This document shows, piece by piece, positions 1-64,000 of a DNA stretch of 64,000 nt. The translations under genes were made by a program, and so were the position numbers. The stretch comes from an uncultured Gammaproteobacteria bacterium (GTDB taxonomy: Bacteria > Pseudomonadota > Gammaproteobacteria > UBA9214). Location of the stretch: assembly GCA_963827755.1 (NCBI GenBank), contig CAWHCQ010000021.1, positions 105,428 to 169,427 on the forward strand. Reading direction: 5' to 3'. Each line of letters starts with the position of its first letter. Within the stretch, counting starts at the first letter, position 1. The notes below the pieces were generated by a model. It was not told the DNA's origin. It worked only from the letters and a program-made list of their open reading frames with translations, and did not search any database.

Positions 1-1123
1 GCATGTACTTGAACTGCAGGGTCACGGCGGCCCGGTGGTGATGAACCTGTTGCTCGCGCGCGTGCTGTCACTCGGCGCGCGCCCTGCCCGCCCAGGTGAA
101 TTTTCCGAGCGCGCGTTTTTGAATGACAAGCTCGACCTCGCCCAGGCCGAGGCGATTGCCGATCTCATCGACAGCGGCACTGCCCAGGCCGCACGGGCGG
201 CGGTGCATTCACTGCAGGGTGAATTTTCCGGGCGCGTGCATGCGCTGGTGGAATTGCTCACTCAAGTGCGCATGTACGTCGAGGCAGCCATCGATTTTCC
301 CGAAGAGGAAATCGACTTCCTCTCCGACACGGGTCTTGCGCAGCTGCTGGCTCGATTGCGGGCGGACTTTGATGCGTTGATCGCAGGCGCACAACAGGGC
401 TGCCTGCTGCGCGACGGCATGACGCTGGTGATTGCCGGACGACCGAACGCCGGCAAATCGAGCTTGCTGAACGCCCTCTCCGGCCGCGACGCGGCCATTG
501 TCACGGAAATTCCCGGCACCACCCGCGACGTGCTGCGCGAATACATCCAGCTCGATGGCCTGCCGTTGCATATCCTCGATACCGCCGGCCTGCACGACAG
601 CGACGACCCGGTTGAACAGGCCGGCATGCAGCGCACCCGCGCGGCGCTGGTACAGGCCGACCGGGTGTTGCTGGTCATCGACGACCAGCAGGGTTTTACC
701 GCGGCCGATGAAGCCATTCTCGCGCAGCTGCCGAAAAACGTGCCCGCGACCCATGTGTATAACAAAATTGATTTAACTGGCCGCAGTCCCGGCCTGGATA
801 CAGTGACCGGAGAACCCGTCGTCGCCCTTTCCGCACAGAACACTGCCGGGCTGGACGCATTGCGCGCCTACCTGAAACAGAGTATCGGTTACGCCGACCA
901 GGGCGAAGGCGCATTCAGCGCACGGCAGCGGCATCTCGACGTGCTCGAGCGCGCGCAGACGCATTTCGAAACCGGTGTCGCCCTGCTGGAAAGCCGGCGT
1001 GCCGGTGAACTGCTGGCCGAGGAGTTGCGCCTGGCCCAGCAGCGGCTTGGCGAGATCACCGGCGAGGTCAGCAGTGACGAACTGCTGGGCCGGATTTTCA
1101 GCAGTTTCTGTATCGGCAAGTGA
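1..1123 (+). CDS. mnmE: tRNA modification GTPase MnmE (5' end outside window)
   Basis: [46 protein letters not shown]-terminal FCIGK. Confidence 0.97.
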
Positions 1124-1178
1124 GGGTTGCGCCCTATCTGATGTATATTTAACCCGGCACATCATGGCGGAGGCCTTA

Positions 1179-1637
1179 ATGTCGGCAGCACTGCAAGCCA
1201 TACTGGACCACCCCGCTTTCCCGCAGCGCCATGCCTGGTGGCGCGAGGACTTTGGCCCGGGACAGGCCATCGTCGAGGAAAACCACCGCAGCCGCGACCT
1301 GTTCATGATTGAAAGCGGTGTCGTGCGCGTCAACAAGGACATCGCCGTCACCGAGGAGCGGCACATGCAATCGGGGCTGCTGGAGCTGAGCAAGGGCGAG
1401 ATCTTTGGCGAGCTGTGCCTGTTCGGCGATGTCGTGCGCAGCGCCTCGGTCGTCGCCCTGACGCGCGGGGTGTTGATCCATGTCGACGGCATCCTGCTGG
1501 CAAAATTCATGGACCAGCATGTCGAACAGGGTTATGCCCTGCTGAAGGAATTTTTCATCCACCATGCGGCCATGCTGAGCGATGGCAATGAACGCTACAG
1601 CGCGCTCTACGCCCGGCAATTGCTCGAGGATGACTGA
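1179..1637 (+). CDS. Stand-alone cyclic nucleotide-binding domain protein
   Basis: GEIFGELCLF...RSASV phosphate-binding cassette; no HTH; GGAGG 5 nt before ATG 1179. Confidence 0.8.
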   Translation: MSAALQAILDHPAFPQRHAWWREDFGPGQAIVEENHRSRDLFMIESGVVRVNKDIAVTEERHMQSGLLELSKGEIFGELCLFGDVVRSASVVALTRGVLIHVDGILLAKFMDQHVEQGYALLKEFFIHHAAMLSDGNERYSALYARQLLEDD

Positions 1638-1748
1638 CGCTGAACCGCGCTTGTGCAGCCCTGTCGAACGCCCGCCGCAACCGTCCCGGGCAAGCCCCGA
1701 AGGCACAAAATCATCAAAACACCAAATTTAGATACCACCTCAAAATGT

Positions 1749-1779
1749 AATATATATAATTGTATTTATTATATATATT
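1749..1779. promoter_or_regulatory. AT-rich 12-bp perfect inverted repeat, candidate operator
   Basis: AATATATATAAT-N7-ATTATATATATT upstream of the methyltransferase. Confidence 0.45.
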
Positions 1780-1808
1780 GTTACATATCCCCGTGAGTTT
1801 TTACGCGA

Positions 1809-2696
1809 GTGGCTGATCCAGAAAAAATGAGCTCGCGCGAGCTGGGGCTGGTGCTGGCGCAGCAACTGCTCGATGTCGAGGACCTGCACTACGGGTTATG
1901 GGACGCGGACCTGGCGCTGTCGCTCGCCAATGTGCCCGTCGCCCAGCAGCGTTACACCACCCTGCTGCTGGACCTGCTCGCACGGCTGCTGGCCGGTATC
2001 GAGCGGCCGCGCGTTCTCGATGTCGGCTGTGGCACCGGGCACATGCTGGAGCAGTTGCTGGCGCACGGATTCGCGGTTGACGCAATCAACCCGTCCGCGC
2101 ATCTGAATGCGCAGGTGCGCGCGCGGCTGGCGAAGCTCGATGCCGGTGCGACCCGCCTGTTTGAGTCCACCTTCGAGGCGCTGCCGGCGGACGCCTGCCG
2201 GCACCGCTATGACCTGCTGCTGTTCAGTGAAAGTTTTCAGTACATCCCGCTGCCGGAATTTTTTGCCAACAGCGCCCGCCTGTTGAAGACCGACGGTCGT
2301 GTAGTGATCTGTGATTTTTTCAAGACCGCCGCGCATTGTGACGGCGAGCCCGGCGACCGCAGTTTCAGTGGCGGCCACCTGCTCGACGACTTTTACGGGC
2401 GCGTCGCCGACGCCCCTTTTGAGATCGAACAAGATGAAGACCTCACCAGGCGGGTCAGCCCGAACATCGCCCTGCTCGATGAGTGGCTGACAGGGCGGCT
2501 GGCACCCGCCGCCGGGTCGATCGACCAGTACCTGCAGGGCGCCTACCCGAAGACGTCGGGCCTTTTGAAATGGCTGCTGCGTAAAAAGCTGGCGCGGGCC
2601 CGCTACAAGTACCTGTCCGGCAACCGCAGCCAGGCGGTGTTTGAGAAATACAAAAGCTACCGGCTGATCGTCCTGCGGGTTGGCCGGGGCGGGTGA
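1809..2696 (+). CDS. Class I SAM-dependent methyltransferase
   Basis: LHYGLW, VLDVGCGTG, FSESFQY motifs. Confidence 0.88.
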   Translation: MADPEKMSSRELGLVLAQQLLDVEDLHYGLWDADLALSLANVPVAQQRYTTLLLDLLARLLAGIERPRVLDVGCGTGHMLEQLLAHGFAVDAINPSAHLNAQVRARLAKLDAGATRLFESTFEALPADACRHRYDLLLFSESFQYIPLPEFFANSARLLKTDGRVVICDFFKTAAHCDGEPGDRSFSGGHLLDDFYGRVADAPFEIEQDEDLTRRVSPNIALLDEWLTGRLAPAAGSIDQYLQGAYPKTSGLLKWLLRKKLARARYKYLSGNRSQAVFEKYKSYRLIVLRVGRGG

Positions 2697-3070
2697 GTGG
2701 CGGGCATGCTGTATGCGGCGCCCGGTGAATATATAGGGTCGACTCAATATTTTTAGTCTGGCTACCTGTTAAACCGGCGGAATTTCGTGAAAATACGAGC
2801 ATTTATTGTTGTGGGCTAAAAATATATACATTACTATACTAAACAAGTTAAAGGATTATTATTAATACAGTTTCACCGGAAATATCTGCGGGTTAGCGGA
2901 CGTCTCGGCGGACAATTAAACCCATCCAGGTCGCTTTTGGCGATAAACCACAGAAAAATATGTGTTTATACCGGGGTTGGCCGCCGCGTCAAGTGAGCAA
3001 CCATTTTATATATATTAATCAGTGCTTTATAGATATATACTTCGATATAAATTTAGGGTAAACCATACTT

Positions 3071-3739
3071 ATGACTGAATCCATACGCCCGACGCTGCGC
3101 GAACGCAAGTTCGCCAAGACCCGCCTTGCCCTGGCCGAGGTGGCCGCACAGCACATGGAGATGGCACCCTTCGAGACGATTTCCGTGAAGGCGCTGTGTG
3201 AACGGGTGCAGGTTTCCGAGGCGACCTTCTTTAATTACTTCCCGAAAAAAGACGACCTGATTGTCTACCTGGACCATCTGTGGACGCTGGAGCTGAACTG
3301 GTATGGACGCCAGTCGGCAGAACAGCATGCCGGACTGGCGGTGATCGATGCCATGTTTCGTTACACCGCCATCCAGGTGCAGAAAAAGCCGGGGCTGATG
3401 GGGGAGATCATCGCCCACGAGGCGAGGGCAAGAACGCGCAGTGCCAACCCGAACATTACCCGGGCAGAGCGCATGATGGCGTTCCCGGACCTGGACGGCA
3501 TTGGCGAGATGGCGGATGACAGCCTCGAGCATATTCTGCGTGCGGCGCTGCAACAGGGCATCGACCGCGGCGAGTTGCCGGCCAATACCGCGGTGACGGC
3601 CGCCATGGTCGGTCTGGTGTCGATCTTCTACGGCGTACCGCTGGCCCTGCAGTACACCAACCCGGCGGCGATCGGTGCGATGTATCGCCAGCAACTGGCA
3701 TTGCTCTGGGAAGGCCTGCGGGCCGTGTCTGCTAAATAA
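3071..3739 (+). CDS. TetR/AcrR family regulator
   Basis: N-terminal LRERK...SEATFFNYFPKKDDL HTH. Confidence 0.9.
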   Translation: MTESIRPTLRERKFAKTRLALAEVAAQHMEMAPFETISVKALCERVQVSEATFFNYFPKKDDLIVYLDHLWTLELNWYGRQSAEQHAGLAVIDAMFRYTAIQVQKKPGLMGEIIAHEARARTRSANPNITRAERMMAFPDLDGIGEMADDSLEHILRAALQQGIDRGELPANTAVTAAMVGLVSIFYGVPLALQYTNPAAIGAMYRQQLALLWEGLRAVSAK

Positions 3740-3943
3740 TCCTGAATGGAGGCTCGGCCGCCGATGCGGTCGCATTGCGGTTGAATTGACGCGTGCAGGA
3801 GCGCATCGCAAGCGCAATTGACTCTGCTACATCGTAAAACAGGCCTTCCAGATGAAGGGCTCGCAAGGGGCGGTTGCGGTATATTATGCGCCTGGCCTGA
3901 AACACGGGTTACACCATCAAGCTTGCAGTGAGGTGCGGCGACC

Positions 3944-4615
3944 ATGAAGGAACTCGAGTTCTCGACAAAATACGACCCTGATCATTCAAAAAACTATTAC
4001 TTCAAGCACAAGCAGGGGTTACGGCGCCGGTTGACCACCTGGAGAGAGGTGTCGCTTGCCAGAAAGGCGCTGCAGATTGCCGGCGACCCGCGAACGATTC
4101 TCGACCTTCCCTGCGGTGCCGGCCGGTTCTGGCCGATGCTTGCCGAGGACCCCGAGCGCACGCTGTTTGCGGCGGATAACAGCCAGGCGATGATCGATGT
4201 CACTCAAAAATTCCAGGACAAGGCGCTCAGTGCCCGGTTTAAATGTTTCCAGACATCCGCGTTCGCCATCGATATGCCGGATGCGAGTGTTGATAACATT
4301 TTCTGTATGCGCCTGCTGCATCACATCGCGGAAGAAGCGGATCGTCTTGCCATCCTGAAAGAGTTTTACAGGGTCACAAAAAACTCGGTTTGTCTCTCGA
4401 TGTGGGTCGATGGCAATCTCCAGGCCAGCAGGAGAAAACGGGTTGAAGCCAGGCGTTCGGCCTCGAGAATCAACAACCGTATCGTGATCACGGCAGAACA
4501 GGCGGAGCGGGAGTACCGGCAGGCCGGTTTTCGCATCCTCGACCACCTCGACCTGTTGCCGGGGATATCCATGTGGCGCTTTTACATTCTCGAAAAGACG
4601 CCTGCCGGGACGTAG
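3944..4615 (+). CDS. Class I SAM-dependent methyltransferase
   Basis: ILDLPCGAGRF, FCMRLLHH. Confidence 0.88.
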   Translation: MKELEFSTKYDPDHSKNYYFKHKQGLRRRLTTWREVSLARKALQIAGDPRTILDLPCGAGRFWPMLAEDPERTLFAADNSQAMIDVTQKFQDKALSARFKCFQTSAFAIDMPDASVDNIFCMRLLHHIAEEADRLAILKEFYRVTKNSVCLSMWVDGNLQASRRKRVEARRSASRINNRIVITAEQAEREYRQAGFRILDHLDLLPGISMWRFYILEKTPAGT

Positions 4616-4667
4616 CGGGGACGCAGACTGCCCGTTCTTCAACGGCCCGCAGGAAGCGGATAGTCAA

Positions 4668-5741
4668 TCAGGAACCGGTCACCAGGTACTGGTGCTGCGT
4701 GCCCTGTTTCCAGTGGATCACATTAGCCATCGCCCTGCTGGCATAGATTGTCCCGTCTTTTGTAATCATCAGTATTTCGTGGACATCCATTTTGTCTGCG
4801 ATCATCTTCCAGTCCCTGGTCCCGGCGATGAGCAGCGTGGTGGCGGCGGCACTTGCGACCATGGCGCTTTTATGGGTCACGGTTACTGACTGTATATCCT
4901 TCACCGGCAGGCCGGTGCGCGGGTCGACGATATGCCGGTACACGCGACCTGTTTTTCCGGCCGAATGATTGAATGCGCGCACCGTGACCACTGCCTTGTC
5001 ATCGATGTTTTCCAGTGAGGCTATCAATTCTTTCCCGAAGCGGCCGGGAATGCCGATCCACCAGTCATGATCGCCCCGCGTACCGATCGTGCGGACATTG
5101 CCGCCGATATCGATCATGGCATTGGTTACGCCGAGCGCGGCAAGTCGTTCGATGCCTTTATCCAGCGCAACGCCGCGGATGATGTCGGTGAATTCCAGTT
5201 TTACCAGCCGGTTCCGGCTCGAGACCCTGTTGCCCTTGATAACCAGGTCATCGATCGACGGCTTCTGCGAGATTATTACTTCGACACGCTCGTTGACGAG
5301 ACGCTGGACTTCATCCGGGTAGGGGGATTCACCGCATTCATCCTTGTCGCAATGAAATTCCCAGAAGGCCGTTAGCTGGCCCGTGGCAGGGTTGAACATT
5401 CCATCACTCAGGCTGGATAGTTTGCCGGCATTGCTGATCAGTTCAACGAGGGTGTCGCTGACCTCAATGGATTGCCCCTTACTGATGGCCTCGTTGAGGC
5501 GATGCAATTCGCCTTCCAGCTCGAAGGTGTAGCCGATGGAATCAAGCACCTGCAGGTCTTCTTCCACGCTGAGCGCAGCTGTTCGTGCTGCATCCGTTGG
5601 CTGACCGATAATGGTTATCTGCACAAATGTCCCGAGGGCATTTAACCGGTATTCGAAAGCGTGACCGTTTCGATCGCAGCTTGTAAGCAGGAACAGCATG
5701 GTTAAAGCCACGAGGGTGGCGAGGGTGAGCTTGTTTTTCAT
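4668..5741 (-). CDS. apbE: ApbE-like FAD:protein FMN transferase lipoprotein with atypical active-site motifs
   Basis: LTSC lipobox, ALGT, GMFNPATG, IDIGGN, WWIGI, HIVDPRTG. Confidence 0.8.
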   Translation of the reverse strand: MKNKLTLATLVALTMLFLLTSCDRNGHAFEYRLNALGTFVQITIIGQPTDAARTAALSVEEDLQVLDSIGYTFELEGELHRLNEAISKGQSIEVSDTLVELISNAGKLSSLSDGMFNPATGQLTAFWEFHCDKDECGESPYPDEVQRLVNERVEVIISQKPSIDDLVIKGNRVSSRNRLVKLEFTDIIRGVALDKGIERLAALGVTNAMIDIGGNVRTIGTRGDHDWWIGIPGRFGKELIASLENIDDKAVVTVRAFNHSAGKTGRVYRHIVDPRTGLPVKDIQSVTVTHKSAMVASAAATTLLIAGTRDWKMIADKMDVHEILMITKDGTIYASRAMANVIHWKQGTQHQYLVTGS

Positions 5742-5790
5742 GAAGACACCGGATGGTTTTATGAAGGCGTTGATCATATGCATGCAGTTC

Positions 5791-6051
5791 TCAGAAATAG
5801 CCGGTGTTGATCCACATGTGGACCATGATGCTGGCTGTATAGCCTAAAGCTATTACCGGTGTCCAGCGCAAATGTCCGAAGAAGGTATACATGCCGCGCG
5901 ACAGGTAACCAACGGTGTGCGCGTCAGGTCAAGGCCATGGGCGCCCGTGGCTTCAGCGAGCCGGCAGCAATGCCGGAACAAGCAGCACAGCACGCCGGCC
6001 AGCGCGGTGAGACAGATGCTTGATCGTGAGTGTCTGTGTAAGGAATGGCAT
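5791..6051 (-). pseudogene. nhaD: Internally deleted NhaD Na+/H+ antiporter remnant
   Basis: Signal-like N-terminus and LDLT.HTVGYLS joined to GMYTFFGHLRWTPVIALGYTASIMVHMWINTGYF-stop; small frameshifts. Confidence 0.7.
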
Positions 6052-6062
6052 CTTGGTTCTTC

Positions 6063-8021
6063 TCAGAAAAATACATTCATTGTGAGCAGCATGACGACGA
6101 GGAACAGCAGCGTCATGATGCCGCCCGCACGCATGAAATCGGGTACCCGGTATCCGCCCGGCCCCATCAGCAGTGCATTCACCTGGTGTGTCGGGATCAA
6201 AAAGGAGTTCGATGTGGCAATGGCCACGGTCAGGGCAAACACGGCGGGGTCTGCACCTGCGGGAATCGCGAGATTGACGGCAAGCGGTACCAGCAGCACC
6301 GTCGCGCCGACATTCGACATTACCAGCGTGAAAAAGGTCGCCAGCACGGCGAGCGCCGCCTGCAATACCCAGACGGGTACCTCACCCAGTATTTCGAGCG
6401 TCTGTTGTGCTATCCACGCAGCGGTCCCGGTATTTTCAACGGCCATGCCCAGCGGGATCAGGCTCGCCAGCAGGAACACGGTTTTCCAGCTGACGGCTTC
6501 GTAGGCCTCGTCGATACTGAGCACGCCGGAGAGCACCATGCCGAGTGCGCCGGTCAGCAGGGAAACCGACAGGCGCAGGTCGGAGAACAGTACCAGGGAC
6601 AATGCCACGAGAAAGAAAAACAGGGCGTGACCGACTTTTTGCGGGCGGGTCTCCTCGCGTGGATACTCGGTGGTTACGACGACAAAGTCACGGTTGGATT
6701 CGAGTCGTGCCAGTGCATCCCAGGTGGTATGCACCACCAGGGTATCGCCGGCCTGCAGGGGCATGTTGCGTATGTCTTCACCTTCGCGCATCGTCTTGCC
6801 GGCGCGGTGCAGGCCGATCATGGCGAGGCCGTATGTTTTGCGCATCCATACATCACGTGCACTTTTGCCGATCAGCTGCGAGCCGGGCGGGATCACGACC
6901 TCGGCAACACCGGAACGGCTGGAGGAGAGTGATTCGCTGAAGTTGTTCAGGCCCGCAAGGCGTATCAGTCGATACTTGCCGACGAACTTTTCGACGTCCA
7001 GCGGCGCTGCCAGGATGCCGAGCACCATGTTGGCCTCGATGCCGACGTCGCGGGCCAGCGCACCCGGGCCGATGCGGGTTTCCTTGTCGCTGCGCAGGGT
7101 GGCAATGATGCGTATATGCCCGGAGCTTTCAACATCGTCGAACATGAGGCCGACCAGCGGGCTGTCGGCCGGCACCTTTATTTCAAACATCGCGTAGTCG
7201 ATTCCGTAGACATCCTTGAAATAGCTCATGGTGTTGGAGGCGACGGTGCTGCTTTGGGACTGACCGCTCGGCAGGACATACTTGCCAAGCAGGAGAAAAT
7301 AAATAATTCCCGTGGCCACCAGTGCCAGGCCGACCGGGGTGACGCTGAACAGGCCGAAGGCGCTCATTTTCTGGCCCGGCGGCAACGCCTGGTTGGACGT
7401 CATCATCAGGTCGTTGAGCAGGATCAGCGGGCTGGAGCCCACCATGGTGACGGTGCCGCCGAGGATTGCGCAAAAGCCCATCGGCATGAGCAGGCGTGAC
7501 AGGGGCAGGCCCGAGCGCGCCGAGATGCGGCTGACAACCGGCAGGAACAGGGCGGCGGCGCCGACGTTTTGCATGAAGCTCGAGATGATGGCAACGGTGC
7601 CGGAAATCAGCGGGATGATGCGTTTCTCCGTCCTGCCGCCGCGCTTGAGGATAATCCTGGCCACGGTATTCATGACACCCGTTTTATCCAGGCCCTTGCC
7701 GACAATCATCACGGCAATGATGGAGATCACCGCGTTACTGGAAAACCCGTCGAACAGGTGTTGTGCGGGTACAAACGGATGATTGAGCCCGAACAGGGGC
7801 CCGATAAGCGTCATCAGTCCGAGCAGCACCATGATGCAGATGGCTGCAACGTCGACGCCGACAATTTCAAAGACAAAAAGATAGATCGTCAGCAGCAGGA
7901 TGCACGAAACCCAGGCGACTTCCGGCGTCGGAACGACACCGATGAGCAGATAGCCGATAATCAGAAAGACGATGGCGCCGACAACGGGCTTGATCGAAGC
8001 CTTTATTGATGATCTGCTCAC
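6063..8021 (-). CDS. SLC13 family permease with TrkA-C domains
   Basis: SSFMQNVGA, VGSSPLILL, internal TrkA-C-like segments, MSNVGAT, THQVNALLMGPGGY. Confidence 0.9.
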   Translation of the reverse strand: MSRSSIKASIKPVVGAIVFLIIGYLLIGVVPTPEVAWVSCILLLTIYLFVFEIVGVDVAAICIMVLLGLMTLIGPLFGLNHPFVPAQHLFDGFSSNAVISIIAVMIVGKGLDKTGVMNTVARIILKRGGRTEKRIIPLISGTVAIISSFMQNVGAAALFLPVVSRISARSGLPLSRLLMPMGFCAILGGTVTMVGSSPLILLNDLMMTSNQALPPGQKMSAFGLFSVTPVGLALVATGIIYFLLLGKYVLPSGQSQSSTVASNTMSYFKDVYGIDYAMFEIKVPADSPLVGLMFDDVESSGHIRIIATLRSDKETRIGPGALARDVGIEANMVLGILAAPLDVEKFVGKYRLIRLAGLNNFSESLSSSRSGVAEVVIPPGSQLIGKSARDVWMRKTYGLAMIGLHRAGKTMREGEDIRNMPLQAGDTLVVHTTWDALARLESNRDFVVVTTEYPREETRPQKVGHALFFFLVALSLVLFSDLRLSVSLLTGALGMVLSGVLSIDEAYEAVSWKTVFLLASLIPLGMAVENTGTAAWIAQQTLEILGEVPVWVLQAALAVLATFFTLVMSNVGATVLLVPLAVNLAIPAGADPAVFALTVAIATSNSFLIPTHQVNALLMGPGGYRVPDFMRAGGIMTLLFLVVMLLTMNVFF

Positions 8022-8120
8022 GTGCTACTCCGGTAAAAATATATGCACGGCAAAACCTTTATATGGCATTACTGTGCGGGACTGACCTGCAGGATATACG
8101 GTCCTGGCGACCGCGGTAAT

Positions 8121-8426
8121 TCAGGCGGGGTGAGGCGTCGCGGGCGGACCGTGGAGGATAAGGCTGGAGTACGCGTCACTGTTTGCAAGCGGTGATAATC
8201 CATTGCCATGAATTGCCGGGCCGGGGAATGGCGCTACGCTTGCAGGCAGGCACGGCACGCGGGATACAGTCTTGTCATCATCATCGGATGTGTCGGTTGC
8301 TTCTGACTTGATTTCTGTTTCCACCGGCGTGCACTCGGCCAGGCTGTTAACGCTGGCAGACAGGAAGACGGCCGTCAACAGCGCCAGCCACAGCCAGTGC
8401 GAGGATTTTTTACGGTCGGCAGGCAT
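8121..8426 (-). CDS. Small exported leader-like protein ending ILHGPP (candidate arrest peptide)
   Basis: Signal peptide, acidic linker, HGPP 6 codons before stop; lies between a sigma70 promoter and the SLC13 gene. Confidence 0.6.
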   Translation of the reverse strand: MPADRKKSSHWLWLALLTAVFLSASVNSLAECTPVETEIKSEATDTSDDDDKTVSRVPCLPASVAPFPGPAIHGNGLSPLANSDAYSSLILHGPPATPHPA

Positions 8427-8476
8427 CAGTCGATTTTGCTCTCGGAACCGGTTTGCGGGGGCTTCTTGTCGATAAG

Positions 8477-8505
8477 AATATAACAAGATAGTGATTTAGC
8501 GTCAA
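8477..8505 (-). promoter_or_regulatory. sigma70 promoter for leader ORF and SLC13
   Basis: TTGACG-N17-TATATT on the minus strand. Confidence 0.7.
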
Positions 8506-8658
8506 AGCCGGCTGTTTCTCTGCGCGCGCTATCCGCTAACGGACCCGGGTGGACAGCGGTGCTGCGGCGGCTGACTGGATGTGGCGGGGCCCGGTGGTGT
8601 GGCCACACCACGGCGGGATTTGCCCCTTTCAGGGGTTGCTGACTTGAGCGCCGGGCTC

Positions 8659-9258
8659 CTAGCGGACGTTGAAAGAGTCCCGCGCACTGTCGAGCGATTC
8701 CTGCCAGGCCCGGGTGAACCGTGGCCACCAGTCCGGTTGCCTGTCCTGCAACCATTCGCGGGATGCCTCGATGAACCAGCGGCCGATGGCGGGCAGGTTG
8801 TGCTTCCTGAAGTGTGCAATACGCTTGCCGATGCGCGCACTCAGCGGCGGCCTGGCAAGCATTTCCAGCAAGGTGTATTCGCGTTGCTTGGCGGCCCAGA
8901 GTTCACTGTTGATGTTGCGTTCCAGTTTCAACAGACGTTGCTTCAGCTGTTCCAGTTCCAGGTTCGGGGTAGTTGCCTGGTTTGTTTGCACCCGCATCTT
9001 GATGCGTTTTTCCAGCAGCGCGACGCGCTGCTGCAGGTTTTCAAGATCAATCGGGCCGCGCTGTGCCGGCATATGCACGGTGCCGCTCTTGACCGGAAAG
9101 ACCCTGGTTCCCGGAATGGCCGTGCCGGCGGATTGCCGGGCCGGGCGCGCCGGGGGGGCAGGGTGTGTGCCGGGTCGGCCATTGGCCCGGGCGGCGATAT
9201 GGGCTGTCTCCTGTGGATCGGTATCGCTGTCAGTTTGGCCAAATTCCAGAAGCCTCAT
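8659..9258 (-). CDS. Hypothetical coiled-coil protein divergent from mnmG
   Basis: 3' part of the long antisense ORF; heptads LENLQQRVALLEKR and LEQLKQRLLKLER; Trp-rich C-terminus. Confidence 0.6.
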   Translation of the reverse strand: MRLLEFGQTDSDTDPQETAHIAARANGRPGTHPAPPARPARQSAGTAIPGTRVFPVKSGTVHMPAQRGPIDLENLQQRVALLEKRIKMRVQTNQATTPNLELEQLKQRLLKLERNINSELWAAKQREYTLLEMLARPPLSARIGKRIAHFRKHNLPAIGRWFIEASREWLQDRQPDWWPRFTRAWQESLDSARDSFNVR

Positions 9259-9414
9259 GCCTTTTACCCTATCTTGTGTGATTTCCGGGATTCTACCACA
9301 ATATGTACCAATATATAGTCTTTTGAAGCGCATTGATCCGCGACAGCCGCCGATTACCTGAATCGCGGTGAACGGCGTAGAATCGCGGTTAATTTTTTTC
9401 AGCAGGCCTGGACA

Positions 9415-11307
9415 GTGACGGCACCCGCAAAAACATATGACGTGATCGTGGTCGGCGGCGGCCATGCAGGTACCGAGGCCGCGCTGGCGGCGGCGCGGTC
9501 GGGTGCGCGCACCCTGTTGCTGACACACAACTTCGAGACCCTCGGGCAAATGAGCTGTAACCCGGCCATCGGCGGGATCGGCAAGAGCCACCTGGTGAAG
9601 GAAATCGATGCGCTTGGCGGGTTGATGGCGCTGGCCGCCGATCGGGCCGGAATCCATTTCCGGGTCCTCAATGGCAGCAAGGGCCCGGCCGTGCGCGCGA
9701 CCCGGGCCCAGGCCGACCGGATGCTCTACCGGCAGGCAGTGCGCCGGCACCTGGAACACCAGCCGGGCCTGCAATTGTTCCAGCAGGCCGTCGATGACCT
9801 GATCGTCGAGGGCGAGCGGGTCAGCGGTGTCGTTACCGCCATGGGGCTGCGTTTTTTTGCGCCCACCGTGGTGCTGACGGTCGGCACTTTCCTCGGTGGC
9901 CGCATTCATATCGGCAAGACCAGCACGGCCGGTGGCCGTGCCGGTGATCCGCCGGCCAATGCGCTGGCCGCGCGCTTGCGTGAACTGCCGCTGCGTGTCG
10001 AGCGCCTGAAGACAGGTACGCCACCGCGTATTGACGGGCGCAGCATTGATTATTCGCAGCTGCAGGCACAACCCGGTGACCGGCCATTGCCGGTGATGTC
10101 CTTTCTCGGCAGGCGCGAAGACCATCCGCGGCAGCTGGATTGCCACATCACCCGTACCAACAGCCGCACCCACGACATCATCCGTGCCGGGCTGGCGGAC
10201 TCGCCGATGTACAGCGGCGCCATCCAGGGGACGGGACCGCGGTATTGTCCGTCGATCGAGGACAAGGTGGTGCGCTTTGCCGACCGGGACAGCCACCAGG
10301 TGTTCGTTGAGCCGGAAGGGCTTGATACCCATGAGGTTTATCCGAACGGTATTTCGACCAGCCTGTCCTTTGCCGTGCAGGAACAACTGGTGCATTCCAT
10401 GGCCGGGTTTGAATCCGCCCATATCACGCGCCCCGGCTATGCCATTGAATATGATTTCTTTGATCCGCGTGACCTGAAGCACTCGCTCGAGACCAAGGTC
10501 ATCAGCGGCCTGTATTTTGCCGGGCAGATCAATGGCACCACCGGCTACGAGGAGGCCGCCGCCCAGGGCCTGCTGGCCGGACTGAATGCCGCGCGCCGCA
10601 CGCGGGACCTGGAACCCTGGCTGCCAGGGCGCGACGAGGCCTATATAGGGGTGCTCGTTGACGACCTGGTGACGCTCGGCACCAGCGAGCCCTACCGGAT
10701 GTTCACCAGCCGCGCCGAATACCGGCTGCTGTTACGCCAGGATAATGCAGACCTGCGCCTGACAGCGGTCGGGCGCGAAATGGGGCTGGTCGACGACCAC
10801 CGCTGGGCGCATTTCAGCGCCAGGCGCGAGGCCATTGAAGCCGAACAGCAGCGCCTGCAAACCCTGCTGGTGCGCCCCGACACGCCGGCGGCGGACGGCC
10901 TCGCGGAAATACTCGATAAACCGCTGCGCCGCGAACAATATGCCCATGAATTGCTGCGTCGCCCGGAAGTCAGCTACCGTGCATTGACAGCGATTGAAGG
11001 CTTCGGACCCGGTGTTGCGGATGAGCAGGTGGCCGAGCAGGTGGATATCCAGGCAAGCTACTCCGGCTACCTCGATCGGCAGCTGGCAGAGATCGAGCGG
11101 GCGCATCACAACCGCGAACAACCACTGGCGGTGAATTTCGATTACAATGCAGTCCGGGGGCTTTCCAATGAAGTCTGTGAGAAACTGCTGGCTGTCAGAC
11201 CGGAGACCATTGGTCAGGCTGCACGGATTCCAGGCGTCACACCGGCGGCGGTATCCCTGTTGCTGGTTCATTTAAAAAAACACCGGGCGTTGGCAAAAAC
11301 CGCCTGA
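9415..11307 (+). CDS. mnmG: tRNA uridine modification enzyme MnmG (GidA)
   Basis: [43 protein letters not shown]. Confidence 0.98.
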
Positions 11308-11331
11308 ACAGGGCCACTACCATGACAGGTC

Positions 11332-12033
11332 ATGTATACCGGACTTTATAACCGTAAACGCAAGGGACGCAGCAACGACGCTGCCGACCCTGGTGAGTTG
11401 CTTGAAAACGGTATCTACGAGCTGGGTCTGGAAGAGCGCCTCGCCGGTGACAATCTGCTGATGGAGTATGTTACCGAGCTGCTCAACTGGAACCGTGTCT
11501 ATAACCTGACATCGGTTCGCAAACCTGCCGACATCATCACCCGTCATATCCTCGATAGTCTGACACTTGTTCCGCACCTGAACGGCGAGCGTATACTCGA
11601 TGTGGGTACCGGCGCCGGCCTGCCGGGTATCGTTCTTGCAATTGCCTGTCCGGAACTTGAATTCGTATTGCTGGACAGCAGCAGCAAGAAATTGCGCTTC
11701 GTGCAGCAGACGCTCGGCATATTGCAGCTGGAGAATGTTACGCTCGAAAACTGCCGGCTGGAGGAATACCGGCCGGATGTCCTGTTTGACACCATTATAT
11801 GCCGCGCCTTTTCAGACCTGCCGGATTTCTACCGCCATAGCGCTCACCTGTGCGCTGACAACGGCCGCATGCTGGCCATGAAAGGCGTGTACCCGATGAC
11901 CGAAATCGAGTGCCTGAATGACAAGACCCTGATTGATGATGTCGTCGCACTGAAGGTGCCCGGCCTGGATGCCGAGCGTCACCTGGTAATCATGCATGCG
12001 GCGCAGGCAAACCAGGCCGCAGGTACCCAGTAA
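11332..12033 (+). CDS. rsmG: 16S rRNA m7G527 methyltransferase
   Basis: WNRVYNLT, HILDSL, DVGTGAGLPG; synteny. Confidence 0.95.
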   Translation: MYTGLYNRKRKGRSNDAADPGELLENGIYELGLEERLAGDNLLMEYVTELLNWNRVYNLTSVRKPADIITRHILDSLTLVPHLNGERILDVGTGAGLPGIVLAIACPELEFVLLDSSSKKLRFVQQTLGILQLENVTLENCRLEEYRPDVLFDTIICRAFSDLPDFYRHSAHLCADNGRMLAMKGVYPMTEIECLNDKTLIDDVVALKVPGLDAERHLVIMHAAQANQAAGTQ

Positions 12034-12036
12034 CCC

Positions 12037-12846
12037 GTGGGACAGATACTCGCAGTCACGAATCAGAAAGGCGGTGTTGGCAAGACCACCACCAGCGTCA
12101 ACATGGCCGCTTCGCTGGCCGAGACCGGCAAGCGCGTCTTGCTGATAGATCTCGATGCACAGGGCAATGCGACCATGGGCAGCGGTATCGACAAGCATGA
12201 TGTCGAAAAGACCGGTTACGACGTGCTGATGGACCACGCGGAAGTGCGCGACGTCACGCTGCATGCAAGCAGTGCCGGCTATGACCTGCTGCCGGGCAAC
12301 AGTGACCTGACAGCCGCCGAGGTCGAGCTGCTGAACAAGGACAACGCCGACCGCCGGCTGCGCTCTGCCCTGACCTATGTGCAGAATGACTATGATCTGG
12401 TGATCATCGATTGTCCGCCGTCGCTCAGCATGTTGACGATCAATGCGCTGGCGGCTGCGCACGGCGTTCTCATCCCGATCCAGTGTGAATACTATGCGCT
12501 GGAAGGTTTATCCGCACTGCTGGATACGGTGGAAAAGGTGCGCGACAACATCAACCCGGAACTGGAGATAGAGGGCCTGTTGCGCACCATGTACGATGCG
12601 CGCAATAACCTCGCCAATGACGTGTCCGCACAATTGCAGCAGCATTTTGGCGACAAGCTGTACCGCACCATAATTCCGCGCAACGTGCGCCTGGCAGAGG
12701 CACCCAGCCACGGCATGCCGGTCATCCGTTATGACAGGGGCTCGCGCGGTGCCATGGCCTATCTTGCGCTCGCCGGCGAATACAACCGGCGCCATCCCTC
12801 GGCAAACGTGGTGCGGGAAACGCAGACTGCCGGCAAGACAGCCTGA
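12037..12846 (+). CDS. parA: Chromosome partitioning ATPase ParA/Soj
   Basis: NQKGGVGKTTT, DCPPSL, QCEYYALEG. Confidence 0.96.
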   Translation: MGQILAVTNQKGGVGKTTTSVNMAASLAETGKRVLLIDLDAQGNATMGSGIDKHDVEKTGYDVLMDHAEVRDVTLHASSAGYDLLPGNSDLTAAEVELLNKDNADRRLRSALTYVQNDYDLVIIDCPPSLSMLTINALAAAHGVLIPIQCEYYALEGLSALLDTVEKVRDNINPELEIEGLLRTMYDARNNLANDVSAQLQQHFGDKLYRTIIPRNVRLAEAPSHGMPVIRYDRGSRGAMAYLALAGEYNRRHPSANVVRETQTAGKTA

Positions 12847-12894
12847 TCGCGCAGTTCAAACCTGTAGTCGTCAATCATTGAAACGGTAACCGAA

Positions 12895-13800
12895 ATGACA
12901 GCAAGAAAACGTGGATTGGGCAGGGGGCTGGATGCCTTACTTGGTTCGGCATCGCGCCAGCCAGATACGGCGGCGGAGCTCAAGGCGGTGCCGGAGACGG
13001 TTGTTGCCGGCCCGCCTGCAGACGGTACCCTGTGCGCATTGCCGGTTGATGTCATTCAGCGCGGCGAGTACCAGCCGCGCGTCGACATGCACCAGGAGTC
13101 ACTCCAGGACCTGGCGGATTCCATTGCCGTGCAGGGTGTCGTGCAGCCCATCGTGGTGCGCACTATCGGCGAAAACCGCTACGAGATTGTTGCCGGCGAG
13201 CGCCGCTGGCGTGCCGCGCAAATGGCCGGACTGCACGAAATCCCGGCAGTGGTGCGCGAGGTGGATGACCGTTCCGCGATTGCCATTGCACTGATCGAAA
13301 ATATCCAGCGTGAAAACCTCAACCCGCTTGAAGAGGCGCGCGCACTGGCGCGGCTCATCGATGAGTTTGAACTGACGCACGAACAGGCCGCCGCGGCCGT
13401 CGGTCGTTCACGCGCGGCCGTCTCGAACCTGTTGCGCCTGCTGGATCTCGATGACGGCGTCAAGGTTTTGCTGGAACGCGGCGAACTTGAAATGGGCCAT
13501 GCACGCGCCCTGCTGGCACTGGCCGGCGCACGCCAGGTGGAGGCGGCCCGGCAGGTGGTTGCGCGCGGCCTGAGCGTGCGCGCGACCGAGGGGCTCGTCA
13601 GGCAGCTGCAGCAAAAACCGGCCAGCCGGACGACTCACGCCAGGCCGAAAGACCCGAATGTCCAGAGGCTGGAGGCCGACCTGTCTGACAAGCTCGGTGC
13701 CAGCGTCGTGCTGCGCCAGGGCAAGGGCGGCAAGGGCAAGCTGGAAATCAGCTACAACAGCCTCGATGAACTCGACGGCATTCTCGAGCATATCCATTGA
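12895..13800 (+). CDS. parB: Chromosome partitioning protein ParB
   Basis: GLGRGLDAL, AGERRWRAA, ENIQRENL. Confidence 0.96.
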   Translation: MTARKRGLGRGLDALLGSASRQPDTAAELKAVPETVVAGPPADGTLCALPVDVIQRGEYQPRVDMHQESLQDLADSIAVQGVVQPIVVRTIGENRYEIVAGERRWRAAQMAGLHEIPAVVREVDDRSAIAIALIENIQRENLNPLEEARALARLIDEFELTHEQAAAAVGRSRAAVSNLLRLLDLDDGVKVLLERGELEMGHARALLALAGARQVEAARQVVARGLSVRATEGLVRQLQQKPASRTTHARPKDPNVQRLEADLSDKLGASVVLRQGKGGKGKLEISYNSLDELDGILEHIH

Positions 13801-13888
13801 ACCTGGAATACAGGGGGGGAGACACGTCGCTTGCGGCGGCCCCTCTTCAGCGCCGTGCAGATAAACGGCCGTTGTTTTCCCGAATTTA

Positions 13889-13918
13889 TTGACCCCACCT
13901 ATAGACTCTTCTTATAAT
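13889..13918 (+). promoter_or_regulatory. sigma70 promoter of atp operon
   Basis: TTGACC-N18-TATAAT. Confidence 0.65.
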
Positions 13919-14022
13919 CCCCGGCTGTCCGGATGCCGTTATCAGCGTCCTCCAGGCAATGACGATTCCCAGCGGCCATTTGGCTGGCCGCACGTAACTT
14001 GCTGATTAACAGGCTGAAAATA

Positions 14023-14393
14023 GTGCTTTTGGCGAGCGACACCCGCAAGCTGGTGATGCTTCAACTGCTGCTGGTTAGCCGTCACCTCAGTCGTTTTTTT
14101 CGTGATAGACGGGGGTTTTCAGGCGGGATCGGCTGCGTTTGGCGGTGTTTGCGCCTGCGCCAACCGGCTCTGGCTCGAATGGCGGGCACAGGTCTGCCGA
14201 CCGGGGCCGGGCGCTCAGCGCCGGGCAGAGCATCCGCTTGCTGTATCGCACGGCGGTTGAGCGTTTTGTACTGGTCGGGGTGATGTTTGCGCTGGGCCTG
14301 GGTGTATGGCGGCTGGATCCGCTGGCGTTGTTAACGGGATTTATCGTGGGCCAGCTGGCCCTTGTATTTACTGCAACCGGAAAAACGAATTAG
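14023..14393 (+). CDS. atpI: ATP synthase protein I (frameshifted in this sequence)
   Basis: Hydrophobic segments split across frames, immediately before atpB. Confidence 0.75.
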
Positions 14394-14395
14394 TC

Positions 14396-15239
<844 letters not shown>

Positions 15240-15271
15240 TTTTTACATTTGAACAGCACGTTACACTTTAG

Positions 15272-15523
<252 letters not shown>

Positions 15524-15556
15524 ACAGCGCGCTGAACTAACAGCAGAGGTTCTGAC

Positions 15557-16028
15557 ATGAATATCAATGCCACTCTTATCGGCCAGGCAATTGCCTTTTT
15601 CCTGTTTGTCGTGTTCTGCATGAAGTTTGTGTGGCCACCGATCCTGCAGGCATTGCAGGAGCGCAAGGCAAAGATTGCCGATGGCCTGGCGGCTGCCGAG
15701 CATGGCAAGCGCGAACAGGAACTGGCCGAAGAACGCGCCAAGGAACTGTTGCGTGAAGCCAAGGATCAGGCCGCAGAAATTATCGGCCGTGCCGACAAGC
15801 GCGCTGCCGAGATTGTTGAGGAAGCCAAGGATGATGCCAAGACCGAGGGCGCACGCCTGATGACAGCTGCGCAGTCTGAAATCGACACAGGAAGTTAACC
15901 GCGTGAAGGAAGACCTGCGCGGACAGGTGGTTTCCATTGCACTTGCCGGTGCCGGCAAGGTGCTCGGGCGCGAGGTCGATGAAAGCGCGCATGCCGAATT
16001 GCTGGACAAGCTGGCTGCTGAAATCTGA
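15557..16028 (+). CDS. atpF: F0 subunit b (frameshift near 15890)
   Basis: [10 protein letters not shown]...KFVWPP; C-terminus continues in another frame to a TGA overlapping atpH. Confidence 0.95.
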
Positions 16029-16564
16029 TGGCCGAGGCAATCACCATTGCACGTCCCTATGCGCAGGCAGCATTTATGTTTGCCAATGCGCATCACACGT
16101 TAAAAGACTGGTCGGACATGCTCGGCCTGCTCGCCGCTATTGCCGACGATGCTGCCATGCGTGACCTGATCCACAGTCCTCACGTGAGCGACACACAGCT
16201 GGCCGACCTGTTTATAGGTGTGGGCGGCGACAAATTAAACGAGAAGTGCGTCAATTTTGTACGTGTGCTGGCAAGCAACAGGCGGCTGGACCTTTTGCCC
16301 GAGATAGCCGTGTTGTTTGAAATCCAGCGTCGCGATGCCGAGGGTACGATCCAGGCAGAACTGGTAACGCCTTTTCCGGCGACCGAGGCACAACAGGCCA
16401 GTGTCGTGGAAAGCCTGCGCAAACGCCTCGGCCGCGAGGTTGAGCTGAGCTGTTCGATTGACCGCGATCTGCTGGGTGGCGCCATCATTCGTGCCGGTGA
16501 CCTGGTGATTGACGGCTCCGTGCGCGGCAAGCTGGAGCGTCTCGGCAACGCACTGACACACTGA
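16028..16564 (+). CDS. atpH: F1 subunit delta
   Basis: TIARPYAQAAF, IDGSVRGKL. Confidence 0.97.
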   Translation: MAEAITIARPYAQAAFMFANAHHTLKDWSDMLGLLAAIADDAAMRDLIHSPHVSDTQLADLFIGVGGDKLNEKCVNFVRVLASNRRLDLLPEIAVLFEIQRRDAEGTIQAELVTPFPATEAQQASVVESLRKRLGREVELSCSIDRDLLGGAIIRAGDLVIDGSVRGKLERLGNALTH

Positions 16565-16597
16565 CATATTTAACGGGTTTTATCCAAGGTAAAAACT

Positions 16598-18139
16598 ATG
16601 CAACTCAATCCGACTGAAATCAGCGAACTGATCAAGAGCCGCATCGAACAATTCGAGGCCGTGTCCGAGGCGCGCACCGAGGGTACGGTCGTCAGCCTGA
16701 CTGACGGTATCGCACGTATTCACGGCCTCGCCGACGTCATGCAGGGTGAAATGATTGAGTTCCCCGGCAACATTTTCGGCATGGCGCTGAACCTGGAACG
16801 CGACTCCGTTGGTGCGGTGATCCTGGGTGATTACAAGGGCATCACGGAAGGCGACAGCGTCAAGTGCACCGGCCGTATTCTCGAGGTTCCGGTGGGTGAG
16901 GCGCTGCTCGGTCGTGTTGTCGATTCACTCGGTAACCCGATCGACGGCAAGGGCGCGATCGATTCTTCCATGACATCGCCAATTGAAAAAATTGCACCGG
17001 GCGTGATTGAACGCAAGTCGGTTGACCAGCCGGTGCAGACCGGCCTGAAGTCAATCGATGCCATGGTGCCGATTGGCCGCGGGCAGCGTGAGTTGATCAT
17101 CGGTGACCGCCAGACCGGCAAGACCGCGGTGGCGATTGATGCCATCATCAACCAGAAAGACACCGGCGTTAAATGCATCTACGTCGCTATCGGACAGAAG
17201 AACTCGTCGATTGCCACCGTGGTGCGCAAGCTGGAAGAGCACGGCGCCATGGAACATACCATCATCGTGGCCGCGGCGGCTGCAGAGTCCGCCGCGATGC
17301 AGTACATTGCACCGTATGCCGGTTGTACCATGGGTGAATATTTCCGTGATCGCGGTGAAGACGCGCTGATTATCTACGACGATCTGACCAAGCAGGCCTG
17401 GGCCTATCGCCAGGTGTCACTGCTGCTGCGCCGCCCGCCGGGCCGCGAGGCCTATCCGGGTGACGTGTTCTACCTGCACTCGCGTTTGCTGGAGCGCTCC
17501 TCGCGCATCAATGCAGCGGAAGTGGAGAAGCGCACCAATGGCGCAGTGAAAGGCAAGACCGGTTCACTGACCGCGCTGCCAATCATTGAAACACAGGCCG
17601 GTGACGTGTCGGCCTTCGTGCCGACCAACGTGATTTCCATTACGGACGGCCAGATCTTCCTGGAATCCGACCTGTTCAATGCCGGTATTCGACCGGCCAT
17701 TAATGCCGGCCTGTCGGTGTCGCGCGTGGGTGGTGCGGCGCAGACAAAAATTATTAAAAAGCTCGGTGGCACTGTGCGCCTGGCCCTGGCCCAGTACCGC
17801 GAACTGGCGGCCTTCTCCCAGTTTGCCTCCGATCTTGATGAGGCGACGCGCAAGCAGCTCGAACGCGGCCAGCGTGTAACCGAGTTGATGAAGCAGAAAC
17901 AGTATTCACCATTGTCGGTGGCCGAGATGGCGGTGTCCCTGTATGCCGCTGAAGAAGGCTACCTGGATGATGTCGACCTGAACAAGATCGTCGATTTCGA
18001 GCATGCCATGCATGCCTACATGCGTGCCAGCCAGGCGGCATTGCTCGACACGATCAACACGACGGGTGATTACAACGATGAAATCGTATCCGGGCTGAAG
18101 GCCGCGGTCGAGGATTTCAAGCAGAACGGTACCTGGTAG
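16598..18139 (+). CDS. atpA: F1 subunit alpha
   Basis: [29 protein letters not shown]. Confidence 0.99.
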
Positions 18140-18153
18140 TGGCAAGGTTTTTC

Positions 18154-18236
18154 GCAGCCCGGATGAAGCAAGGCACAATCCGGGAAAATGATAACCGCTT
18201 TCCGGATTGCGGCCATGCGGCTTCCATCCGGGCTAC
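18154..18236. repeat. REP-like inverted doublet between atpA and atpG
   Basis: GCAGCCCGGATG...AATCCGGG and inverted CCGGATT...CATCCGGGCTAC. Confidence 0.7.
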
Positions 18237-18269
18237 CGTGTTTTTGATCAGGGACAACAGGGCAGGGTA

Positions 18270-19130
18270 ATGGCAGGCGCGAAGGAAATCCGCACCAAGA
18301 TTGCGAGCATCAAGAATACGCAGAAGATCACCAAGGCCATGGAGATGGTGGCGGCGAGCAAGATGCGCAGGGCACAGGAGCGTATGCAGGCAACGCGTCC
18401 CTATGCCGAAAAGATCCAGAACGTGATTTCGCACCTCGCGCATGCCCATCCGGAATACCATCATCCCTACCTGGCAACACGCGAGACGAAACGGGTTGGC
18501 ATGATCATTATTTCCACAGACCGTGGTCTGTGCGGCGGCCTGAACATCAATCTCTTCAAGTCGGCCCTTACCCGGCTGCGCGAATGGGATGAGGCAGGGC
18601 TGGAAGTCGACCTGACCCTGATCGGTACCAAGAGCAACTCCTTTTTCAAGCGCATGAAGTGTGATATTTCCGCTTCCGCCACTCACCTGGGTGATGCGCC
18701 ATCGATCGTTGAGCTGATCGGCACCATCAAGGTGATGCTGGATGCCTATGAGGAGGGCCGAATCGACAGCCTTTATCTCGCACACAACGAGTTCGTCAAC
18801 ACCATGACACAAAACCCGTCGATCAAGCAGTTGATCCCGATCGAGCGCGAGCCGGACAAGAAACTGGAGACTCACTGGGACTACATTTACGAGCCGGATT
18901 CGAAGCCGGTGATGGATTCCCTGATGATTCGCTACATCGAGTCGCTGGTTTACCAGGGCATGGTGGAGAACGTGGCCTGTGAGCAGTCGGCACGCATGGT
19001 CGCGATGAAGTCGGCGACCGACAATGCCGGCGACCTGATCGACGAGCTGCAGCTGATCTACAACAAGGCGCGGCAGGCAGCCATTACCCAGGAAATCTCC
19101 GAGATTGTCGCGGGTGCGGCTGCGGTATAG
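18270..19130 (+). CDS. atpG: F1 subunit gamma
   Basis: [30 protein letters not shown]. Confidence 0.98.
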
Positions 19131-19135
19131 AATAA

Positions 19136-20620
<1,485 letters not shown>

Positions 20621-20622
20621 TC

Positions 20623-21042
20623 ATGGCTATGACACTGCACATTGATATCGTCAGCGCCGAAGCCGAGATCTTCTCGGGCACGGCAACGATGGTATTTGCA
20701 CCCGCCGAAATGGGTGAGCTGGGTATTGCTCCGCGTCACACGCCTTTACTGGCTCGTCTCAAGCCGGGTGAAGTACGCGTGCAAACCCAGCAAGGCGAGG
20801 AGCTGTCATTTTTTGTTTCCGGCGGCATGCTGGAAATCCAGCCGCACGTCGTCACCGTGCTTGCCGACACAGCCATTCGCGCGGCTGATCTTGACGAAGC
20901 GCAGGCGCTGGAAGCCAGGGACCGTGCCAGGAAGATGCTGACCGACAAGACGGCCGATGTTGATTATGCGAGGGCGCAGGCCGAGCTGGCACAGTCCATG
21001 GCGCAACTGGCGGCCATTCGCAAGTTGCGTGAAAAACCCTGA
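20623..21042 (+). CDS. atpC: F1 subunit epsilon
   Basis: [22 protein letters not shown]. Confidence 0.97.
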
Positions 21043-21530
21043 TGTCCGATAGCGCTGTCGGCAGGGAGAAGGTCGTTACCTTCACCTACTCGATCTCGGA
21101 CGAGTCCGGCGAAATTCTGGAGCAGTCGGATATACCGATCAGTTACGTTCATGGCGGCAAGCACGACTTGTTTGAAAAGGTCGAGCATGCACTGGACGGT
21201 TCCGTTGTCGGTGATTCCATCGATGTAAGGCTGACGCCGGAAGAAGGCTTTGGTGCGCATGACCCGAAGCTGACTTATACCGATGACCTGGAGAATGTAC
21301 CGCCGGAGTTCCAGCACATCGGTGCCGAGGTAGAGATGATGAACGATCAGGGCGAATCAATGAAATTCACCGTCACCTCCATCGAGGACGGCAAGCTGAC
21401 CGTGGATGGCAATCATCCAATGGCCGGCAAGGCGATTATCTTCCATATCAAGGTCATCGACATACGCGAGGCAACGCCCGCCGAGATCGCCAATGGCGTA
21501 GAGCCGATGGCCATGCCGGTGCTGCACTGA
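21042..21530 (+). CDS. FKBP-type peptidyl-prolyl isomerase (SlyD-like, no His-rich tail)
   Basis: LTPEEGFG, VDGNHPMAGK. Confidence 0.9.
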   Translation: MSDSAVGREKVVTFTYSISDESGEILEQSDIPISYVHGGKHDLFEKVEHALDGSVVGDSIDVRLTPEEGFGAHDPKLTYTDDLENVPPEFQHIGAEVEMMNDQGESMKFTVTSIEDGKLTVDGNHPMAGKAIIFHIKVIDIREATPAEIANGVEPMAMPVLH

Positions 21531-21626
21531 CAGCTTGCCGGGCAGTCTCCATACAAAAAGCGACACGCGTCTTTGCGCGGGAAAACACGGCGTTTGTCGA
21601 TGGAAAACAGTCGAGAAAGCATCCTG

Positions 21627-21653
21627 TAAAAAATCCCGGTGGCTTGCCGATAA
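21627..21653 (+). promoter_or_regulatory. sigma28 (FliA)-consensus promoter upstream of glmU
   Basis: TAAA-N15-GCCGATAA exact match, intergenic. Confidence 0.6.
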
Positions 21654-21759
21654 GCATACGAGTCTGTAAATCCGTGCGTGTTGGGTGTCCTGCAGCATTC
21701 TTTATGTATACTCGGTGCTGATTTATGGCTCATTCAGGTAAGCAGAAAGTGAGTAGCGT

Positions 21760-23130
21760 ATGCCGCTGAGTATTATTATTCTCGCCGCCGGACAGGGGAC
21801 ACGTATGTGTTCCGACCTTCCCAAGGTGCTCCACCCGCTGGGCGGGAAGCCGCTGCTGCATCATGTTATCGAGACTGCACGCCGGCTGGAGAGCGAGGCT
21901 GTCCATGTGGTCGTCGGCCATGGCGCCGCTCTGGTGCGTGAAGCGACTCCCGACACCGATGTTCACTGGGTCGAGCAGGCCGAGCAACTCGGCACCGGTC
22001 ACGCTGTTGCGCAGGTCATGCCTGCCGTCCCGGATGACCATATCGTACTGGTGATGTATGGCGATGTTCCGCTGGTCAGCACAGGGACATTGCAGCCCTT
22101 GTACGAGCTTGCCCGGCAGGGTTTCGTTGGTCTGCTGACTGCGGAGCTTGAAGACCCGACGGGTTACGGACGCATTCTGCATCATGCCGATGGCAGTATC
22201 AGCGGCATCGTCGAGGAGAAAGATGCCAGCAAGTCGCAACGGGCTATCAATGAAATCAACACCGGTTTTCTGGCTGTCAGCGCAGCGCGTTTGCGTGGCT
22301 GGGTTGAGGCGCTCGACAATAACAATGCATCGGGTGAATTTTATTTAACCGATGTCATTGCAAGTGCGGTATCCGATGGTTGCGGCGTGCGCGGCATTTC
22401 CGCAGAGGATGTGGAGGAAGTACTGGGCATCAATGACCGCATCCAGCTGGCAGTGCAGGAGCGCTGCTTTCAGGAACGCCAGGCAATGGCCTGCCTGCAG
22501 GCAGGTGTCACGCTGATCGACCCGGCACGTTTTGATTTGCGCGGCACCTTGCAGGCCGGCCAGGATGTGGTCATTGATGTCAACGTGGTGCTGGAGGGTG
22601 ATGTCATGCTGGGTGACCGCGTTCACATCGGGCCCAACGTGCTCATGCGCAACGTGCAGGTTGGCGACGGGGTGGAAATCCTTGCCAACTGTGTCATCGA
22701 GGATGCCGTTGTCGGCAGCAACAGTCGTATCGGACCATTTGCGCGCATCCGTCCTGAAACAGTGCTGGCTGAAAATACGCATATCGGAAATTTTGTCGAG
22801 ATCAAGAAATCAGATGTAGGTACAGGTTCGAAGATCAATCATCTTAGCTATATCGGCGATACCAGTGTGGGCAGCAGTGTGAATATCGGTGCCGGCACCA
22901 TTACCTGCAACTATGACGGTGCAAACAAGCATCGTACGCTGATCGGCGATAACGTCTTTATAGGTTCCGACACGCAACTGATTGCACCGGTCGAAATAAA
23001 GGATGGTGCCACTATTGGTGCGGGCTCGACGATTACGCAGGATGCACCAGCCGGTGAGCTGACGCTCAGCCGTACCCCGCAGGAAACCATGACCGGCTGG
23101 AAGCGGCCACGCAAGAAAGACCGGGAATAA
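21760..23130 (+). CDS. glmU: Bifunctional UDP-GlcNAc pyrophosphorylase/acetyltransferase
   Basis: LAAGQGTRM, QLGTGHAV, hexapeptide repeats, NYDGANKH. Confidence 0.98.
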   Translation: MPLSIIILAAGQGTRMCSDLPKVLHPLGGKPLLHHVIETARRLESEAVHVVVGHGAALVREATPDTDVHWVEQAEQLGTGHAVAQVMPAVPDDHIVLVMYGDVPLVSTGTLQPLYELARQGFVGLLTAELEDPTGYGRILHHADGSISGIVEEKDASKSQRAINEINTGFLAVSAARLRGWVEALDNNNASGEFYLTDVIASAVSDGCGVRGISAEDVEEVLGINDRIQLAVQERCFQERQAMACLQAGVTLIDPARFDLRGTLQAGQDVVIDVNVVLEGDVMLGDRVHIGPNVLMRNVQVGDGVEILANCVIEDAVVGSNSRIGPFARIRPETVLAENTHIGNFVEIKKSDVGTGSKINHLSYIGDTSVGSSVNIGAGTITCNYDGANKHRTLIGDNVFIGSDTQLIAPVEIKDGATIGAGSTITQDAPAGELTLSRTPQETMTGWKRPRKKDRE

Positions 23131-23135
23131 CAGCT

Positions 23136-24968
<1,833 letters not shown>

Positions 24969-25052
24969 TCAGTAAATTCAAGATGCTAGAGCAGTCTCCC
25001 GGGTAATCCCGGCCATCTCCCGCCGCCGGCGGCGCAGACCCCTCGCCGCTTC

Positions 25053-25065
25053 TAAGTTATTGATA
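25053..25065 (-). promoter_or_regulatory. IHF-consensus site
   Basis: TATCAATAACTTA matches WATCAANNNNTTR. Confidence 0.4.
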
Positions 25066-25167
25066 ATCAAACCTAAGTTTGCTTCGAAACCAGCTTGATG
25101 GTATAATTTCCTGCTGTACCTGCATGAGACAGCCGCCGCCTGAGCGGTTTATACAAGGAGTAGCACA

Positions 25168-25437
25168 GTGACAATTGATTCAATGTTTTACTGCATTCCC
25201 CAGCAAGCCTATCTGAGTATCAGTACCTGCAAAAACCTGCGCGCGCGGCCGGTCGGCAAGGCGCCGGCTGGCGCCCCGCCAAAACTGATTGCCTGTGAGA
25301 AGTGCACCATGCACCCGTTGGTCGATATGTCAAAGATTCCAACGGTTACGCTGGAATCCTACCTCGGTGGCACCCGGCCGAAGACGGCTAACCTGAATTC
25401 ACCGAAAAATCGCAAGCTGCTGGCAGATGTAGCCTGA
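25168..25437 (+). CDS. Small Cys-containing hypothetical protein
   Basis: AAGGAG RBS, upstream TGGTATAAT extended -10, four Cys including CEKC. Confidence 0.65.
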   Translation: MTIDSMFYCIPQQAYLSISTCKNLRARPVGKAPAGAPPKLIACEKCTMHPLVDMSKIPTVTLESYLGGTRPKTANLNSPKNRKLLADVA

Positions 25438-25457
25438 AACTGGCCGGCACCTGATCC

Positions 25458-25874
25458 CTAGTCGATGGGGTCCTGCCACTTGACACGGTTACTCTTGCGC
25501 CGGTCCCTTTGTTCGCGGCGCTCGCTGTGGTCCGCTTCAAAGCGGACAGCCGTCCTGGGGTCAGCTCCCTGGCGGCGTTCCTGGTAGCGCCGGTTATTCA
25601 AGCCGGCATACACACAACTGCAGCGCAGCGCCCTGCACCCCTCAACCGGCAGTTCGGGGACGTTTTCAAGCTCATAAAAGCTGCCGGTAAAACGGCGTAC
25701 GGCCTTGCAGTTGCCGTTGCGAATGGTAATGCCGCGGTAGCGTTTACTGCGGCGCAGTTTTTCCAGGGAGGCCGCCTTTTTCCTGCGCTGATATGTACCC
25801 GTACAGCTCCAGGCGAACCATGCCAGCCCGGCCAGCGGTATGCCAAGAATCAGCAGTGTGACAATATCCGGCAT
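25458..25874 (-). CDS. Membrane-anchored hypothetical protein with Cys cluster and ERR/DRR repeats
   Basis: N-terminal TM, PELPVEGCRALRCSCVY, Arg-rich tail. Confidence 0.7.
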   Translation of the reverse strand: MPDIVTLLILGIPLAGLAWFAWSCTGTYQRRKKAASLEKLRRSKRYRGITIRNGNCKAVRRFTGSFYELENVPELPVEGCRALRCSCVYAGLNNRRYQERRQGADPRTAVRFEADHSERREQRDRRKSNRVKWQDPID

Positions 25875-26001
25875 GGCTTTCTCCCTGTTCTGCAATATGC
25901 AGCAGCGCACGGTCTGCATTGATGTTATGCGCCAGCACCGGTGCAATAATACCACCCCATCGGAAGGGGGTGCGCCCTTCTTTTTGGTAGAATCCCTGCC
26001 C

Positions 26002-28175
26002 ATGGATGTTTCCCGGATTATTGAATCACTCAACGACGCCCAGCGGGAAGCGGTGTGTGCCCCGCCAGATCCCTTGCTGGTACTCGCCGGTGCCGGCAGC
26101 GGCAAGACCCGGGTGCTGGTACACCGGATTGCCTGGATGGTTGACGTCGAAGGCCTGTCGCCTTACTCGATTCTTGCCGTGACCTTCACCAACAAGGCGG
26201 CCGCTGAAATGCGCGGCCGGATTGAACACCTGATCGATAGCACCGGCGACCGGTATGTGGGTGGGCACCTTTCACGGGCTGGCACACCGGCTGTTGCGCA
26301 GGCACTGGCAGGAAGCCGGGCTGCCGCAGGCCTTCCAGATACTCGATTCCCAGGACCAGTTGCGGCTGGTGCGCAGGGTGATCAACGGCATGGAACTGGA
26401 CGAGGACAAGTGGCCGGCGAAACAGCTGCAATGGTTTATCAACGGCTGCAAGGATGAAGGCCGGCGGCCACAGCATATCGAGCACCGCAACGATCCGTAC
26501 CTGAAGCGACAGCTGGAAATCTACCAGGCCTATGAAAACCTCTGCCAGCGTTCAGGGCTGGTCGACTTTGCCGAGTTGCTGCTGCGCTCACATGAACTGT
26601 GGCTGCAACAGCCGCAACTGCTGGCGCATTACCGGGAGCGCTTCAATCACCTGCTGGTGGACGAGTTCCAGGATACCAACACCATCCAGTACGCCTGGCT
26701 GCGTATGCTCGCGGGGGACAGCGGGCGAATTACCGTTGTCGGCGATGATGACCAGTCGATCTACGGCTGGCGTGGTGCGAAAGGTGGAAAACATCCTCAG
26801 CTTCCAGAAGGATTTCGGGGATACGCGCGTCATCCGCCTGGAACAGAACTACCGCTCGACTTCAACGATACTGAAGGCCGCCAATGCCGTTATCGAAAAC
26901 AATACCGGGCGCATGGGCAAGGAGTTGTGGACCGAAGGCAATGAAGGCGTGCCGATCCAGCTCTATACCGCCTACAACGAACAGGATGAAGCGCGCTTTG
27001 TCACCGACCGCATCGAGGACCATGTCGACAAGGGTAATCCGCGTGCCGATATTGCGATTCTTTATCGCTCCAATGCGCAGTCACGTGTCTTTGAGGAACG
27101 CCTGGTACAGTGCGGCATCCCGTACCGGGTCTATGGCGGCTTGCGTTTCTTCGAGCGCGCCGAGATCAAGGACGCGCTGGCCTACCTGCGGCTCTGCAGC
27201 AACCGCAATGACGATGCATCTTTCGAGCGTATCGTGAATCATCCGCCGCGCGGCATCGGCGGCAGGACGCTGGATGCCGTGCGCATGCAGGCGAGGCAGG
27301 ACAGCCAGTCCCTGTGGGCTGCGACAATTACCGTGGTCAACGAGAAGCTGGTATCGGCACGCGCCTGTAATGCATTGCTGGCTTTTCTGAAAATGATCGA
27401 TGAAATGTCCGCGGGCCTTGGCGCGTTGCCGCTGGGCGAACAGGTGGAACAGGTCATGCATCCAAGCGGACTGGTCGATCATTTTACGAAGGATAAGGGT
27501 GAAAGGGGCCAGTCGCGTATCGAGAACCTGCAGGAACTGGTGAACGCCGCGCGCCAGTATGAATCCGATCCCGACAGTGACATGGACCCGATGTCCGAAT
27601 TTCTCTCCCATGCGGCCCTGGAGGCCGGCGAGGGCCAGGCGGATGCCTGGGAGGACTGCGTGCAGTTGATGACACTGCATTCTGCCAAGGGGCTGGAATT
27701 CCCGATCATCTTTCTCTGCGGCATGGAAGAGGGCCTGTTTCCGCATCAGCGTTCGGTGCAGGAGCCCGGGCGCCTGGAAGAAGAGCGTCGGCTTTGTTAC
27801 GTCGGCATAACCCGCGCACGCGAGCAGGTGATCCTGACCTGTGCCGAACGGCGGCGCCTGTACGGCTCCGAGACCTACAGCCTGCCGTCGCGTTTCATTG
27901 ACGAGATACCGAAACAGCTGATTCACGAGGTGCGCCCGCGCCCGGGGATCAGCTCGACCAGGGCCATGCCTTCGGCCAATGCGAATGTTTATCCCGATGC
28001 AGACGATACGGGCCTGCACCTGGGCCAGCATGTGCGGCACAGCAAGTTCGGTGATGGCGTGGTCATGAACTGTGAAGGCCAGGGCAGTAATGCACGTGTG
28101 CAGGTCAATTTTTCACGCGCTGGCACCAAGTGGCTGGTCCTGGCGTATGCCAACCTGGAAAGCCTTGGCGTTTGA
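26002..28175 (+). CDS. uvrD: DNA helicase II (frameshifts near 26245 and 26780)
   Basis: AGAGSGKT, VDEFQDTN, LEQNYRST, TLHSAKGLEF, KWLVLAYANL. Confidence 0.96.
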
Positions 28176-28229
28176 AGGAAGTCTTTTCGGGGAGGCGTTG
28201 AAGATGGTTGGCGTGCAACTCTGAATAAC

Positions 28230-29168
28230 ATGTTCAATAAAAATGTCCGTTTATGGATCTACGGCGTTTTTCTTGCAGTAGGCTCCGTACTCTTGTTCAT
28301 GGGCGGCCCCGATTATTACTCATCCAGATCATTCAGGAATTTCTGGGATATCGGTCATATTGTCTATTTTGCGCTATTAGCTGGCCTGTTATCTCGATGG
28401 ACTCTTGTCTCCCGAATGTCCCTCGCATGGCAGTGGACCTTTATTCTCGTTATTACACTTTTGCTGGGTATCGCGATCGAGCTCATGCAACATGGTACTG
28501 CGCGCATTCCGGACACAGGCGATGTGCTCCGCGACCTGACCGGCAGCCTTCTGGTGCTGGTTTTTGGTTCCCTGGGAGCGAAAGTACAACCTGTCAGCCG
28601 GAGGCTTTCCCTGCAGTCTGGTGTGTTGATGCTCATGCTGGTCCAGTTATGGCCTGTGACCAAAAGCCTGATTGACGAAACAATTGCACGGCATCAGTTC
28701 CCGCTCTTGTCTGGTTTTGAAACACCGTTCGAAATCGATCGCTGGGCAGGCAGTGCCGGGCTGTCTGTCGAAACCATGGCTTCTATCTCTCAAGGCAAGC
28801 TGCTGAAACTGTCGCTGGGGACGGATCAATATTCAGGAGCGGCACTCAGCTACTTTAATGGTAACTGGGCATCTGCCCGCTCATTGAAAATCAGTCTCTA
28901 CAATCCCGATGCAAGCCCGCTACATATTACTTGCAGGATTCATGATCTCCGGCATGCCGATGGTAATGAGGAATATGACGACCGTTTCAACAGCAGCTTC
29001 CTCCTGATGCAGGGTTGGAGCCATATAGAAATAGATCTGGACGAAGTGGAAGAAAGCCCTGCAAGTCGCAGCATGGATATGAGCCGCATTCGGGGGCTTG
29101 GAGTTTTTGTCGTGTCACTGCCCGCACCCAGGATTCTCTACCTCGATGAAATACGACTCCTTTATTGA
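28230..29168 (+). CDS. VanZ-family membrane protein with C-terminal beta-sandwich domain
   Basis: GHIVYFA...IELMQ...R...GDVLRDLTG VanZ-like pattern. Confidence 0.7.
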   Translation: MFNKNVRLWIYGVFLAVGSVLLFMGGPDYYSSRSFRNFWDIGHIVYFALLAGLLSRWTLVSRMSLAWQWTFILVITLLLGIAIELMQHGTARIPDTGDVLRDLTGSLLVLVFGSLGAKVQPVSRRLSLQSGVLMLMLVQLWPVTKSLIDETIARHQFPLLSGFETPFEIDRWAGSAGLSVETMASISQGKLLKLSLGTDQYSGAALSYFNGNWASARSLKISLYNPDASPLHITCRIHDLRHADGNEEYDDRFNSSFLLMQGWSHIEIDLDEVEESPASRSMDMSRIRGLGVFVVSLPAPRILYLDEIRLLY

Positions 29169-29354
29169 GCGTTAGGAATCCAGGTCGCGGCAGATGCGGT
29201 GGACATGCGTTGTTGCGAGCGGAAAAGGCACAGCTGCCAGGCGAAGTGCCGCTCCGCCGCAGGTCAGGTGACCTGGGCCCGGGAAACGCATCCGGTTCGT
29301 GCTACGCTTTAGCATGTATTCAGGCAAACCTGCACACCCCGAAGGAGAATCTTC

Positions 29355-29795
29355 ATGGCCGTCTATTCCAATATACTGATCGCCGTAGACTTCACTCCTG
29401 CCACGGATGCTGTCACGCGGCAGGCAATGGATCTGGGCCGTGCCTTCAAGGCGCGGCTCAGCCTGGTGCATGTGGTTGAATTCGTGCCGCTGGACCTGTC
29501 CAACGACCTGGTTCTGCCGCAGGAGGTGGAGATCGACCAGGAACTGGTGAAGATGGCCGGGCAGCGTCTGCAGGCGCTGGCAGAAACACTGGGTGTCGAT
29601 CAGTCAGCCTGTTTTGTCAGCCAGGGCAGTACCCGGCGCGAGATCATTCACCTGGCCAAAGAGCGGGATGTGGATCTAATCGTCATCGGCAGTCACGGCA
29701 GGGAGGGAATCCAGCGGCTGCTTGGCTCAACGGCCAACGCTGTCCTGCATGGAGCACCCTGCGACGTGCTCGCGGTGCGGATAAAGGACGAATAG
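29355..29795 (+). CDS. Universal stress protein
   Basis: YSNILIAVD, LIVIGSHG...LLGSTANAVL. Confidence 0.95.
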   Translation: MAVYSNILIAVDFTPATDAVTRQAMDLGRAFKARLSLVHVVEFVPLDLSNDLVLPQEVEIDQELVKMAGQRLQALAETLGVDQSACFVSQGSTRREIIHLAKERDVDLIVIGSHGREGIQRLLGSTANAVLHGAPCDVLAVRIKDE

Positions 29796-29975
29796 TGTGC
29801 CAGGGCAGCAAGATCGCCCGCATCAAGGCGCGCAGGTCCGGATTACTCCTGTGCCGTTTGGTGAAACCATTTCCTGGTGCGAAGGCAATGCAACCGGAGA
29901 TGTAACTGCCAGGCGTCGCAACGGTCGGCATTCCTGCATCAACACTCACTGCTTTGCTTAAGGGCAAGACAATAA

Positions 29976-30007
29976 AAAAGGGGTCCGTGTCGACACGGAC
30001 CCCTTTT
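29976..30007. terminator. Bidirectional rho-independent terminator
   Basis: 32-bp perfect palindrome AAAAGGGGTCCGTGTCGACACGGACCCCTTTT between convergent genes. Confidence 0.85.
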
Positions 30008-30020
30008 ATGTGCAGGCAGA

Positions 30021-31199
30021 CTAGCCGCGGCTTATTTTTGCCGCCCAGTTGTCTGCAACGGCCTTGGCTGCGTCCCTGCCACCGAGACCGAAGGCGAGCG
30101 CTGCTGCAACCGCTACACTGCCGATGGTGAAGCCAAAGGCCATGGTGACGATATTGTCGGCGAGACCCATCGCCTTCAGGCCCATCGCCAGGACGAGGCC
30201 GAGTATTGCGATTCTTGCAATATTGGCAACGCCGCTGTTGCCGTGGCCAGACAGCTTGTTGTAGGCAATGGTGCTGAGGAAGTTGCCGATGATCAGGATC
30301 AGGCCGCCAACCAGCAGCCCGCCGCCGAATTGCAGAACTTTGGCGAACACCTCGGAGATGATTTCAATTCCCAGGATATTCACGGCAGCCGTCGCTGCGG
30401 CCACCATCGAGAAAAACATGATCGCGCCGCCGACAAGGCTCGTGGGCGTGAATGACTCCGTGAACATGCCCTGTATACCCATTTTCTGTGGCAGTGCATT
30501 GATGTTCATGCCTTCGAGGAGTCCGCTAAGGATGAAGATAACGAACTTCGCGACGAAGAAGACCACCAGCAGGATGATGGCTGCGCCAATGATGTTGGGC
30601 ACCGCGGCCATCAATTTCTGGATCATGGCGGATGCCGGGTCCGAGATTGCCGGAATATTCAGCACGCCGAGGGCGGAAACCACGATGGGCAGCAGGATTA
30701 TCGCGAACAGCAGCGCGCTGCCGAATTTTGAGATCTTGATATCCTTGTTCCCGGTGCGCTCTGCCAGCTGCTCGTCCACCTTGCCGAGTCCGACGCCCGC
30801 CAGCTGGGAGACGATTTTTGCTATGACCCAGCCTGCGTAAGCGATGACGCCGGCACCGATGACGTTTGGTATCGCTGATGTAAACTTGCTCACCATGTCC
30901 TTCAAGGGTTCCAGCACGTCGGTCAGGCCGAAATGCTGCAGCACTGCCATGAGTACAAAGATGGTCAGCACTGCCTTGACCAGGGACGCGATCGGCGATG
31001 CCAGGTCCGTGACCGAACCATCATCGTTGGTGCGATGCAGCATCGAAACCTTTGTCAGCATTCGCTTGAAGACGCCGACGATTAACTTGACGATAAAAAG
31101 ACCGATAACAAGAATTGCCAGGCCGATCAATGCATGACCGAGCGCACCGGAGCCCGACGAACCCAGGACCCCGGTTATTTTGCTGATAATTTCATTCAT
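30021..31199 (-). CDS. CmpX-like TM-helix-repeat membrane protein (mechanosensitive-channel related)
   Basis: Repeated IPNVIGA/VPNIIGA units; ALAFGLGGRDAA. Confidence 0.8.
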   Translation of the reverse strand: MNEIISKITGVLGSSGSGALGHALIGLAILVIGLFIVKLIVGVFKRMLTKVSMLHRTNDDGSVTDLASPIASLVKAVLTIFVLMAVLQHFGLTDVLEPLKDMVSKFTSAIPNVIGAGVIAYAGWVIAKIVSQLAGVGLGKVDEQLAERTGNKDIKISKFGSALLFAIILLPIVVSALGVLNIPAISDPASAMIQKLMAAVPNIIGAAIILLVVFFVAKFVIFILSGLLEGMNINALPQKMGIQGMFTESFTPTSLVGGAIMFFSMVAAATAAVNILGIEIISEVFAKVLQFGGGLLVGGLILIIGNFLSTIAYNKLSGHGNSGVANIARIAILGLVLAMGLKAMGLADNIVTMAFGFTIGSVAVAAALAFGLGGRDAAKAVADNWAAKISRG

Positions 31200-31361
31200 A
31201 ATGTATTGACTCCCGTTGTATGTGTACTACTTGTGTTTGTTCACCCTGTATCTTAATCATAATGTGGTGCGCAATGAATGCATGAATTGTTACATATTGT
31301 TTCCTGGCAGGCAGAAACCCCGTATTCCCGGTCTTTCGGGCTTGTGACTGATAGCCGCTTG

Positions 31362-32012
31362 CTAGCGCAGGAAAGAAATCATTTCCTCGCCGCGAGTCTC
31401 CTCATTCAGGTTTTTCCGGTATGGCGTAACTTTTGCAATCATGCTGAGATGTGGGTGATGAAAATAATATACGTGGTCGCCATCGACCCGCTGCTTCCTG
31501 ATTAATTGCTGAATCGGACGTTTGGGTAATGAATCATCCGGGATTTTGCTGGACATCAGCAGAACGTCAATATCAAGGTACAGGTCGTGCTCCATCTCAA
31601 GTTTTACGCTCCCGGCGATGCTTTTGCTCTGGCTGTTAACCATAGACTCGAGCGGGTAGGGGACTGAATTGCTGCTATCGTATGCGAGTTGCCGCCATGC
31701 GCGATGAAGCAGGACATTGTAATCACTCGATTCTTCAAGTGATTCGGAGATGTTCTTGAGCTGGTAGAACTTGTATGCGAGCTCGGTGAATTCACCTTCC
31801 GGAAAGGCGCGCTCACTGACAGGCAATTTTTTTGCTCCGTTTATGTTCGTATTTTCAACGCTGGTATTGTTTTTGTTGTTCAGGAATACGATGATTTCGA
31901 CGTCATAGATCGGCGGATAGCCGGCATCTGCTGCCTGCAGGAACAGCATCGCAAGCAATATAAATGTTCCCGGTAATCCGATATTGCGTTTCAAACTGAC
32001 TGCCTGAATCAT
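31362..32012 (-). CDS. CsiV-like periplasmic protein
   Basis: Signal peptide, YDVEIIVF, YNVLLHRAWRQ, YYFHHPHL. Confidence 0.7.
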   Translation of the reverse strand: MIQAVSLKRNIGLPGTFILLAMLFLQAADAGYPPIYDVEIIVFLNNKNNTSVENTNINGAKKLPVSERAFPEGEFTELAYKFYQLKNISESLEESSDYNVLLHRAWRQLAYDSSNSVPYPLESMVNSQSKSIAGSVKLEMEHDLYLDIDVLLMSSKIPDDSLPKRPIQQLIRKQRVDGDHVYYFHHPHLSMIAKVTPYRKNLNEETRGEEMISFLR

Positions 32013-32116
32013 GGTTTAAGCCCCCTGGTTTCTGTGTCGAATTTCAGTCCTGAAGTAATACGCGATGTCATGAACTCATCAATAAACCAGTGCACAGACT
32101 GTGCGCAAGGTCATGT

Positions 32117-34990
32117 TTAATTCGGCAGTACTGCGACTTCGGAAAGTGTTTCCTGCAGGACAAACAGGGCCGGTACTGTATTCGGCCGGCCGATGTGGTT
32201 GCCCTGTGCACGGTCGATTCCCATTTCCCTGAGGATGACCAGTGTCTCTGCATTTTCAACGCATTCCGCAACAGTCTTCTTGCCAAGTGCATGTGCGACC
32301 TGGTTCATGGACTCGACCATCGCCTGGTCAACAGAACTGTGCGCCAGGCCTTTAACAAATGAGCCATCGATCTTGAGCTTGTCCACAGCCAGGTGCTTCA
32401 GGTAGGCAAACGACGAAAAACCCGAGCCGAAATCATCGAGCGCAAACTGGCAGCCAATATCCTTTAATGCAGAGATAAATCTTTCGGCAGCGGCCAGGTT
32501 TGCAATCGCGGCAGTCTCGGTGATTTCAAATGTGATCCGGCCTGGATCCAGCTCGGTGGTGTTGAGCAAATCCTGTATCAGGGGCAGCAGGGTATGATCT
32601 TCAAAGGCCTTGCCGGACAGGTTGATGGAAAAATTGGCGTGTTGACCGCGGCGATGCATTTTGTCCAGTTGCAGGATGGCGCGCTTGACGATCCAGCGGT
32701 CGACGCTGTGGATCAGGCCAAAACGTTCTGCAGCAGGCATGAAGCCGCCCGGTAATATGACCTTGCCGTCATCGCAGACCATGCGTACCAGTACTTCATA
32801 ATCGAGTATCTCTCCGCTGGCGACCGAGACAATGGGCTGGAAAACCAGCTGGAATCGGTCGTGTTCAAGCATTTCACGCACCTGTGCCGCCCATTCCATG
32901 TCAGCTGCCATGCCGTCCTTGTCAAGGTCGGCAGGATTGTAGAGGTGTGCACGGTTGCGACCCTGCTGTTTCGCCATGTGACAGGCAAGGTCAGCATGTG
33001 AAAGGACTTCTTCGGCGGAGCATGTGCTGTCGTCTATCATTGCAACGCCGATGCTGCAGCTGATGTTGAACGACATGTCATTGTCGGCAAATTTGTAGTT
33101 ATCACAAAGGGTGCGGAAGTTATCGGCGGCACGCAACACATCCCCTTGTGTAATGTTGTAGAGTAATAGTGTGAATTCATCACCACCGAAGCGGGCCAGC
33201 AGGTCACCTTCACGAACATGGGCGGACAGCAGCGTGGCAATATCAACCAGCATGCGATCACCGGCTGCATGCCCGATGGTGTCATTGATGTACTTGAACT
33301 GGTCAAGATCAATATAAAACAGGGCACAGCTCGTGCCGCTGCGTGCAACGCGTGCCACTGATCGCTCGAGTTCTTCCTGAAAATATTTCCGGTTGAACAT
33401 TCCTGTCAGTGGATCATGATCAGCATGGTAAGAAAGCTGGTGCTGAAAAGCTTTCTGTTCCGTGATGTCACGCGCCATGCCACTTATATGAATAACCCTT
33501 CCCATTTGATCCTTGTGAGACTTGGCGCTGATGCTGAGGAAATGCGGTTTGCCTTCATCGTCGAGGTGTACGGTTTCAAACTGCACAGCGTCTGCGCCGC
33601 GCATCAGTGACTCGATTGCCTCCCGGTCGTTCGGCGGATGATCCGGTGAGCGAAACTCGTGCAGGTAACGCTGCAGCATTTTGTCCGGGCCATAGCCATA
33701 GATACCCTGGCAGGCGCGATTCACATACGTCAGGTGACCCCGGGAGTCCATGGTCCACACCATGTCATGCGCTGTTTCAACCAGGTCCCGGTAGCGGCTT
33801 TCTGCCTCGCGCAGGCGTAACTCGATTTCCCTGCGTTGGGTAATATCAGCGACCAGGCAGGTGAACATGTGTTGCTGCCCGATTTTCATATCGCTGATGC
33901 GTACAGAAATTTTCATTGCCGTGCCATTGCGATGACTGGCTTCAATTTCGCGTGCTGATGCTGTTGCCTGTATCGCGCCGTTGACATCTGCGATTTCAGG
34001 CAACAGTTGCTGCAACGGACGCTGATGAATTTCACTCGCCTGGTAGCCGAATATTTTTTCTGCGGCGGGATTGAAGGTTTCTACCAGGCCGCTGGCGTTG
34101 ATGACGATAATGCCCTCGGCAGCGGTTTCCACCACGGCGCGCATATGTGATTCCTGTTCATCCAGTTTGCGGAATAATTTGCCAAGAGTATGGGTCATGA
34201 AGCCGATCTCGTCGGTTGACTGCGGCTGCAGCTTCGCCAGTTCTTCGTTTAACGAGGCGCCGTTGCTCATCAGCAGGGCCTGTATCGGCTCCAGTGCCTG
34301 GGTCATGCTGCGTACCGAGAACAGTGTGATGATGCCCGTGATACACACCAGCATCAGCCAGATGGCCATGTGGCCGGGTGTCAGCATGCCGGTCTGCAGC
34401 CACTGGTAATTCATCAGCAGGGTGTAGGACAGCAGCGGGACGAAACCGACCAGCAGCAGTATTTTCGATTTCAGGCTGACCTGGATCTTCAGCAGTGTCA
34501 GGTGGCCGGCCAGTTTGCCAATCTGGTCGAGTGCCAGCTGGTAGGTTGGCAGTCCCACCAGGGTGCCGACCGAGAGTTGCAGCAGCATCAGCTGGAAGAA
34601 TGGCCCGGGAGCCGTGGCGATGGGTATGCCTGCCGCCAGGAAAAACACCGCGGGCGTGACCAGTGCATAGAAAAGGCAGTAGCACCAGTAATCCCGCGTG
34701 AAACGCGCCAGGTGTTGCTGCTCCAGGTCCGGGAGTTCGGCATCCAGCGGGCCATCACCGAGGACGTCAGGCAAGTTCTTGAAATAACTATAGAAATTAA
34801 TATAGGCCAGCGACATGACCAGCAGCACAAAGCCAGCCAGGATGATGAGGGTGTCCGTGTTGTACAGGTCCTGGCGGGTAATGAGCCCAAACAGCAGGGC
34901 GGTGGATAATCCGGCCAGGGGGGCGAGCAGCAAACCTAGACTAATCAGCGAGATAAAGCGCCTGCGGATGATCTTGAGATCACTTAGCAT
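32117..34990 (-). CDS. Membrane PAS-PAS-GGDEF-EAL protein
   Basis: TM N-terminus, two PAS domains, intact GGDEF, EVL and DDFGSG. Confidence 0.93.
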   Translation of the reverse strand: MLSDLKIIRRRFISLISLGLLLAPLAGLSTALLFGLITRQDLYNTDTLIILAGFVLLVMSLAYINFYSYFKNLPDVLGDGPLDAELPDLEQQHLARFTRDYWCYCLFYALVTPAVFFLAAGIPIATAPGPFFQLMLLQLSVGTLVGLPTYQLALDQIGKLAGHLTLLKIQVSLKSKILLLVGFVPLLSYTLLMNYQWLQTGMLTPGHMAIWLMLVCITGIITLFSVRSMTQALEPIQALLMSNGASLNEELAKLQPQSTDEIGFMTHTLGKLFRKLDEQESHMRAVVETAAEGIIVINASGLVETFNPAAEKIFGYQASEIHQRPLQQLLPEIADVNGAIQATASAREIEASHRNGTAMKISVRISDMKIGQQHMFTCLVADITQRREIELRLREAESRYRDLVETAHDMVWTMDSRGHLTYVNRACQGIYGYGPDKMLQRYLHEFRSPDHPPNDREAIESLMRGADAVQFETVHLDDEGKPHFLSISAKSHKDQMGRVIHISGMARDITEQKAFQHQLSYHADHDPLTGMFNRKYFQEELERSVARVARSGTSCALFYIDLDQFKYINDTIGHAAGDRMLVDIATLLSAHVREGDLLARFGGDEFTLLLYNITQGDVLRAADNFRTLCDNYKFADNDMSFNISCSIGVAMIDDSTCSAEEVLSHADLACHMAKQQGRNRAHLYNPADLDKDGMAADMEWAAQVREMLEHDRFQLVFQPIVSVASGEILDYEVLVRMVCDDGKVILPGGFMPAAERFGLIHSVDRWIVKRAILQLDKMHRRGQHANFSINLSGKAFEDHTLLPLIQDLLNTTELDPGRITFEITETAAIANLAAAERFISALKDIGCQFALDDFGSGFSSFAYLKHLAVDKLKIDGSFVKGLAHSSVDQAMVESMNQVAHALGKKTVAECVENAETLVILREMGIDRAQGNHIGRPNTVPALFVLQETLSEVAVLPN

Positions 34991-35252
34991 GATCGTGTCC
35001 TGGACTCTCCTCGCATTGTTGCCCCGGTCTTGTAGCGTGAGTGCCTGTATTTATATTTTTAGAATTAGTGTGCTAGAACCGATATCGGATCCGTTCGCTG
35101 AATACTATGTCATAACTATGTGTAATATCAAGACTAGTTTCCGATATATAACGGACGGCACCGGGCGGCGAGTGAAGCCGGCCGGGGCCGGCGTTTGTTA
35201 CCGGGTTCCAACGTACAATGAGCGGCTTGATTGACGGCTGACAGGGATCGAT

Positions 35253-36362
35253 ATGAAAAGACGAAATTTTCTCGGCAAGGCCGGCGCCGGTGCGTTGCTG
35301 GCCGGTACGGCGTTGAGCGGTTGCGGCCAGGAGCAGACGGCTGCAACCGGCGCTGCCAAAGACGATCAGCAGACCTTCAGCTGGAAGATGGTGACGACCT
35401 GGCCCAAGAACTTTCCCGGGCTGGGTACCGGCGCCAACAATGTTGCGCGCCTGATTGGTGAAATGAGTGGCGGGCGTATCGAGGTCAGGGTTTACGGCGC
35501 GAAAGAACTGGTGCCGGCGTTCGAGGTGTTCGATGCCGTGTCAGCAGGCACCGCGGAAATGGGGCATGGTGCTGCCTATTACTGGAAGGGTAAGAGTGAG
35601 GCCGCACAGTTTTTCGCGGCGGTACCCTTTGGCATGAATGCGCAGGAGATGAACGCCTGGTTGTTTTACGGCGGTGGTATGGAATTGTGGCAGGAGGTGT
35701 ATGCACCGTTTGGCGTACTCCCGGCAGCTGCCGGTAATTCCGGTGTGCAGATGGGCGGCTGGTTCAACAAGGAGATCAATGACCTCGAAGATTTAAGTGG
35801 TTTGAAGATGCGCATTCCCGGACTGGGTGGCGAGGTGCTGAAACGTGCAGGCGGCACACCGGTACAGGTTGCCGGGGGTGAGATCTTCACTGCCCTGCAG
35901 TCCGGCGCTATCGATGCGACCGAATGGGTAGGGCCGTATAACGACCTGGCCTTTGGCCTGTACAAGGCGGCAGAATACTACTATTACCCGGGTTGGCATG
36001 AACCGGGCACCACGCTGGAATGCCTGATTAACCGGGCAGCCTTCGATGCCTTGCCTGCCGATCTGCAAAGTATTGTTATGAATGCCTGCCGGGTAGTGAA
36101 TGCAGACATGCTGTCGGAGTATACGGCGCGCAACAATATTGCACTGCAAACGCTGATTAGCGAACACGGCGTCGACGTCAGGGAATTCCCTGCAGAAGTG
36201 CTTGAGCGGTTGCGTGCGCTGTCAGAAGAGGTTGTCGCCGAGATAGCCGGCAAGGATGCATTGTCAGCCAGGGTATTCGAATCGTACCGGGGCTTTCAGA
36301 AGCAGGTGGTTGCCTGGCATGACATTTCGGAACGCGCCTATCTGAATGTACGCGCAGGCTAG
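35253..36362 (+). CDS. dctP: TRAP substrate-binding protein (TakP-like), Tat lipoprotein
   Basis: MKRRNFL, LSGC, WKMVTTWP, LKMRIPGLGG, EWVGPYND. Confidence 0.93.
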   Translation: MKRRNFLGKAGAGALLAGTALSGCGQEQTAATGAAKDDQQTFSWKMVTTWPKNFPGLGTGANNVARLIGEMSGGRIEVRVYGAKELVPAFEVFDAVSAGTAEMGHGAAYYWKGKSEAAQFFAAVPFGMNAQEMNAWLFYGGGMELWQEVYAPFGVLPAAAGNSGVQMGGWFNKEINDLEDLSGLKMRIPGLGGEVLKRAGGTPVQVAGGEIFTALQSGAIDATEWVGPYNDLAFGLYKAAEYYYYPGWHEPGTTLECLINRAAFDALPADLQSIVMNACRVVNADMLSEYTARNNIALQTLISEHGVDVREFPAEVLERLRALSEEVVAEIAGKDALSARVFESYRGFQKQVVAWHDISERAYLNVRAG

Positions 36363-36393
36363 ACGTTGCTGGTTAATTGGTTGCTGCAGGATG

Positions 36394-36459
36394 GGTGTAG
36401 GAGCGGATCTAATCCGCGATTGCTGATAAAAAGGTGCAGGAGCGGATCTAATCCGCGAT
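36394..36459 (+). repeat. Two direct GTAG-family REP copies
   Basis: GGTG(T/C)AGGAGCGGATCTAATCCGCGAT x2, one mismatch from the atpG-atpD REP arm in the first copy. Confidence 0.8.
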
Positions 36460-36499
36460 ACGATGCCTGGAAATTCCGCAGAAGAACCGTTTTGAACAA

Positions 36500-37072
36500 T
36501 CAGTAGAAGGCGTAACCCAGCCGGAACAGATGCAGGTTCATACCATCATTTGGTCTCTTGATGCCGGCATTCGAGATGTGCTGAAAACGGTAGGCGATTT
36601 CGTACTGGCCGTTGCCGCCAAAGCCGAGTCCCACACCAAGCAGAGAGCCGAATTGAAATGCAGTTGAATATTCCTGGTAACCCAGTTGTGTTCTTGAAAG
36701 CAGATGAGGGCCAACCCCGGCCTCTGCATAGGGTGTAACACCGCGGGAGAGATTGGCATCGCGTTGATAGCGGAGCACCGGTGTCAGGCTGAGGTCCATC
36801 AGTTCATTGTTTTTACTGTTAGTCAGTCCTGAATCCATATAGGCAAGTTCTGCATCCCAGTAGCCGCCGAGATACCATGCCCCGCCCTTGAACCAGGTGC
36901 GCTCCCAGCGGTTTTGCAGTCCCAGCCGGTAGATATCGGTATCGTTGGAGCTTTCATCCTGGCCGAAGGTGAATGAGAAGGAATCGACCCAGCCGCTTGC
37001 GCCGGCGGCCGGGCTTAATGCCTGCGCAATCAGCAAGAGTGTTACGGCAGTCAGGCGGCGTAAATGATTCAT
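36500..37072 (-). CDS. pagL: PagL-like lipid A deacylase / acyloxyacyl hydrolase
   Basis: PYAEAGVG, STAFQF, RFQHISNAGIKRPNDG. Confidence 0.85.
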   Translation of the reverse strand: MNHLRRLTAVTLLLIAQALSPAAGASGWVDSFSFTFGQDESSNDTDIYRLGLQNRWERTWFKGGAWYLGGYWDAELAYMDSGLTNSKNNELMDLSLTPVLRYQRDANLSRGVTPYAEAGVGPHLLSRTQLGYQEYSTAFQFGSLLGVGLGFGGNGQYEIAYRFQHISNAGIKRPNDGMNLHLFRLGYAFY

Positions 37073-37135
37073 AGGCAGTCGTGGTGCACCATGTCGACAG
37101 TGTAATAATCGCACGGATCGGGTATTCAAGACAAA

Positions 37136-38524
37136 TCAGGTCATATAGATATAGTGTGGCAACCAGGTGGCCAGCTGCGGCCAGAAAGCCAGGATTATGA
37201 GCAGCAGCACCTGCAGCCCGATAAAGGGCATGACACCCTGGTATATGTGCCGGGTACTTATTTCTGCCGGTGCAACACCGCGCAGGTAAAACAGCGCGAA
37301 GCCAAAGGGCGGGGTGAGAAACGACGTCTGCAGGTTTACAGCAATCATGATGCCCAGCCAGACCGGGTCGAAGCCCATGGCCAGCAGCACCGGGCCGACA
37401 ATCGGTACAACTACAAAGGTAATCTCGATAAAGTCGAGTACAAAACCGAGCAGAAACATCAGCAGCATCACCGCCAGCATGGCGCCGAGTCGGCCGCCCG
37501 GCAGGTCGACAAGCAGATTTTCGACCACGGTATCACCGCCAAATCCGCGAAACACCAGCGAGAATATCGAGGCGCCGATCAGGATCATGAACACCATGCT
37601 GGTGATGCGCGTGGTGCTGAGTGTTACCTCGCCAAGGATTGCCATGTTGAAATATCCCCGCGAGATCGCCAGCAACGCTGCACCGATGGCGCCGACCGAG
37701 GCTGCTTCGGTGGGGGTGGCGATACCGGCCAGTATCGAACCGAGCACCGCAACGATCAGCAGCAGCGGCGGCAGCAAGCCACGCAGGACGCGTACGAGCA
37801 GTGTCCCTGCGTCTGCGGAACCGGCGGGCAGATCAGGCAGGCCCGGCAGTGCATCCCGGCGCGTGTTGGCAATATATGTGAGATACAAAAGGTACAGGGA
37901 GACAAGCAGCAAGCCGGGTAGCAGTGCACCGGCAAACAGGTCACCCACTGAAACGGTTTTCGGCGAGTAGATGCCCATGTCGAGCTGCGCCTGCTGATAG
38001 GCCGATGACAGCACATCGCCCAGCAGCACCAGCACGATGGACGGTGGAATGATTTGCCCCAGTGTGCCCGAGGAGCAGATGATCCCGGTCGCGATACGCG
38101 GGTCATAGCCATGTCGCAGCATGGTTGGTAACGACAGCAGGCCCATGGTGACCACGGTGGCGCCAACAATCCCGGTGCTTGCGGCCAGCAGCATGCCGAC
38201 GATGATGACCGAGTAACCCAGGCCACCGCGGATGCGGCCGAACAGCGCGGCCATGGTGTCGAGCAGGTCTTCGGCGATGCGCGAGCGTTCCAGCATGACA
38301 CCCATGAAGACAAACAGCGGTACCGCGATCAGGGTGATGTTGGTCATGATCCCGTAGAGCCGGTTTGGCAGTGCGCCAAGGAAGGCCGCATCGAAATTGC
38401 CGGTCATCTGGCCAACAAAGGCAAAGCCGAGCGCCGTGCCTGCCAGTGTAAAGGCCACCGGGAAACCGCTCATCAACAGCAGGCATACCACGACAAACAG
38501 CAGCAGCGGTATCAGCTCGGCCAT
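37136..38524 (-). CDS. dctM: TRAP large permease
   Basis: GFPVAFTL, SGTLGQIIPPS, TSFLTPPFG. Confidence 0.95.
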   Translation of the reverse strand: MAELIPLLLFVVVCLLLMSGFPVAFTLAGTALGFAFVGQMTGNFDAAFLGALPNRLYGIMTNITLIAVPLFVFMGVMLERSRIAEDLLDTMAALFGRIRGGLGYSVIIVGMLLAASTGIVGATVVTMGLLSLPTMLRHGYDPRIATGIICSSGTLGQIIPPSIVLVLLGDVLSSAYQQAQLDMGIYSPKTVSVGDLFAGALLPGLLLVSLYLLYLTYIANTRRDALPGLPDLPAGSADAGTLLVRVLRGLLPPLLLIVAVLGSILAGIATPTEAASVGAIGAALLAISRGYFNMAILGEVTLSTTRITSMVFMILIGASIFSLVFRGFGGDTVVENLLVDLPGGRLGAMLAVMLLMFLLGFVLDFIEITFVVVPIVGPVLLAMGFDPVWLGIMIAVNLQTSFLTPPFGFALFYLRGVAPAEISTRHIYQGVMPFIGLQVLLLIILAFWPQLATWLPHYIYMT

Positions 38525-38530
38525 GGCGGG

Positions 38531-39058
38531 TCAGGTCTCATCCTGCCGGCCATGGCCGCTGATCAGCAGAATGCTTTTCAGGAGGATGGCGCAGCCTTGC
38601 AGCATCAACAGCACCGCCATTACCGGCATGGTTGTCTTCAGCAGGTATACCGCATTGAGTCCGCCGGCTTCCTGCGAACCTTCCCGAACCGACCAGGACA
38701 GGGCAACATAATCCAGGCTGGAGAAGAGGATAAATCCGCATACCGGAAACAGCAGTAACAGGGTTCCTGCCAGGTTGATCCATGCGCGGGTGCGAAGGCT
38801 TTGCCTGCTGTAGAAGATATCAACGCGCACATGGCCATCTTCTTTCAGTGTCCAGGCAGCGCCGAGCATAAACACGCAGGCGTGCAGGTAGGTAATGGAT
38901 TCCTGCAGGGCGATGGAGCCGGTATTGAAAAGATAACGCAGCACCACGACGGTAAAGGTGATCAGCACCATTGCAAGCGTCAGCCAGGAAATAATGCGCC
39001 CGGTTATTTCTGCGAATCGATCAAGTTTGTTCGCGGTTGATTGCAGCAGCGGGTACAT
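38531..39058 (-). CDS. dctQ: TRAP small permease
   Basis: GHVRVDIFY, four TM segments. Confidence 0.93.
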   Translation of the reverse strand: MYPLLQSTANKLDRFAEITGRIISWLTLAMVLITFTVVVLRYLFNTGSIALQESITYLHACVFMLGAAWTLKEDGHVRVDIFYSRQSLRTRAWINLAGTLLLLFPVCGFILFSSLDYVALSWSVREGSQEAGGLNAVYLLKTTMPVMAVLLMLQGCAILLKSILLISGHGRQDET

Positions 39059-39109
39059 TTCAGTCGACAGTCGTGAAAACGGACACCGGGGTTGTTGGCG
39101 GTGCCGCTG

Positions 39110-39439
39110 CTACCAGCGGTGGATCATCCACTGGGGTACCATGATTCCCGGGTCCAGCTTGTTGTACCTGGATTCCAGCTTGCCATCGCCGTCAGCGTCG
39201 ATCAGGTAGTAGGGCAGGCCAATACCGGGAGTGATCTTGACCATGTAGAGCTCGCCATTCATGCGGTATTCCTCGATCGTGGCGCTGTCTTTTTTGATAA
39301 TCCTGACTTCCGGCTCCATCTCTTCACCGGCGGGACCGGTCTGCGGCAGCGCGGGTGCGTTCAGCGGTTCCAGTACCTGTGGTTCTGCTGCCAGCGGCAG
39401 GGATGCTGCAAGCAGCGTGAACAATAAAATATTTCGCAT
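39110..39439 (-). CDS. DUF2782-like secreted protein
   Basis: Signal peptide, EPEVRI, EEYRMNGELYMVKITP, PQW. Confidence 0.85.
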   Translation of the reverse strand: MRNILLFTLLAASLPLAAEPQVLEPLNAPALPQTGPAGEEMEPEVRIIKKDSATIEEYRMNGELYMVKITPGIGLPYYLIDADGDGKLESRYNKLDPGIMVPQWMIHRW

Positions 39440-39443
39440 GATT

Positions 39444-39579
39444 TTATTCCTGTAGTTCGAGAAGCTTGTTCCCGTTCCCGTTCGGAGGGTTCAAGGCCCT
39501 TGTGTTCATGATAATCTAAAATCGCGTCAACGACTTCCTTCGGGTCGTTCAATATCCGGAAACGGGTTTCGTTGCTCAT
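39444..39579 (-). pseudogene. C-terminal remnant of a LOG-family (TIGR00730-type) gene
   Basis: MSNET joined to FRILNDPKEVVDAILDYHEHKGLEPSERERE; position between polA and DUF2782. Confidence 0.5.
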
Positions 39580-39690
39580 GGCGGGTATTGTCGGGTCCCT
39601 GTTGGGGCTGCAGCGGCCATGTCGACCGATTTGTGACTGCTTTGATGATACCATGTTGCCTGCATATCAATTCGACAACAACAATCCGTC

Positions 39691-42409
39691 ATGCCTGAAA
39701 AACAGTCCGGACCCCTGATACTGGTAGATGGTTCATCCTATCTTTACCGAGCCTTTCATGTTCCCCAGCTGCAGCAACTGACCGACTCGCGGGGTGAGCA
39801 GACGGGGGCGGCCTACGGCGTTATCAACATGCTGCGCAGCCTGTTGTCCGAGTACCGGCCGGAATACATGGCGGTGGTATTCGATGCCCGCGGCAAGAAC
39901 TTTCGCCACGAGATGTACAAGGAATACAAGGCCAACAGGCCGCCGATGCCGGACGAACTGGCCTCGCAGGTCGAGCCGCTGCATGCCATGGTGCGGGCGC
40001 TGGGTCTGCCGCTGCTGATCATCGAGGGCGTGGAGGCGGACGATGTCATCGGCACGCTGGCGCGGCGGGCCGCCGAACAGGGCATGCAGACGGTGATCTC
40101 GACCGGGGACAAGGATATGGCGCAACTGGTGGGGCCGCAGGTCACGCTGATCAACACCATGTCGCGGACCACGCTCGACCCGGCCGGGGTCGAGGAGAAA
40201 TTCGGCATCCCGCCCGGGCGCATCATCGACTACCTGGCCCTGACGGGCGACAGCTCGGACAATATTCCCGGTATCCCCAAGGTCGGGCCGAAGACGGCGG
40301 CAAAGTGGCTGACCGAGTATGGCTCGCTCGACGAAGTGATCGCGCATGCCGGCGAGATCAAGGGCAAGGTCGGTGAAAGCCTGCGCGACAACCTCGATAC
40401 CCTGGCACTGTCGCGCAAGCTGGTGACCATTGATTGCGATGTGGCGCTGGAACAGGCGCCGGAGCAATTGCGCATCCAGCCGGCGGACGTGGACGGCTTG
40501 CGGGAGTGGTATACGCGGCTGGATTTCAAGCGCTGGCTGGAAGAGCTGGGTGCTGGCGGGGAGGCGCCGCCAGCAACTGCCGACGGCGCCGCGACGAATC
40601 CGGAGTATGAAACGATTTTGACCCGGGACCAGTTTGCGGCCTGGCTGAAAAAGTTGGAGCAGGCCGAGCTGATCGCCATCGATACCGAGACCACCAGCCT
40701 GGAATACACGGCGGCGCGTATTGTCGGCGTGTCGTTTGCAGTCGCGCCCGGTGAGGCCGCCTACCTGCCGCTGGCACATGACTATGTCGGTGCGCCGGAA
40801 CAGCTGAACCGCGAGTCGGTGCTGCAGGAATTACGCCCGATACTGGAAAATAAAGATATCTATAAAGTTGGTCATAACCTTAAATATGACAGAAATGTTC
40901 TTGCAAATCATGATATTAAATTATCAGGCATACGCTTCGACAGCATGCTGGAGTCCTACGTGCTGGACAGCACCGCCACCCGCCACAACATGGATGCGGT
41001 GGCCCTGAAGTACCTGGGACACACCACCATCAAGTTTGAAGAGGTTGCCGGCAAGGGGAAAAACCAGCTGACATTTAACCAGGTACCCATTGAAACGGCG
41101 GCCCCCTATGCCGCGGAAGATGCCGATATTACCTTGCGCCTGCACCAGGCGATGTGGCCGAAACTGAGCGCTGTACCCTTGCTGGAAAAGATTTTCATGG
41201 AGGTCGAGATGCCGCTGGTGACGGTGCTGTCCGATATGGAACAGACCGGTGTCGCCATCGATATTGCCATGCTGGAAAAACAAAGCGAGGAACTCGCCAG
41301 ACGTATTTCAGAAATTGAACAGCAGGCCTGGGACGAGGCCGGGCAGTCGTTTAACCTGGGATCGCCGAAACAGATCCAGGAGCTGCTGTACGACAAGCTG
41401 CAAACTGCCGGTCATTTCCAAGACGCCGAAGGGGTCGCCTTCAACGGCGGAGTCAGTCCTCGCGGAGCTGGCGCTGGATTATCCCCTGCCGGCCATGATC
41501 CTGGAGTGGCGCTCCTTCAGTAAACTGAAGTCCACCTATACCGACAAGCTGCCACTCCAGGTCAGCCCGCATACCGGCCGCATACATACCTCTTATCACC
41601 AGGCCGTGGCCGCGACCGGTCGACTTTCATCATCCGATCCGAACCTGCAGAACATCCCGGTGCGCACCGGGGAAGGGCGGCGCATTCGCCAGGCATTTGT
41701 GGCAAAGCCGGGATGCAAATTGCTGGCGGCCGATTATTCCCAGATCGAGTTGCGCATCATGGCGCACCTGTCCTCGGACAAGGGTTTGCTGCAGGCCTTT
41801 TCGGAGGGTACCGACGTGCACCGGGCCACGGCGGCCGAGGTGTTCGGGGTGAAGCCCATGGAAGTCAGTGCCGAGCAGCGGCGCTCCGCCAAGGCGATCA
41901 ACTTCGGCCTGATCTACGGAATGTCGGCCTTCGGGCTGGCGCGGCAGCTGGGTATCGCGCGCGGTGCCGCGCAGGAGTATATCGACCTGTATTTCCAGCG
42001 TTATCCGGGGGTGCAGAGCTACATGGAGGCCACTCGCGAACAGGCTCGCGCGCAGGGCTACGTCGAGACCGTCTTCGGCAGGCGCCTGTATTTGCCTGAA
42101 ATCAAATCAAAAAATGGCCAGCGCCGGGCCGCGGCCGAGCGTACCGCGATCAATGCACCGATGCAGGGCACGGCGGCCGACATCATCAAGCACGCCATGA
42201 TCGACCTGCATGCGTGGCTTGGCTCGGACACCGGCCTCGACATCACCATGATCATGCAGGTCCACGACGAGCTGGTGTTCGAGGTGGCTGAAGCCGACCT
42301 CGAGGCTGCCCGGGCGCCGATTACCGCGCATATGTGCGCGGCGGCCGATCTCAAGGTGCCGCTGGTGGTCGATATCGGCAGCGGCGTAAACTGGGACGAG
42401 GCTCATTAG
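39691..42409 (+). CDS. polA: DNA polymerase I (frameshift near 41402)
   Basis: [41 protein letters not shown]. Confidence 0.98.
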
Positions 42410-42424
42410 TTGCGCCGCGTGGCG

Positions 42425-42451
42425 GAACCTTCAGCAGGCAAAGCGGTCACA
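42425..42451 (+). promoter_or_regulatory. sigmaE/AlgU-type promoter
   Basis: GAACCT-N16-TCACA. Confidence 0.6.
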
Positions 42452-42457
42452 GAATTT

Positions 42458-42568
42458 ACGGAGGATCTGGTCCCATTCCCCCTCCCTGAATGGGATACCC
42501 TCCAGACCGATTCTTCGGAGTCGGGTTTTTAAGCCCCGGCATTTTTTCCCTGTTGCCGGGGCTTTTTT
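42458..42568 (+). ncRNA. Candidate sRNA at the Spot 42/ErsA position
   Basis: Three hairpins: CCCCTCCCT loop, C(UUCG)G tetraloop, GC-rich terminator plus U-tract. Confidence 0.65.
42531..42568 (+). terminator. Rho-independent terminator
   Basis: AAGCCCCGGCA...TGCCGGGGCTT followed by a T-run. Confidence 0.85.
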
Positions 42569-42680
42569 ATACCCGTGAAGTGAATCGAATTGACGGCAAA
42601 ATGTTGTTAAATACAACTTATTGCTGTGATATGCCTTTAATTCCATGAAAAGTGAAAAAGACATTCATAGCCGGCCCCGG

Positions 42681-43322
42681 TCAAGGATCCTTCGCGATGC
42701 CCGGGGCGGCTCGGGCCGGCTCGTCCGCCAATCCCAGCCACTGGTCCAGCACCTGCCGGACCTGTTCGCAGCCCTCGCGGTTGTGCGCAGAGAACAGTTG
42801 TACGCTGGCCTGGGCATGCCATTCGGGGAGTTGCTTGCGAACCTTCATCAGGGTGGCCCTGGCAGGTCCGCGTTTCAGCTTGTCGGCCTTGGTGAGCAGG
42901 ACATGGGTCGGTAATCCGGCCGCATGGCACCAGCTGAGCACTTGCCGGTCGGTGTCCTTGAAGGGGTGGCGAATATCCATTAACAGGATGACGCCGCAGA
43001 GCGACTGGCGGGTTTCCAGGTAGCGGGCGATATGGCGTTGCCACTGGATTTTCATTGACCTGGAAACCTTGGCGTAACCATAGCCGGGCAGGTCGACCAG
43101 TCTCAGCTGGTCACGCACCTCGAAAAAATTGATCTCGCGGGTACGCCCCGGGGCCTTGCTGATGCGTGCCAGGGACCTTTGCCCGGTTATCACGTTGAGT
43201 GCACTGGATTTTCCGGCATTGGAGCGGCCGGCAAAGGCCACCTCTGCGCCGCTATCCGCCGGCGCATGGCGTGCATCGGGCGTGCCGAGAATAAAACGGG
43301 TCTGTTGATAATGGTTGTTCAT
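42681..43322 (-). CDS. engB: Ribosome biogenesis GTPase YihA/EngB
   Basis: GRSNAGKSS, DLPGYG, TKADK. Confidence 0.96.
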   Translation of the reverse strand: MNNHYQQTRFILGTPDARHAPADSGAEVAFAGRSNAGKSSALNVITGQRSLARISKAPGRTREINFFEVRDQLRLVDLPGYGYAKVSRSMKIQWQRHIARYLETRQSLCGVILLMDIRHPFKDTDRQVLSWCHAAGLPTHVLLTKADKLKRGPARATLMKVRKQLPEWHAQASVQLFSAHNREGCEQVRQVLDQWLGLADEPARAAPGIAKDP

Positions 43323-43513
43323 GGCCGGGGTGTGCATTAAACGCGACCCGGCGTCTGTTTGAAAGTGGCCTGGCGCAGATTGTTCAGTTGACCCCTTGCG
43401 CTCAGGCAGGTATAAAAAGAGCCCTTTTTCGCCGCCACGCAGGCGCGTATTTTTACCGAGACATTGTCCAGCCCGCCGGAATGTTGGCAGGGCGCTACCG
43501 GAGCAGCATTGAA

Positions 43514-44125
43514 ATGAAGAACTGGCTAATTATCTCAACCACATTGCTCATCGCTGTCGGCATGGGCCAGGCCCAGGCCGCAGGTGATCCGCTGGCCGGC
43601 AAGTCGAAGGCGGAGCAGTGTGCGGCCTGTCATGGCGCGGATGGCAACAGCCTCAATCCGGAATGGCCCAAGCTGGCCGGGCAGCATGAAGGCTATCTGG
43701 TAAAGCAACTGTATTATTTCGAGGATGGCGAGCGGGAAAATGCCACCATGAAGCCGATGGCAAATGTACTCGATGCACAGGGACGTGAAGATGTCGCGGC
43801 CTATTATGCCAGCCAGAAGGTCAAGACGGGTATGGCCGACCCCGAGCTGGTGGAACTGGGCGAGCAGATCTATCGCAGCGGCAATGCCGTCAGTGGCGTG
43901 GCACCCTGCATGGGCTGTCATGGACCAAATGGTGCGGGCAATCCTGCCGCGCTGTACCCTGCATTGCGTGGTCAGCATGCCAAGTATGTGGAAAACCAGT
44001 TGCATGGTTTTGCCGAGGGCAAGCGGGTAAACGAAAATGCCAAGAAGATGATGCAGATCCTTGCCTCGCGTATGACCAACCGGGAGATCAAGGCCGTCGC
44101 CAGTTACATTCAGGGGCTGCACTGA
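43514..44125 (+). CDS. Diheme cytochrome c4
   Basis: Signal peptide, CAACH and CMGCH. Confidence 0.95.
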   Translation: MKNWLIISTTLLIAVGMGQAQAAGDPLAGKSKAEQCAACHGADGNSLNPEWPKLAGQHEGYLVKQLYYFEDGERENATMKPMANVLDAQGREDVAAYYASQKVKTGMADPELVELGEQIYRSGNAVSGVAPCMGCHGPNGAGNPAALYPALRGQHAKYVENQLHGFAEGKRVNENAKKMMQILASRMTNREIKAVASYIQGLH

Positions 44126-44243
44126 ACAGCGTGCCCCGGCCTGTGTGACCCGGATTCCGCCGGGTTCTGCGTAGTTAACGGTTGTACATTTTTCGCCGCC
44201 CCCCGGATGTCGCAGCCCGGCGGAGAAGCCCCGGGATTCAGTG

Positions 44244-44270
44244 AAACCTGTGCGCTGATTGCGTGTCAGA
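44244..44270 (+). promoter_or_regulatory. Possible sigmaE-type promoter for dsbA
   Basis: AAACCT-N16-TCAGA. Confidence 0.35.
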
Positions 44271-44408
44271 ACCTGCAGCCTTGCTGTACGGCGGTTGGCC
44301 TGGGGGAGTGTAACTGGCTTGAATGTCACCCGGTTAGCCTTTTCCGGTGTTAATATTTTTGTCAGGCCTGCATACCTGTGGTGAACTCTAAACGTGGAGT
44401 TGTTTATT

Positions 44409-45036
44409 ATGAAGACTGTATCAAGATGGATCTTTGCCCTGTTGTTGCCGATGCTCGTTTCGCTAACAGCCTGTGCAGAAGCTTATACGCAAGGCCAGGA
44501 TTTACGAGCTGTCCAACCCGCAGCCGACGTCCAGCGGCGACAGGATCGAGGTGGTGGAATTATTCTGGTACGGATGTCCGCACTGTTATTACCTTGAGCC
44601 CAACCTGAAGGAATGGCTGGCCAGCAAGCCGGATGATGTCGAATTCGTGCGCATGCCGGCAATTGTCTCGGCGAGCGCTGGGAATTTCTGGCGAAGGCCT
44701 ACTACACGGCGGAATTGCTCGACGTTGTCGACAAGACACATATCGCCCTGTTTGATGCGCTGCACAGGGAAAAACGGAAAATCACCGATGAGGCGGCACT
44801 GCAGGACTTTTTTGTTGCCCAGGGTGTCACTGCCGAGGACGTTCAAAAATACCTTCAACTCGTTTGCTGTGAATGTGAAAGTCAACAATGCCAGGCAGAT
44901 GACGCGACGTTATGCGATTACCGGGGTGCCGGCGATCGTCGTAAATGGCAAGTACAGTACCAGTGTGGGCATGGCGCGCGGCAATGAGGAAGTTATCAGG
45001 GTAATGAACTACCTTATTGAAAAGGAGCGCAAGTAA
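44409..45036 (+). CDS. dsbA: Thiol:disulfide oxidoreductase DsbA (several frameshifts)
   Basis: ELFWYGCPHC, GVPAIVVNGKY. Confidence 0.92.
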
Positions 45037-45158
45037 ATTCCGGTGACTGAAGATATACAGGGATTTGCCGACTATGCATGAAAGGGTCGACAATTGTTCA
45101 GCGTCTCGCTGGTCGGCACGACAGAGTCAAACAGAATAAGGGATCAGAAGTAGTTATC

Positions 45159-45989
45159 ATGGCCGGTTCATCAACTTCAGCGCAGCAGTTTTCCGGGTCC
45201 CGGACCCCGGATGGTGTGGATTTCAATATGGGTCAACGTATCCGCCTGCTCAGTTACAATATCCAGGCGGGTATCAGGACGGCGCGGTATCGTCACTACA
45301 TCACGCGCAGCTGGAAACACGTACTGCCCCATGCACAACGCTTCAGCAATCTTGACCGTATCGCACACCTGGTAAAGAGCTATGATGTCGTTGGTTTGCA
45401 GGAGCTTGATGCGGGCAGCCTGCGCAGTGGCTATGTAAACCTGACGCAGTACCTCAGCGAGAAGTCTGATTTGCCCTTCTGGTATGACCAGACCAACCGC
45501 CGTATCGGGCGTTTTGCCTCTCACAGTAGCGGTGTCCTCAGTCGTTTTAGCCCGACCGAGATTGTTGAACATCGCCTGCCGGGCCGGATTCCGGGGCGCG
45601 GTGCCTTGTTCATCCGCTATGGCTCAAAGAAAGATTCGCTGGTGGTGCTTATCGTGCACATGGCATTGAGTCGTCGTGTGCGCATGGTGCAGTTCGACTA
45701 CATCAGCGAGATCGTCAATGAATACCGCCACGTTGTCCTGATGGGCGATCTGAATTGCGGCTCTGACAGCAAGGAAATGGATTACCTGATCAACCGTACC
45801 CTGATGCGCGAACCGGCCCATGATATGCACACCTTTCCCAGCTGGCGACCGCAGCAGAATATCGACCATATCCTGGTCACGCCGACACTCCAGGTCGACC
45901 ACGTCAAGGCGCTGAACTTTTCCCTCTCCGACCATTTGCCGGTCGAGATGCAAATTACCCTGCCGGACTCGATAGTGCTGGGTAGTTGA
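45159..45989 (+). CDS. Endonuclease/exonuclease/phosphatase family protein
   Basis: LSYNIQ, GLQE, MGDLN, IDHI, SDHLP. Confidence 0.92.
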   Translation: MAGSSTSAQQFSGSRTPDGVDFNMGQRIRLLSYNIQAGIRTARYRHYITRSWKHVLPHAQRFSNLDRIAHLVKSYDVVGLQELDAGSLRSGYVNLTQYLSEKSDLPFWYDQTNRRIGRFASHSSGVLSRFSPTEIVEHRLPGRIPGRGALFIRYGSKKDSLVVLIVHMALSRRVRMVQFDYISEIVNEYRHVVLMGDLNCGSDSKEMDYLINRTLMREPAHDMHTFPSWRPQQNIDHILVTPTLQVDHVKALNFSLSDHLPVEMQITLPDSIVLGS

Positions 45990-46095
45990 TAGGACTCACT
46001 GTCCCGATCTAGATAGGCACGCCCATCGTATTTCGCGCGAGCGGCAGGAACGATGAGACCGAAAGATCCTCCAACCAGGTTGTCGGCCTGCTGGA

Positions 46096-46501
46096 CTAGA
46101 TGTTTCTGTAGAGATCGTTCAACAGCAACTCCGCAAAACCGACGATACCCTTGAGTTCTCCGTAGTCGATGACCGGCGCATAGGAAAAACCGAAATTGCT
46201 AAACAGGCGCGCACAGTAGCGGATATCCATATCAGGATCGACACCAACGACCGGCTTGGTCATGACTTCATAGACGTTGACACGTTCGGGAGCACGGTCG
46301 ACCGCCAGTACTTTATGTGCAATATCGGTCAGCAGCACGATGCCATATTCATCATTATCATGGCGTTTGTCGACGATCAGGACACGCCTGCCGTACTTCT
46401 TTCATTATGTCCAGCGCCTCGTCTACCATGAGCATTCCGTCGACAAGCTGGTAGTTGTCGGTCATGACATCACGGACGCGAATGATTTTTTTTTCACTCA
46501 T
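46096..46501 (-). CDS. CBS-domain protein (frameshift near 46390)
   Basis: VRDVM, VYEVMTKPV, MDIRYCARLF. Confidence 0.85.
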
Positions 46502-46847
46502 AGTTTTTCCTCCACATAGGGCCTAGCTTGGTGATCTGCCGGGCAACTCCGACGGCATCCTCGACATCGATCTGGAAGGCGATTCCGGACCCGGGGTTGC
46601 TGTCGAATTCACCTATACGTGCTATGGCTTCGAGGATATCACGGCTCATGTGCTCCTCGACGAGGAACATCAGCATGTCGCGCTGGGTTTCCAGGTTCAG
46701 GCCGAAAAATGTTTTTTCCACCTCTATACCTTCACCACGGACCTGGTTCAGCACGGTTGCGCCGGTTGCGCCGGCCTCGCGGGCGGTGTTCATGATCTTG
46801 TCGGTCTTTTCATCCCTGACCAGGGCAATGATTAATTTAAATTGCAT
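46498..46847 (-). CDS. P-II-like regulator
   Basis: FKLIIALV, AREAGATGAT, RGEG, GSGIAFQIDVEDAVG; probable indel near the 3' end. Confidence 0.85.
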
Positions 46848-46872
46848 GGCTGTTTACCTCTCTCATCTGAAT

Positions 46873-47698
46873 TCACTTAATAATGCATCTGTCATTGCTG
46901 TCATTGCTGTCCTGCGACTGCTGGCGCTGTTGCCGCCTGTTCCACCATGCACCGAGTTGTGCATAGCCGATGACGGAAATGATCGGGAACAGGCATGGCA
47001 AAGGCGATCAGCCCAAAACCGTCGAGCAGCGGGCTGCGTCCCGGAATGGTGCTCGCCAGCCCGATTCCGAGTGCTGCAACCAGCGGCACCGTCACGGTGG
47101 ACGTGGTGACACCGCCCGAGTCGTAGGCCAGCGCGATGATCATGCGCGGTGCAAACAGTGTTTGAATGACCACGACGATATAGCCGGCGATGATGTAGTA
47201 GTGCAGCGGGGTGCCGGTGACAATACGGAAGGTGCCGAGTGCAATACCGATGGCCACGCCGATCGCAACGGCGACACGCAGGCCCCAGACGCTGATGGCA
47301 CCGGCTGGAAACCTGGTTGGCCTTGATGGCCACGGCGATCAGCGCGGGTTCCGCAATGGTGGTGGAAAAACCGATGGCCGCGGCAAACAGGTAGACCCAG
47401 GTGTAGTCGCTCCAGTGCAATGCACTGGCGGGCACGTGCAGCCGCACCGCTGATGAATGCCGGGTCGGTCAGTTGCTGTGCCATCAGCTTGCCGATCGGG
47501 AACAGCGCCTCTTCCAGGCCGACGAGGAACAGTGTCAGGCCAACCAGCACGTAGATAAAGCCGATCAGCACGCTTTTCAGGTTGCGGGATACTCTGGCGC
47601 AGCACCAGCAACTGGAAGCCGAAAATGATGGCAACGATGGGCAGGACATCCAGTACCGTCGACAGGCCCGTGTGTAACAGGTGTGCCAGCAGTTCCAT
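46873..47698 (-). CDS. DUF1538 membrane protein (multiple frameshifts)
   Basis: [42 protein letters not shown] across frames. Confidence 0.85.
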
Positions 47699-48429
47699 CA
47701 GATGATCATGCCGTAGGCCATGACGAAGATCATCGGGGTCAGCGAGGCAAATGCGATCAGGCCGAAGCCGTCGACCATCGGGTTGCGCCCCTTGATACTT
47801 TCGGCAAGACCGACACCGAGTGCCGTGACCAGCGGTACGGTGACGGTGGAGGTGGTGACGCCGCCTGAATCATAGGCAATGCCGATGATTTCCGGTGGTG
47901 CGAAGGCCGTCATGATCACCACGCCGATATAGCCACCGATAATCAGGTACTGGATCGGCCAGCCCCTGACAATGCGGTAGACACCGGCGACGATGGCGAA
48001 GCCGACGGACAGTGCCACGGTGATGCGCAGGCCCAGGGCATAGCTGTCGATGGCCTCGGGCTGGTCCGCGATGGCGCCACCAGCCGCCGCAATCCGGGCG
48101 GCCTCACCGGCCACCGCGGTCAGTGCCGGTTCGGCGATCGTGGTGCCGAAACCGAGCGCAAAGGCAAATACCAGCAGCCAGGGGAGGTTTGCCTTGCGTG
48201 CGAAGGCATAGGCAATGGATTCACCGATCGGGAACAGGGCCTGTTCCAGGCCGCGGACGAAAAACGCCAGGCCCAGCACGACCAGCAGACAGCCGCTGAT
48301 CACGCGCGCCAGGTCGGGGAACGGCTGCTGTATGACGACCAGCTGGAAGAAGGCCACAACCAGGACGATTGGCAGCAGGTCGCGCACGCTGGAGAGAATG
48401 GAATCAATAAAGTGGCGTAGCTGTTCCAA
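47698..48429 (-). CDS. DUF1538 membrane protein
   Basis: [39 protein letters not shown]. Confidence 0.9.
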
Positions 48430-48549
48430 TTCTGCGGTTCCCCTGTTGCAAATGGTGTCTTTGCGATATCCTGCTTTTTATCGGTCGACATAACAGCCGT
48501 GCGGCAGCCTGTTTTTCCGGCATGCACGTATCATGGCAAGAGACGATAG

Positions 48550-48876
48550 ATGATAACTGGTTTGCGAAAATACGCCTACCTGATTTCGGCGCTGGCCATT
48601 GCCTGCTTCTTCCTGTTTCCGGAACCGAGTATCGCGATTATCGGTGCCCTGTTGCTGCAGACGCTGGCCTTCATCATGATTGCCGGACAATCGACGGCTG
48701 ACGGTATTGTACTGACCGGTATCACGATACTCCTGATCGGCTTTATGCCTGCCGACCATCCGCTGATCAGGGGGCCGTATCTCGATGACATCAGGCCCTG
48801 GATTCTGGTTACCGGCATCGTTGTTCTCGTTATCGGCCTGCTGCTGATGCGCAAGCAGGTCCATCACGGCCATTGA
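48550..48876 (+). CDS. Small hypothetical membrane protein
   Basis: Three to four hydrophobic segments, C-terminal HHGH. Confidence 0.6.
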   Translation: MITGLRKYAYLISALAIACFFLFPEPSIAIIGALLLQTLAFIMIAGQSTADGIVLTGITILLIGFMPADHPLIRGPYLDDIRPWILVTGIVVLVIGLLLMRKQVHHGH

Positions 48877-48915
48877 TCCTGCATAACCGTGGCAAGCAAG
48901 CCGCTGTCATGGCCG

Positions 48916-51395
48916 CTAGAGGTCCGTGTGCCGCAATCTCAGGGAATTGCTGATCACCGACACCGAGCTGAAGCTCATTGCCACGGCCGCGATCATCGGC
49001 GATAGCAATATCCCGAACAGCGGATACAGCACACCTGCCGCGATCGGCACGCCCAGCGAGTTGTAGATAAACGCGAAAAACAGGTTCTGCCGGATATTGC
49101 GCATGACTGCACGGCTCAGGTGCCGCGCCCGCACAATGCCGCGCAGGTCGCCTTTCACCAGGGTAATGCCCGCACTTTCCATGGCGACATCGGTACCGCT
49201 GCCCATCGCAATGCCGACATGTGCCTGTGCCAGTGCCGGCGCGTCGTTGATGCCATCGCCGGCCATGGCGACGGTGCGGCCCCCGGCCTGTAACTGCCTG
49301 ACGATATCCGCCTTCTGCTGCGGCAGGACCTCGGCCTCGACGCGGTCGATGCCGAGTTGTTCGGCAACGGCCATGGCCGTGGTGCGGTTATCGCCGGTCA
49401 GCATGACGACCTCGATACCTTCCGCGTGCAGCTTGAGAATGGCCTCGCTTGCAGAGGCCTTGACCGGATCGGCCACACCGATCAGCCCGGCGGGCTTGCC
49501 GTCAATTGCAACGAACATGACGGTCTGCCCTGCCGCGCGTCCTGTTTCGGCCTGTTGTGCAAGGGTGTCAGGATCGATGCCGAGATCTTCGAGCATCTTT
49601 CTGTTGCCAAGTGCCACCGGCCGCCCGTCAACCTTTCCGCTAACGCCCTTGCCGGTTAGCGCTGCAAATGCATCCGTTTGCTGCAGGCTGATACCCCTGG
49701 CTTGTGCGCCTTTTACTATTGCCCCGGCGAGTGGATGTTCACTGGCGCGTTCCAGGCTGGCGGCGAGCCGCAGGACATCCGTTTCTGTAAAGTCCGCGGT
49801 GGTTTCGACGCTGACCAGCACGGGTTTTCCTTCGGTCAGTGTACCGGTCTTGTCGACCACCAGGGTGTCGACCTTCTCCATGATTTCGAGCGCTTCCGCG
49901 TTTTTGATGAGTACCCCCAGGGTTGCGCCCCTGCCGGTGCCGACCATGATGGACATCGGCGTGGCCAGGCCCAGTGCGCACGGACAGGCGATGATCAGCA
50001 CGGCCACGGCATTGACCACGGCGTGGGCCAGCCGTGGCTCGGGGCCCCAGCAGGCCCGACACGACAAAGGCGCTGACCGCAACCGCGACCACGGCCGGCA
50101 CAAACCAGCCGGCAACGACATCCGCCAGTCGTTGTATCGGGGCGCGCGAGCGCTGTGCTTCACTGACCATCTGCACGATTTGCGCAAGCAGGGTGTCACT
50201 GCCGACTTTCTCGGCGCGCATCAGCAGGCTGCCGGTGCCGTTGACGGTGGCGCCGATGACGGCGTCACCCGTGGATTTTTCACGGAGATGGCTTCACCGC
50301 TGACCATGGATTCATCGACCGCGCTGTTGCCGTCCGGTGACGACGCCGTCCACCGGGATTTTTTCGCCGGGGCGTACGCGCAGCACGTCACCGGCCTGCA
50401 CCTGTTCGCAGCGGAATATCGGTTTCACTGCCATCCTCGTGAACGATGCGTGCGCGGTCGGGCGCGAGCCCCATTAACAGCCTGATGGCGGCGTTGGTCT
50501 GCCCGCGTGCACGCAACTCCAGCACCTGGCCGAGCAGCACCAGGGCGACGATGACGGCCGCCGCCTCGAAATAGACGGCAACCGTGCCATCGGCATGCTG
50601 CATGACGGGCGGGAAGACGGCGGGTGCCAGCAGGGCGACGACGCTGTAGCTCCAGGCGACGCTGACACCCAGCCCGATCAGGGTGAACATGTTGAGGTTC
50701 CAGCTGAGTACGGATTGCCAGCCGCGTACCAGGAATGGCCAGCCACCCCAGAGCACGACCGGGGTCGCCAGCAAAAACTCGATCCACTGGACCCGCACCA
50801 TGGTCAGACCGGCGGGCAGCAGGCCGGGCTGCATGTCGGCAATCATGGCGAGCACGAACACCGGCAGCGCAAGCAGCGTGCAGACCCGCAAGCGCCGGCT
50901 CATATCGATGAGTTCCTCGTTTTTTTCCTCGACGCTGACCGTGCGCGGCTCCAGCGCCATGCCGCACTTCGGGCAGCTGCCCGGTTCATCCTGCACGACC
51001 TCGGGATGCATCGGGCAGGTGTACTCGGTGCGCGTTTCCGGCGGGCGCACGGCTTCGGGCTCCAGCGCCATGCCACAAGACGGGCAGGCCCCCGGACCCT
51101 GCTGCCGGACCTCCGGACACATGGGGCAGATATAGTCGGTGGACGCGCCGGCTGGCGGTGCGGCCGCCGGTTCGGCAGGCGGGTTCAGGTAATGTTCGGG
51201 GTCGGCGGCAAATTTCCCCTGGCAGCCGCCGCAGCAGAAATAGTAATCGGTGTTTCGGTAGGCATAGTGGTGTTCGCTTGCCGTGGTGACGGCCATGCCG
51301 CACACGGGGTCAGTCAGCGCTGCTGTGGGTTCACCCTGTGCGTGACAGCAGCCCTGTTGGTCCACTGAACCGTCTGTTTTATTTCCGTCACGCAT
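48916..51395 (-). CDS. copA: Cu(I)-type P1B ATPase with YHS and CPM(H/C) metal-binding domains (frameshifted)
   Basis: [48 protein letters not shown]...MSFSS. Confidence 0.9.
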
Positions 51396-51609
51396 GCTGG
51401 TCTCCTTTGGCGCGCGCCTGCTGGATCGGCGGGCAGGGTAGCGTACCGTAGGAGCAGAACACGCAGCAGTCCCCCGGCAGGGGTTTGAGCAGCGCGCCGC
51501 AGTGCCTGCATTCGTGGTAGTACAGGCACCTGTCCACGGGCATGGTCTCGCTGGACCGATGCCCGCATTGCGGGCAGGTCAGTTCCGATATCAGTTCAAC
51601 GTCCGGCAT
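51388..51609 (-). CDS. GDCCVxC-domain small Cys-rich protein
   Basis: CPQC...CRHC...PGDCCVFCSYG; GAGGAG RBS; overlaps the copA start. Confidence 0.9.
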   Translation of the reverse strand: MPDVELISELTCPQCGHRSSETMPVDRCLYYHECRHCGALLKPLPGDCCVFCSYGTLPCPPIQQARAKGDQHA

Positions 51610-51730
51610 GGATGGCTCCTCTTTCTCACATTGTGGTCCAGTCATGCCCTGATAAATACATATTCCCGCCATCAACAGCGTAGCACCCCGCCGTCACGAG
51701 CGTAGCCCCTGCCATCTCCAGGTGGCATCC

Positions 51731-51759
51731 CGTCATCGCGAGCACAACACGGCAATCCC
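51731..51759. repeat. Degenerate GTCAT(T/C)GCGAG...GCAATC palindromic repeat
   Basis: CGTCATCGCGAGCACAACACGGCAATCCC. Confidence 0.4.
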
Positions 51760-51986
51760 CCGAATTTGCCCGCTGCCCGAATGAGCGCCGCAGCGCAGTC
51801 CTTGAAAACCGCGCAGCCACGCTTTTGGCAGACGCACACGCTGCGGTATCCCTGCAAGCCATTGAATCAACATCAAATACGGCTTATTGCCCCCCCGGCC
51901 GCCGTGTGCCCGCCTGCTCAAGCTTGTCAACATCCGGTCGTTATTATCGTGTAATCCACACTAATGGGTTGGGACCGGTCCTGCCA

Positions 51987-53843
51987 ATGAATTTAACAAG
52001 CCTGAAAAATACCTGGAACAGGGAGCGTCTCGGGCTGCTGATGATCCTGGCCTCGCTGGGTGTTATTAGCGTGATCGTCAGCATGCTGTTCATTAACCAG
52101 CAGCGTTCCGAAGAGGTCCATATACGCGAGCAGGGCGCCAGCCTGGTGCGCCTGCTGTCGCGGATGCCGTTCTCCGAGGTCGTCCCCGGGGATGGCTCGC
52201 AGGGCGTCCTCTCCGTGCTCGAGAATATCAAGGAGAGGTCGGCGTTCTCCTACCTCGCGATCGTCGATACCGATAACCGTCTGCTCTCGGAGATTATCCT
52301 CCCGGGCGTGGTGGTGCCTGCTGCCCCGTTGTCGGCGAACCCCGCCTCCTGGCTCGGTGAGCGGATGCTCGCGCAGGCCGATAACGGAAACGAGATCACA
52401 GAATTCCATGCACCACTGCTCGATAACGGCCTGCTGGCCGGGCATGTCCGGCTCGGCTTTCTGAAGCCCGGCATCGGGATCGGCATCGAACAGCTGCCGT
52501 TCCTCGCGACGCTGGCGCTGCCGATTTTTCTGCTGACGCCGCTGTTCTATTTCCTCGTGCGCCGCGAGGTGCGGCCGCTGCAGAAGGTCAACCGGCAACT
52601 CGACGAACTGGTCGAACGCGGCAGCCTGAACAAGGTGGAGATCAGCGCGACCGGTGAAATGAAGGAATTCATGGGACGCTTCAACGGGTTCATCGATTCG
52701 GCCCGCGAGCGGATCAACCGGCTGGAGTCGGAAAAAAATACCCTGGAAACGTCCACGAAGCTGCTTTCCTACAACCGCTCGCGCATCGATTCAGTGCTGC
52801 AGTCCCTGCCGGATGCGGTCATGGTAATGGATGAGTCAGGTACCGTAAGCCTTGCCAATGCCAGGTTCAGGAGCCTGCTGGGTGTACCGCTGGAAAACGT
52901 CATCGGCAAGCGGCCGCTGGACTGGTCAAAAGACAAGAACCTGGTCGCCTTTCTGGCGGGCTGCAGCGGTAAATCAGGCCGCGGCTTTAGCCTCGAAAGG
53001 TTCGTGTATTCGCCCGAGCGCTCGCCGGAAAAGTCGATCGCCGTCATGCCGCTGCCGCTGTTTTCTCCAAAGGATGACAGCCAGGTGCTCGGTGCGCTGG
53101 TGGTGTTCCGCGACATTACGGCGGAAACACTGGCCAAGCAGAGCAGCAGCGCATTCGTTGCGCACGTCGCGCACGAGCTGAAATCACCTCTGAATATTAT
53201 TGCCATGTACAGCGAAACCATACTCGGAGAAGATGGCGAGAGTCCGGAATTCCGTATCGAGGCCGGCAATATAATTCACGACGAAACAGAAAGGCTGTCG
53301 GGGCTGATCGACAACATTCTCAATATCACCAAGATCGAGATGGGCGGCATTGCGCTCGACCGGCAGCGCTGCAAGATCGGCGAAATGCTGCAGGATACCT
53401 TCGACGCCTGTGCCCGTGACATGCGCGGCAAGGAACTGGACCTGCAGATCAATATACCCCATGAGATGAGCGCGGTCTCGATCGACAAGAGCCTGCTGCG
53501 TATCGCGGTGAATAACCTGCTGACCAACGCCATCAAGTACAGTAACGCCGGCGGCCAGGTGACCCTGTCGGCTGAAGAGAACGATATCACCATTCTCATC
53601 AAGGTCAGGGACAACGGTATCGGTATATCAGCAGAAGAGCAGGAAAGGATTTTCGACAAGTTTTACCGCTCGGAGTCAGCAGCAGCGCAGAACCGCAACG
53701 GCCATGGCCTCGGACTGGCGCTGGCGCGGGAAATCGTCCACCTGCACCACGGCACGTTGAGGCTCGAGAGCACGCCGGGCGAAGGCTCCGAGTTCGTAAT
53801 CGAGTTCAGAAAAGAAACACAATTATTGAAGCAGGCGGTGTGA
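51987..53843 (+). CDS. Membrane sensor histidine kinase (HAMP-PAS-HisKA-HATPase)
   Basis: Two TMs, AHELKSPL H-box, NLLTNAIKY, DNGIGI, GHGLGL. Confidence 0.93.
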   Translation: MNLTSLKNTWNRERLGLLMILASLGVISVIVSMLFINQQRSEEVHIREQGASLVRLLSRMPFSEVVPGDGSQGVLSVLENIKERSAFSYLAIVDTDNRLLSEIILPGVVVPAAPLSANPASWLGERMLAQADNGNEITEFHAPLLDNGLLAGHVRLGFLKPGIGIGIEQLPFLATLALPIFLLTPLFYFLVRREVRPLQKVNRQLDELVERGSLNKVEISATGEMKEFMGRFNGFIDSARERINRLESEKNTLETSTKLLSYNRSRIDSVLQSLPDAVMVMDESGTVSLANARFRSLLGVPLENVIGKRPLDWSKDKNLVAFLAGCSGKSGRGFSLERFVYSPERSPEKSIAVMPLPLFSPKDDSQVLGALVVFRDITAETLAKQSSSAFVAHVAHELKSPLNIIAMYSETILGEDGESPEFRIEAGNIIHDETERLSGLIDNILNITKIEMGGIALDRQRCKIGEMLQDTFDACARDMRGKELDLQINIPHEMSAVSIDKSLLRIAVNNLLTNAIKYSNAGGQVTLSAEENDITILIKVRDNGIGISAEEQERIFDKFYRSESAAAQNRNGHGLGLALAREIVHLHHGTLRLESTPGEGSEFVIEFRKETQLLKQAV

Positions 53844-54253
53844 TCATGAAGCGTATCCTGATTGTTGATGATGAACCACATGTAATCCGCGTGATGCGCC
53901 TGGCGCTGGAGCGGGCCGGCTACGAGATAAGGGAGGCGGGAAACGGCGAGGTGGCGCTGCAGCGCATTGCCGAGGAAATTCCCGACGTCATGATCACGGA
54001 TATCGATATGCCGCGCATGAGTGGTGAAGCACTCTGCATGGAAATACAGCGCACGATGCCGGAGCGGACATTCCGCATCTACGTGCTGACAGCGCGCGCC
54101 GAGCTTGAACACCGCGAGTGGTCGGCAGCCATGCCCAACCTGGATTTTATGGAAAAACCCGTCAGTATCCGCAAGCTGATTGCGCGCCTGGAGAACTTTT
54201 TCAGGGATGACTCCGAACAGGACCAACAGCCACGGAGCATGACCGCGCCGTGA
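53840..54253 (+). CDS. Single-domain response regulator
   Basis: ILIVDD, ITDIDMP, EKP. Confidence 0.92.
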   Translation: MIMKRILIVDDEPHVIRVMRLALERAGYEIREAGNGEVALQRIAEEIPDVMITDIDMPRMSGEALCMEIQRTMPERTFRIYVLTARAELEHREWSAAMPNLDFMEKPVSIRKLIARLENFFRDDSEQDQQPRSMTAP

Positions 54254-56445
54254 AGCCTGCCTGGTTCGATAGATACTTTTTCCTGCTCGAACGGCTGGTG
54301 CCGCAGGCAGAAGGCCTTGTGGCGTGTGATGCGACGGGGAAGGTCATATCCATGCAGGGCGGATCAGCGGATGTCTCGGTTGGCGACTACCTGCATATCG
54401 GCCCCGGCAGCGGCGTAGACGACGCAGACCAGCCTGCCGGTACAGCTACACTGAATGCCGCGGACGGCAGCGTGCTTTTCCGTCGCGATATTTCATGCAG
54501 TACAGGCACGCATGCCGGTGCCTTGCTGGTCTATATGAGCCCCGGGTTCCCGGCGGATGATCACGCTGCAATTCTTGCCTGTGCAGAGTCGATCGATGCG
54601 GTAGCCGACTGCATCGCCAGGGAGAACGACCTGACAGCCGAGCTGGATGCGATGTCGCAGGAGCTGGCCGGTCGTTACGAAGAGCTGAATCTCGTCTATG
54701 ACACCAATGACGATGTCATCGAGTATCATCATGAAGTCGACACCATCAATCAGTTGTTGCGCAACTGCGTCGAGTACCTCGACGTCGGACTGGTGGCGCT
54801 GATTTCACCCGGGCAGGATCCAATTCACTACGCGGTATCGGCATCAGACCCGGTCATGGATCCGTATCCCCTGCTGAGTTCTTTTTCCCCGGACCTTTTT
54901 TCCAGGCTGAGTTTCGACCAGTCGTGCCTCATTTTCAATAAAGTGCCGGACCCGCTGCGCGCGCCCCTGTCGCTTGATATTCCCTTCAAGGTGCTTACCT
55001 GTCCGGTGGTCAATGCCCAGGGCGTGGTTATCGCGGGCCTGGTGTGTCTGAACCGCCTGACGAGACCGGATTTTTTCAACAGCGACAAGAACCTGCTTGA
55101 CGTCATGTCCCGAAAGGTTTCGAAAATAATCCAGGTGAACCACGATGCCATGACCGGCCTGATCAACCTGCGGGCTTTCACCTTCGTCCTGCAGGATGCG
55201 ATGAATTCAGCGCGCACTAAAGGCGCATCCTACATTTACCTGAATATCGATCTCGACCAGTTGAGCATCGTCAACGACAACTTCGGGCGTACAGCGGGTG
55301 ATGCGGCGATCAAGCTGGTCGCGGAACTGCTGAAAGACAGGTTGCGCACGAAGGACACCATCAGTTACCTGGGCGAGGGCCGCTTCGGTATTCTTCTCGA
55401 GGCAGGGTCGCACGACCAGGGTATGAAGATCGCGGAAAACCTTTGCGCGGCCGTGGCGGAAACGCCGCTCGTACGGGAAGAAGAATCCGTCGAATTGAGC
55501 ATCAGTGTCGGCATGACGCTGATTGGGCCGGACGCAAAGAGTACGGATGCCATACTGGAGGCGGCCGAGCTGGCCCGCGATGCCGCGAAAAAGGCAGGCA
55601 GGAACCAGGTCAAGGTGTACAAGAACGACAGCAGCGAACTGACCGAGCGCAAGGAACAGATGCAATGGGTTGGCCGCATCCAGAATGCAATACGCGAAAA
55701 CAGGCTGGAGATCCATTGCCAGGAAATCCGGCCCACGACAGCAACAGGCGAGAAATATCACTTCGAAATACTGGTGCGCATGTGTGGTGACGACGGTGAA
55801 ACCATAGCGCCGGGTATGTTTATTCCGACGGCAGAACGATACAGCCTGATGCCCGCACTGGACCGCTGGGTAATCGACGCGAGCTTCGCGCTGCTGCAGA
55901 AAAACGGCATGGCACAGCACGCGCAGGAAGGCGTCGTTTCCATTAATTTGTCCGGCCAGTCGCTGGCAGACGAAGGGCTTGTCGGGTACATCGGGGAAAT
56001 GTTCAGCAAGTACTACCTGTTGCCGGACTGTATCTGCTTCGAAATTACCGAGACGGTGGCCTTCGGCAACATGGAGCTCGCCAGGGATATCATCAACCAG
56101 GTAAGAGCGATGGGCTGCCATTTCTCACTGGATGATTTCGGTACGGGGCTGAGCTCATTCAGCTACCTGAAGGAGTTGCCGGTCGATTATCTGAAGATCG
56201 ACGGCTCCTTCGTGCGCATGATCCTGGAAGACAATATCTCGCACGCCATGGTGTCTTCCATTAACCAGATCGGCCAGGTGATGGGCCTGAAGACCGTCGC
56301 TGAATTCGTCGAGAACGAGGAAATCGCCCGCGAGCTTGCGGTGATCGGGGTCAATTACCTGCAGGGATACTCGATTTGCGAACCGCTGCCGCTGCAGGAG
56401 TACCTCGATAACAACGGACTGGTAGCGGTATCCAGGACAGCCTGA
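54250..56445 (+). CDS. GAF-like / degenerate GGDEF / EAL c-di-GMP phosphodiesterase
   Basis: GEGRF replaces GGDEF; EIL, FEITET, DDFGTG, KIDGSF, AEFVE, QGY intact. Confidence 0.9.
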   Translation: MKPAWFDRYFFLLERLVPQAEGLVACDATGKVISMQGGSADVSVGDYLHIGPGSGVDDADQPAGTATLNAADGSVLFRRDISCSTGTHAGALLVYMSPGFPADDHAAILACAESIDAVADCIARENDLTAELDAMSQELAGRYEELNLVYDTNDDVIEYHHEVDTINQLLRNCVEYLDVGLVALISPGQDPIHYAVSASDPVMDPYPLLSSFSPDLFSRLSFDQSCLIFNKVPDPLRAPLSLDIPFKVLTCPVVNAQGVVIAGLVCLNRLTRPDFFNSDKNLLDVMSRKVSKIIQVNHDAMTGLINLRAFTFVLQDAMNSARTKGASYIYLNIDLDQLSIVNDNFGRTAGDAAIKLVAELLKDRLRTKDTISYLGEGRFGILLEAGSHDQGMKIAENLCAAVAETPLVREEESVELSISVGMTLIGPDAKSTDAILEAAELARDAAKKAGRNQVKVYKNDSSELTERKEQMQWVGRIQNAIRENRLEIHCQEIRPTTATGEKYHFEILVRMCGDDGETIAPGMFIPTAERYSLMPALDRWVIDASFALLQKNGMAQHAQEGVVSINLSGQSLADEGLVGYIGEMFSKYYLLPDCICFEITETVAFGNMELARDIINQVRAMGCHFSLDDFGTGLSSFSYLKELPVDYLKIDGSFVRMILEDNISHAMVSSINQIGQVMGLKTVAEFVENEEIARELAVIGVNYLQGYSICEPLPLQEYLDNNGLVAVSRTA

Positions 56446-56530
56446 CCATGGCACCGCAGTTACAGGCCGGCCGGCAGATCTTGAGAGCGCAAAAGGCGCT
56501 TCACACGAGTGCCGCCGGTGAGGGCCCTTC

Positions 56531-58576
<2,046 letters not shown>

Positions 58577-58587
58577 AGAGCTGACAG

Positions 58588-59712
58588 ATGCCCATCGAAA
58601 TCACCCGGTCCCCCGGCGCCGCCGACCTGAAACCTGCAGAGAAGCCTTCCCGTTCGCTGAATTCCCTGTTCAAAAAAAAGCCGGGCATGCAGGACCGTAT
58701 GTTCTTTACCGAACAGTTGTCGTTGTTGCTGGAGACGGGGACTGCACTGCACGTGGCACTGCAGGCGCTGAAAAAACAGGTCGAGAATCCAGCGATGGCC
58801 GCGATCATCGATGGCCTGTATGAAAAGATCACCGAGGGCAAGTCGCTGTCGTATGCACTGGCGCAATACCCTGAGCTGTTTCCGGCAACCTATATCAACC
58901 TGGTGAGCGCTGCAGAAGACGGCGGTTTCCTCGACCGGGTACTTCTGGAACTGATGCGCATGGACGAAAAGCGCGATGAACTCCGCAGTACCGTGGTATC
59001 GGCGCTTTCCTACCCGGCGTTCCTGGTCGGCTTCTCCATCTTCGTGGTGATCTTCGTGCTGGTTGCGGTGTTTCCGAAATTCGCGGACATGTTTGCCAGC
59101 ATTGCCGACAGGCTGCCGGCGACCACGATTATCCTCATGCAGGCCAGCGAGGTGCTGGTCAATCACTGGAAGCTGATCCTCGCCGGCGTGGTTGCGGCTA
59201 TCAGCCTGCTGGTCTGGTGGTTGCATACACCGGCCGGAAAAATGCTGCTCGATGGGCTCAAGCTCAGGGTCTACGGCGTGCGCGATATCTTTATCCAGAT
59301 CTACATCATCCAGTCGCTGCGAGTCCTCGGCCTGTCCATGGGCAACGGCGTCAGCATCCCGGACGCGCTGGCCTCCTGCCGGGAGGTGGTCAGCAACCGG
59401 GTATTCCAGCGTTTTCTCGTTGACGTGGAACACAAGGTCAACGAAGGCTCCGGTTTTGCGATCGCCTTCCAGCAGGCAGACTTTATCCCCCCCACCGTCA
59501 AGCAGATGGTGACCACCGGTGAAGAGACCGGCAACCTGCCGCGTGTCCTTGGCCGGGTCGCGGACTACTATGAACGCGAGCTGGCGAAAAAACTCGCCGC
59601 CTTCTCGCGCATGGTCGAACCCATCATGCTCATCGTCATGGGTGGCGTGGTCGGCCTGATCGTCAGCTCCCTGATCCTGCCGATCTTCAAGCTGTCGCAG
59701 GCCGTCGGTTGA
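58588..59712 (+). CDS. GspF/PilC-family platform protein
   Basis: FTEQLSLLLETG, ALSYPAF, GEETGNL, VEPIMLIVMG. Confidence 0.93.
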   Translation: MPIEITRSPGAADLKPAEKPSRSLNSLFKKKPGMQDRMFFTEQLSLLLETGTALHVALQALKKQVENPAMAAIIDGLYEKITEGKSLSYALAQYPELFPATYINLVSAAEDGGFLDRVLLELMRMDEKRDELRSTVVSALSYPAFLVGFSIFVVIFVLVAVFPKFADMFASIADRLPATTIILMQASEVLVNHWKLILAGVVAAISLLVWWLHTPAGKMLLDGLKLRVYGVRDIFIQIYIIQSLRVLGLSMGNGVSIPDALASCREVVSNRVFQRFLVDVEHKVNEGSGFAIAFQQADFIPPTVKQMVTTGEETGNLPRVLGRVADYYERELAKKLAAFSRMVEPIMLIVMGGVVGLIVSSLILPIFKLSQAVG

Positions 59713-59770
59713 TACCCCGTGATTGTGCGCAAGACGCATCTTCCCCAAATCGAGTGGGTAGATTACCGTT

Positions 59771-60081
59771 GTAGGGCCGAATTCATTCGGCCAACACGCC
59801 ATTATTGCCACTGATGACAAGCAGGTCACCCTGTCCTGCGACGCATTTGTAGGGCCGAATTCATTCGGCCAACCGGCCTACGACGCATTGCGCAGGAGGT
59901 GTCATTCCCTGCACCATCAAGTCTATTGCATCACCACGGTTACCCGCGGTCGTCACCTTTGGATGAGTGATGACGATGAAACACCGCTGGTCGAATGAAT
60001 TCGACCCTACAGGTGCGATTGGGAAACACCGCTGGTCGAATGAATTCGACCCTACGGCAGGGCCGAATTCATTCGGCCAAC
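59771..60081. repeat. GTAG-family REP cluster (five units)
   Basis: G(T/C)AGGGCCGAATTCATTCGGCCAAC at 59771, 59849 and 60057; inverted units inside 33-bp direct repeats 59978-60010 and 60023-60055. Confidence 0.85.
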
Positions 60082-60252
60082 AACCTTGCCATCAGAAGGA
60101 ATGTGTCTCGTCTAAATTGATGTGTTACCCACTCAATCAGGGGAAGAGCCAATATTACTAATTCTGCAGGTTGATCGAACTCCGTGGTCGGCCCCGGCAC
60201 CGGCGATAGGAAAATTCGAGCCCAACCCGTGGCTTACGGTCATAAAAAACCT

Positions 60253-60279
60253 TAAAGAAGCGATTTAAGACGCCGATAA
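60253..60279 (+). promoter_or_regulatory. sigma28 (FliA)-consensus promoter of the major pilin gene
   Basis: TAAA-N15-GCCGATAA exact match, ending 70 nt before the ATG. Confidence 0.7.
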
Positions 60280-60348
60280 CCACTTCATAGTACGGAAAGA
60301 TATACAGGCTGATTAATGATTTTTGACTACATAACGCGGAGAAACACC

Positions 60349-60948
60349 ATGACAACGCAACCATCTTCTCACAGCAGGCAATCCGGCTTCACCCTGGTCG
60401 AATTACTGATCGTCGCCATCATCCTGGCGATCCTGGCGGCCATCGTCGTGCCGCAGTTCGCCTCGTCGACGGACGACGCGCGTGACTCGGCCCTCAGGTC
60501 CAACCTGTCCGGCGTTCGCAGTGCCATTGATCTGTACACCCAGCAGCACGGCGGTACATTCCCGGCTGCGGTCGCGGCGACCGGCGGAACCTGTACCGGC
60601 GGTACCGGAGACTCGGGTGCTGTTGATACCGACGAGGCCTTTGAGAACCAGCTGAGGTACTACACCAATGCCGCAGGCCAGGCCTGCAGTATCGCGGATA
60701 TTGGTGCCGATGGGTCAATTGAATTTCCGTTCGGTCCCTATATCAAGGGTGACCTGCCCGATAACCCGGTGAGCCAGATTGGCACCATCGCCATGGTCAC
60801 GACCGGCAACCTGGCAATGATCGGTGTCGGTGACAGCACCCTCCCCACACCAACCGCCGGTGGCTGGCGTTATGATACGACCTCGGGCAAGTTCATCGCC
60901 GATGATGTTGGCCTTGACGGCAATGGCGTCGCGTACGACAAGTACTAA
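60349..60948 (+). CDS. Major (pseudo)pilin, GspG/MshA-like
   Basis: G|FTLVELLIV class III signal, GGAGA RBS, two Cys. Confidence 0.9.
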   Translation: MTTQPSSHSRQSGFTLVELLIVAIILAILAAIVVPQFASSTDDARDSALRSNLSGVRSAIDLYTQQHGGTFPAAVAATGGTCTGGTGDSGAVDTDEAFENQLRYYTNAAGQACSIADIGADGSIEFPFGPYIKGDLPDNPVSQIGTIAMVTTGNLAMIGVGDSTLPTPTAGGWRYDTTSGKFIADDVGLDGNGVAYDKY

Positions 60949-60986
60949 GTACGTTACCAGCATGGAACCAGTGATTAATCATCCAG

Positions 60987-61544
60987 GTGAGGGCGTTGCG
61001 TAGTCATGGCGTAACACTTGTCGAACTGCTGGTGGTTGTCTCAATATTGGGGGTCGTCGCGTTGGTGGCGATCCCCAATTTGTCTTCCGGGGGCGCAAAA
61101 CGCCTCGACCTGGCGACCGCCGAGGTGGTGGCCGCCGTACGTTATGCGCGCAGCGAGGCGCTGCGCAGCGGTCAGATCCACGGTATCCAGATCAGCCAGG
61201 CTACGCAACGCGTGGTGGTCTACAAGGCCGATCTTGCCACCGACCCGGTCAGCATGGCGGTGATCCTCAGCCACCCGGTGGATCACAAACCCTATGACTT
61301 CGATTTCGATACCGCGGCGATGACGGCAGGCGTCAGCATCAGCAACGAGGATGACCCGTTTGTCTACTACGTCGCCGGCCGCCGCAAGAACCTGTTGTTC
61401 GACGCGAGTGGCCAGCCGGTCTGGATCGTGTCCGGCACCGGTACCACCTGGCCCCTGGAGGATGGCATGATTCAGCTCGACTACCGCAGCCAGCAGCGCA
61501 TCGTGCGGGTCGCAACGCTTACCGGCCGGGTGAGTGTCGAATGA
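60987..61544 (+). CDS. Minor pilin, GspH/FimT-like
   Basis: G|VTLVELLVV, RYARSEA, TGRV. Confidence 0.85.
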   Translation: MRALRSHGVTLVELLVVVSILGVVALVAIPNLSSGGAKRLDLATAEVVAAVRYARSEALRSGQIHGIQISQATQRVVVYKADLATDPVSMAVILSHPVDHKPYDFDFDTAAMTAGVSISNEDDPFVYYVAGRRKNLLFDASGQPVWIVSGTGTTWPLEDGMIQLDYRSQQRIVRVATLTGRVSVE

Positions 61545-62062
61545 TCAAATCCTGTCCAGATGTGCGTATGCGCCAGGCGCGGCCTGTGCCGGCAGCTACA
61601 GCCCCGCTGCAGAATACGGCACCAGCCTTGCGGCGCATGGCCGGTTTCACCTATATCGAGGTGATCGTCGCCACCGCGCTGATCGTCATCAGCCTGGTAC
61701 CTGCACTCGATGCCCTGTCGATCGGCGTCAAGGCCGGTACTGTCCATGAATCAACCACCGTGGACCACTATTACCTCACCGCCAGGCTGGAGGAATTGCT
61801 CTCGGAACCCTGGAACGAACTCGATGCCGAGGCGCTCGCGCTCAACAACCCGAATACCCCGTCGGCCGTATATTCCGGCAGTGTGGCAACGCCCGATGGC
61901 CGCACACTGGTACGCCAGGTCTACCTGTCCCGCTACGACGCCGACAATGCCGATGCGGATGATGATTTTTTCACCGGTACCGATGAAGGTCTGCTCTGGG
62001 TCAAGGTGGAACTTGAAGGCATGGGACGCAGCCTGGAGCGCCTCACCTATGCCTATGAGTAG
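61541..62062 (+). CDS. Minor pilin, GspI/PilV-like
   Basis: G|FTYIEVIVA after a long leader. Confidence 0.8.
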   Translation: MIKSCPDVRMRQARPVPAATAPLQNTAPALRRMAGFTYIEVIVATALIVISLVPALDALSIGVKAGTVHESTTVDHYYLTARLEELLSEPWNELDAEALALNNPNTPSAVYSGSVATPDGRTLVRQVYLSRYDADNADADDDFFTGTDEGLLWVKVELEGMGRSLERLTYAYE

Positions 62063-63055
62063 GGTGCATTCCATGCACCATTCCACTCCAGCCCAACACG
62101 GTTTCACCCTGGTCGAACTGCTCATGGCCATGGCCATCGGCACCATCCTGTTACTCTCAATCCAGGGCGTCGTTGGCCGCGGCATACAGACCCAGCAGGC
62201 GGTGCAGACCCAAAACGAACTCACCCGCCAGGCGCATTTCGCCATGCAGCAGATGGTGCGTGCTGTCGGCCGCAGCCGGCAGCTGGTGTTGCCGTTCGCG
62301 GAGAACCCGAACACGGCCTGGCCTGAATCGGTACGTGAATTTCCAGCGCGCGACCGCTTACCCCAATGAGACGGCCGTGCTGGCCGTGCTGCTCGACCCC
62401 GAGCAGGACCTGGATAACAATGGTTTTCCCGACGCCGACAATGACGAGGACGGGCGGATCGATGAAGACCCGGGCGGTGACAGCAGCAATGATCTGGCAC
62501 CCGGCCTGTTCGGCATCGACGACGACAATGACGGCAGTGTCGATGAGCAACATAGCCTGTCGCGGGGCCGGATCAACGAGGATGACGATGAAGACGACTA
62601 TGCCAATGAAGACCTGGTAAACGGCATCGATGACGACGGCGATGGCAAGCTCGATGAAGACATCAAGAAACAGACCGATGGCAATGACCTGTCCGGGGCG
62701 GGCGGCGTCGATGATAACGGCGATGGTCGAGATCGATGAAGACGACAAGAACGATGATGACGAGGACGGCAAGTGTCGATGAAGACTGGTACGATACGGT
62801 CGTCTTTTACCTCGACAACGGCAGCCTGAAGCAGCGTATCCCGATGCCGCTATGACGTGGACGGCGGCGGCATGAGTGGCAGGGATGTTGTCACGGAGCC
62901 CATTGCCGAAAACGTGATCCGCTTTCCGGGTCGAGCGCATCCCGCAGGCCAATGGCCGCGCCGTGCTGGTCGACCTGACGCTGGAGCTGACCAGTCCGTC
63001 TACGCGCGAGACGATCAGCCTGAACATGCGTGTGCGCGTCGGCGGTGCGTTGTGA
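62055..63055 (+). CDS. Minor pilin, GspJ/PilW-like, with Asp-rich repeats (frameshifted)
   Basis: G|FTLVELLMA; repeated DDDxDGx(I/V/L)DE(D); ends ISLNMRVRVGGAL-stop. Confidence 0.8.
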
Positions 63056-63140
63056 TGCACGTTGTCAGAAATCGAATATAACGGTGATGCGCGCATAATG
63101 CGAATGACACCGTTGTGCCCGCGTGCATGGCTAAGCACTA

Positions 63141-63222
63141 CCGTGCATTCCCGCGAATGCGGGAATGCCAGATGTATTAAACGATATTAAGTCCTGGATT
63201 CCCGCTCACGCGGCAATGACAA
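63141..63222. repeat. ATTCCCGCG..GCGGGAAT-type palindromic repeat doublet
   Basis: CATTCCCGCGAATGCGGGAATG and GGATTCCCGCTCACGCGGCAATGAC. Confidence 0.7.
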
Positions 63223-64000
63223 CGTTAGCCATCCAGCACCGGGAGCGCGGCTACATCCTGCTACCGGTGGTGCTGGCGCTGGCCTTGCTCGCCTCCATTG
63301 CCTGGCTGATCAACCGCGAAGGCGCCATCCATGCCGACATGGTCACCAACACGACGGAGGCCGTCATGGTCGAGCAGGTCGCCGCAGCCGGTTTGGCGCA
63401 CGCCACCTGGGCTATGCAGGGCAGCGGCTGCGCCGGCGACATGGCCATGTCGACGGCGGTACCGTTCGGTCAGGCGGGTACCGACAACTACACCGCCACG
63501 GTCACGACCCCGGGCGGCGGCACCTCCGCCTCCATCCTTTCCGTCGACCAGGATGCCTGGTTCCGCAGTGACCAGCCGGACGTCAACAATGGCGCCAAGG
63601 TTGATATGCACCTGCGCAAAGGTGACGGCGTGGGCACCGAGGTCGCGATGTACCGCTTCGACCTGTCATCCCTGGCGGCCGGCGCACAGATCAATTCCGC
63701 GGTCGCATGGTTCTATGTCACCTACGAGGCCGGCAAGGACGGCGGTCCGTACCCGGAGGGACCGCTGACCGTCCATAGCGTGACCGAGGACTGGGTCGAG
63801 ACCGGCCCCACGTGGGACAACATGAGTACCGCCTTCAGCGAAGAAATCATCGCCGTGATGCCCGCCGAGAGCGATGCCTTTGTCTGGGTGCGGGTCAGCC
63901 TCACGTCCCAGGTGCAAGCCTGGGTGAACGGCGCCGAGCCCAACTACGGCATCATGATCTGGCCGACCGGCGAGGGCACCCACGCCAAGCTCGTCAGCAA
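63216..64000 (+). CDS. PilX/GspK-like pilin fused to a DNRLRE-type beta-sandwich (runs off window)
   Basis: Hand translation: RERG|YILLPVVLAL, QDAWFRSDQPDVNNG, YRFDLSSL, WVETGPTW, VQAWVNG..NYG. Confidence 0.8.
   Translation, partial: MTTLAIQHRERGYILLPVVLALALLASIAWLINREGAIHADMVTNTTEAVMVEQVAAAGLAHATWAMQGSGCAGDMAMSTAVPFGQAGTDNYTATVTTPGGGTSASILSVDQDAWFRSDQPDVNNGAKVDMHLRKGDGVGTEVAMYRFDLSSLAAGAQINSAVAWFYVTYEAGKDGGPYPEGPLTVHSVTEDWVETGPTWDNMSTAFSEEIIAVMPAESDAFVWVRVSLTSQVQAWVNGAEPNYGIMIWPTGEGTHAKLVS

Follow-up and report, generated by a model that had tools for sequence, protein, structure and literature searches.

A conserved leader ORF with a candidate HGPP ribosome-arrest motif upstream of an ion-transporter-superfamily permease gene in an uncultured gammaproteobacterium

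We analysed a 64,000-nucleotide stretch of DNA (the window) from an uncultured gammaproteobacterium (GenBank assembly GCA_963827755.1, contig CAWHCQ010000021.1, positions 105,428 to 169,427). All features of the locus lie on the minus strand: a promoter-like site, an ORF of 101 codons (the leader), a spacer of 99 nt and a permease gene (Table 1). The leader starts with an ATG at 8426, ends with a TGA at 8123..8121 and encodes a protein of 101 aa whose N terminus is rich in K/R and which contains a hydrophobic core, an acidic run (DTSDDDD) and two Cys residues (32 and 59). By inspection, the N terminus resembles a signal peptide, with a basic n-region, a hydrophobic core and S-L-A preceding E31. 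The original prediction, made from the sequence alone, had described this 101-aa ORF, with its signal-peptide-like N terminus, acidic run, two Cys and ILHGPP six codons before the stop, and all of these are present; the two Cys, however, are not conserved among the orthologues. The claimed sigma-70 promoter, TTGACG-N17-TATATT, was also found, at 8505..8477 (minus strand), as the sole promoter-like site on that strand between 7500 and 9500, in a scan of both strands that yielded 2 sites against 0.8 expected from shuffles.

Table 1. Features of the leader-permease locus (positions in the window)
Feature	Position	Strand	Remark
Sigma-70-type promoter, TTGACG-N17-TATATT	8477..8505	-	10/12 matches; TG before the -10 hexamer
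Leader ORF, 101 codons + TGA, candidate arrest peptide	8121..8426	-	Conserved, immediately upstream of the permease
Signal-peptide-like N terminus, residues 1-30 MPADRKKSSHWLWLALLTAVFLSASVNSLA, then Glu31	8337..8426	-	Sequence inspection
Candidate C-terminal arrest module SDAYSSLILHGPP, residues 83-95	8142..8180	-	Conserved in leaders
HGPP codons	8153..8142	-	Presumed P-site Pro codon 8147..8145, A-site Pro codon 8144..8142
Variable six-codon tail ATPHPA, from Pro-Pro to stop	8124..8141	-	Sequence not conserved
C-rich, G-poor stretch around the arrest site	8121..8187	-	45% C, 21% G in the window
Hairpin 1, GCGGTC-GCCAG-GACCGT	8098..8114	-	6 nt past the stop, 33 nt past the first Pro codon
Remaining spacer, AU-rich, with a second hairpin in the 8060..8028 region and GGAG at 8031..8028	8022..8097	-	Alignment
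Permease, 652 aa, two TrkA-C domains, GTG start	6063..8021	-	Candidate regulated gene

The permease matched the Pfam models CitMHS (3.9e-73, 246.9 bits) and Na_sulph_symp (9.7e-12, 45.1 bits), both above the Pfam cutoffs, and TrkA_C in two stretches (1e-12). Against the DASS model TIGR00785 it scored 104.4 bits, below the cutoff of 198.6. Judging from these matches, the most fitting description is a permease of the ion transporter superfamily that carries two TrkA-C domains. The GTG start codon is found in 12 of 12 loci, as part of a conserved CYGGAGT-N6-GTG arrangement. A search of the literature on the function of TrkA-C, DASS and YfbS proteins returned nothing relevant. We also considered ApbE as a conserved operon partner, which would have suggested a link to Na+-NQR, and rejected it because ApbE occurs in just 6 of 30 loci.

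The host group is a family of uncultured marine-sediment bacteria. The leader lies directly upstream of the orthologous permease in 18 of the 28 evaluable loci of this one-family order. A metagenome scan with a 12-row leader alignment placed it before the permease in 19 of the 20 loci where 400 nt or more of downstream sequence was present, a count that is not independent of the genome count, several contigs being identical. A leader profile search of 1.84 billion proteins retrieved just 34 cluster representatives. In the remaining 10 evaluable loci, including all six of a clade with ~70% identity, the leader is missing and must therefore be dispensable. Two natural deletion variants (G022 and G010) have lost ~330 nt, comprising the leader body, motif and hairpin, whereas their promoter, leader ATG and SD-GTG region are still present; the leader thus behaves as a removable cis module. 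At a further locus (L076), the leader and its hairpin precede a Na_Pi_cotrans gene with a different SD region, 283 nt away.

In 15 of 18 orthologous loci, a TTGACA-N17-TATATT-like site lies upstream of the leader start at a distance of 65-115 nt, and a matching site is also found in L076. The original prediction had named an independent promoter of the permease gene as evidence against itself, and we found a promoter-like site within the spacer in just one of the 18 loci. These sites indicate that the leader and the permease have a common conserved promoter upstream of the leader. Among the RNA sequencing runs, none was found to contain the locus.

The reading frame is open, with zero internal stops, in 12 of the 12 best-matching genome loci, and the start codon and the length (~97-107 aa in full-length members) are kept. 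The codons of the motif vary synonymously, with GCG, GCT, GCC and GCA for Ala and all four codons for the first Pro, indicating that selection acts on the peptide. That the ORF arose by chance over a conserved non-coding RNA leader might be proposed, since the leader matched no family in Pfam or NCBIfam, a word-based protein search with the single leader returned only the window's own protein, and no clear Shine-Dalgarno sequence was seen at its start. However, the open frame, the retention of start and length, and invariant amino acids encoded by varying synonymous codons all argue against this explanation, as do the gene callers, which predicted the leader in all 34 cluster representatives, and we give it hardly any credence. 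At the level of sequence comparison, the leader is real and conserved.

Overall identity to the leader of the window is only 23-48%, yet none of the 12 leaders compared departs from SDAY and LHGPP, a pattern typical of arrest peptides. The conserved parts are restricted to the signal peptide and the C-terminal SDAY(P/S)SxILHGPP, separated by a low-complexity, indel-rich middle. E31 is invariant in the 12 type-A leaders, although not in the wider leader set. The check proposed with the original prediction, that ORFs upstream of the orthologous permeases should retain a terminal (R/H)(G/A)PP and diverge in the middle, gave the expected outcome. Among the 34 cluster representatives, 32 carry [H/R][G/A]PP (26 HGPP, 5 RGPP and 1 HAPP), located 2-12 residues before the C-terminal end, and HGPP and RGPP interchange within one leader family. 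The RGPP leaders do not have the SDAY context, which fits the stalling reported for RGPP with many upstream sequences (PMC12992588). Most motif-carrying representatives have a tail of 6 (23/32) or 7 (6/32) residues, and three metagenome variants have the stop one codon after the motif and retain the nucleotide distance to the hairpin. HGPP is reported to stall ribosomes in Escherichia coli, where it was obtained from random libraries (PMC7897499 and PMC12992588), and was used as a RAPP-like query motif in PMC10987492. As a test for chance occurrence, we searched 17,396 six-frame ORFs of 50-250 aa from the window's own genome for [RHQ][AG]PP in the last 16 residues. Only 28 carried it, and just 2 of these, including the leader, also had an N-terminal hydrophobic segment; the leader is considered more than a chance match because it is conserved across orthologous loci.

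AlphaFold2 predicted for the leader a helix at residues 7-31 (pLDDT 81-94) and no other structure, with means of 48-66 for ten-residue blocks across residues 31-90. The absence of a predicted fold beyond this helix counts in favour of an arrest leader and against a small protein, secreted or periplasmic, that has a function of its own, such as an accessory factor of the permease, in which the C terminus would be a binding epitope and the Pro-Pro pausing incidental. Small transporter subunits exist, and a signal-peptide-like N terminus, a moderately conserved AE.Q..E.EL segment after the predicted cleavage site and the tight linkage to one transporter family are compatible with such a protein. 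However, the low-complexity, indel-rich middle speaks against such a function, and the conserved residues coincide with the published arrest consensus [RQH][AG]PP, H/R and G/A being the only exchanges. Further points against a secreted protein are that the SDAY context is lost in the RGPP members, that the three truncated variants end right after PPA, that the leader also precedes the unrelated Na/Pi cotransporter and that it has been cleanly deleted in two lineages. We therefore regard a secreted function as improbable.

Gly before Pro-Pro is a classic EF-P-dependent context. The GPP could be a generic slow spot through which the leader reports EF-P activity or translation capacity, in place of a tunnel-specific arrest, and the first Pro codon is the rare CCA in 16 of 27 versions, compared with 10% CCA in the window's genome. 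This explanation seems to us very doubtful, because the residue at position -3 is strictly His or Arg (32/34) and a plain polyproline pause needs neither, whereas the RAP/P mechanism does need the -3 residue, for which an Arg pocket has been described (PMC10951233). In addition, nine more upstream residues are conserved in the HGPP type, and RAPP and RGPP arrests are reported to be refractory to EF-P (PMC12992588).

Taking together the gene order, conservation pattern, motif identity, hairpin and promoter observed at these loci, we consider it probable that the leader is a RAPP-like ribosome-arrest leader controlling the permease. We infer the stalling, its release trigger and the route and sign of permease control as follows. 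The leader would be transcribed together with the permease from the conserved promoter upstream. After ...SDAYSSLILHG-Pro, bond formation to the next Pro-tRNA would be blocked and the ribosome would pause, its P site occupied by the first Pro codon; the presumed assignment of the two Pro codons to the P and A sites is modelled on ApdA and ApdP, in which the RAP/P block of peptide-bond formation has been shown (PMC10951233). At the stall ~60 residues, signal peptide included, would already be outside the ribosome, and an event on this emerged chain could set the stall duration, with Sec-driven pulling and folding of, or ligand binding by, the acidic segment as candidates. That export is this event, as the secretion monitoring of the original prediction has it, is an assumption. 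The stall state would then be relayed to the permease gene.

The spacer is conserved at ~100 nt. In 29 of 31 distinct sequences, hairpin 1 is separated from the first Pro codon by 31-35 nt, with energies from -5.0 to -11.2 kcal/mol (mostly between -7.5 and -9.5). Its six pairs are formed in 28 of 28 sequences, two of them with compensatory changes, and it is the sole consensus structure that RNAalifold found in the spacer. The T-run that follows scores 3/8 in the window and at least 5/8 in 26 of 31 sequences. Hairpin 1 is retained where the Na/Pi cotransporter replaces the downstream gene. In hairpin 2, seven of eight candidate pairs form in ~70-90% of the alignment cells and the innermost pair in 6 of 28 sequences, and the hairpin is absent from the RNAalifold consensus. 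The pairings put forward in the original prediction, ATTAC..GTAAT and CGTGC/GCACG, exist in the window, but appear in neither RNAalifold consensus and, by our reading of the alignment blocks, seem not to be kept in the orthologues; the conserved hairpin 1 has just GCGG in common with them. Read by eye, the four RGPP (type B) loci have GC-rich hairpins after the stop and no obvious T-run. Two further candidates were rejected. The first, a three-segment switch suggested by the minimum-energy fold of the window, in which the His-Gly-Pro codons (ACGGUCC) compete with the 5' arm of the hairpin for its 3' arm, was dismissed because the hairpin at another locus (L087), ACAGCC/GGCTGT, is fully compensated and unpairable with the His-Gly-Pro codons. 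The second, a ribosome at the stop codon that melts the hairpin, cannot apply to the three variants with a one-codon tail.

Base pairing could also support a SecM-type translational switch, in which the Leu-His-Gly-Pro-Pro codons pair with the permease GGAG-GTG region, the stall frees this site and Sec export closes it again. RNAalifold on 13 orthologues proposed this same long-range helix; 95.9% of the cells pair, every one-sided change gives a wobble pair, and there is a single compensated pair (CUC with GGG in G021 and G018). Moreover, the GTG start and the ~100-nt spacer are conserved (12 loci), and all 27 versions use CCC or CCT as the second Pro codon, whose third base would pair with a G of the GGAG. 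However, SD-start accessibility was unchanged when the footprint of a stalled ribosome was masked (mean 0.33 free and 0.34 stalled, 17 loci), and the pairing of native codons did not surpass that of synonymous recodings (median rank 0.32; 1 of 21 below 0.1). Unmasking of the ribosome-binding site thus failed in both tests, partition-function accessibility and synonymous recoding. In addition, any sequence that codes for His-Gly-Pro-Pro is inherently anti-SD-like. The compensated pair comes from two close relatives and counts as one event, and the helix appears only in some of the single-sequence minimum-energy folds. L076 keeps leader and hairpin with its own, distant SD region, and the type B spacers are ~210 nt long and GC-rich. 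Finally, induction of a polytopic membrane protein during Sec failure is physiologically implausible. We consider such a switch unlikely.

For the probable arrest leader, several routes could relay the stall to the permease, and the sign of control would depend on the route. We tentatively place first a route like that of CruR and TnaC, in which the stalled ribosome on the C-rich, G-poor zone would exclude Rho as RNA polymerase lingers at the conserved hairpin and the U-rich site; arrest would switch the permease ON and release would lead to termination. CruR serves as the lead model because it is the sole experimentally dissected case of arrest control beyond the export machinery. All 18 loci have more C than G in the arrest zone (C 28-51%, G 16-28%), whereas the leader body and the spacer are balanced; by analogy with CruR (PMC9426467), this zone may be a Rho loading site, although the Pro, Ser and Tyr codons account in part for its C-richness. 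Possible, with somewhat less weight, is a route in which arrest would free the GGAG/GTG region pairable with the Leu-His-Gly-Pro-Pro codons, again switching the permease ON. A third and rather unlikely route is that the hairpin and T-run would form an intrinsic attenuator suppressed by a closely following ribosome, so that arrest would switch the permease OFF; the weak hairpin stem, the poor T-run of the window and the hairpins of the type B loci described above speak against it. Other routes take up the remaining share.

The leader might also be a monitor of export or ion-motive force that works with inverted logic before members of families named as Na+-coupled anion symporters, namely the TrkA-C permease and, in one lineage, a Na/Pi cotransporter. 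Export of the acidic leader, when efficient and driven by ions, would release the HGPP stall, the ribosome would trail RNA polymerase and override the hairpin and U-run 33 nt downstream, and the permease would be ON; under weak export, a parked ribosome would allow the hairpin to form and transcription to terminate. We hold this to be quite unlikely. If true, it would be a case of an arrest peptide acting negatively through the uncoupling of transcription and translation, and of sodium-coupled uptake tuned to membrane energetics. VemP of Vibrio reportedly monitors export and changes between SecDF paralogues according to the Na+ available. Like VemP, the leader belongs to a marine gammaproteobacterium and has a signal peptide and a C-terminal arrest site (a candidate one here), whereas the arrest sequence and the target class differ. 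Since both targets found here fall in families named as Na+-coupled symporters, a VemP-like link between export efficiency and sodium energetics may be speculated upon.

Compared with the RAPP-like ("RQH family") arrest peptides upstream of secA, secDF and yidC (ApdA, ApdP and SecM; PMC7897499, PMC10987492 and PMC10951233), the leader is likewise a small, co-oriented ORF immediately upstream in the same operon, with a probable N-terminal localisation signal (judged from the sequence and the AlphaFold2 helix 7-31), a body that diverges, an [R/Q/H][A/G]PP that its homologues retain shortly before the stop, and a lineage-restricted, patchy distribution. Unlike them, it precedes an ion-coupled permease (once a Na/Pi cotransporter) and not secA, secDF or yidC; HGPP, a rare variant there, is the main form here; and the upstream module SDAY(P/S)SxIL is new. 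With ApdA, ApdP and SecM themselves it has no sequence homology beyond the four-residue motif. It also differs from the monitoring substrates SecM, VemP and MifM in that the gene next to it does not encode an export factor, so that the feedback typical of that class, in which the export factor under control relieves the stall by its activity, does not apply. Screens of random libraries in E. coli yielded synthetic HGPP and RxPP stallers (Tanner 2009; Woolstenhulme 2013; cited through PMC7897499 and PMC12992588). These have the identical four-residue motif, and upstream context is reported to modulate their stalling; they are artificial, whereas here HGPP is dominant and conserved in a natural leader family.

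CruR of Bordetella pertussis (Bp2923, DUF2946; PMC9426467) is similar in being an exported leader with a C-terminal arrest-type motif followed by a non-export transporter gene, in having a stretch with more C than G at the 3' end of the leader (the rut region in cruR) and in having an intergenic site where RNA polymerase could pause. The leader nevertheless does not belong to the CruR/DUF2946 family with which it had been compared in the original prediction: it has no match to DUF2946 (PF11162), a Pfam scan with E up to 1 giving three chance-level matches only, and it has no CxxC, which in the CruR class lies ~45 residues before the arrest motif. In addition, it has HGPP or RGPP in place of RAPP, six or seven residues after the motif in place of three, and an inner-membrane permease in place of a TonB-dependent receptor as the target.

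Fujiwara et al. (EMBO J 2025; PMC12992588) described small secretory uORFs with RAPP or RGPP that lie upstream of many genes other than those of the Sec system. Like the leader, these are small signal-bearing proteins with a RAPP-like motif at the C terminus before Sec-unrelated genes, and the RGPP members of the leader family fit the search criteria of that survey, although the survey covers RAPP and RGPP and not HGPP. The gene groups named in the accessible text are TonB receptors, YcnI, PCu(A)C, PepSY and DsbA/thioredoxin, and "SLC13" had no match in the searchable part of the supplementary text, which covers the tables only partly. We found no paper linking arrest peptides to SLC13 in the searchable literature, in line with the novelty claimed originally; RAPP/RGPP leaders before non-Sec genes (PMC12992588, December 2025) and the HGPP query (PMC10987492) had however already been published. 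The concept is thus not new, and the advance is an incremental one unless its output logic turns out to be unusual.

If the arrest reading is correct, the leaders would form a natural family with HGPP, and not RAPP or RGPP, as the working motif and with a conserved tunnel segment of its own, SDAY(P/S)SxIL, and they would extend stall-based control to inner-membrane ion-coupled permeases. The natural variants, namely HGPP, RGPP and HAPP members, truncated tails, clean leader deletions and one swap of the downstream gene, would make them a convenient system in which to relate the -3 residue and the upstream context to stall strength, and to follow how a stall is relayed to the next gene.

The promoter, leader ORF, spacer and permease gene of the original prediction are all present in the window, on the reverse strand of its coordinates (see table), and the promoter-like site is the only one on the minus strand between 7500 and 9500. 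The leader protein begins MPADRKKSSHWLWLALLTAVFLSASVNSLA, continues ECTPVETEIKSEATDTSDDDD... and ends ...NSDAYSSLILHGPPATPHPA; none of the Pfam and NCBIfam models matched it. The permease scored below the cutoff of the curated DASS model (104 bits; cutoff 198.6). In the window's own genome, the motif [RHQ][AG]PP falls within the last 16 residues of 28 out of 17,396 six-frame ORFs of 50-250 aa, two of which, the leader being one, also carry an N-terminal hydrophobic segment. The second is a 244-aa ORF on the minus strand of contig C12 of the same genome (G000; 11364..12098 in reverse-complement counting), ending ...MMQAPPGAYQSGAGR.

Features of the leader-permease locus and its surroundings in the window
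Feature	Position	Strand	Remarks
mnmE	35..1123		Pfam match; the only Pfam-supported name among mnmE, mnmG, rsmG, parA and parB
ApbE	4668..5783	-	Follows the permease gene
Permease, 652 aa	8021..6063	-	GTG start at 8021; Pfam CitMHS (3.9e-73), two TrkA_C stretches, Na_sulph_symp
Permease Shine-Dalgarno (SD) sequence, GGAG	8031..8028	-
Hairpin 1	8114..8098	-	6 nt past the leader stop
Spacer, 99 nt	between leader TGA and permease GTG	-
Leader ORF, 101 codons	ATG at 8426, TGA 8123..8121	-	Open frame
Promoter-like site	8505..8477	-	TTGACG-N17-TATATT; 10/12 matches, TG extension
Coiled-coil-looking ORF	8659..9300	-	Between the leader promoter and mnmG; no Pfam match
Long ORF	8659..10482	-	Overlaps mnmG; probably spurious beyond about 9300
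mnmG	9415..11307	+	Named from translation
rsmG	11332..12033		Named from translation
parA	12037..12846		Named from translation
parB	12895..13800		Named from translation

On comparative grounds, the small leader ORF is a real gene. In a translated search covering 61 related genomes, 11 further genomes of the same genus had a comparably long open frame (E < 1e-3), each directly upstream of the orthologous permease. The 12 aligned leaders, 23-48% identical to the window's copy, share invariant M1, E31, S-D-A-Y and L-H-G-P-P. Among 27 distinct nucleotide versions the codons of invariant residues vary (Asp GAC/GAT, Ala all four, Tyr TAC/TAT, Gly GGT/GGC/GGA and the first Pro all four), indicating selection for the peptide rather than for an RNA motif. 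Two positions are biased in all 27 versions: the Ser of SDAY is always AGT, compared with 13% AGT in the window's genome, our sole usage reference, and the second Pro, the presumed A-site codon, is CCC or CCT and never CCG, which makes up 54% of Pro codons in that same reference. Possible reasons for this bias are a tRNA-Pro preference and RNA pairing. AlphaFold2, run with a 32-row alignment, gave a single helix (residues 7-31, pLDDT 81-94) and no further secondary structure, a prediction compatible with a signal peptide and an unstructured chain behind it. No clear SD sequence was found within 25 nt of the leader ATG in 18 loci, and initiation may proceed via an AU-rich 5' UTR of ~40 nt.

The order to which the window's genome belongs spans one family and six genera with 54 species genomes, ~30 of which contain clear permease orthologues (at least about 69% identity). 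We scanned the 900 nt upstream of each orthologous permease at 30 loci; two were left out, one for lack of an N-terminal match and one for lack of upstream DNA. A leader ending in xGPP precedes the permease in 18 of the 28 evaluable loci. Thirteen leaders (type A) end ...SDAY(P/S)SxILHGPP plus six codons, with a spacer of about 99-112 nt. Four (type B; genomes G035, G029, G002 and G036) have I/N-RGPP plus seven codons and a spacer of about 207-210 nt, and one intermediate (G006) has HGPP plus seven codons and a 217-nt spacer. The ~210-nt type B spacers (loci L048, L057, L061 and L072) are GC-rich and highly structured, with a predicted folding energy of -88 to -103 kcal/mol over ~255 nt. At the G035 locus, Pfam matching on its L042 copy confirmed an upstream gene of the SulP/STAS sulfate-permease family. 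The 10 leaderless loci include all six evaluable members of a clade at 70% identity, two with a different gene upstream of the permease, and two (L050 in genome G022 and L052 in G010) in which ~330 nt were cleanly removed. This deletion takes out the leader body, the arrest motif and hairpin 1 and retains the promoter, the leader ATG with its first codons, and the permease SD-GTG; these two loci are natural leader-less alleles.

A profile built from the 18 leaders and searched against 1.84 billion representative proteins returned 34 matches at E <= 1e-3 and no more. The terminal (R/H)(A/G)PP motif that the original prediction expected in upstream ORFs was indeed recovered: 26 matches carry HGPP, five RGPP and one HAPP, while the two without it are a 79-residue protein covering the first two thirds of the profile only and a protein matching at its N terminus only. 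Among the 32 motif-bearing matches the H/R-G/A-P-P pattern is constant, whereas the preceding residues differ (IL, TL, IT, IS, AI, IV or AV before H; I or N before R). HGPP members retain a nine-residue upstream context, which RGPP members do not have. RAP/P arrest places the Arg side chain in a 23S rRNA pocket (PMC10951233). According to Sakiyama et al. 2021 (PMC7897499) and Fujiwara et al. 2025 (PMC12992588), random libraries in E. coli yielded HGPP as an elongation staller, with stalling modulated by upstream sequence; the latter authors also report that arrest is most robust with RGPP, across many upstream sequences. The leader family mirrors this published behaviour.

Judging by its motif, layout and conservation pattern, the leader is likely a RAPP-like arrest-type leader. 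Like members of that class, it is a small ORF upstream of a gene, carries a localisation signal and has a conserved [RQH][AG]PP close to its C terminus. The 'RQH family' of Fujiwara et al. 2024 (PMC10987492) groups R/Q/H-A/G-P-P motifs found in front of sec and yidC genes, with HGPP among the query motifs; in contrast, the gene following the window's leader encodes a permease. Membership in DUF2946/CruR was rejected, the leader having neither a profile match nor a CxxC. Small secretory proteins with a RAPP or RGPP motif close to their C terminus have been described upstream of many non-Sec genes (PMC12992588, December 2025), so the general concept is already published. Our literature search found no arrest peptide joined with SLC13, and 'SLC13' had no match in the searchable part of the PMC12992588 supplement, whose remaining tables possibly hold RGPP members. 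As far as the literature was searched, the permease is a new target class; also new are a leader family without a database model and the predominance of HGPP as natural motif, in a conserved context of its own.

The leader and the permease appear to be transcribed together. The leader's promoter is retained in 15 of 18 loci, and a promoter-like site occurs inside the spacer in just one of 18, which argues against the independent sigma-70 permease promoter that would have undermined the original prediction. A metagenome scan yielded 24 leader loci, 20 of them with at least 400 nt of downstream sequence, and the orthologous permease follows the leader by ~98-115 nt in 19 of these 20; several metagenome contigs are identical to genome contig records, and this count is therefore not independent of the 18/28. 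The exception, locus L076 (688-3061), has the promoter (TTGACA-N17-TATATT), a leader ending ...DSDAYSSFILHGPPATHHPV and the hairpin past the stop, followed after a 283-nt spacer, which includes a long GC palindrome, by a Na+/Pi-cotransporter-family gene (PF02690, 4e-50) in place of the TrkA-C permease. The promoter-leader-hairpin block therefore behaves as a module able to precede another permease, of a family named as Na+-coupled. A ZnuA-family gene lies upstream of the module in L076.

The sole consensus structure in the spacer (28 distinct sequences) is a 6-bp hairpin, GCGGUC-loop-GACCGU, paired in 28/28 sequences with two compensated pairs, both in locus L087. In 29 of 31 sequences it starts 31-35 nt past the first Pro codon; the remaining two have wobble or compensated versions. 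Since a stalled ribosome extends roughly 15-17 nt beyond the P-site codon (the toeprint distance), a ribosome stalled at the motif cannot melt the hairpin. At least five of the eight nucleotides after the hairpin are T in 26 of 31 sequences, as would suit an intrinsic attenuator (hairpin plus T-run) with inverted sign, a route that we rank third of three and consider improbable; the window's own copy has three T in eight, and at the four type B loci a GC-rich hairpin follows the stop with no evident T-run (by eye from the folds, uncounted).

In the SD-unmasking reading of the original prediction, a stall on the Leu-His-Gly-Pro-Pro codons would free the permease ribosome-binding region. RNAalifold on 13 orthologues does place the Leu-His-Gly codons opposite the CGUGAG that surrounds the start codon, and GGAG opposite the second Pro codon (95.9% of cells pair; one compensated pair, in two close relatives). 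However, masking a 30-nt stall footprint left the predicted unpaired probability of the SD-start region unchanged over 17 loci (mean 0.33 free, 0.34 stalled, and 0.31 with the ribosome at the stop). Moreover, the native codons show no pairing advantage with the SD region over ~3,072 synonymous recodings (median rank 0.32; 1/21 below 0.1), indicating that the complementarity follows from the amino acids. SD unmasking ranks second and is unlikely. The observation behind the original prediction holds, and its interpretation is supported in part, an arrest-type leader being likely.

Ranked first, because it covers most features, and still held tentatively, is a Rho-type route as in CruR, in which copper releases the arrest and transcription then terminates (PMC9426467). 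It accommodates a hairpin that occurs in both leader types, T-run or not, a lack of dependence on SD context and distance (L076), and a C>G zone. In 18/18 loci the 67 nt surrounding the arrest site are rich in C and poor in G (C 28-51%, G 16-28%), a bias partly forced by Pro, Ser and Tyr codons; the leader body and the spacer are balanced in C versus G.

The signal peptide lies ~65 residues ahead of the motif and would therefore be outside the ribosome when arrest occurs, where the Sec machinery could pull on it, as for SecM or VemP. However, CruR is released without need for its signal peptide (PMC9426467), and the two Cys of the window's leader are not conserved in orthologues; we therefore do not endorse the predicted secretion monitoring as established for this leader. 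The only other semi-conserved part is an acidic segment past the predicted cleavage site.

Positions 1..13800 of the window suggest a region next to the replication origin. ApbE is linked to the permease in only six of the 30 orthologous loci.

Follow-up and report, generated by a model that had tools for sequence, protein, structure and literature searches.

The gene cluster that begins at position 51987 of the window (the whole 64,000-nt stretch of DNA analysed here), and runs with every gene on the plus strand to its end, is the first two-thirds or so of a conserved, unstudied locus for a type IV pilus-like surface fibre. Of the roughly 15 genes in the conserved operon set, the first 10 are present here, and the literature searched gave no experimental study of any member. 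By the tests run, in which MSHA was compared in part, its sequence scores put the cluster in no named pilus or secretion class. With a confidence a little above even, we read it as encoding a type IV filament machine of its own kind, whose likeliest form is a non-twitching adhesive pilus, MSHA-like and gated by c-di-GMP. An earlier sequence-only reading had listed and placed these genes, and each was found, on the plus strand, where it had been put; its overall picture of a conserved unit outside the named classes stands, with the corrections that a GGDEF domain had been overlooked, that the HAMP domain is weak, and that one minor pilin gene is frameshifted.

These genes form a conserved unit, not a neighbourhood that arose by chance. 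Its gene order is repeated in most of 59 related loci and reads histidine kinase, receiver, phosphodiesterase, ATPase, platform protein, major pilin, 3 minor pilins and a DNRLRE protein. The kinase-receiver-phosphodiesterase triplet lies upstream of the ATPase in 52 of the 59 and the pilin downstream in 48, and nearly all the misses are contigs that end early. Carriers extend from uncultured Gammaproteobacteria to the cultured genera Ideonella, Massilia and Duganella. A search of other taxa for the same order, which the sequence-only reading had proposed with Planctomycetota as an example, gave relatives in Pseudomonadota and one Desulfuromonadales MAG, and none in Planctomycetota. That reading had also placed the secretin and alignment genes outside the window, and none was found among the ORFs scanned across the 64 kb. 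In relatives they are encoded just past the point corresponding to the window's end, where the loci continue with pilM, pilN, pilO and a short secretin with an N0/STN domain (PilM in 30/59, secretin in 21/59). The cluster itself has no gene for a retraction ATPase, a prepilin peptidase or a diguanylate cyclase, and no PilT-like gene was found in the relatives' clusters scanned.

At the center of the machine is an assembly ATPase (56531..58576; Pfam, NCBIfam, AF2 and Foldseek) in which all three of the domains proposed from the letters alone were recovered, the STAS and MshEN folds being backed by AF2 and Foldseek: STAS at residues ~10-110, tandem c-di-GMP motifs at 126-178, an MshEN alpha/beta region at 180-264, and T2SSE at 296-677. 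The STAS match exceeds the Pfam cut-off (PF01740, 28.6-32.2 bits against 22.6) and falls under that of TIGR00377 (33.2 bits against 53.45). In the Foldseek comparison the modelled domain gives a TM of 0.77-0.78 with SpoIIAA and 0.87 with RsbV; as modelled, then, the N-terminal domain has the STAS/anti-sigma-factor antagonist fold. The c-di-GMP motif model NF053729 scores 59 bits against a cut-off of 38, and the two 24-residue motifs with a 5-residue spacer agree with Wang et al. 2016. Such tandem motifs occur in 103/108 family members versus 21/107 of the nearest outgroup representatives. The ATPase model matches the c-di-GMP-bound MshE N-domain 5htl with a target-normalised TM of 0.84-0.85. 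The helix-turn Gly, which the family keeps in 78/103 first motifs and 87/103 second motifs, is Lys in both motifs of the window ATPase, outside even the relaxed [GAS] turn position described for the MshEN motif of MshE (PMC5013675); because of this replacement, c-di-GMP binding by the window protein itself, as judged from its residues, is less certain. The phylogeny proposed earlier as a check puts the STAS-ATPases in one clade outside E. coli GspE and HofB, in a tree without a labelled full-length MshE, which entered the comparison through its N-domain only (PDB 5htl). The ATPase resembles PilB and PilF as closely as it does GspE. Next to it, the predicted platform protein is confirmed as an inner-membrane protein of the GspF/PilC family (58588..59712; T2SSF 183 bits).

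Between the motor genes and the pilin promoter lies a gap occupied by five REP-like palindromic repeats of ~22 nt in both orientations (59771..60078), with no Rfam family match and no further copies elsewhere in the 64-kb window. The promoter itself is a candidate sigma28 (FliA)-type site, TAAAGAAG-N11-GCCGATAA, found as an exact pattern match at 60253..60279 on the plus strand and ending 69 nt upstream of the pilin ATG. Against the consensus TAAAGTTT-N11-GCCGATAA (PMC2859248), the -10 octamer matches at 8/8 positions and the -35 octamer at 5/8 (TAAAG), with the 11-nt spacer. The looser pattern TAAA-N15-GCCGATAA occurs twice in the window versus 0.14 expected. With 0 or 1 mismatch the site recurs at the corresponding position in 17 of 46 relatives: besides the window, 9 loci have it exactly and another 8 with one mismatch, and its distance upstream of the pilin match is 44-99 nt in every case; 29 of 3000 random 280-nt windows score equally well. 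It is absent, with 3 or more mismatches, from the Massilia, Duganella and most Rhodocyclaceae loci. The earlier suggestion of a sigma28-promoted pilin thus gains an exact match conserved in position, from which we regard the site as a probable promoter of that type.

The major pilin (60349..60948) is identified by an N_methyl match, a GGAG ribosome-binding site and alignment (A2, 38 sequences), and starts at 60349, not 60316. It has a 13-aa leader (11-13 aa in most relatives), cleavage at G↓FTLVELL and a 186-aa mature protein, in which the two Cys and the lack of the GspG DPWG signature were both seen as described. Its AF2 model has a pLDDT of 88.8, and Foldseek returned no PDB fold match for the head at E<=0.001, EpsG ranking 14th at E=8.8. 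Alignment by hhalign with E. coli GspG reaches 98% probability over residues 9-75 only, and the match to MshA (9lab) is confined to the N-terminal helix. The four minor pilins with acidic and DNRLRE-type additions are present, as had been proposed, the acidic one in broken form. The first is GspH/FimU-like (60987..61544; N_methyl, and GspH at 22.3 bits against a cut-off of 21, with orthologues up to E=2e-8). The second, small and in the GspI/PilV position (61541..62062), has a weak N_methyl match (E=0.021) that is better in orthologues (E=0.0016 and 0.00028); its position is conserved, and its true start is probably nearer the MAG↓FTYIEV motif. The third, in the GspJ/PilW position, carries an Asp-rich repeat insert and is read from four frame segments (62067..63055). 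The last, a DNRLRE/CBM96 pilin-like tip-type protein, is cut by the window end after its N-terminal 278 aa (63165..64000; NF033679 79.8 bits, CBM96 44 bits). Its N-terminus is hydrophobic and PilX_N/GspK-like, and its orthologues, among them L043, which has PilX_N, and L056, which has Kelch repeats, run from 312 aa to >1317 aa. The founding CBM96 member is described, in the part of the source consulted, as binding alginate (PMC9971899).

An ATPase (T2SSE), a platform protein (T2SSF) and a pilin with a class III signal (N_methyl) are co-encoded, as in the generic definition of the type IV filament superfamily given in the consulted part of Denise et al. 2019 (PMC6668835). Within the superfamily, the cluster had been said to fit neither T2SS, T4aP nor MSHA, and the scores bear this out in that all fall under the NCBIfam cut-offs, with the MSHA comparison made without a full-length MshE tree. 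The ATPase scores 606.6 bits with the GspE equivalog TIGR02533 (cut-off 630.25), under which the STAS-family representatives P0121 and P0122 also fall, and 577.4 with the PilB equivalog TIGR02538 (675.65). The platform protein scores 291 bits with the GspF equivalog (424), and the major pilin 45 bits with GspG TIGR01710 (88.85). In relatives, PilM scores 65-107 bits (cut-off 133) and PilQ 176-196 (284); the secretin gives 172-180 bits with GspD (351) and 130-151 with MshL TIGR02519 (250.2; L031, L040 and L043).

The best single NCBIfam matches, those to GspE, GspF and GspG, are nevertheless to T2SS models, and this raises the reading that the cluster is a variant type II secretion system, in which a short periplasmic pseudopilus pushes folded exoproteins through the secretin and the CBM96/DNRLRE protein is a GspK-like cap or even a substrate. 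The GspH Pfam match, the hhalign result, T2SSG on 22% of the members of one Atlas cluster, and weak T2SSM_b, GspM, GspC and T2SSB-like matches in L043 point the same way, and with a pilin that is GspG-like over its N-terminal 75 residues and a GspH-like minor pilin a short pseudopilus is conceivable. But all the T2SS-model scores lie below curated cut-offs; for alignment proteins the relatives have matches to PilM_2, PilN and PilO instead of GspL or GspC, and the GspC, GspL, GspM set is missing from their loci, the weak GspM and GspC traces occurring in L043 alone. Moreover, the pilin head neither aligns with GspG nor matches any PDB fold, the tip modules are large, variable and adhesin-like, unlike GspK, and the MshEN c-di-GMP motif is near-universal in the ATPase family. 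We consider a variant secretion system unlikely.

Upstream of the motor stand the three signalling genes. The first encodes a sensor histidine kinase (51987..53843, with an alternative start at TTG 51825) whose order of domains is a sensor domain of ~130 aa, flanked by two transmembrane segments as read from the sequence, then a weak HAMP-like stretch, PAS, HisKA and HATPase_c. The call of a HAMP-PAS kinase is upheld for PAS (34.4 bits), HisKA (50.5) and HATPase_c (100.7), and not for HAMP, which is sub-threshold (14.7 bits against a cut-off of 25, E=0.039); sCache_3_2 gives 13.8 bits. Kinase orthologues occupy the same position in 52/59 loci. The second gene (53846, or GTG 53840, to 54253) encodes, as expected, a single CheY-like receiver without an output domain (Response_reg 86.2 bits), with the phospho-acceptor residues DD, D52, T82 and K104 invariant across 32 orthologues. 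GTG 53840 overlaps the kinase stop codon, and the reported start/stop overlaps among the three genes are there, both junctions reading GTGA.

The third product (54250..56445; Pfam and motifs) is a predicted c-di-GMP phosphodiesterase with an EAL domain (197 bits), which had been recognised, and a GGDEF domain (90 bits), which had not; the GGDEF motif is degenerate and reads GEGRF. The GAF likeness claimed for its N-terminal ~290 aa holds by orthology: the window protein has no GAF match even at E<=1, and GAF is matched at the corresponding position in L003, L043, L031, L040 and L056. EAL catalysis uses residues in the motifs ExLxR, N, ExxE, DDFGTG, KxD, ExVE and QG. Pattern search finds EILVR and DDFGTGLS in the window protein, and its translation also shows SINLSG, FEITE, LKIDG, AEFVE and LQGY; all the catalytic motifs are thus kept, and the enzyme is predicted to be active. 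The EAL motifs are retained in the window and 30 loci, and in 24 of 27 Burkholderiales/Rhodocyclaceae-type loci a GAF-HD-GYP protein with intact HDVGK and GxGYP stands in the EAL slot. Since an HD-GYP enzyme substitutes for EAL there, c-di-GMP hydrolysis appears to be the conserved function of the third slot. In L016, L018, L019, L021-L026 and L029 the GGDEF motif is intact, so the third protein of these relatives could also make c-di-GMP. It is also conceivable that the GGDEF-EAL protein is no enzyme and instead docks on the ATPase as a FimX-like c-di-GMP sensor or adaptor: the GGDEF motif is degenerate (GEGRF or REDRF), the MshEN part of the ATPase model matches the PilB N-terminus in the Xanthomonas PilB-PilZ complex 7lko, and there is precedent, in the consulted part of PMC8389850, in FimX acting through PilZ on Xanthomonas PilB. 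The full set of EAL motifs needed for catalysis and the HD-GYP swap, which fits a shared catalytic role, make this quite unlikely.

Hardly probable, too, is that the system is a decaying, non-functional remnant in this genome with a pseudogene for its J-position minor pilin, for while 62067-63055 holds at least three frameshifts relative to the intact orthologue (L002 10630-11685, one frame, 351 aa), polA, uvrD (uvrD/rep) and atpB in the same window are likewise broken, so that sequence errors are likely and random assembly indels explain all of these better, and the remaining nine genes of the cluster have their full length, with alignments to orthologues that run from end to end.

How might the c-di-GMP-gated pilus that we favor work? 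There would be two transcription units, one for the motor (kinase to platform) and one for the fibre (from the major pilin on), the second driven by the flagellar sigma factor, so that swimming cells would be stocked with pilin. By analogy with V. cholerae MshE, the ATPase would polymerise pilin only with c-di-GMP held in its MshEN motifs. The membrane kinase may sense an outside or redox cue and phosphorylate the lone receiver, which would control the adjacent GAF-EAL (or GAF-HD-GYP) phosphodiesterase; this enzyme would drain c-di-GMP locally and turn assembly off, and the STAS domain would give the motor a second, protein-protein input. The four minor pilins (GspH, I, J and K positions) would prime the fibre, the last placing its CBM96/DNRLRE-type modules at the tip, where they would bind a polysaccharide surface. 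PilM, PilN, PilO and the short secretin encoded past the window in relatives would complete the machine, which would rely on other loci of the genome for its prepilin peptidase and for any retraction ATPase. From synteny and domain logic we infer both an adhesive role for the fibre and an action of phosphorelay, phosphodiesterase and STAS on the motor. As a long shot, the STAS domain might make the motor a partner-switching node that feeds back on the sigma28 promoter driving its own pilin, by binding and releasing a FlgM-type anti-sigma factor or the kinase's ATP-binding domain according to c-di-GMP load or assembly state. Were it so, the flagellar programme, local c-di-GMP and fibre assembly would be coupled in one protein, a regulatory principle new to type IV filament motors.

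The established classes of type IV filament machine are T2SS, T4aP, T4bP, Tad, MSH and Com. The standard census, in the part consulted, leaves 884 systems "generic" (PMC6668835), and the cluster defines one unclassified type of this kind, clearly recognisable by a STAS-MshEN ATPase; a kinase, receiver and predicted c-di-GMP phosphodiesterase within the operon; a candidate flagellar-sigma promoter on the pilin; and modular, putatively sugar-binding tip pilins. Because carriers include soil and water bacteria that are in culture and accessible to genetics (Massilia, Duganella, Ideonella), gating of a pilus motor by local c-di-GMP and partner-switch domains is directly testable, and the exchange of EAL for HD-GYP at one constant operon position amounts to a natural experiment in how c-di-GMP signals locally.

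Among known systems, V. cholerae MSHA is likewise a type IV filament encoded at a single locus that includes its own secretin and PilM-like genes, and neither has a dedicated retraction ATPase. A GGDEF-EAL gene, presumably mshH, adjoins the MSHA locus, as one is found in this cluster. The MshE N-domain has tandem c-di-GMP motifs (PMC5013675), which the 5htl fold match parallels. In contrast, MshE has no STAS domain, MSHA has no kinase-receiver-phosphodiesterase triplet translationally coupled to its ATPase, and its genes are arranged differently, with no genes of MshM/MshN type seen in the relatives' loci studied here; the pilin resembles MshA over the N-terminal helix only. With T2SS the cluster shares an ATPase and platform protein closest to the GspE and GspF models, a GspG-like pilin N-terminus, a GspH-like minor pilin and an H-I-J-K order of the four minor pilins; it differs in scores that are all under equivalog cut-offs, in the PilM, PilN and PilO that relatives have where T2SS has GspL, GspM and GspC, and in a pilin head unlike GspG and a tip protein with adhesin-like modules. 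The relatives' alignment genes of PilM_2, PilN and PilO type, their N0/STN secretin, and an ATPase resembling PilB/PilF as much as GspE recall T4aP, but PilB, PilM and PilQ scores are below cut-offs, all genes lie in one locus with no PilT there, the leader is 11-13 aa in most relatives, and the pilin head is without a match. In the consulted part of PMC8325347, Rubrobacter type IV pili are controlled by WhiG, of the sigma28 family, with FliA-like control in Actinoplanes zoospores, and the pilus genes stand behind TAAA...GCCGATAA promoters tied to c-di-GMP signalling; those are Actinobacteria with another pilus cluster and the anti-sigma factor RsiG, whereas the candidate promoter here belongs to Proteobacteria and precedes the major pilin gene in a STAS-ATPase system. 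Finally, P. aeruginosa HsbA, as far as the consulted part of PMC6482189 goes, is a STAS protein that takes either FlgM or the cyclase HsbD as binding partner and links sigma28 activity with c-di-GMP metabolism; HsbA is free-standing and has its own kinase/phosphatase, HsbR, whereas this cluster lacks any gene for a Ser kinase or phosphatase and has its STAS domain fused to the motor of the pilus.

Pfam and NCBIfam matches trace a single co-directional, + strand cluster from 51987 to the window's end, and the pilus-like gene set with attached signalling genes claimed in the sequence-only reading is confirmed, with corrections. The first gene (51987-53843) encodes a membrane histidine kinase whose recognised domains are PAS, HisKA and HATPase_c; of the HAMP-PAS architecture first proposed, PAS stands and HAMP stays below threshold, at 14.7 bits where 25 are needed. 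It is followed by a stand-alone receiver (53846-54253) and a 731-aa protein (54250-56445), with GTGA at both of the intervening junctions. This third protein had been called GAF-like/EAL: the EAL domain is there, a GGDEF domain (its motif reads GEGRF) had been overlooked, and GAF, which has no match in the window protein, occurs at the same position in orthologues. Its N-terminal 297 aa have no Pfam match at E≤1. Next come a 681-aa ATPase (56531-58576), which combines STAS, MshEN and T2SSE with NF053729, the c-di-GMP motif of MshE type (59 bits; cut-off 38), and a platform protein of the GspF/PilC family (58588-59712). A gap of 600 nt separates the latter from the major pilin (60349-60948), after which come three further pilins, one GspH-like (60987-61544), one small (61541-62062) and one Asp-rich (62067-63055). 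The last gene, for a DNRLRE/CBM96 protein, begins at 63165 and is cut by the window's end. About 60 nt inside the GspH-like gene is a strong hairpin (61046-61079; 15-bp stem with 8 GC pairs, T-rich tail after), which may be an attenuator of minor-pilin expression or a product of chance. The gene order across 1-25000 (mnmE, mnmG, rsmG, parA, parB, the atp operon, glmU, glmS) is that of a typical proteobacterial origin region, and the pilus cluster therefore lies some 50 kb from the likely origin.

One of these genes is not the intact acidic minor pilin it was taken for. Compared with the single 351-aa frame of its closest orthologue (L002 10630-11685, in which Pfam finds no repeat family), the Asp-rich gene is in four frame segments, separated by at least 3 frameshifts. 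Split or truncated genes are seen elsewhere in the window: polA (39691-42409, two frames), uvrD/rep (25840-28175, three frames), atpB (14306-15271, truncated), a P-type metal ATPase (48916-51395) and a DUF1538 gene (46863-48429). Decay, which would make these real pseudogenes, is the less likely explanation; since polA, uvrD/rep and atpB are also frame-split, the breaks are more likely assembly indel errors.

The cluster recurs well beyond this contig. With ATPase residues 1-290 as query, 163 proteins were found, almost all of them about 681 aa; among the 120 listed, roughly 100 carry a STAS Pfam annotation, the named ones belonging to uncultured Gammaproteobacteria. Fifty-nine genomic loci were retrieved with the alignment of ATPase N-termini. 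Among them are Gammaproteobacteria and Ectothiorhodospiraceae MAGs, a Granulosicoccaceae isolate (locus L043), cultured Ideonella paludis, several Massilia, Duganella aceris, Rhodocyclaceae MAGs and one Desulfuromonadales MAG. By tblastn with the window proteins as queries, the kinase is present in 52 of the 59 loci (6 of the 7 misses are contigs that end early) and the major pilin in 48, all 11 misses ending before that position; in L047, 10 kb upstream were without a kinase or receiver match. Downstream of the major pilin the order of minor pilins and then the DNRLRE gene is kept. Besides L047, L043 varies the layout by placing four minor pilins upstream of the kinase (2943-5804), and L028 by having the receiver adjoin the ATPase, with no phosphodiesterase gene. 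Beyond the DNRLRE/CBM96 gene, relatives encode PilM_2, PilN and PilO, then a small protein and a roughly 450-aa secretin; of the 59 loci, 30 have a PilM homologue and 21 a secretin, among them L011, L012 and L039, which are close to the window's clade. The reported lack of secretin and alignment genes is thus a matter of where the window stops. The DNRLRE/CBM96 orthologues themselves vary in length between 312 aa and more than 1317 aa, with a PilX_N start in L043; the tip pilin at L003 16934-20884 (>1317 aa) has three CBM96 stretches plus Disaggregatase repeats, and that at L056 15164-17818 (884 aa) has Kelch repeats.

The sigma28-type promoter claimed for the major pilin held up as a sequence motif. 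An exact TAAA-N15-GCCGATAA site, in agreement with the consensus TAAAGTTT-n11-GCCGATAA given in an excerpt of PMC2859248, is found at 60253-60279, and 17 relatives have 0-1 mismatch. For the window and 46 loci, the 260 nt ahead of the pilin were scanned for their closest sigma28-type site: mismatches numbered 0 in 10, 1 in 8, 2 in 8 and at least 3 in 21, and it is in this last group that most Massilia, Duganella and Rhodocyclaceae loci fall. A score of ≤1 mismatch was reached by only 29 of 3000 random windows of 280 nt. Good sites begin TAAAG, at distances of 44-99 nt from the pilin match, and the Ideonella loci have TCAAG-N16-GCCGATAG. In one gammaproteobacterial subclade an exact consensus sits directly upstream of pilM (L024 17307-17333, L025 17720-17746), which suggests a further sigma28-driven unit of alignment and secretin genes. 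A weaker sigma28-like element (TCAAG or TAAAG, N15, GCCGxTAx) precedes the kinase start by 35-75 nt in L001, L002, L008, L013-L016 and L032, exact in L016; the window's version, at about 51917-51943, has 4 mismatches. The window contains two exact TAAA-N15-GCCGATAA sites against 0.14 expected, and the second, at 21627-21653, lies just past the atp operon, some 107 nt before glmU (21760); it may be a genuine sigma28 site or a chance match. No sigma70 promoter was returned by a + strand scan of 51300-64000, and Rfam at E≤1 over the same interval gave no c-di-GMP riboswitch upstream of the pilin, its sole match being a chance snoRNA inside REP palindromes. These are five REP-like repeats of about 22 nt (59771-60078), three in one orientation and two in the other, with no further copy in the 64 kb; packed into the gap from platform gene to pilin promoter, they may serve as an insulator or terminator between the transcription units for motor and fibre. 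For Rubrobacter and Actinoplanes, an excerpt of PMC8325347 documents that sigma28-family factors control type IV pili; no proteobacterial case was found in the literature searched.

In the signalling module, the receiver's phospho-acceptor residues are all invariant across 32 orthologues. The third gene is EAL-type in the window and 30 loci, with ExLxR and DDFGTG retained and a GGDEF motif degenerate in some and intact in others; of 27 Burkholderiales/Rhodocyclaceae-type loci, 24 instead carry GAF plus HD-GYP in this slot, with the motifs HDVGK and GxGYP. Neither domain occupies that slot in L028, L045 and L047, and in L059 the HDVGK and GxGYP motifs are in different frames. Because two unrelated c-di-GMP hydrolase folds share one operon slot, we would argue that c-di-GMP hydrolysis is its conserved job. 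A further c-di-GMP enzyme, a separate 957-aa PAS-PAS-GGDEF-EAL protein with strong matches to both domains, is encoded about 17 kb from the cluster (32117-34990, - strand). Complex prediction between the receiver and the ATPase N-terminus scored 0.00 in two runs, which speaks neither for nor against contact.

The original interpretation is partly supported: the conserved filament variant stands, and its regulatory logic is something we infer. We propose that c-di-GMP bound to MshEN would license pilin polymerisation, as in V. cholerae MshE; that kinase and receiver would regulate the adjacent phosphodiesterase, which would drain a local c-di-GMP pool; that the fibre genes would be expressed together with the late flagellar regulon; and that minor pilins in the positions of GspH, GspI, GspJ and GspK would prime the fibre and expose the CBM96/DNRLRE module at the fibre tip. 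The founding CBM96 member reportedly binds alginate (PMC9971899). The STAS domain, as an added protein-protein input, is the least constrained step. HsbA, a STAS protein with FlgM and a cyclase as alternative partners (excerpt of PMC6482189), offers a precedent for a bolder reading, one we consider very improbable, in which the motor itself would be a partner-switching node feeding back on the sigma28 pilin promoter.

ATPase residues 126-178 contain both 24-residue motifs and the 5-residue spacer by which MshEN is described in an excerpt of PMC5013675, and 103 of the 108 full-length family members have this tandem motif, compared with 21 of the 107 nearest 50%-identity representatives; Lys replaces the turn Gly in both motifs of the window ATPase, a caveat for its putative c-di-GMP binding. 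Since a phmmer search of the PDB with the STAS region gave only designed repeat proteins and, at E=0.35, SpoIIAA, a fold search was required to confirm the domain: an AF2 model of residues 1-295 (pLDDT 82.5) matches the c-di-GMP-bound MshE N-domain (TM 0.84-0.85) and SpoIIAA and RsbV-type STAS proteins (TM 0.77-0.87). No STAS-fused pilus or secretion ATPase was found described in the literature searched, and the term "STAS domain" does not occur in the main text of PMC5013675 or PMC11656802. In quick, midpoint-rooted FastTree trees with the STAS columns left out, no labelled MshE among the rows and outgroups labelled by NCBIfam scores only, the STAS-ATPases form one clade (25 rows, support 99, in an 82-row tree; 15 rows, support 100, in a 73-row tree), outside which fall E. 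coli GspE and HofB. One 681-aa representative (P0213), labelled STAS-type from length alone, fell outside the clade in the larger tree and was omitted from the smaller.

The pilin has two Cys in 39 of 43 orthologues and leaders mostly of 11-13 residues. Its AF2 model is confident (pLDDT 88.8), and Foldseek against the PDB returned nothing at E≤0.001, the best matches spanning the N-terminal helix only; hhalign to E. coli GspG aligned residues 9-75 alone, and Atlas look-alikes carry only the N_methyl family, with T2SSG on 22% of members in one cluster. The ATPase is equally similar to solved GspE, PilF and PilB structures (450-459 bits), shares 48.6% identity with E. coli GspE and 48.0% with HofB, and scores under the GspE (606.6 vs 630.25) and PilB (577.4 vs 675.65) cut-offs; among its 60 nearest representatives 0 reach the PilB cut-off and 14 reach that of GspE, all outside the clade. 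Platform, pilin, PilM and secretins likewise score under the GspF, GspG, PilM, PilQ, GspD and MshL cut-offs. By these scores, which for MSHA cover the secretin model MshL, the earlier judgement that the system fits neither the canonical T2SS, T4aP nor MSHA gene sets is supported, and the cluster is a real and conserved type IV filament variant that seems not to have been described before.
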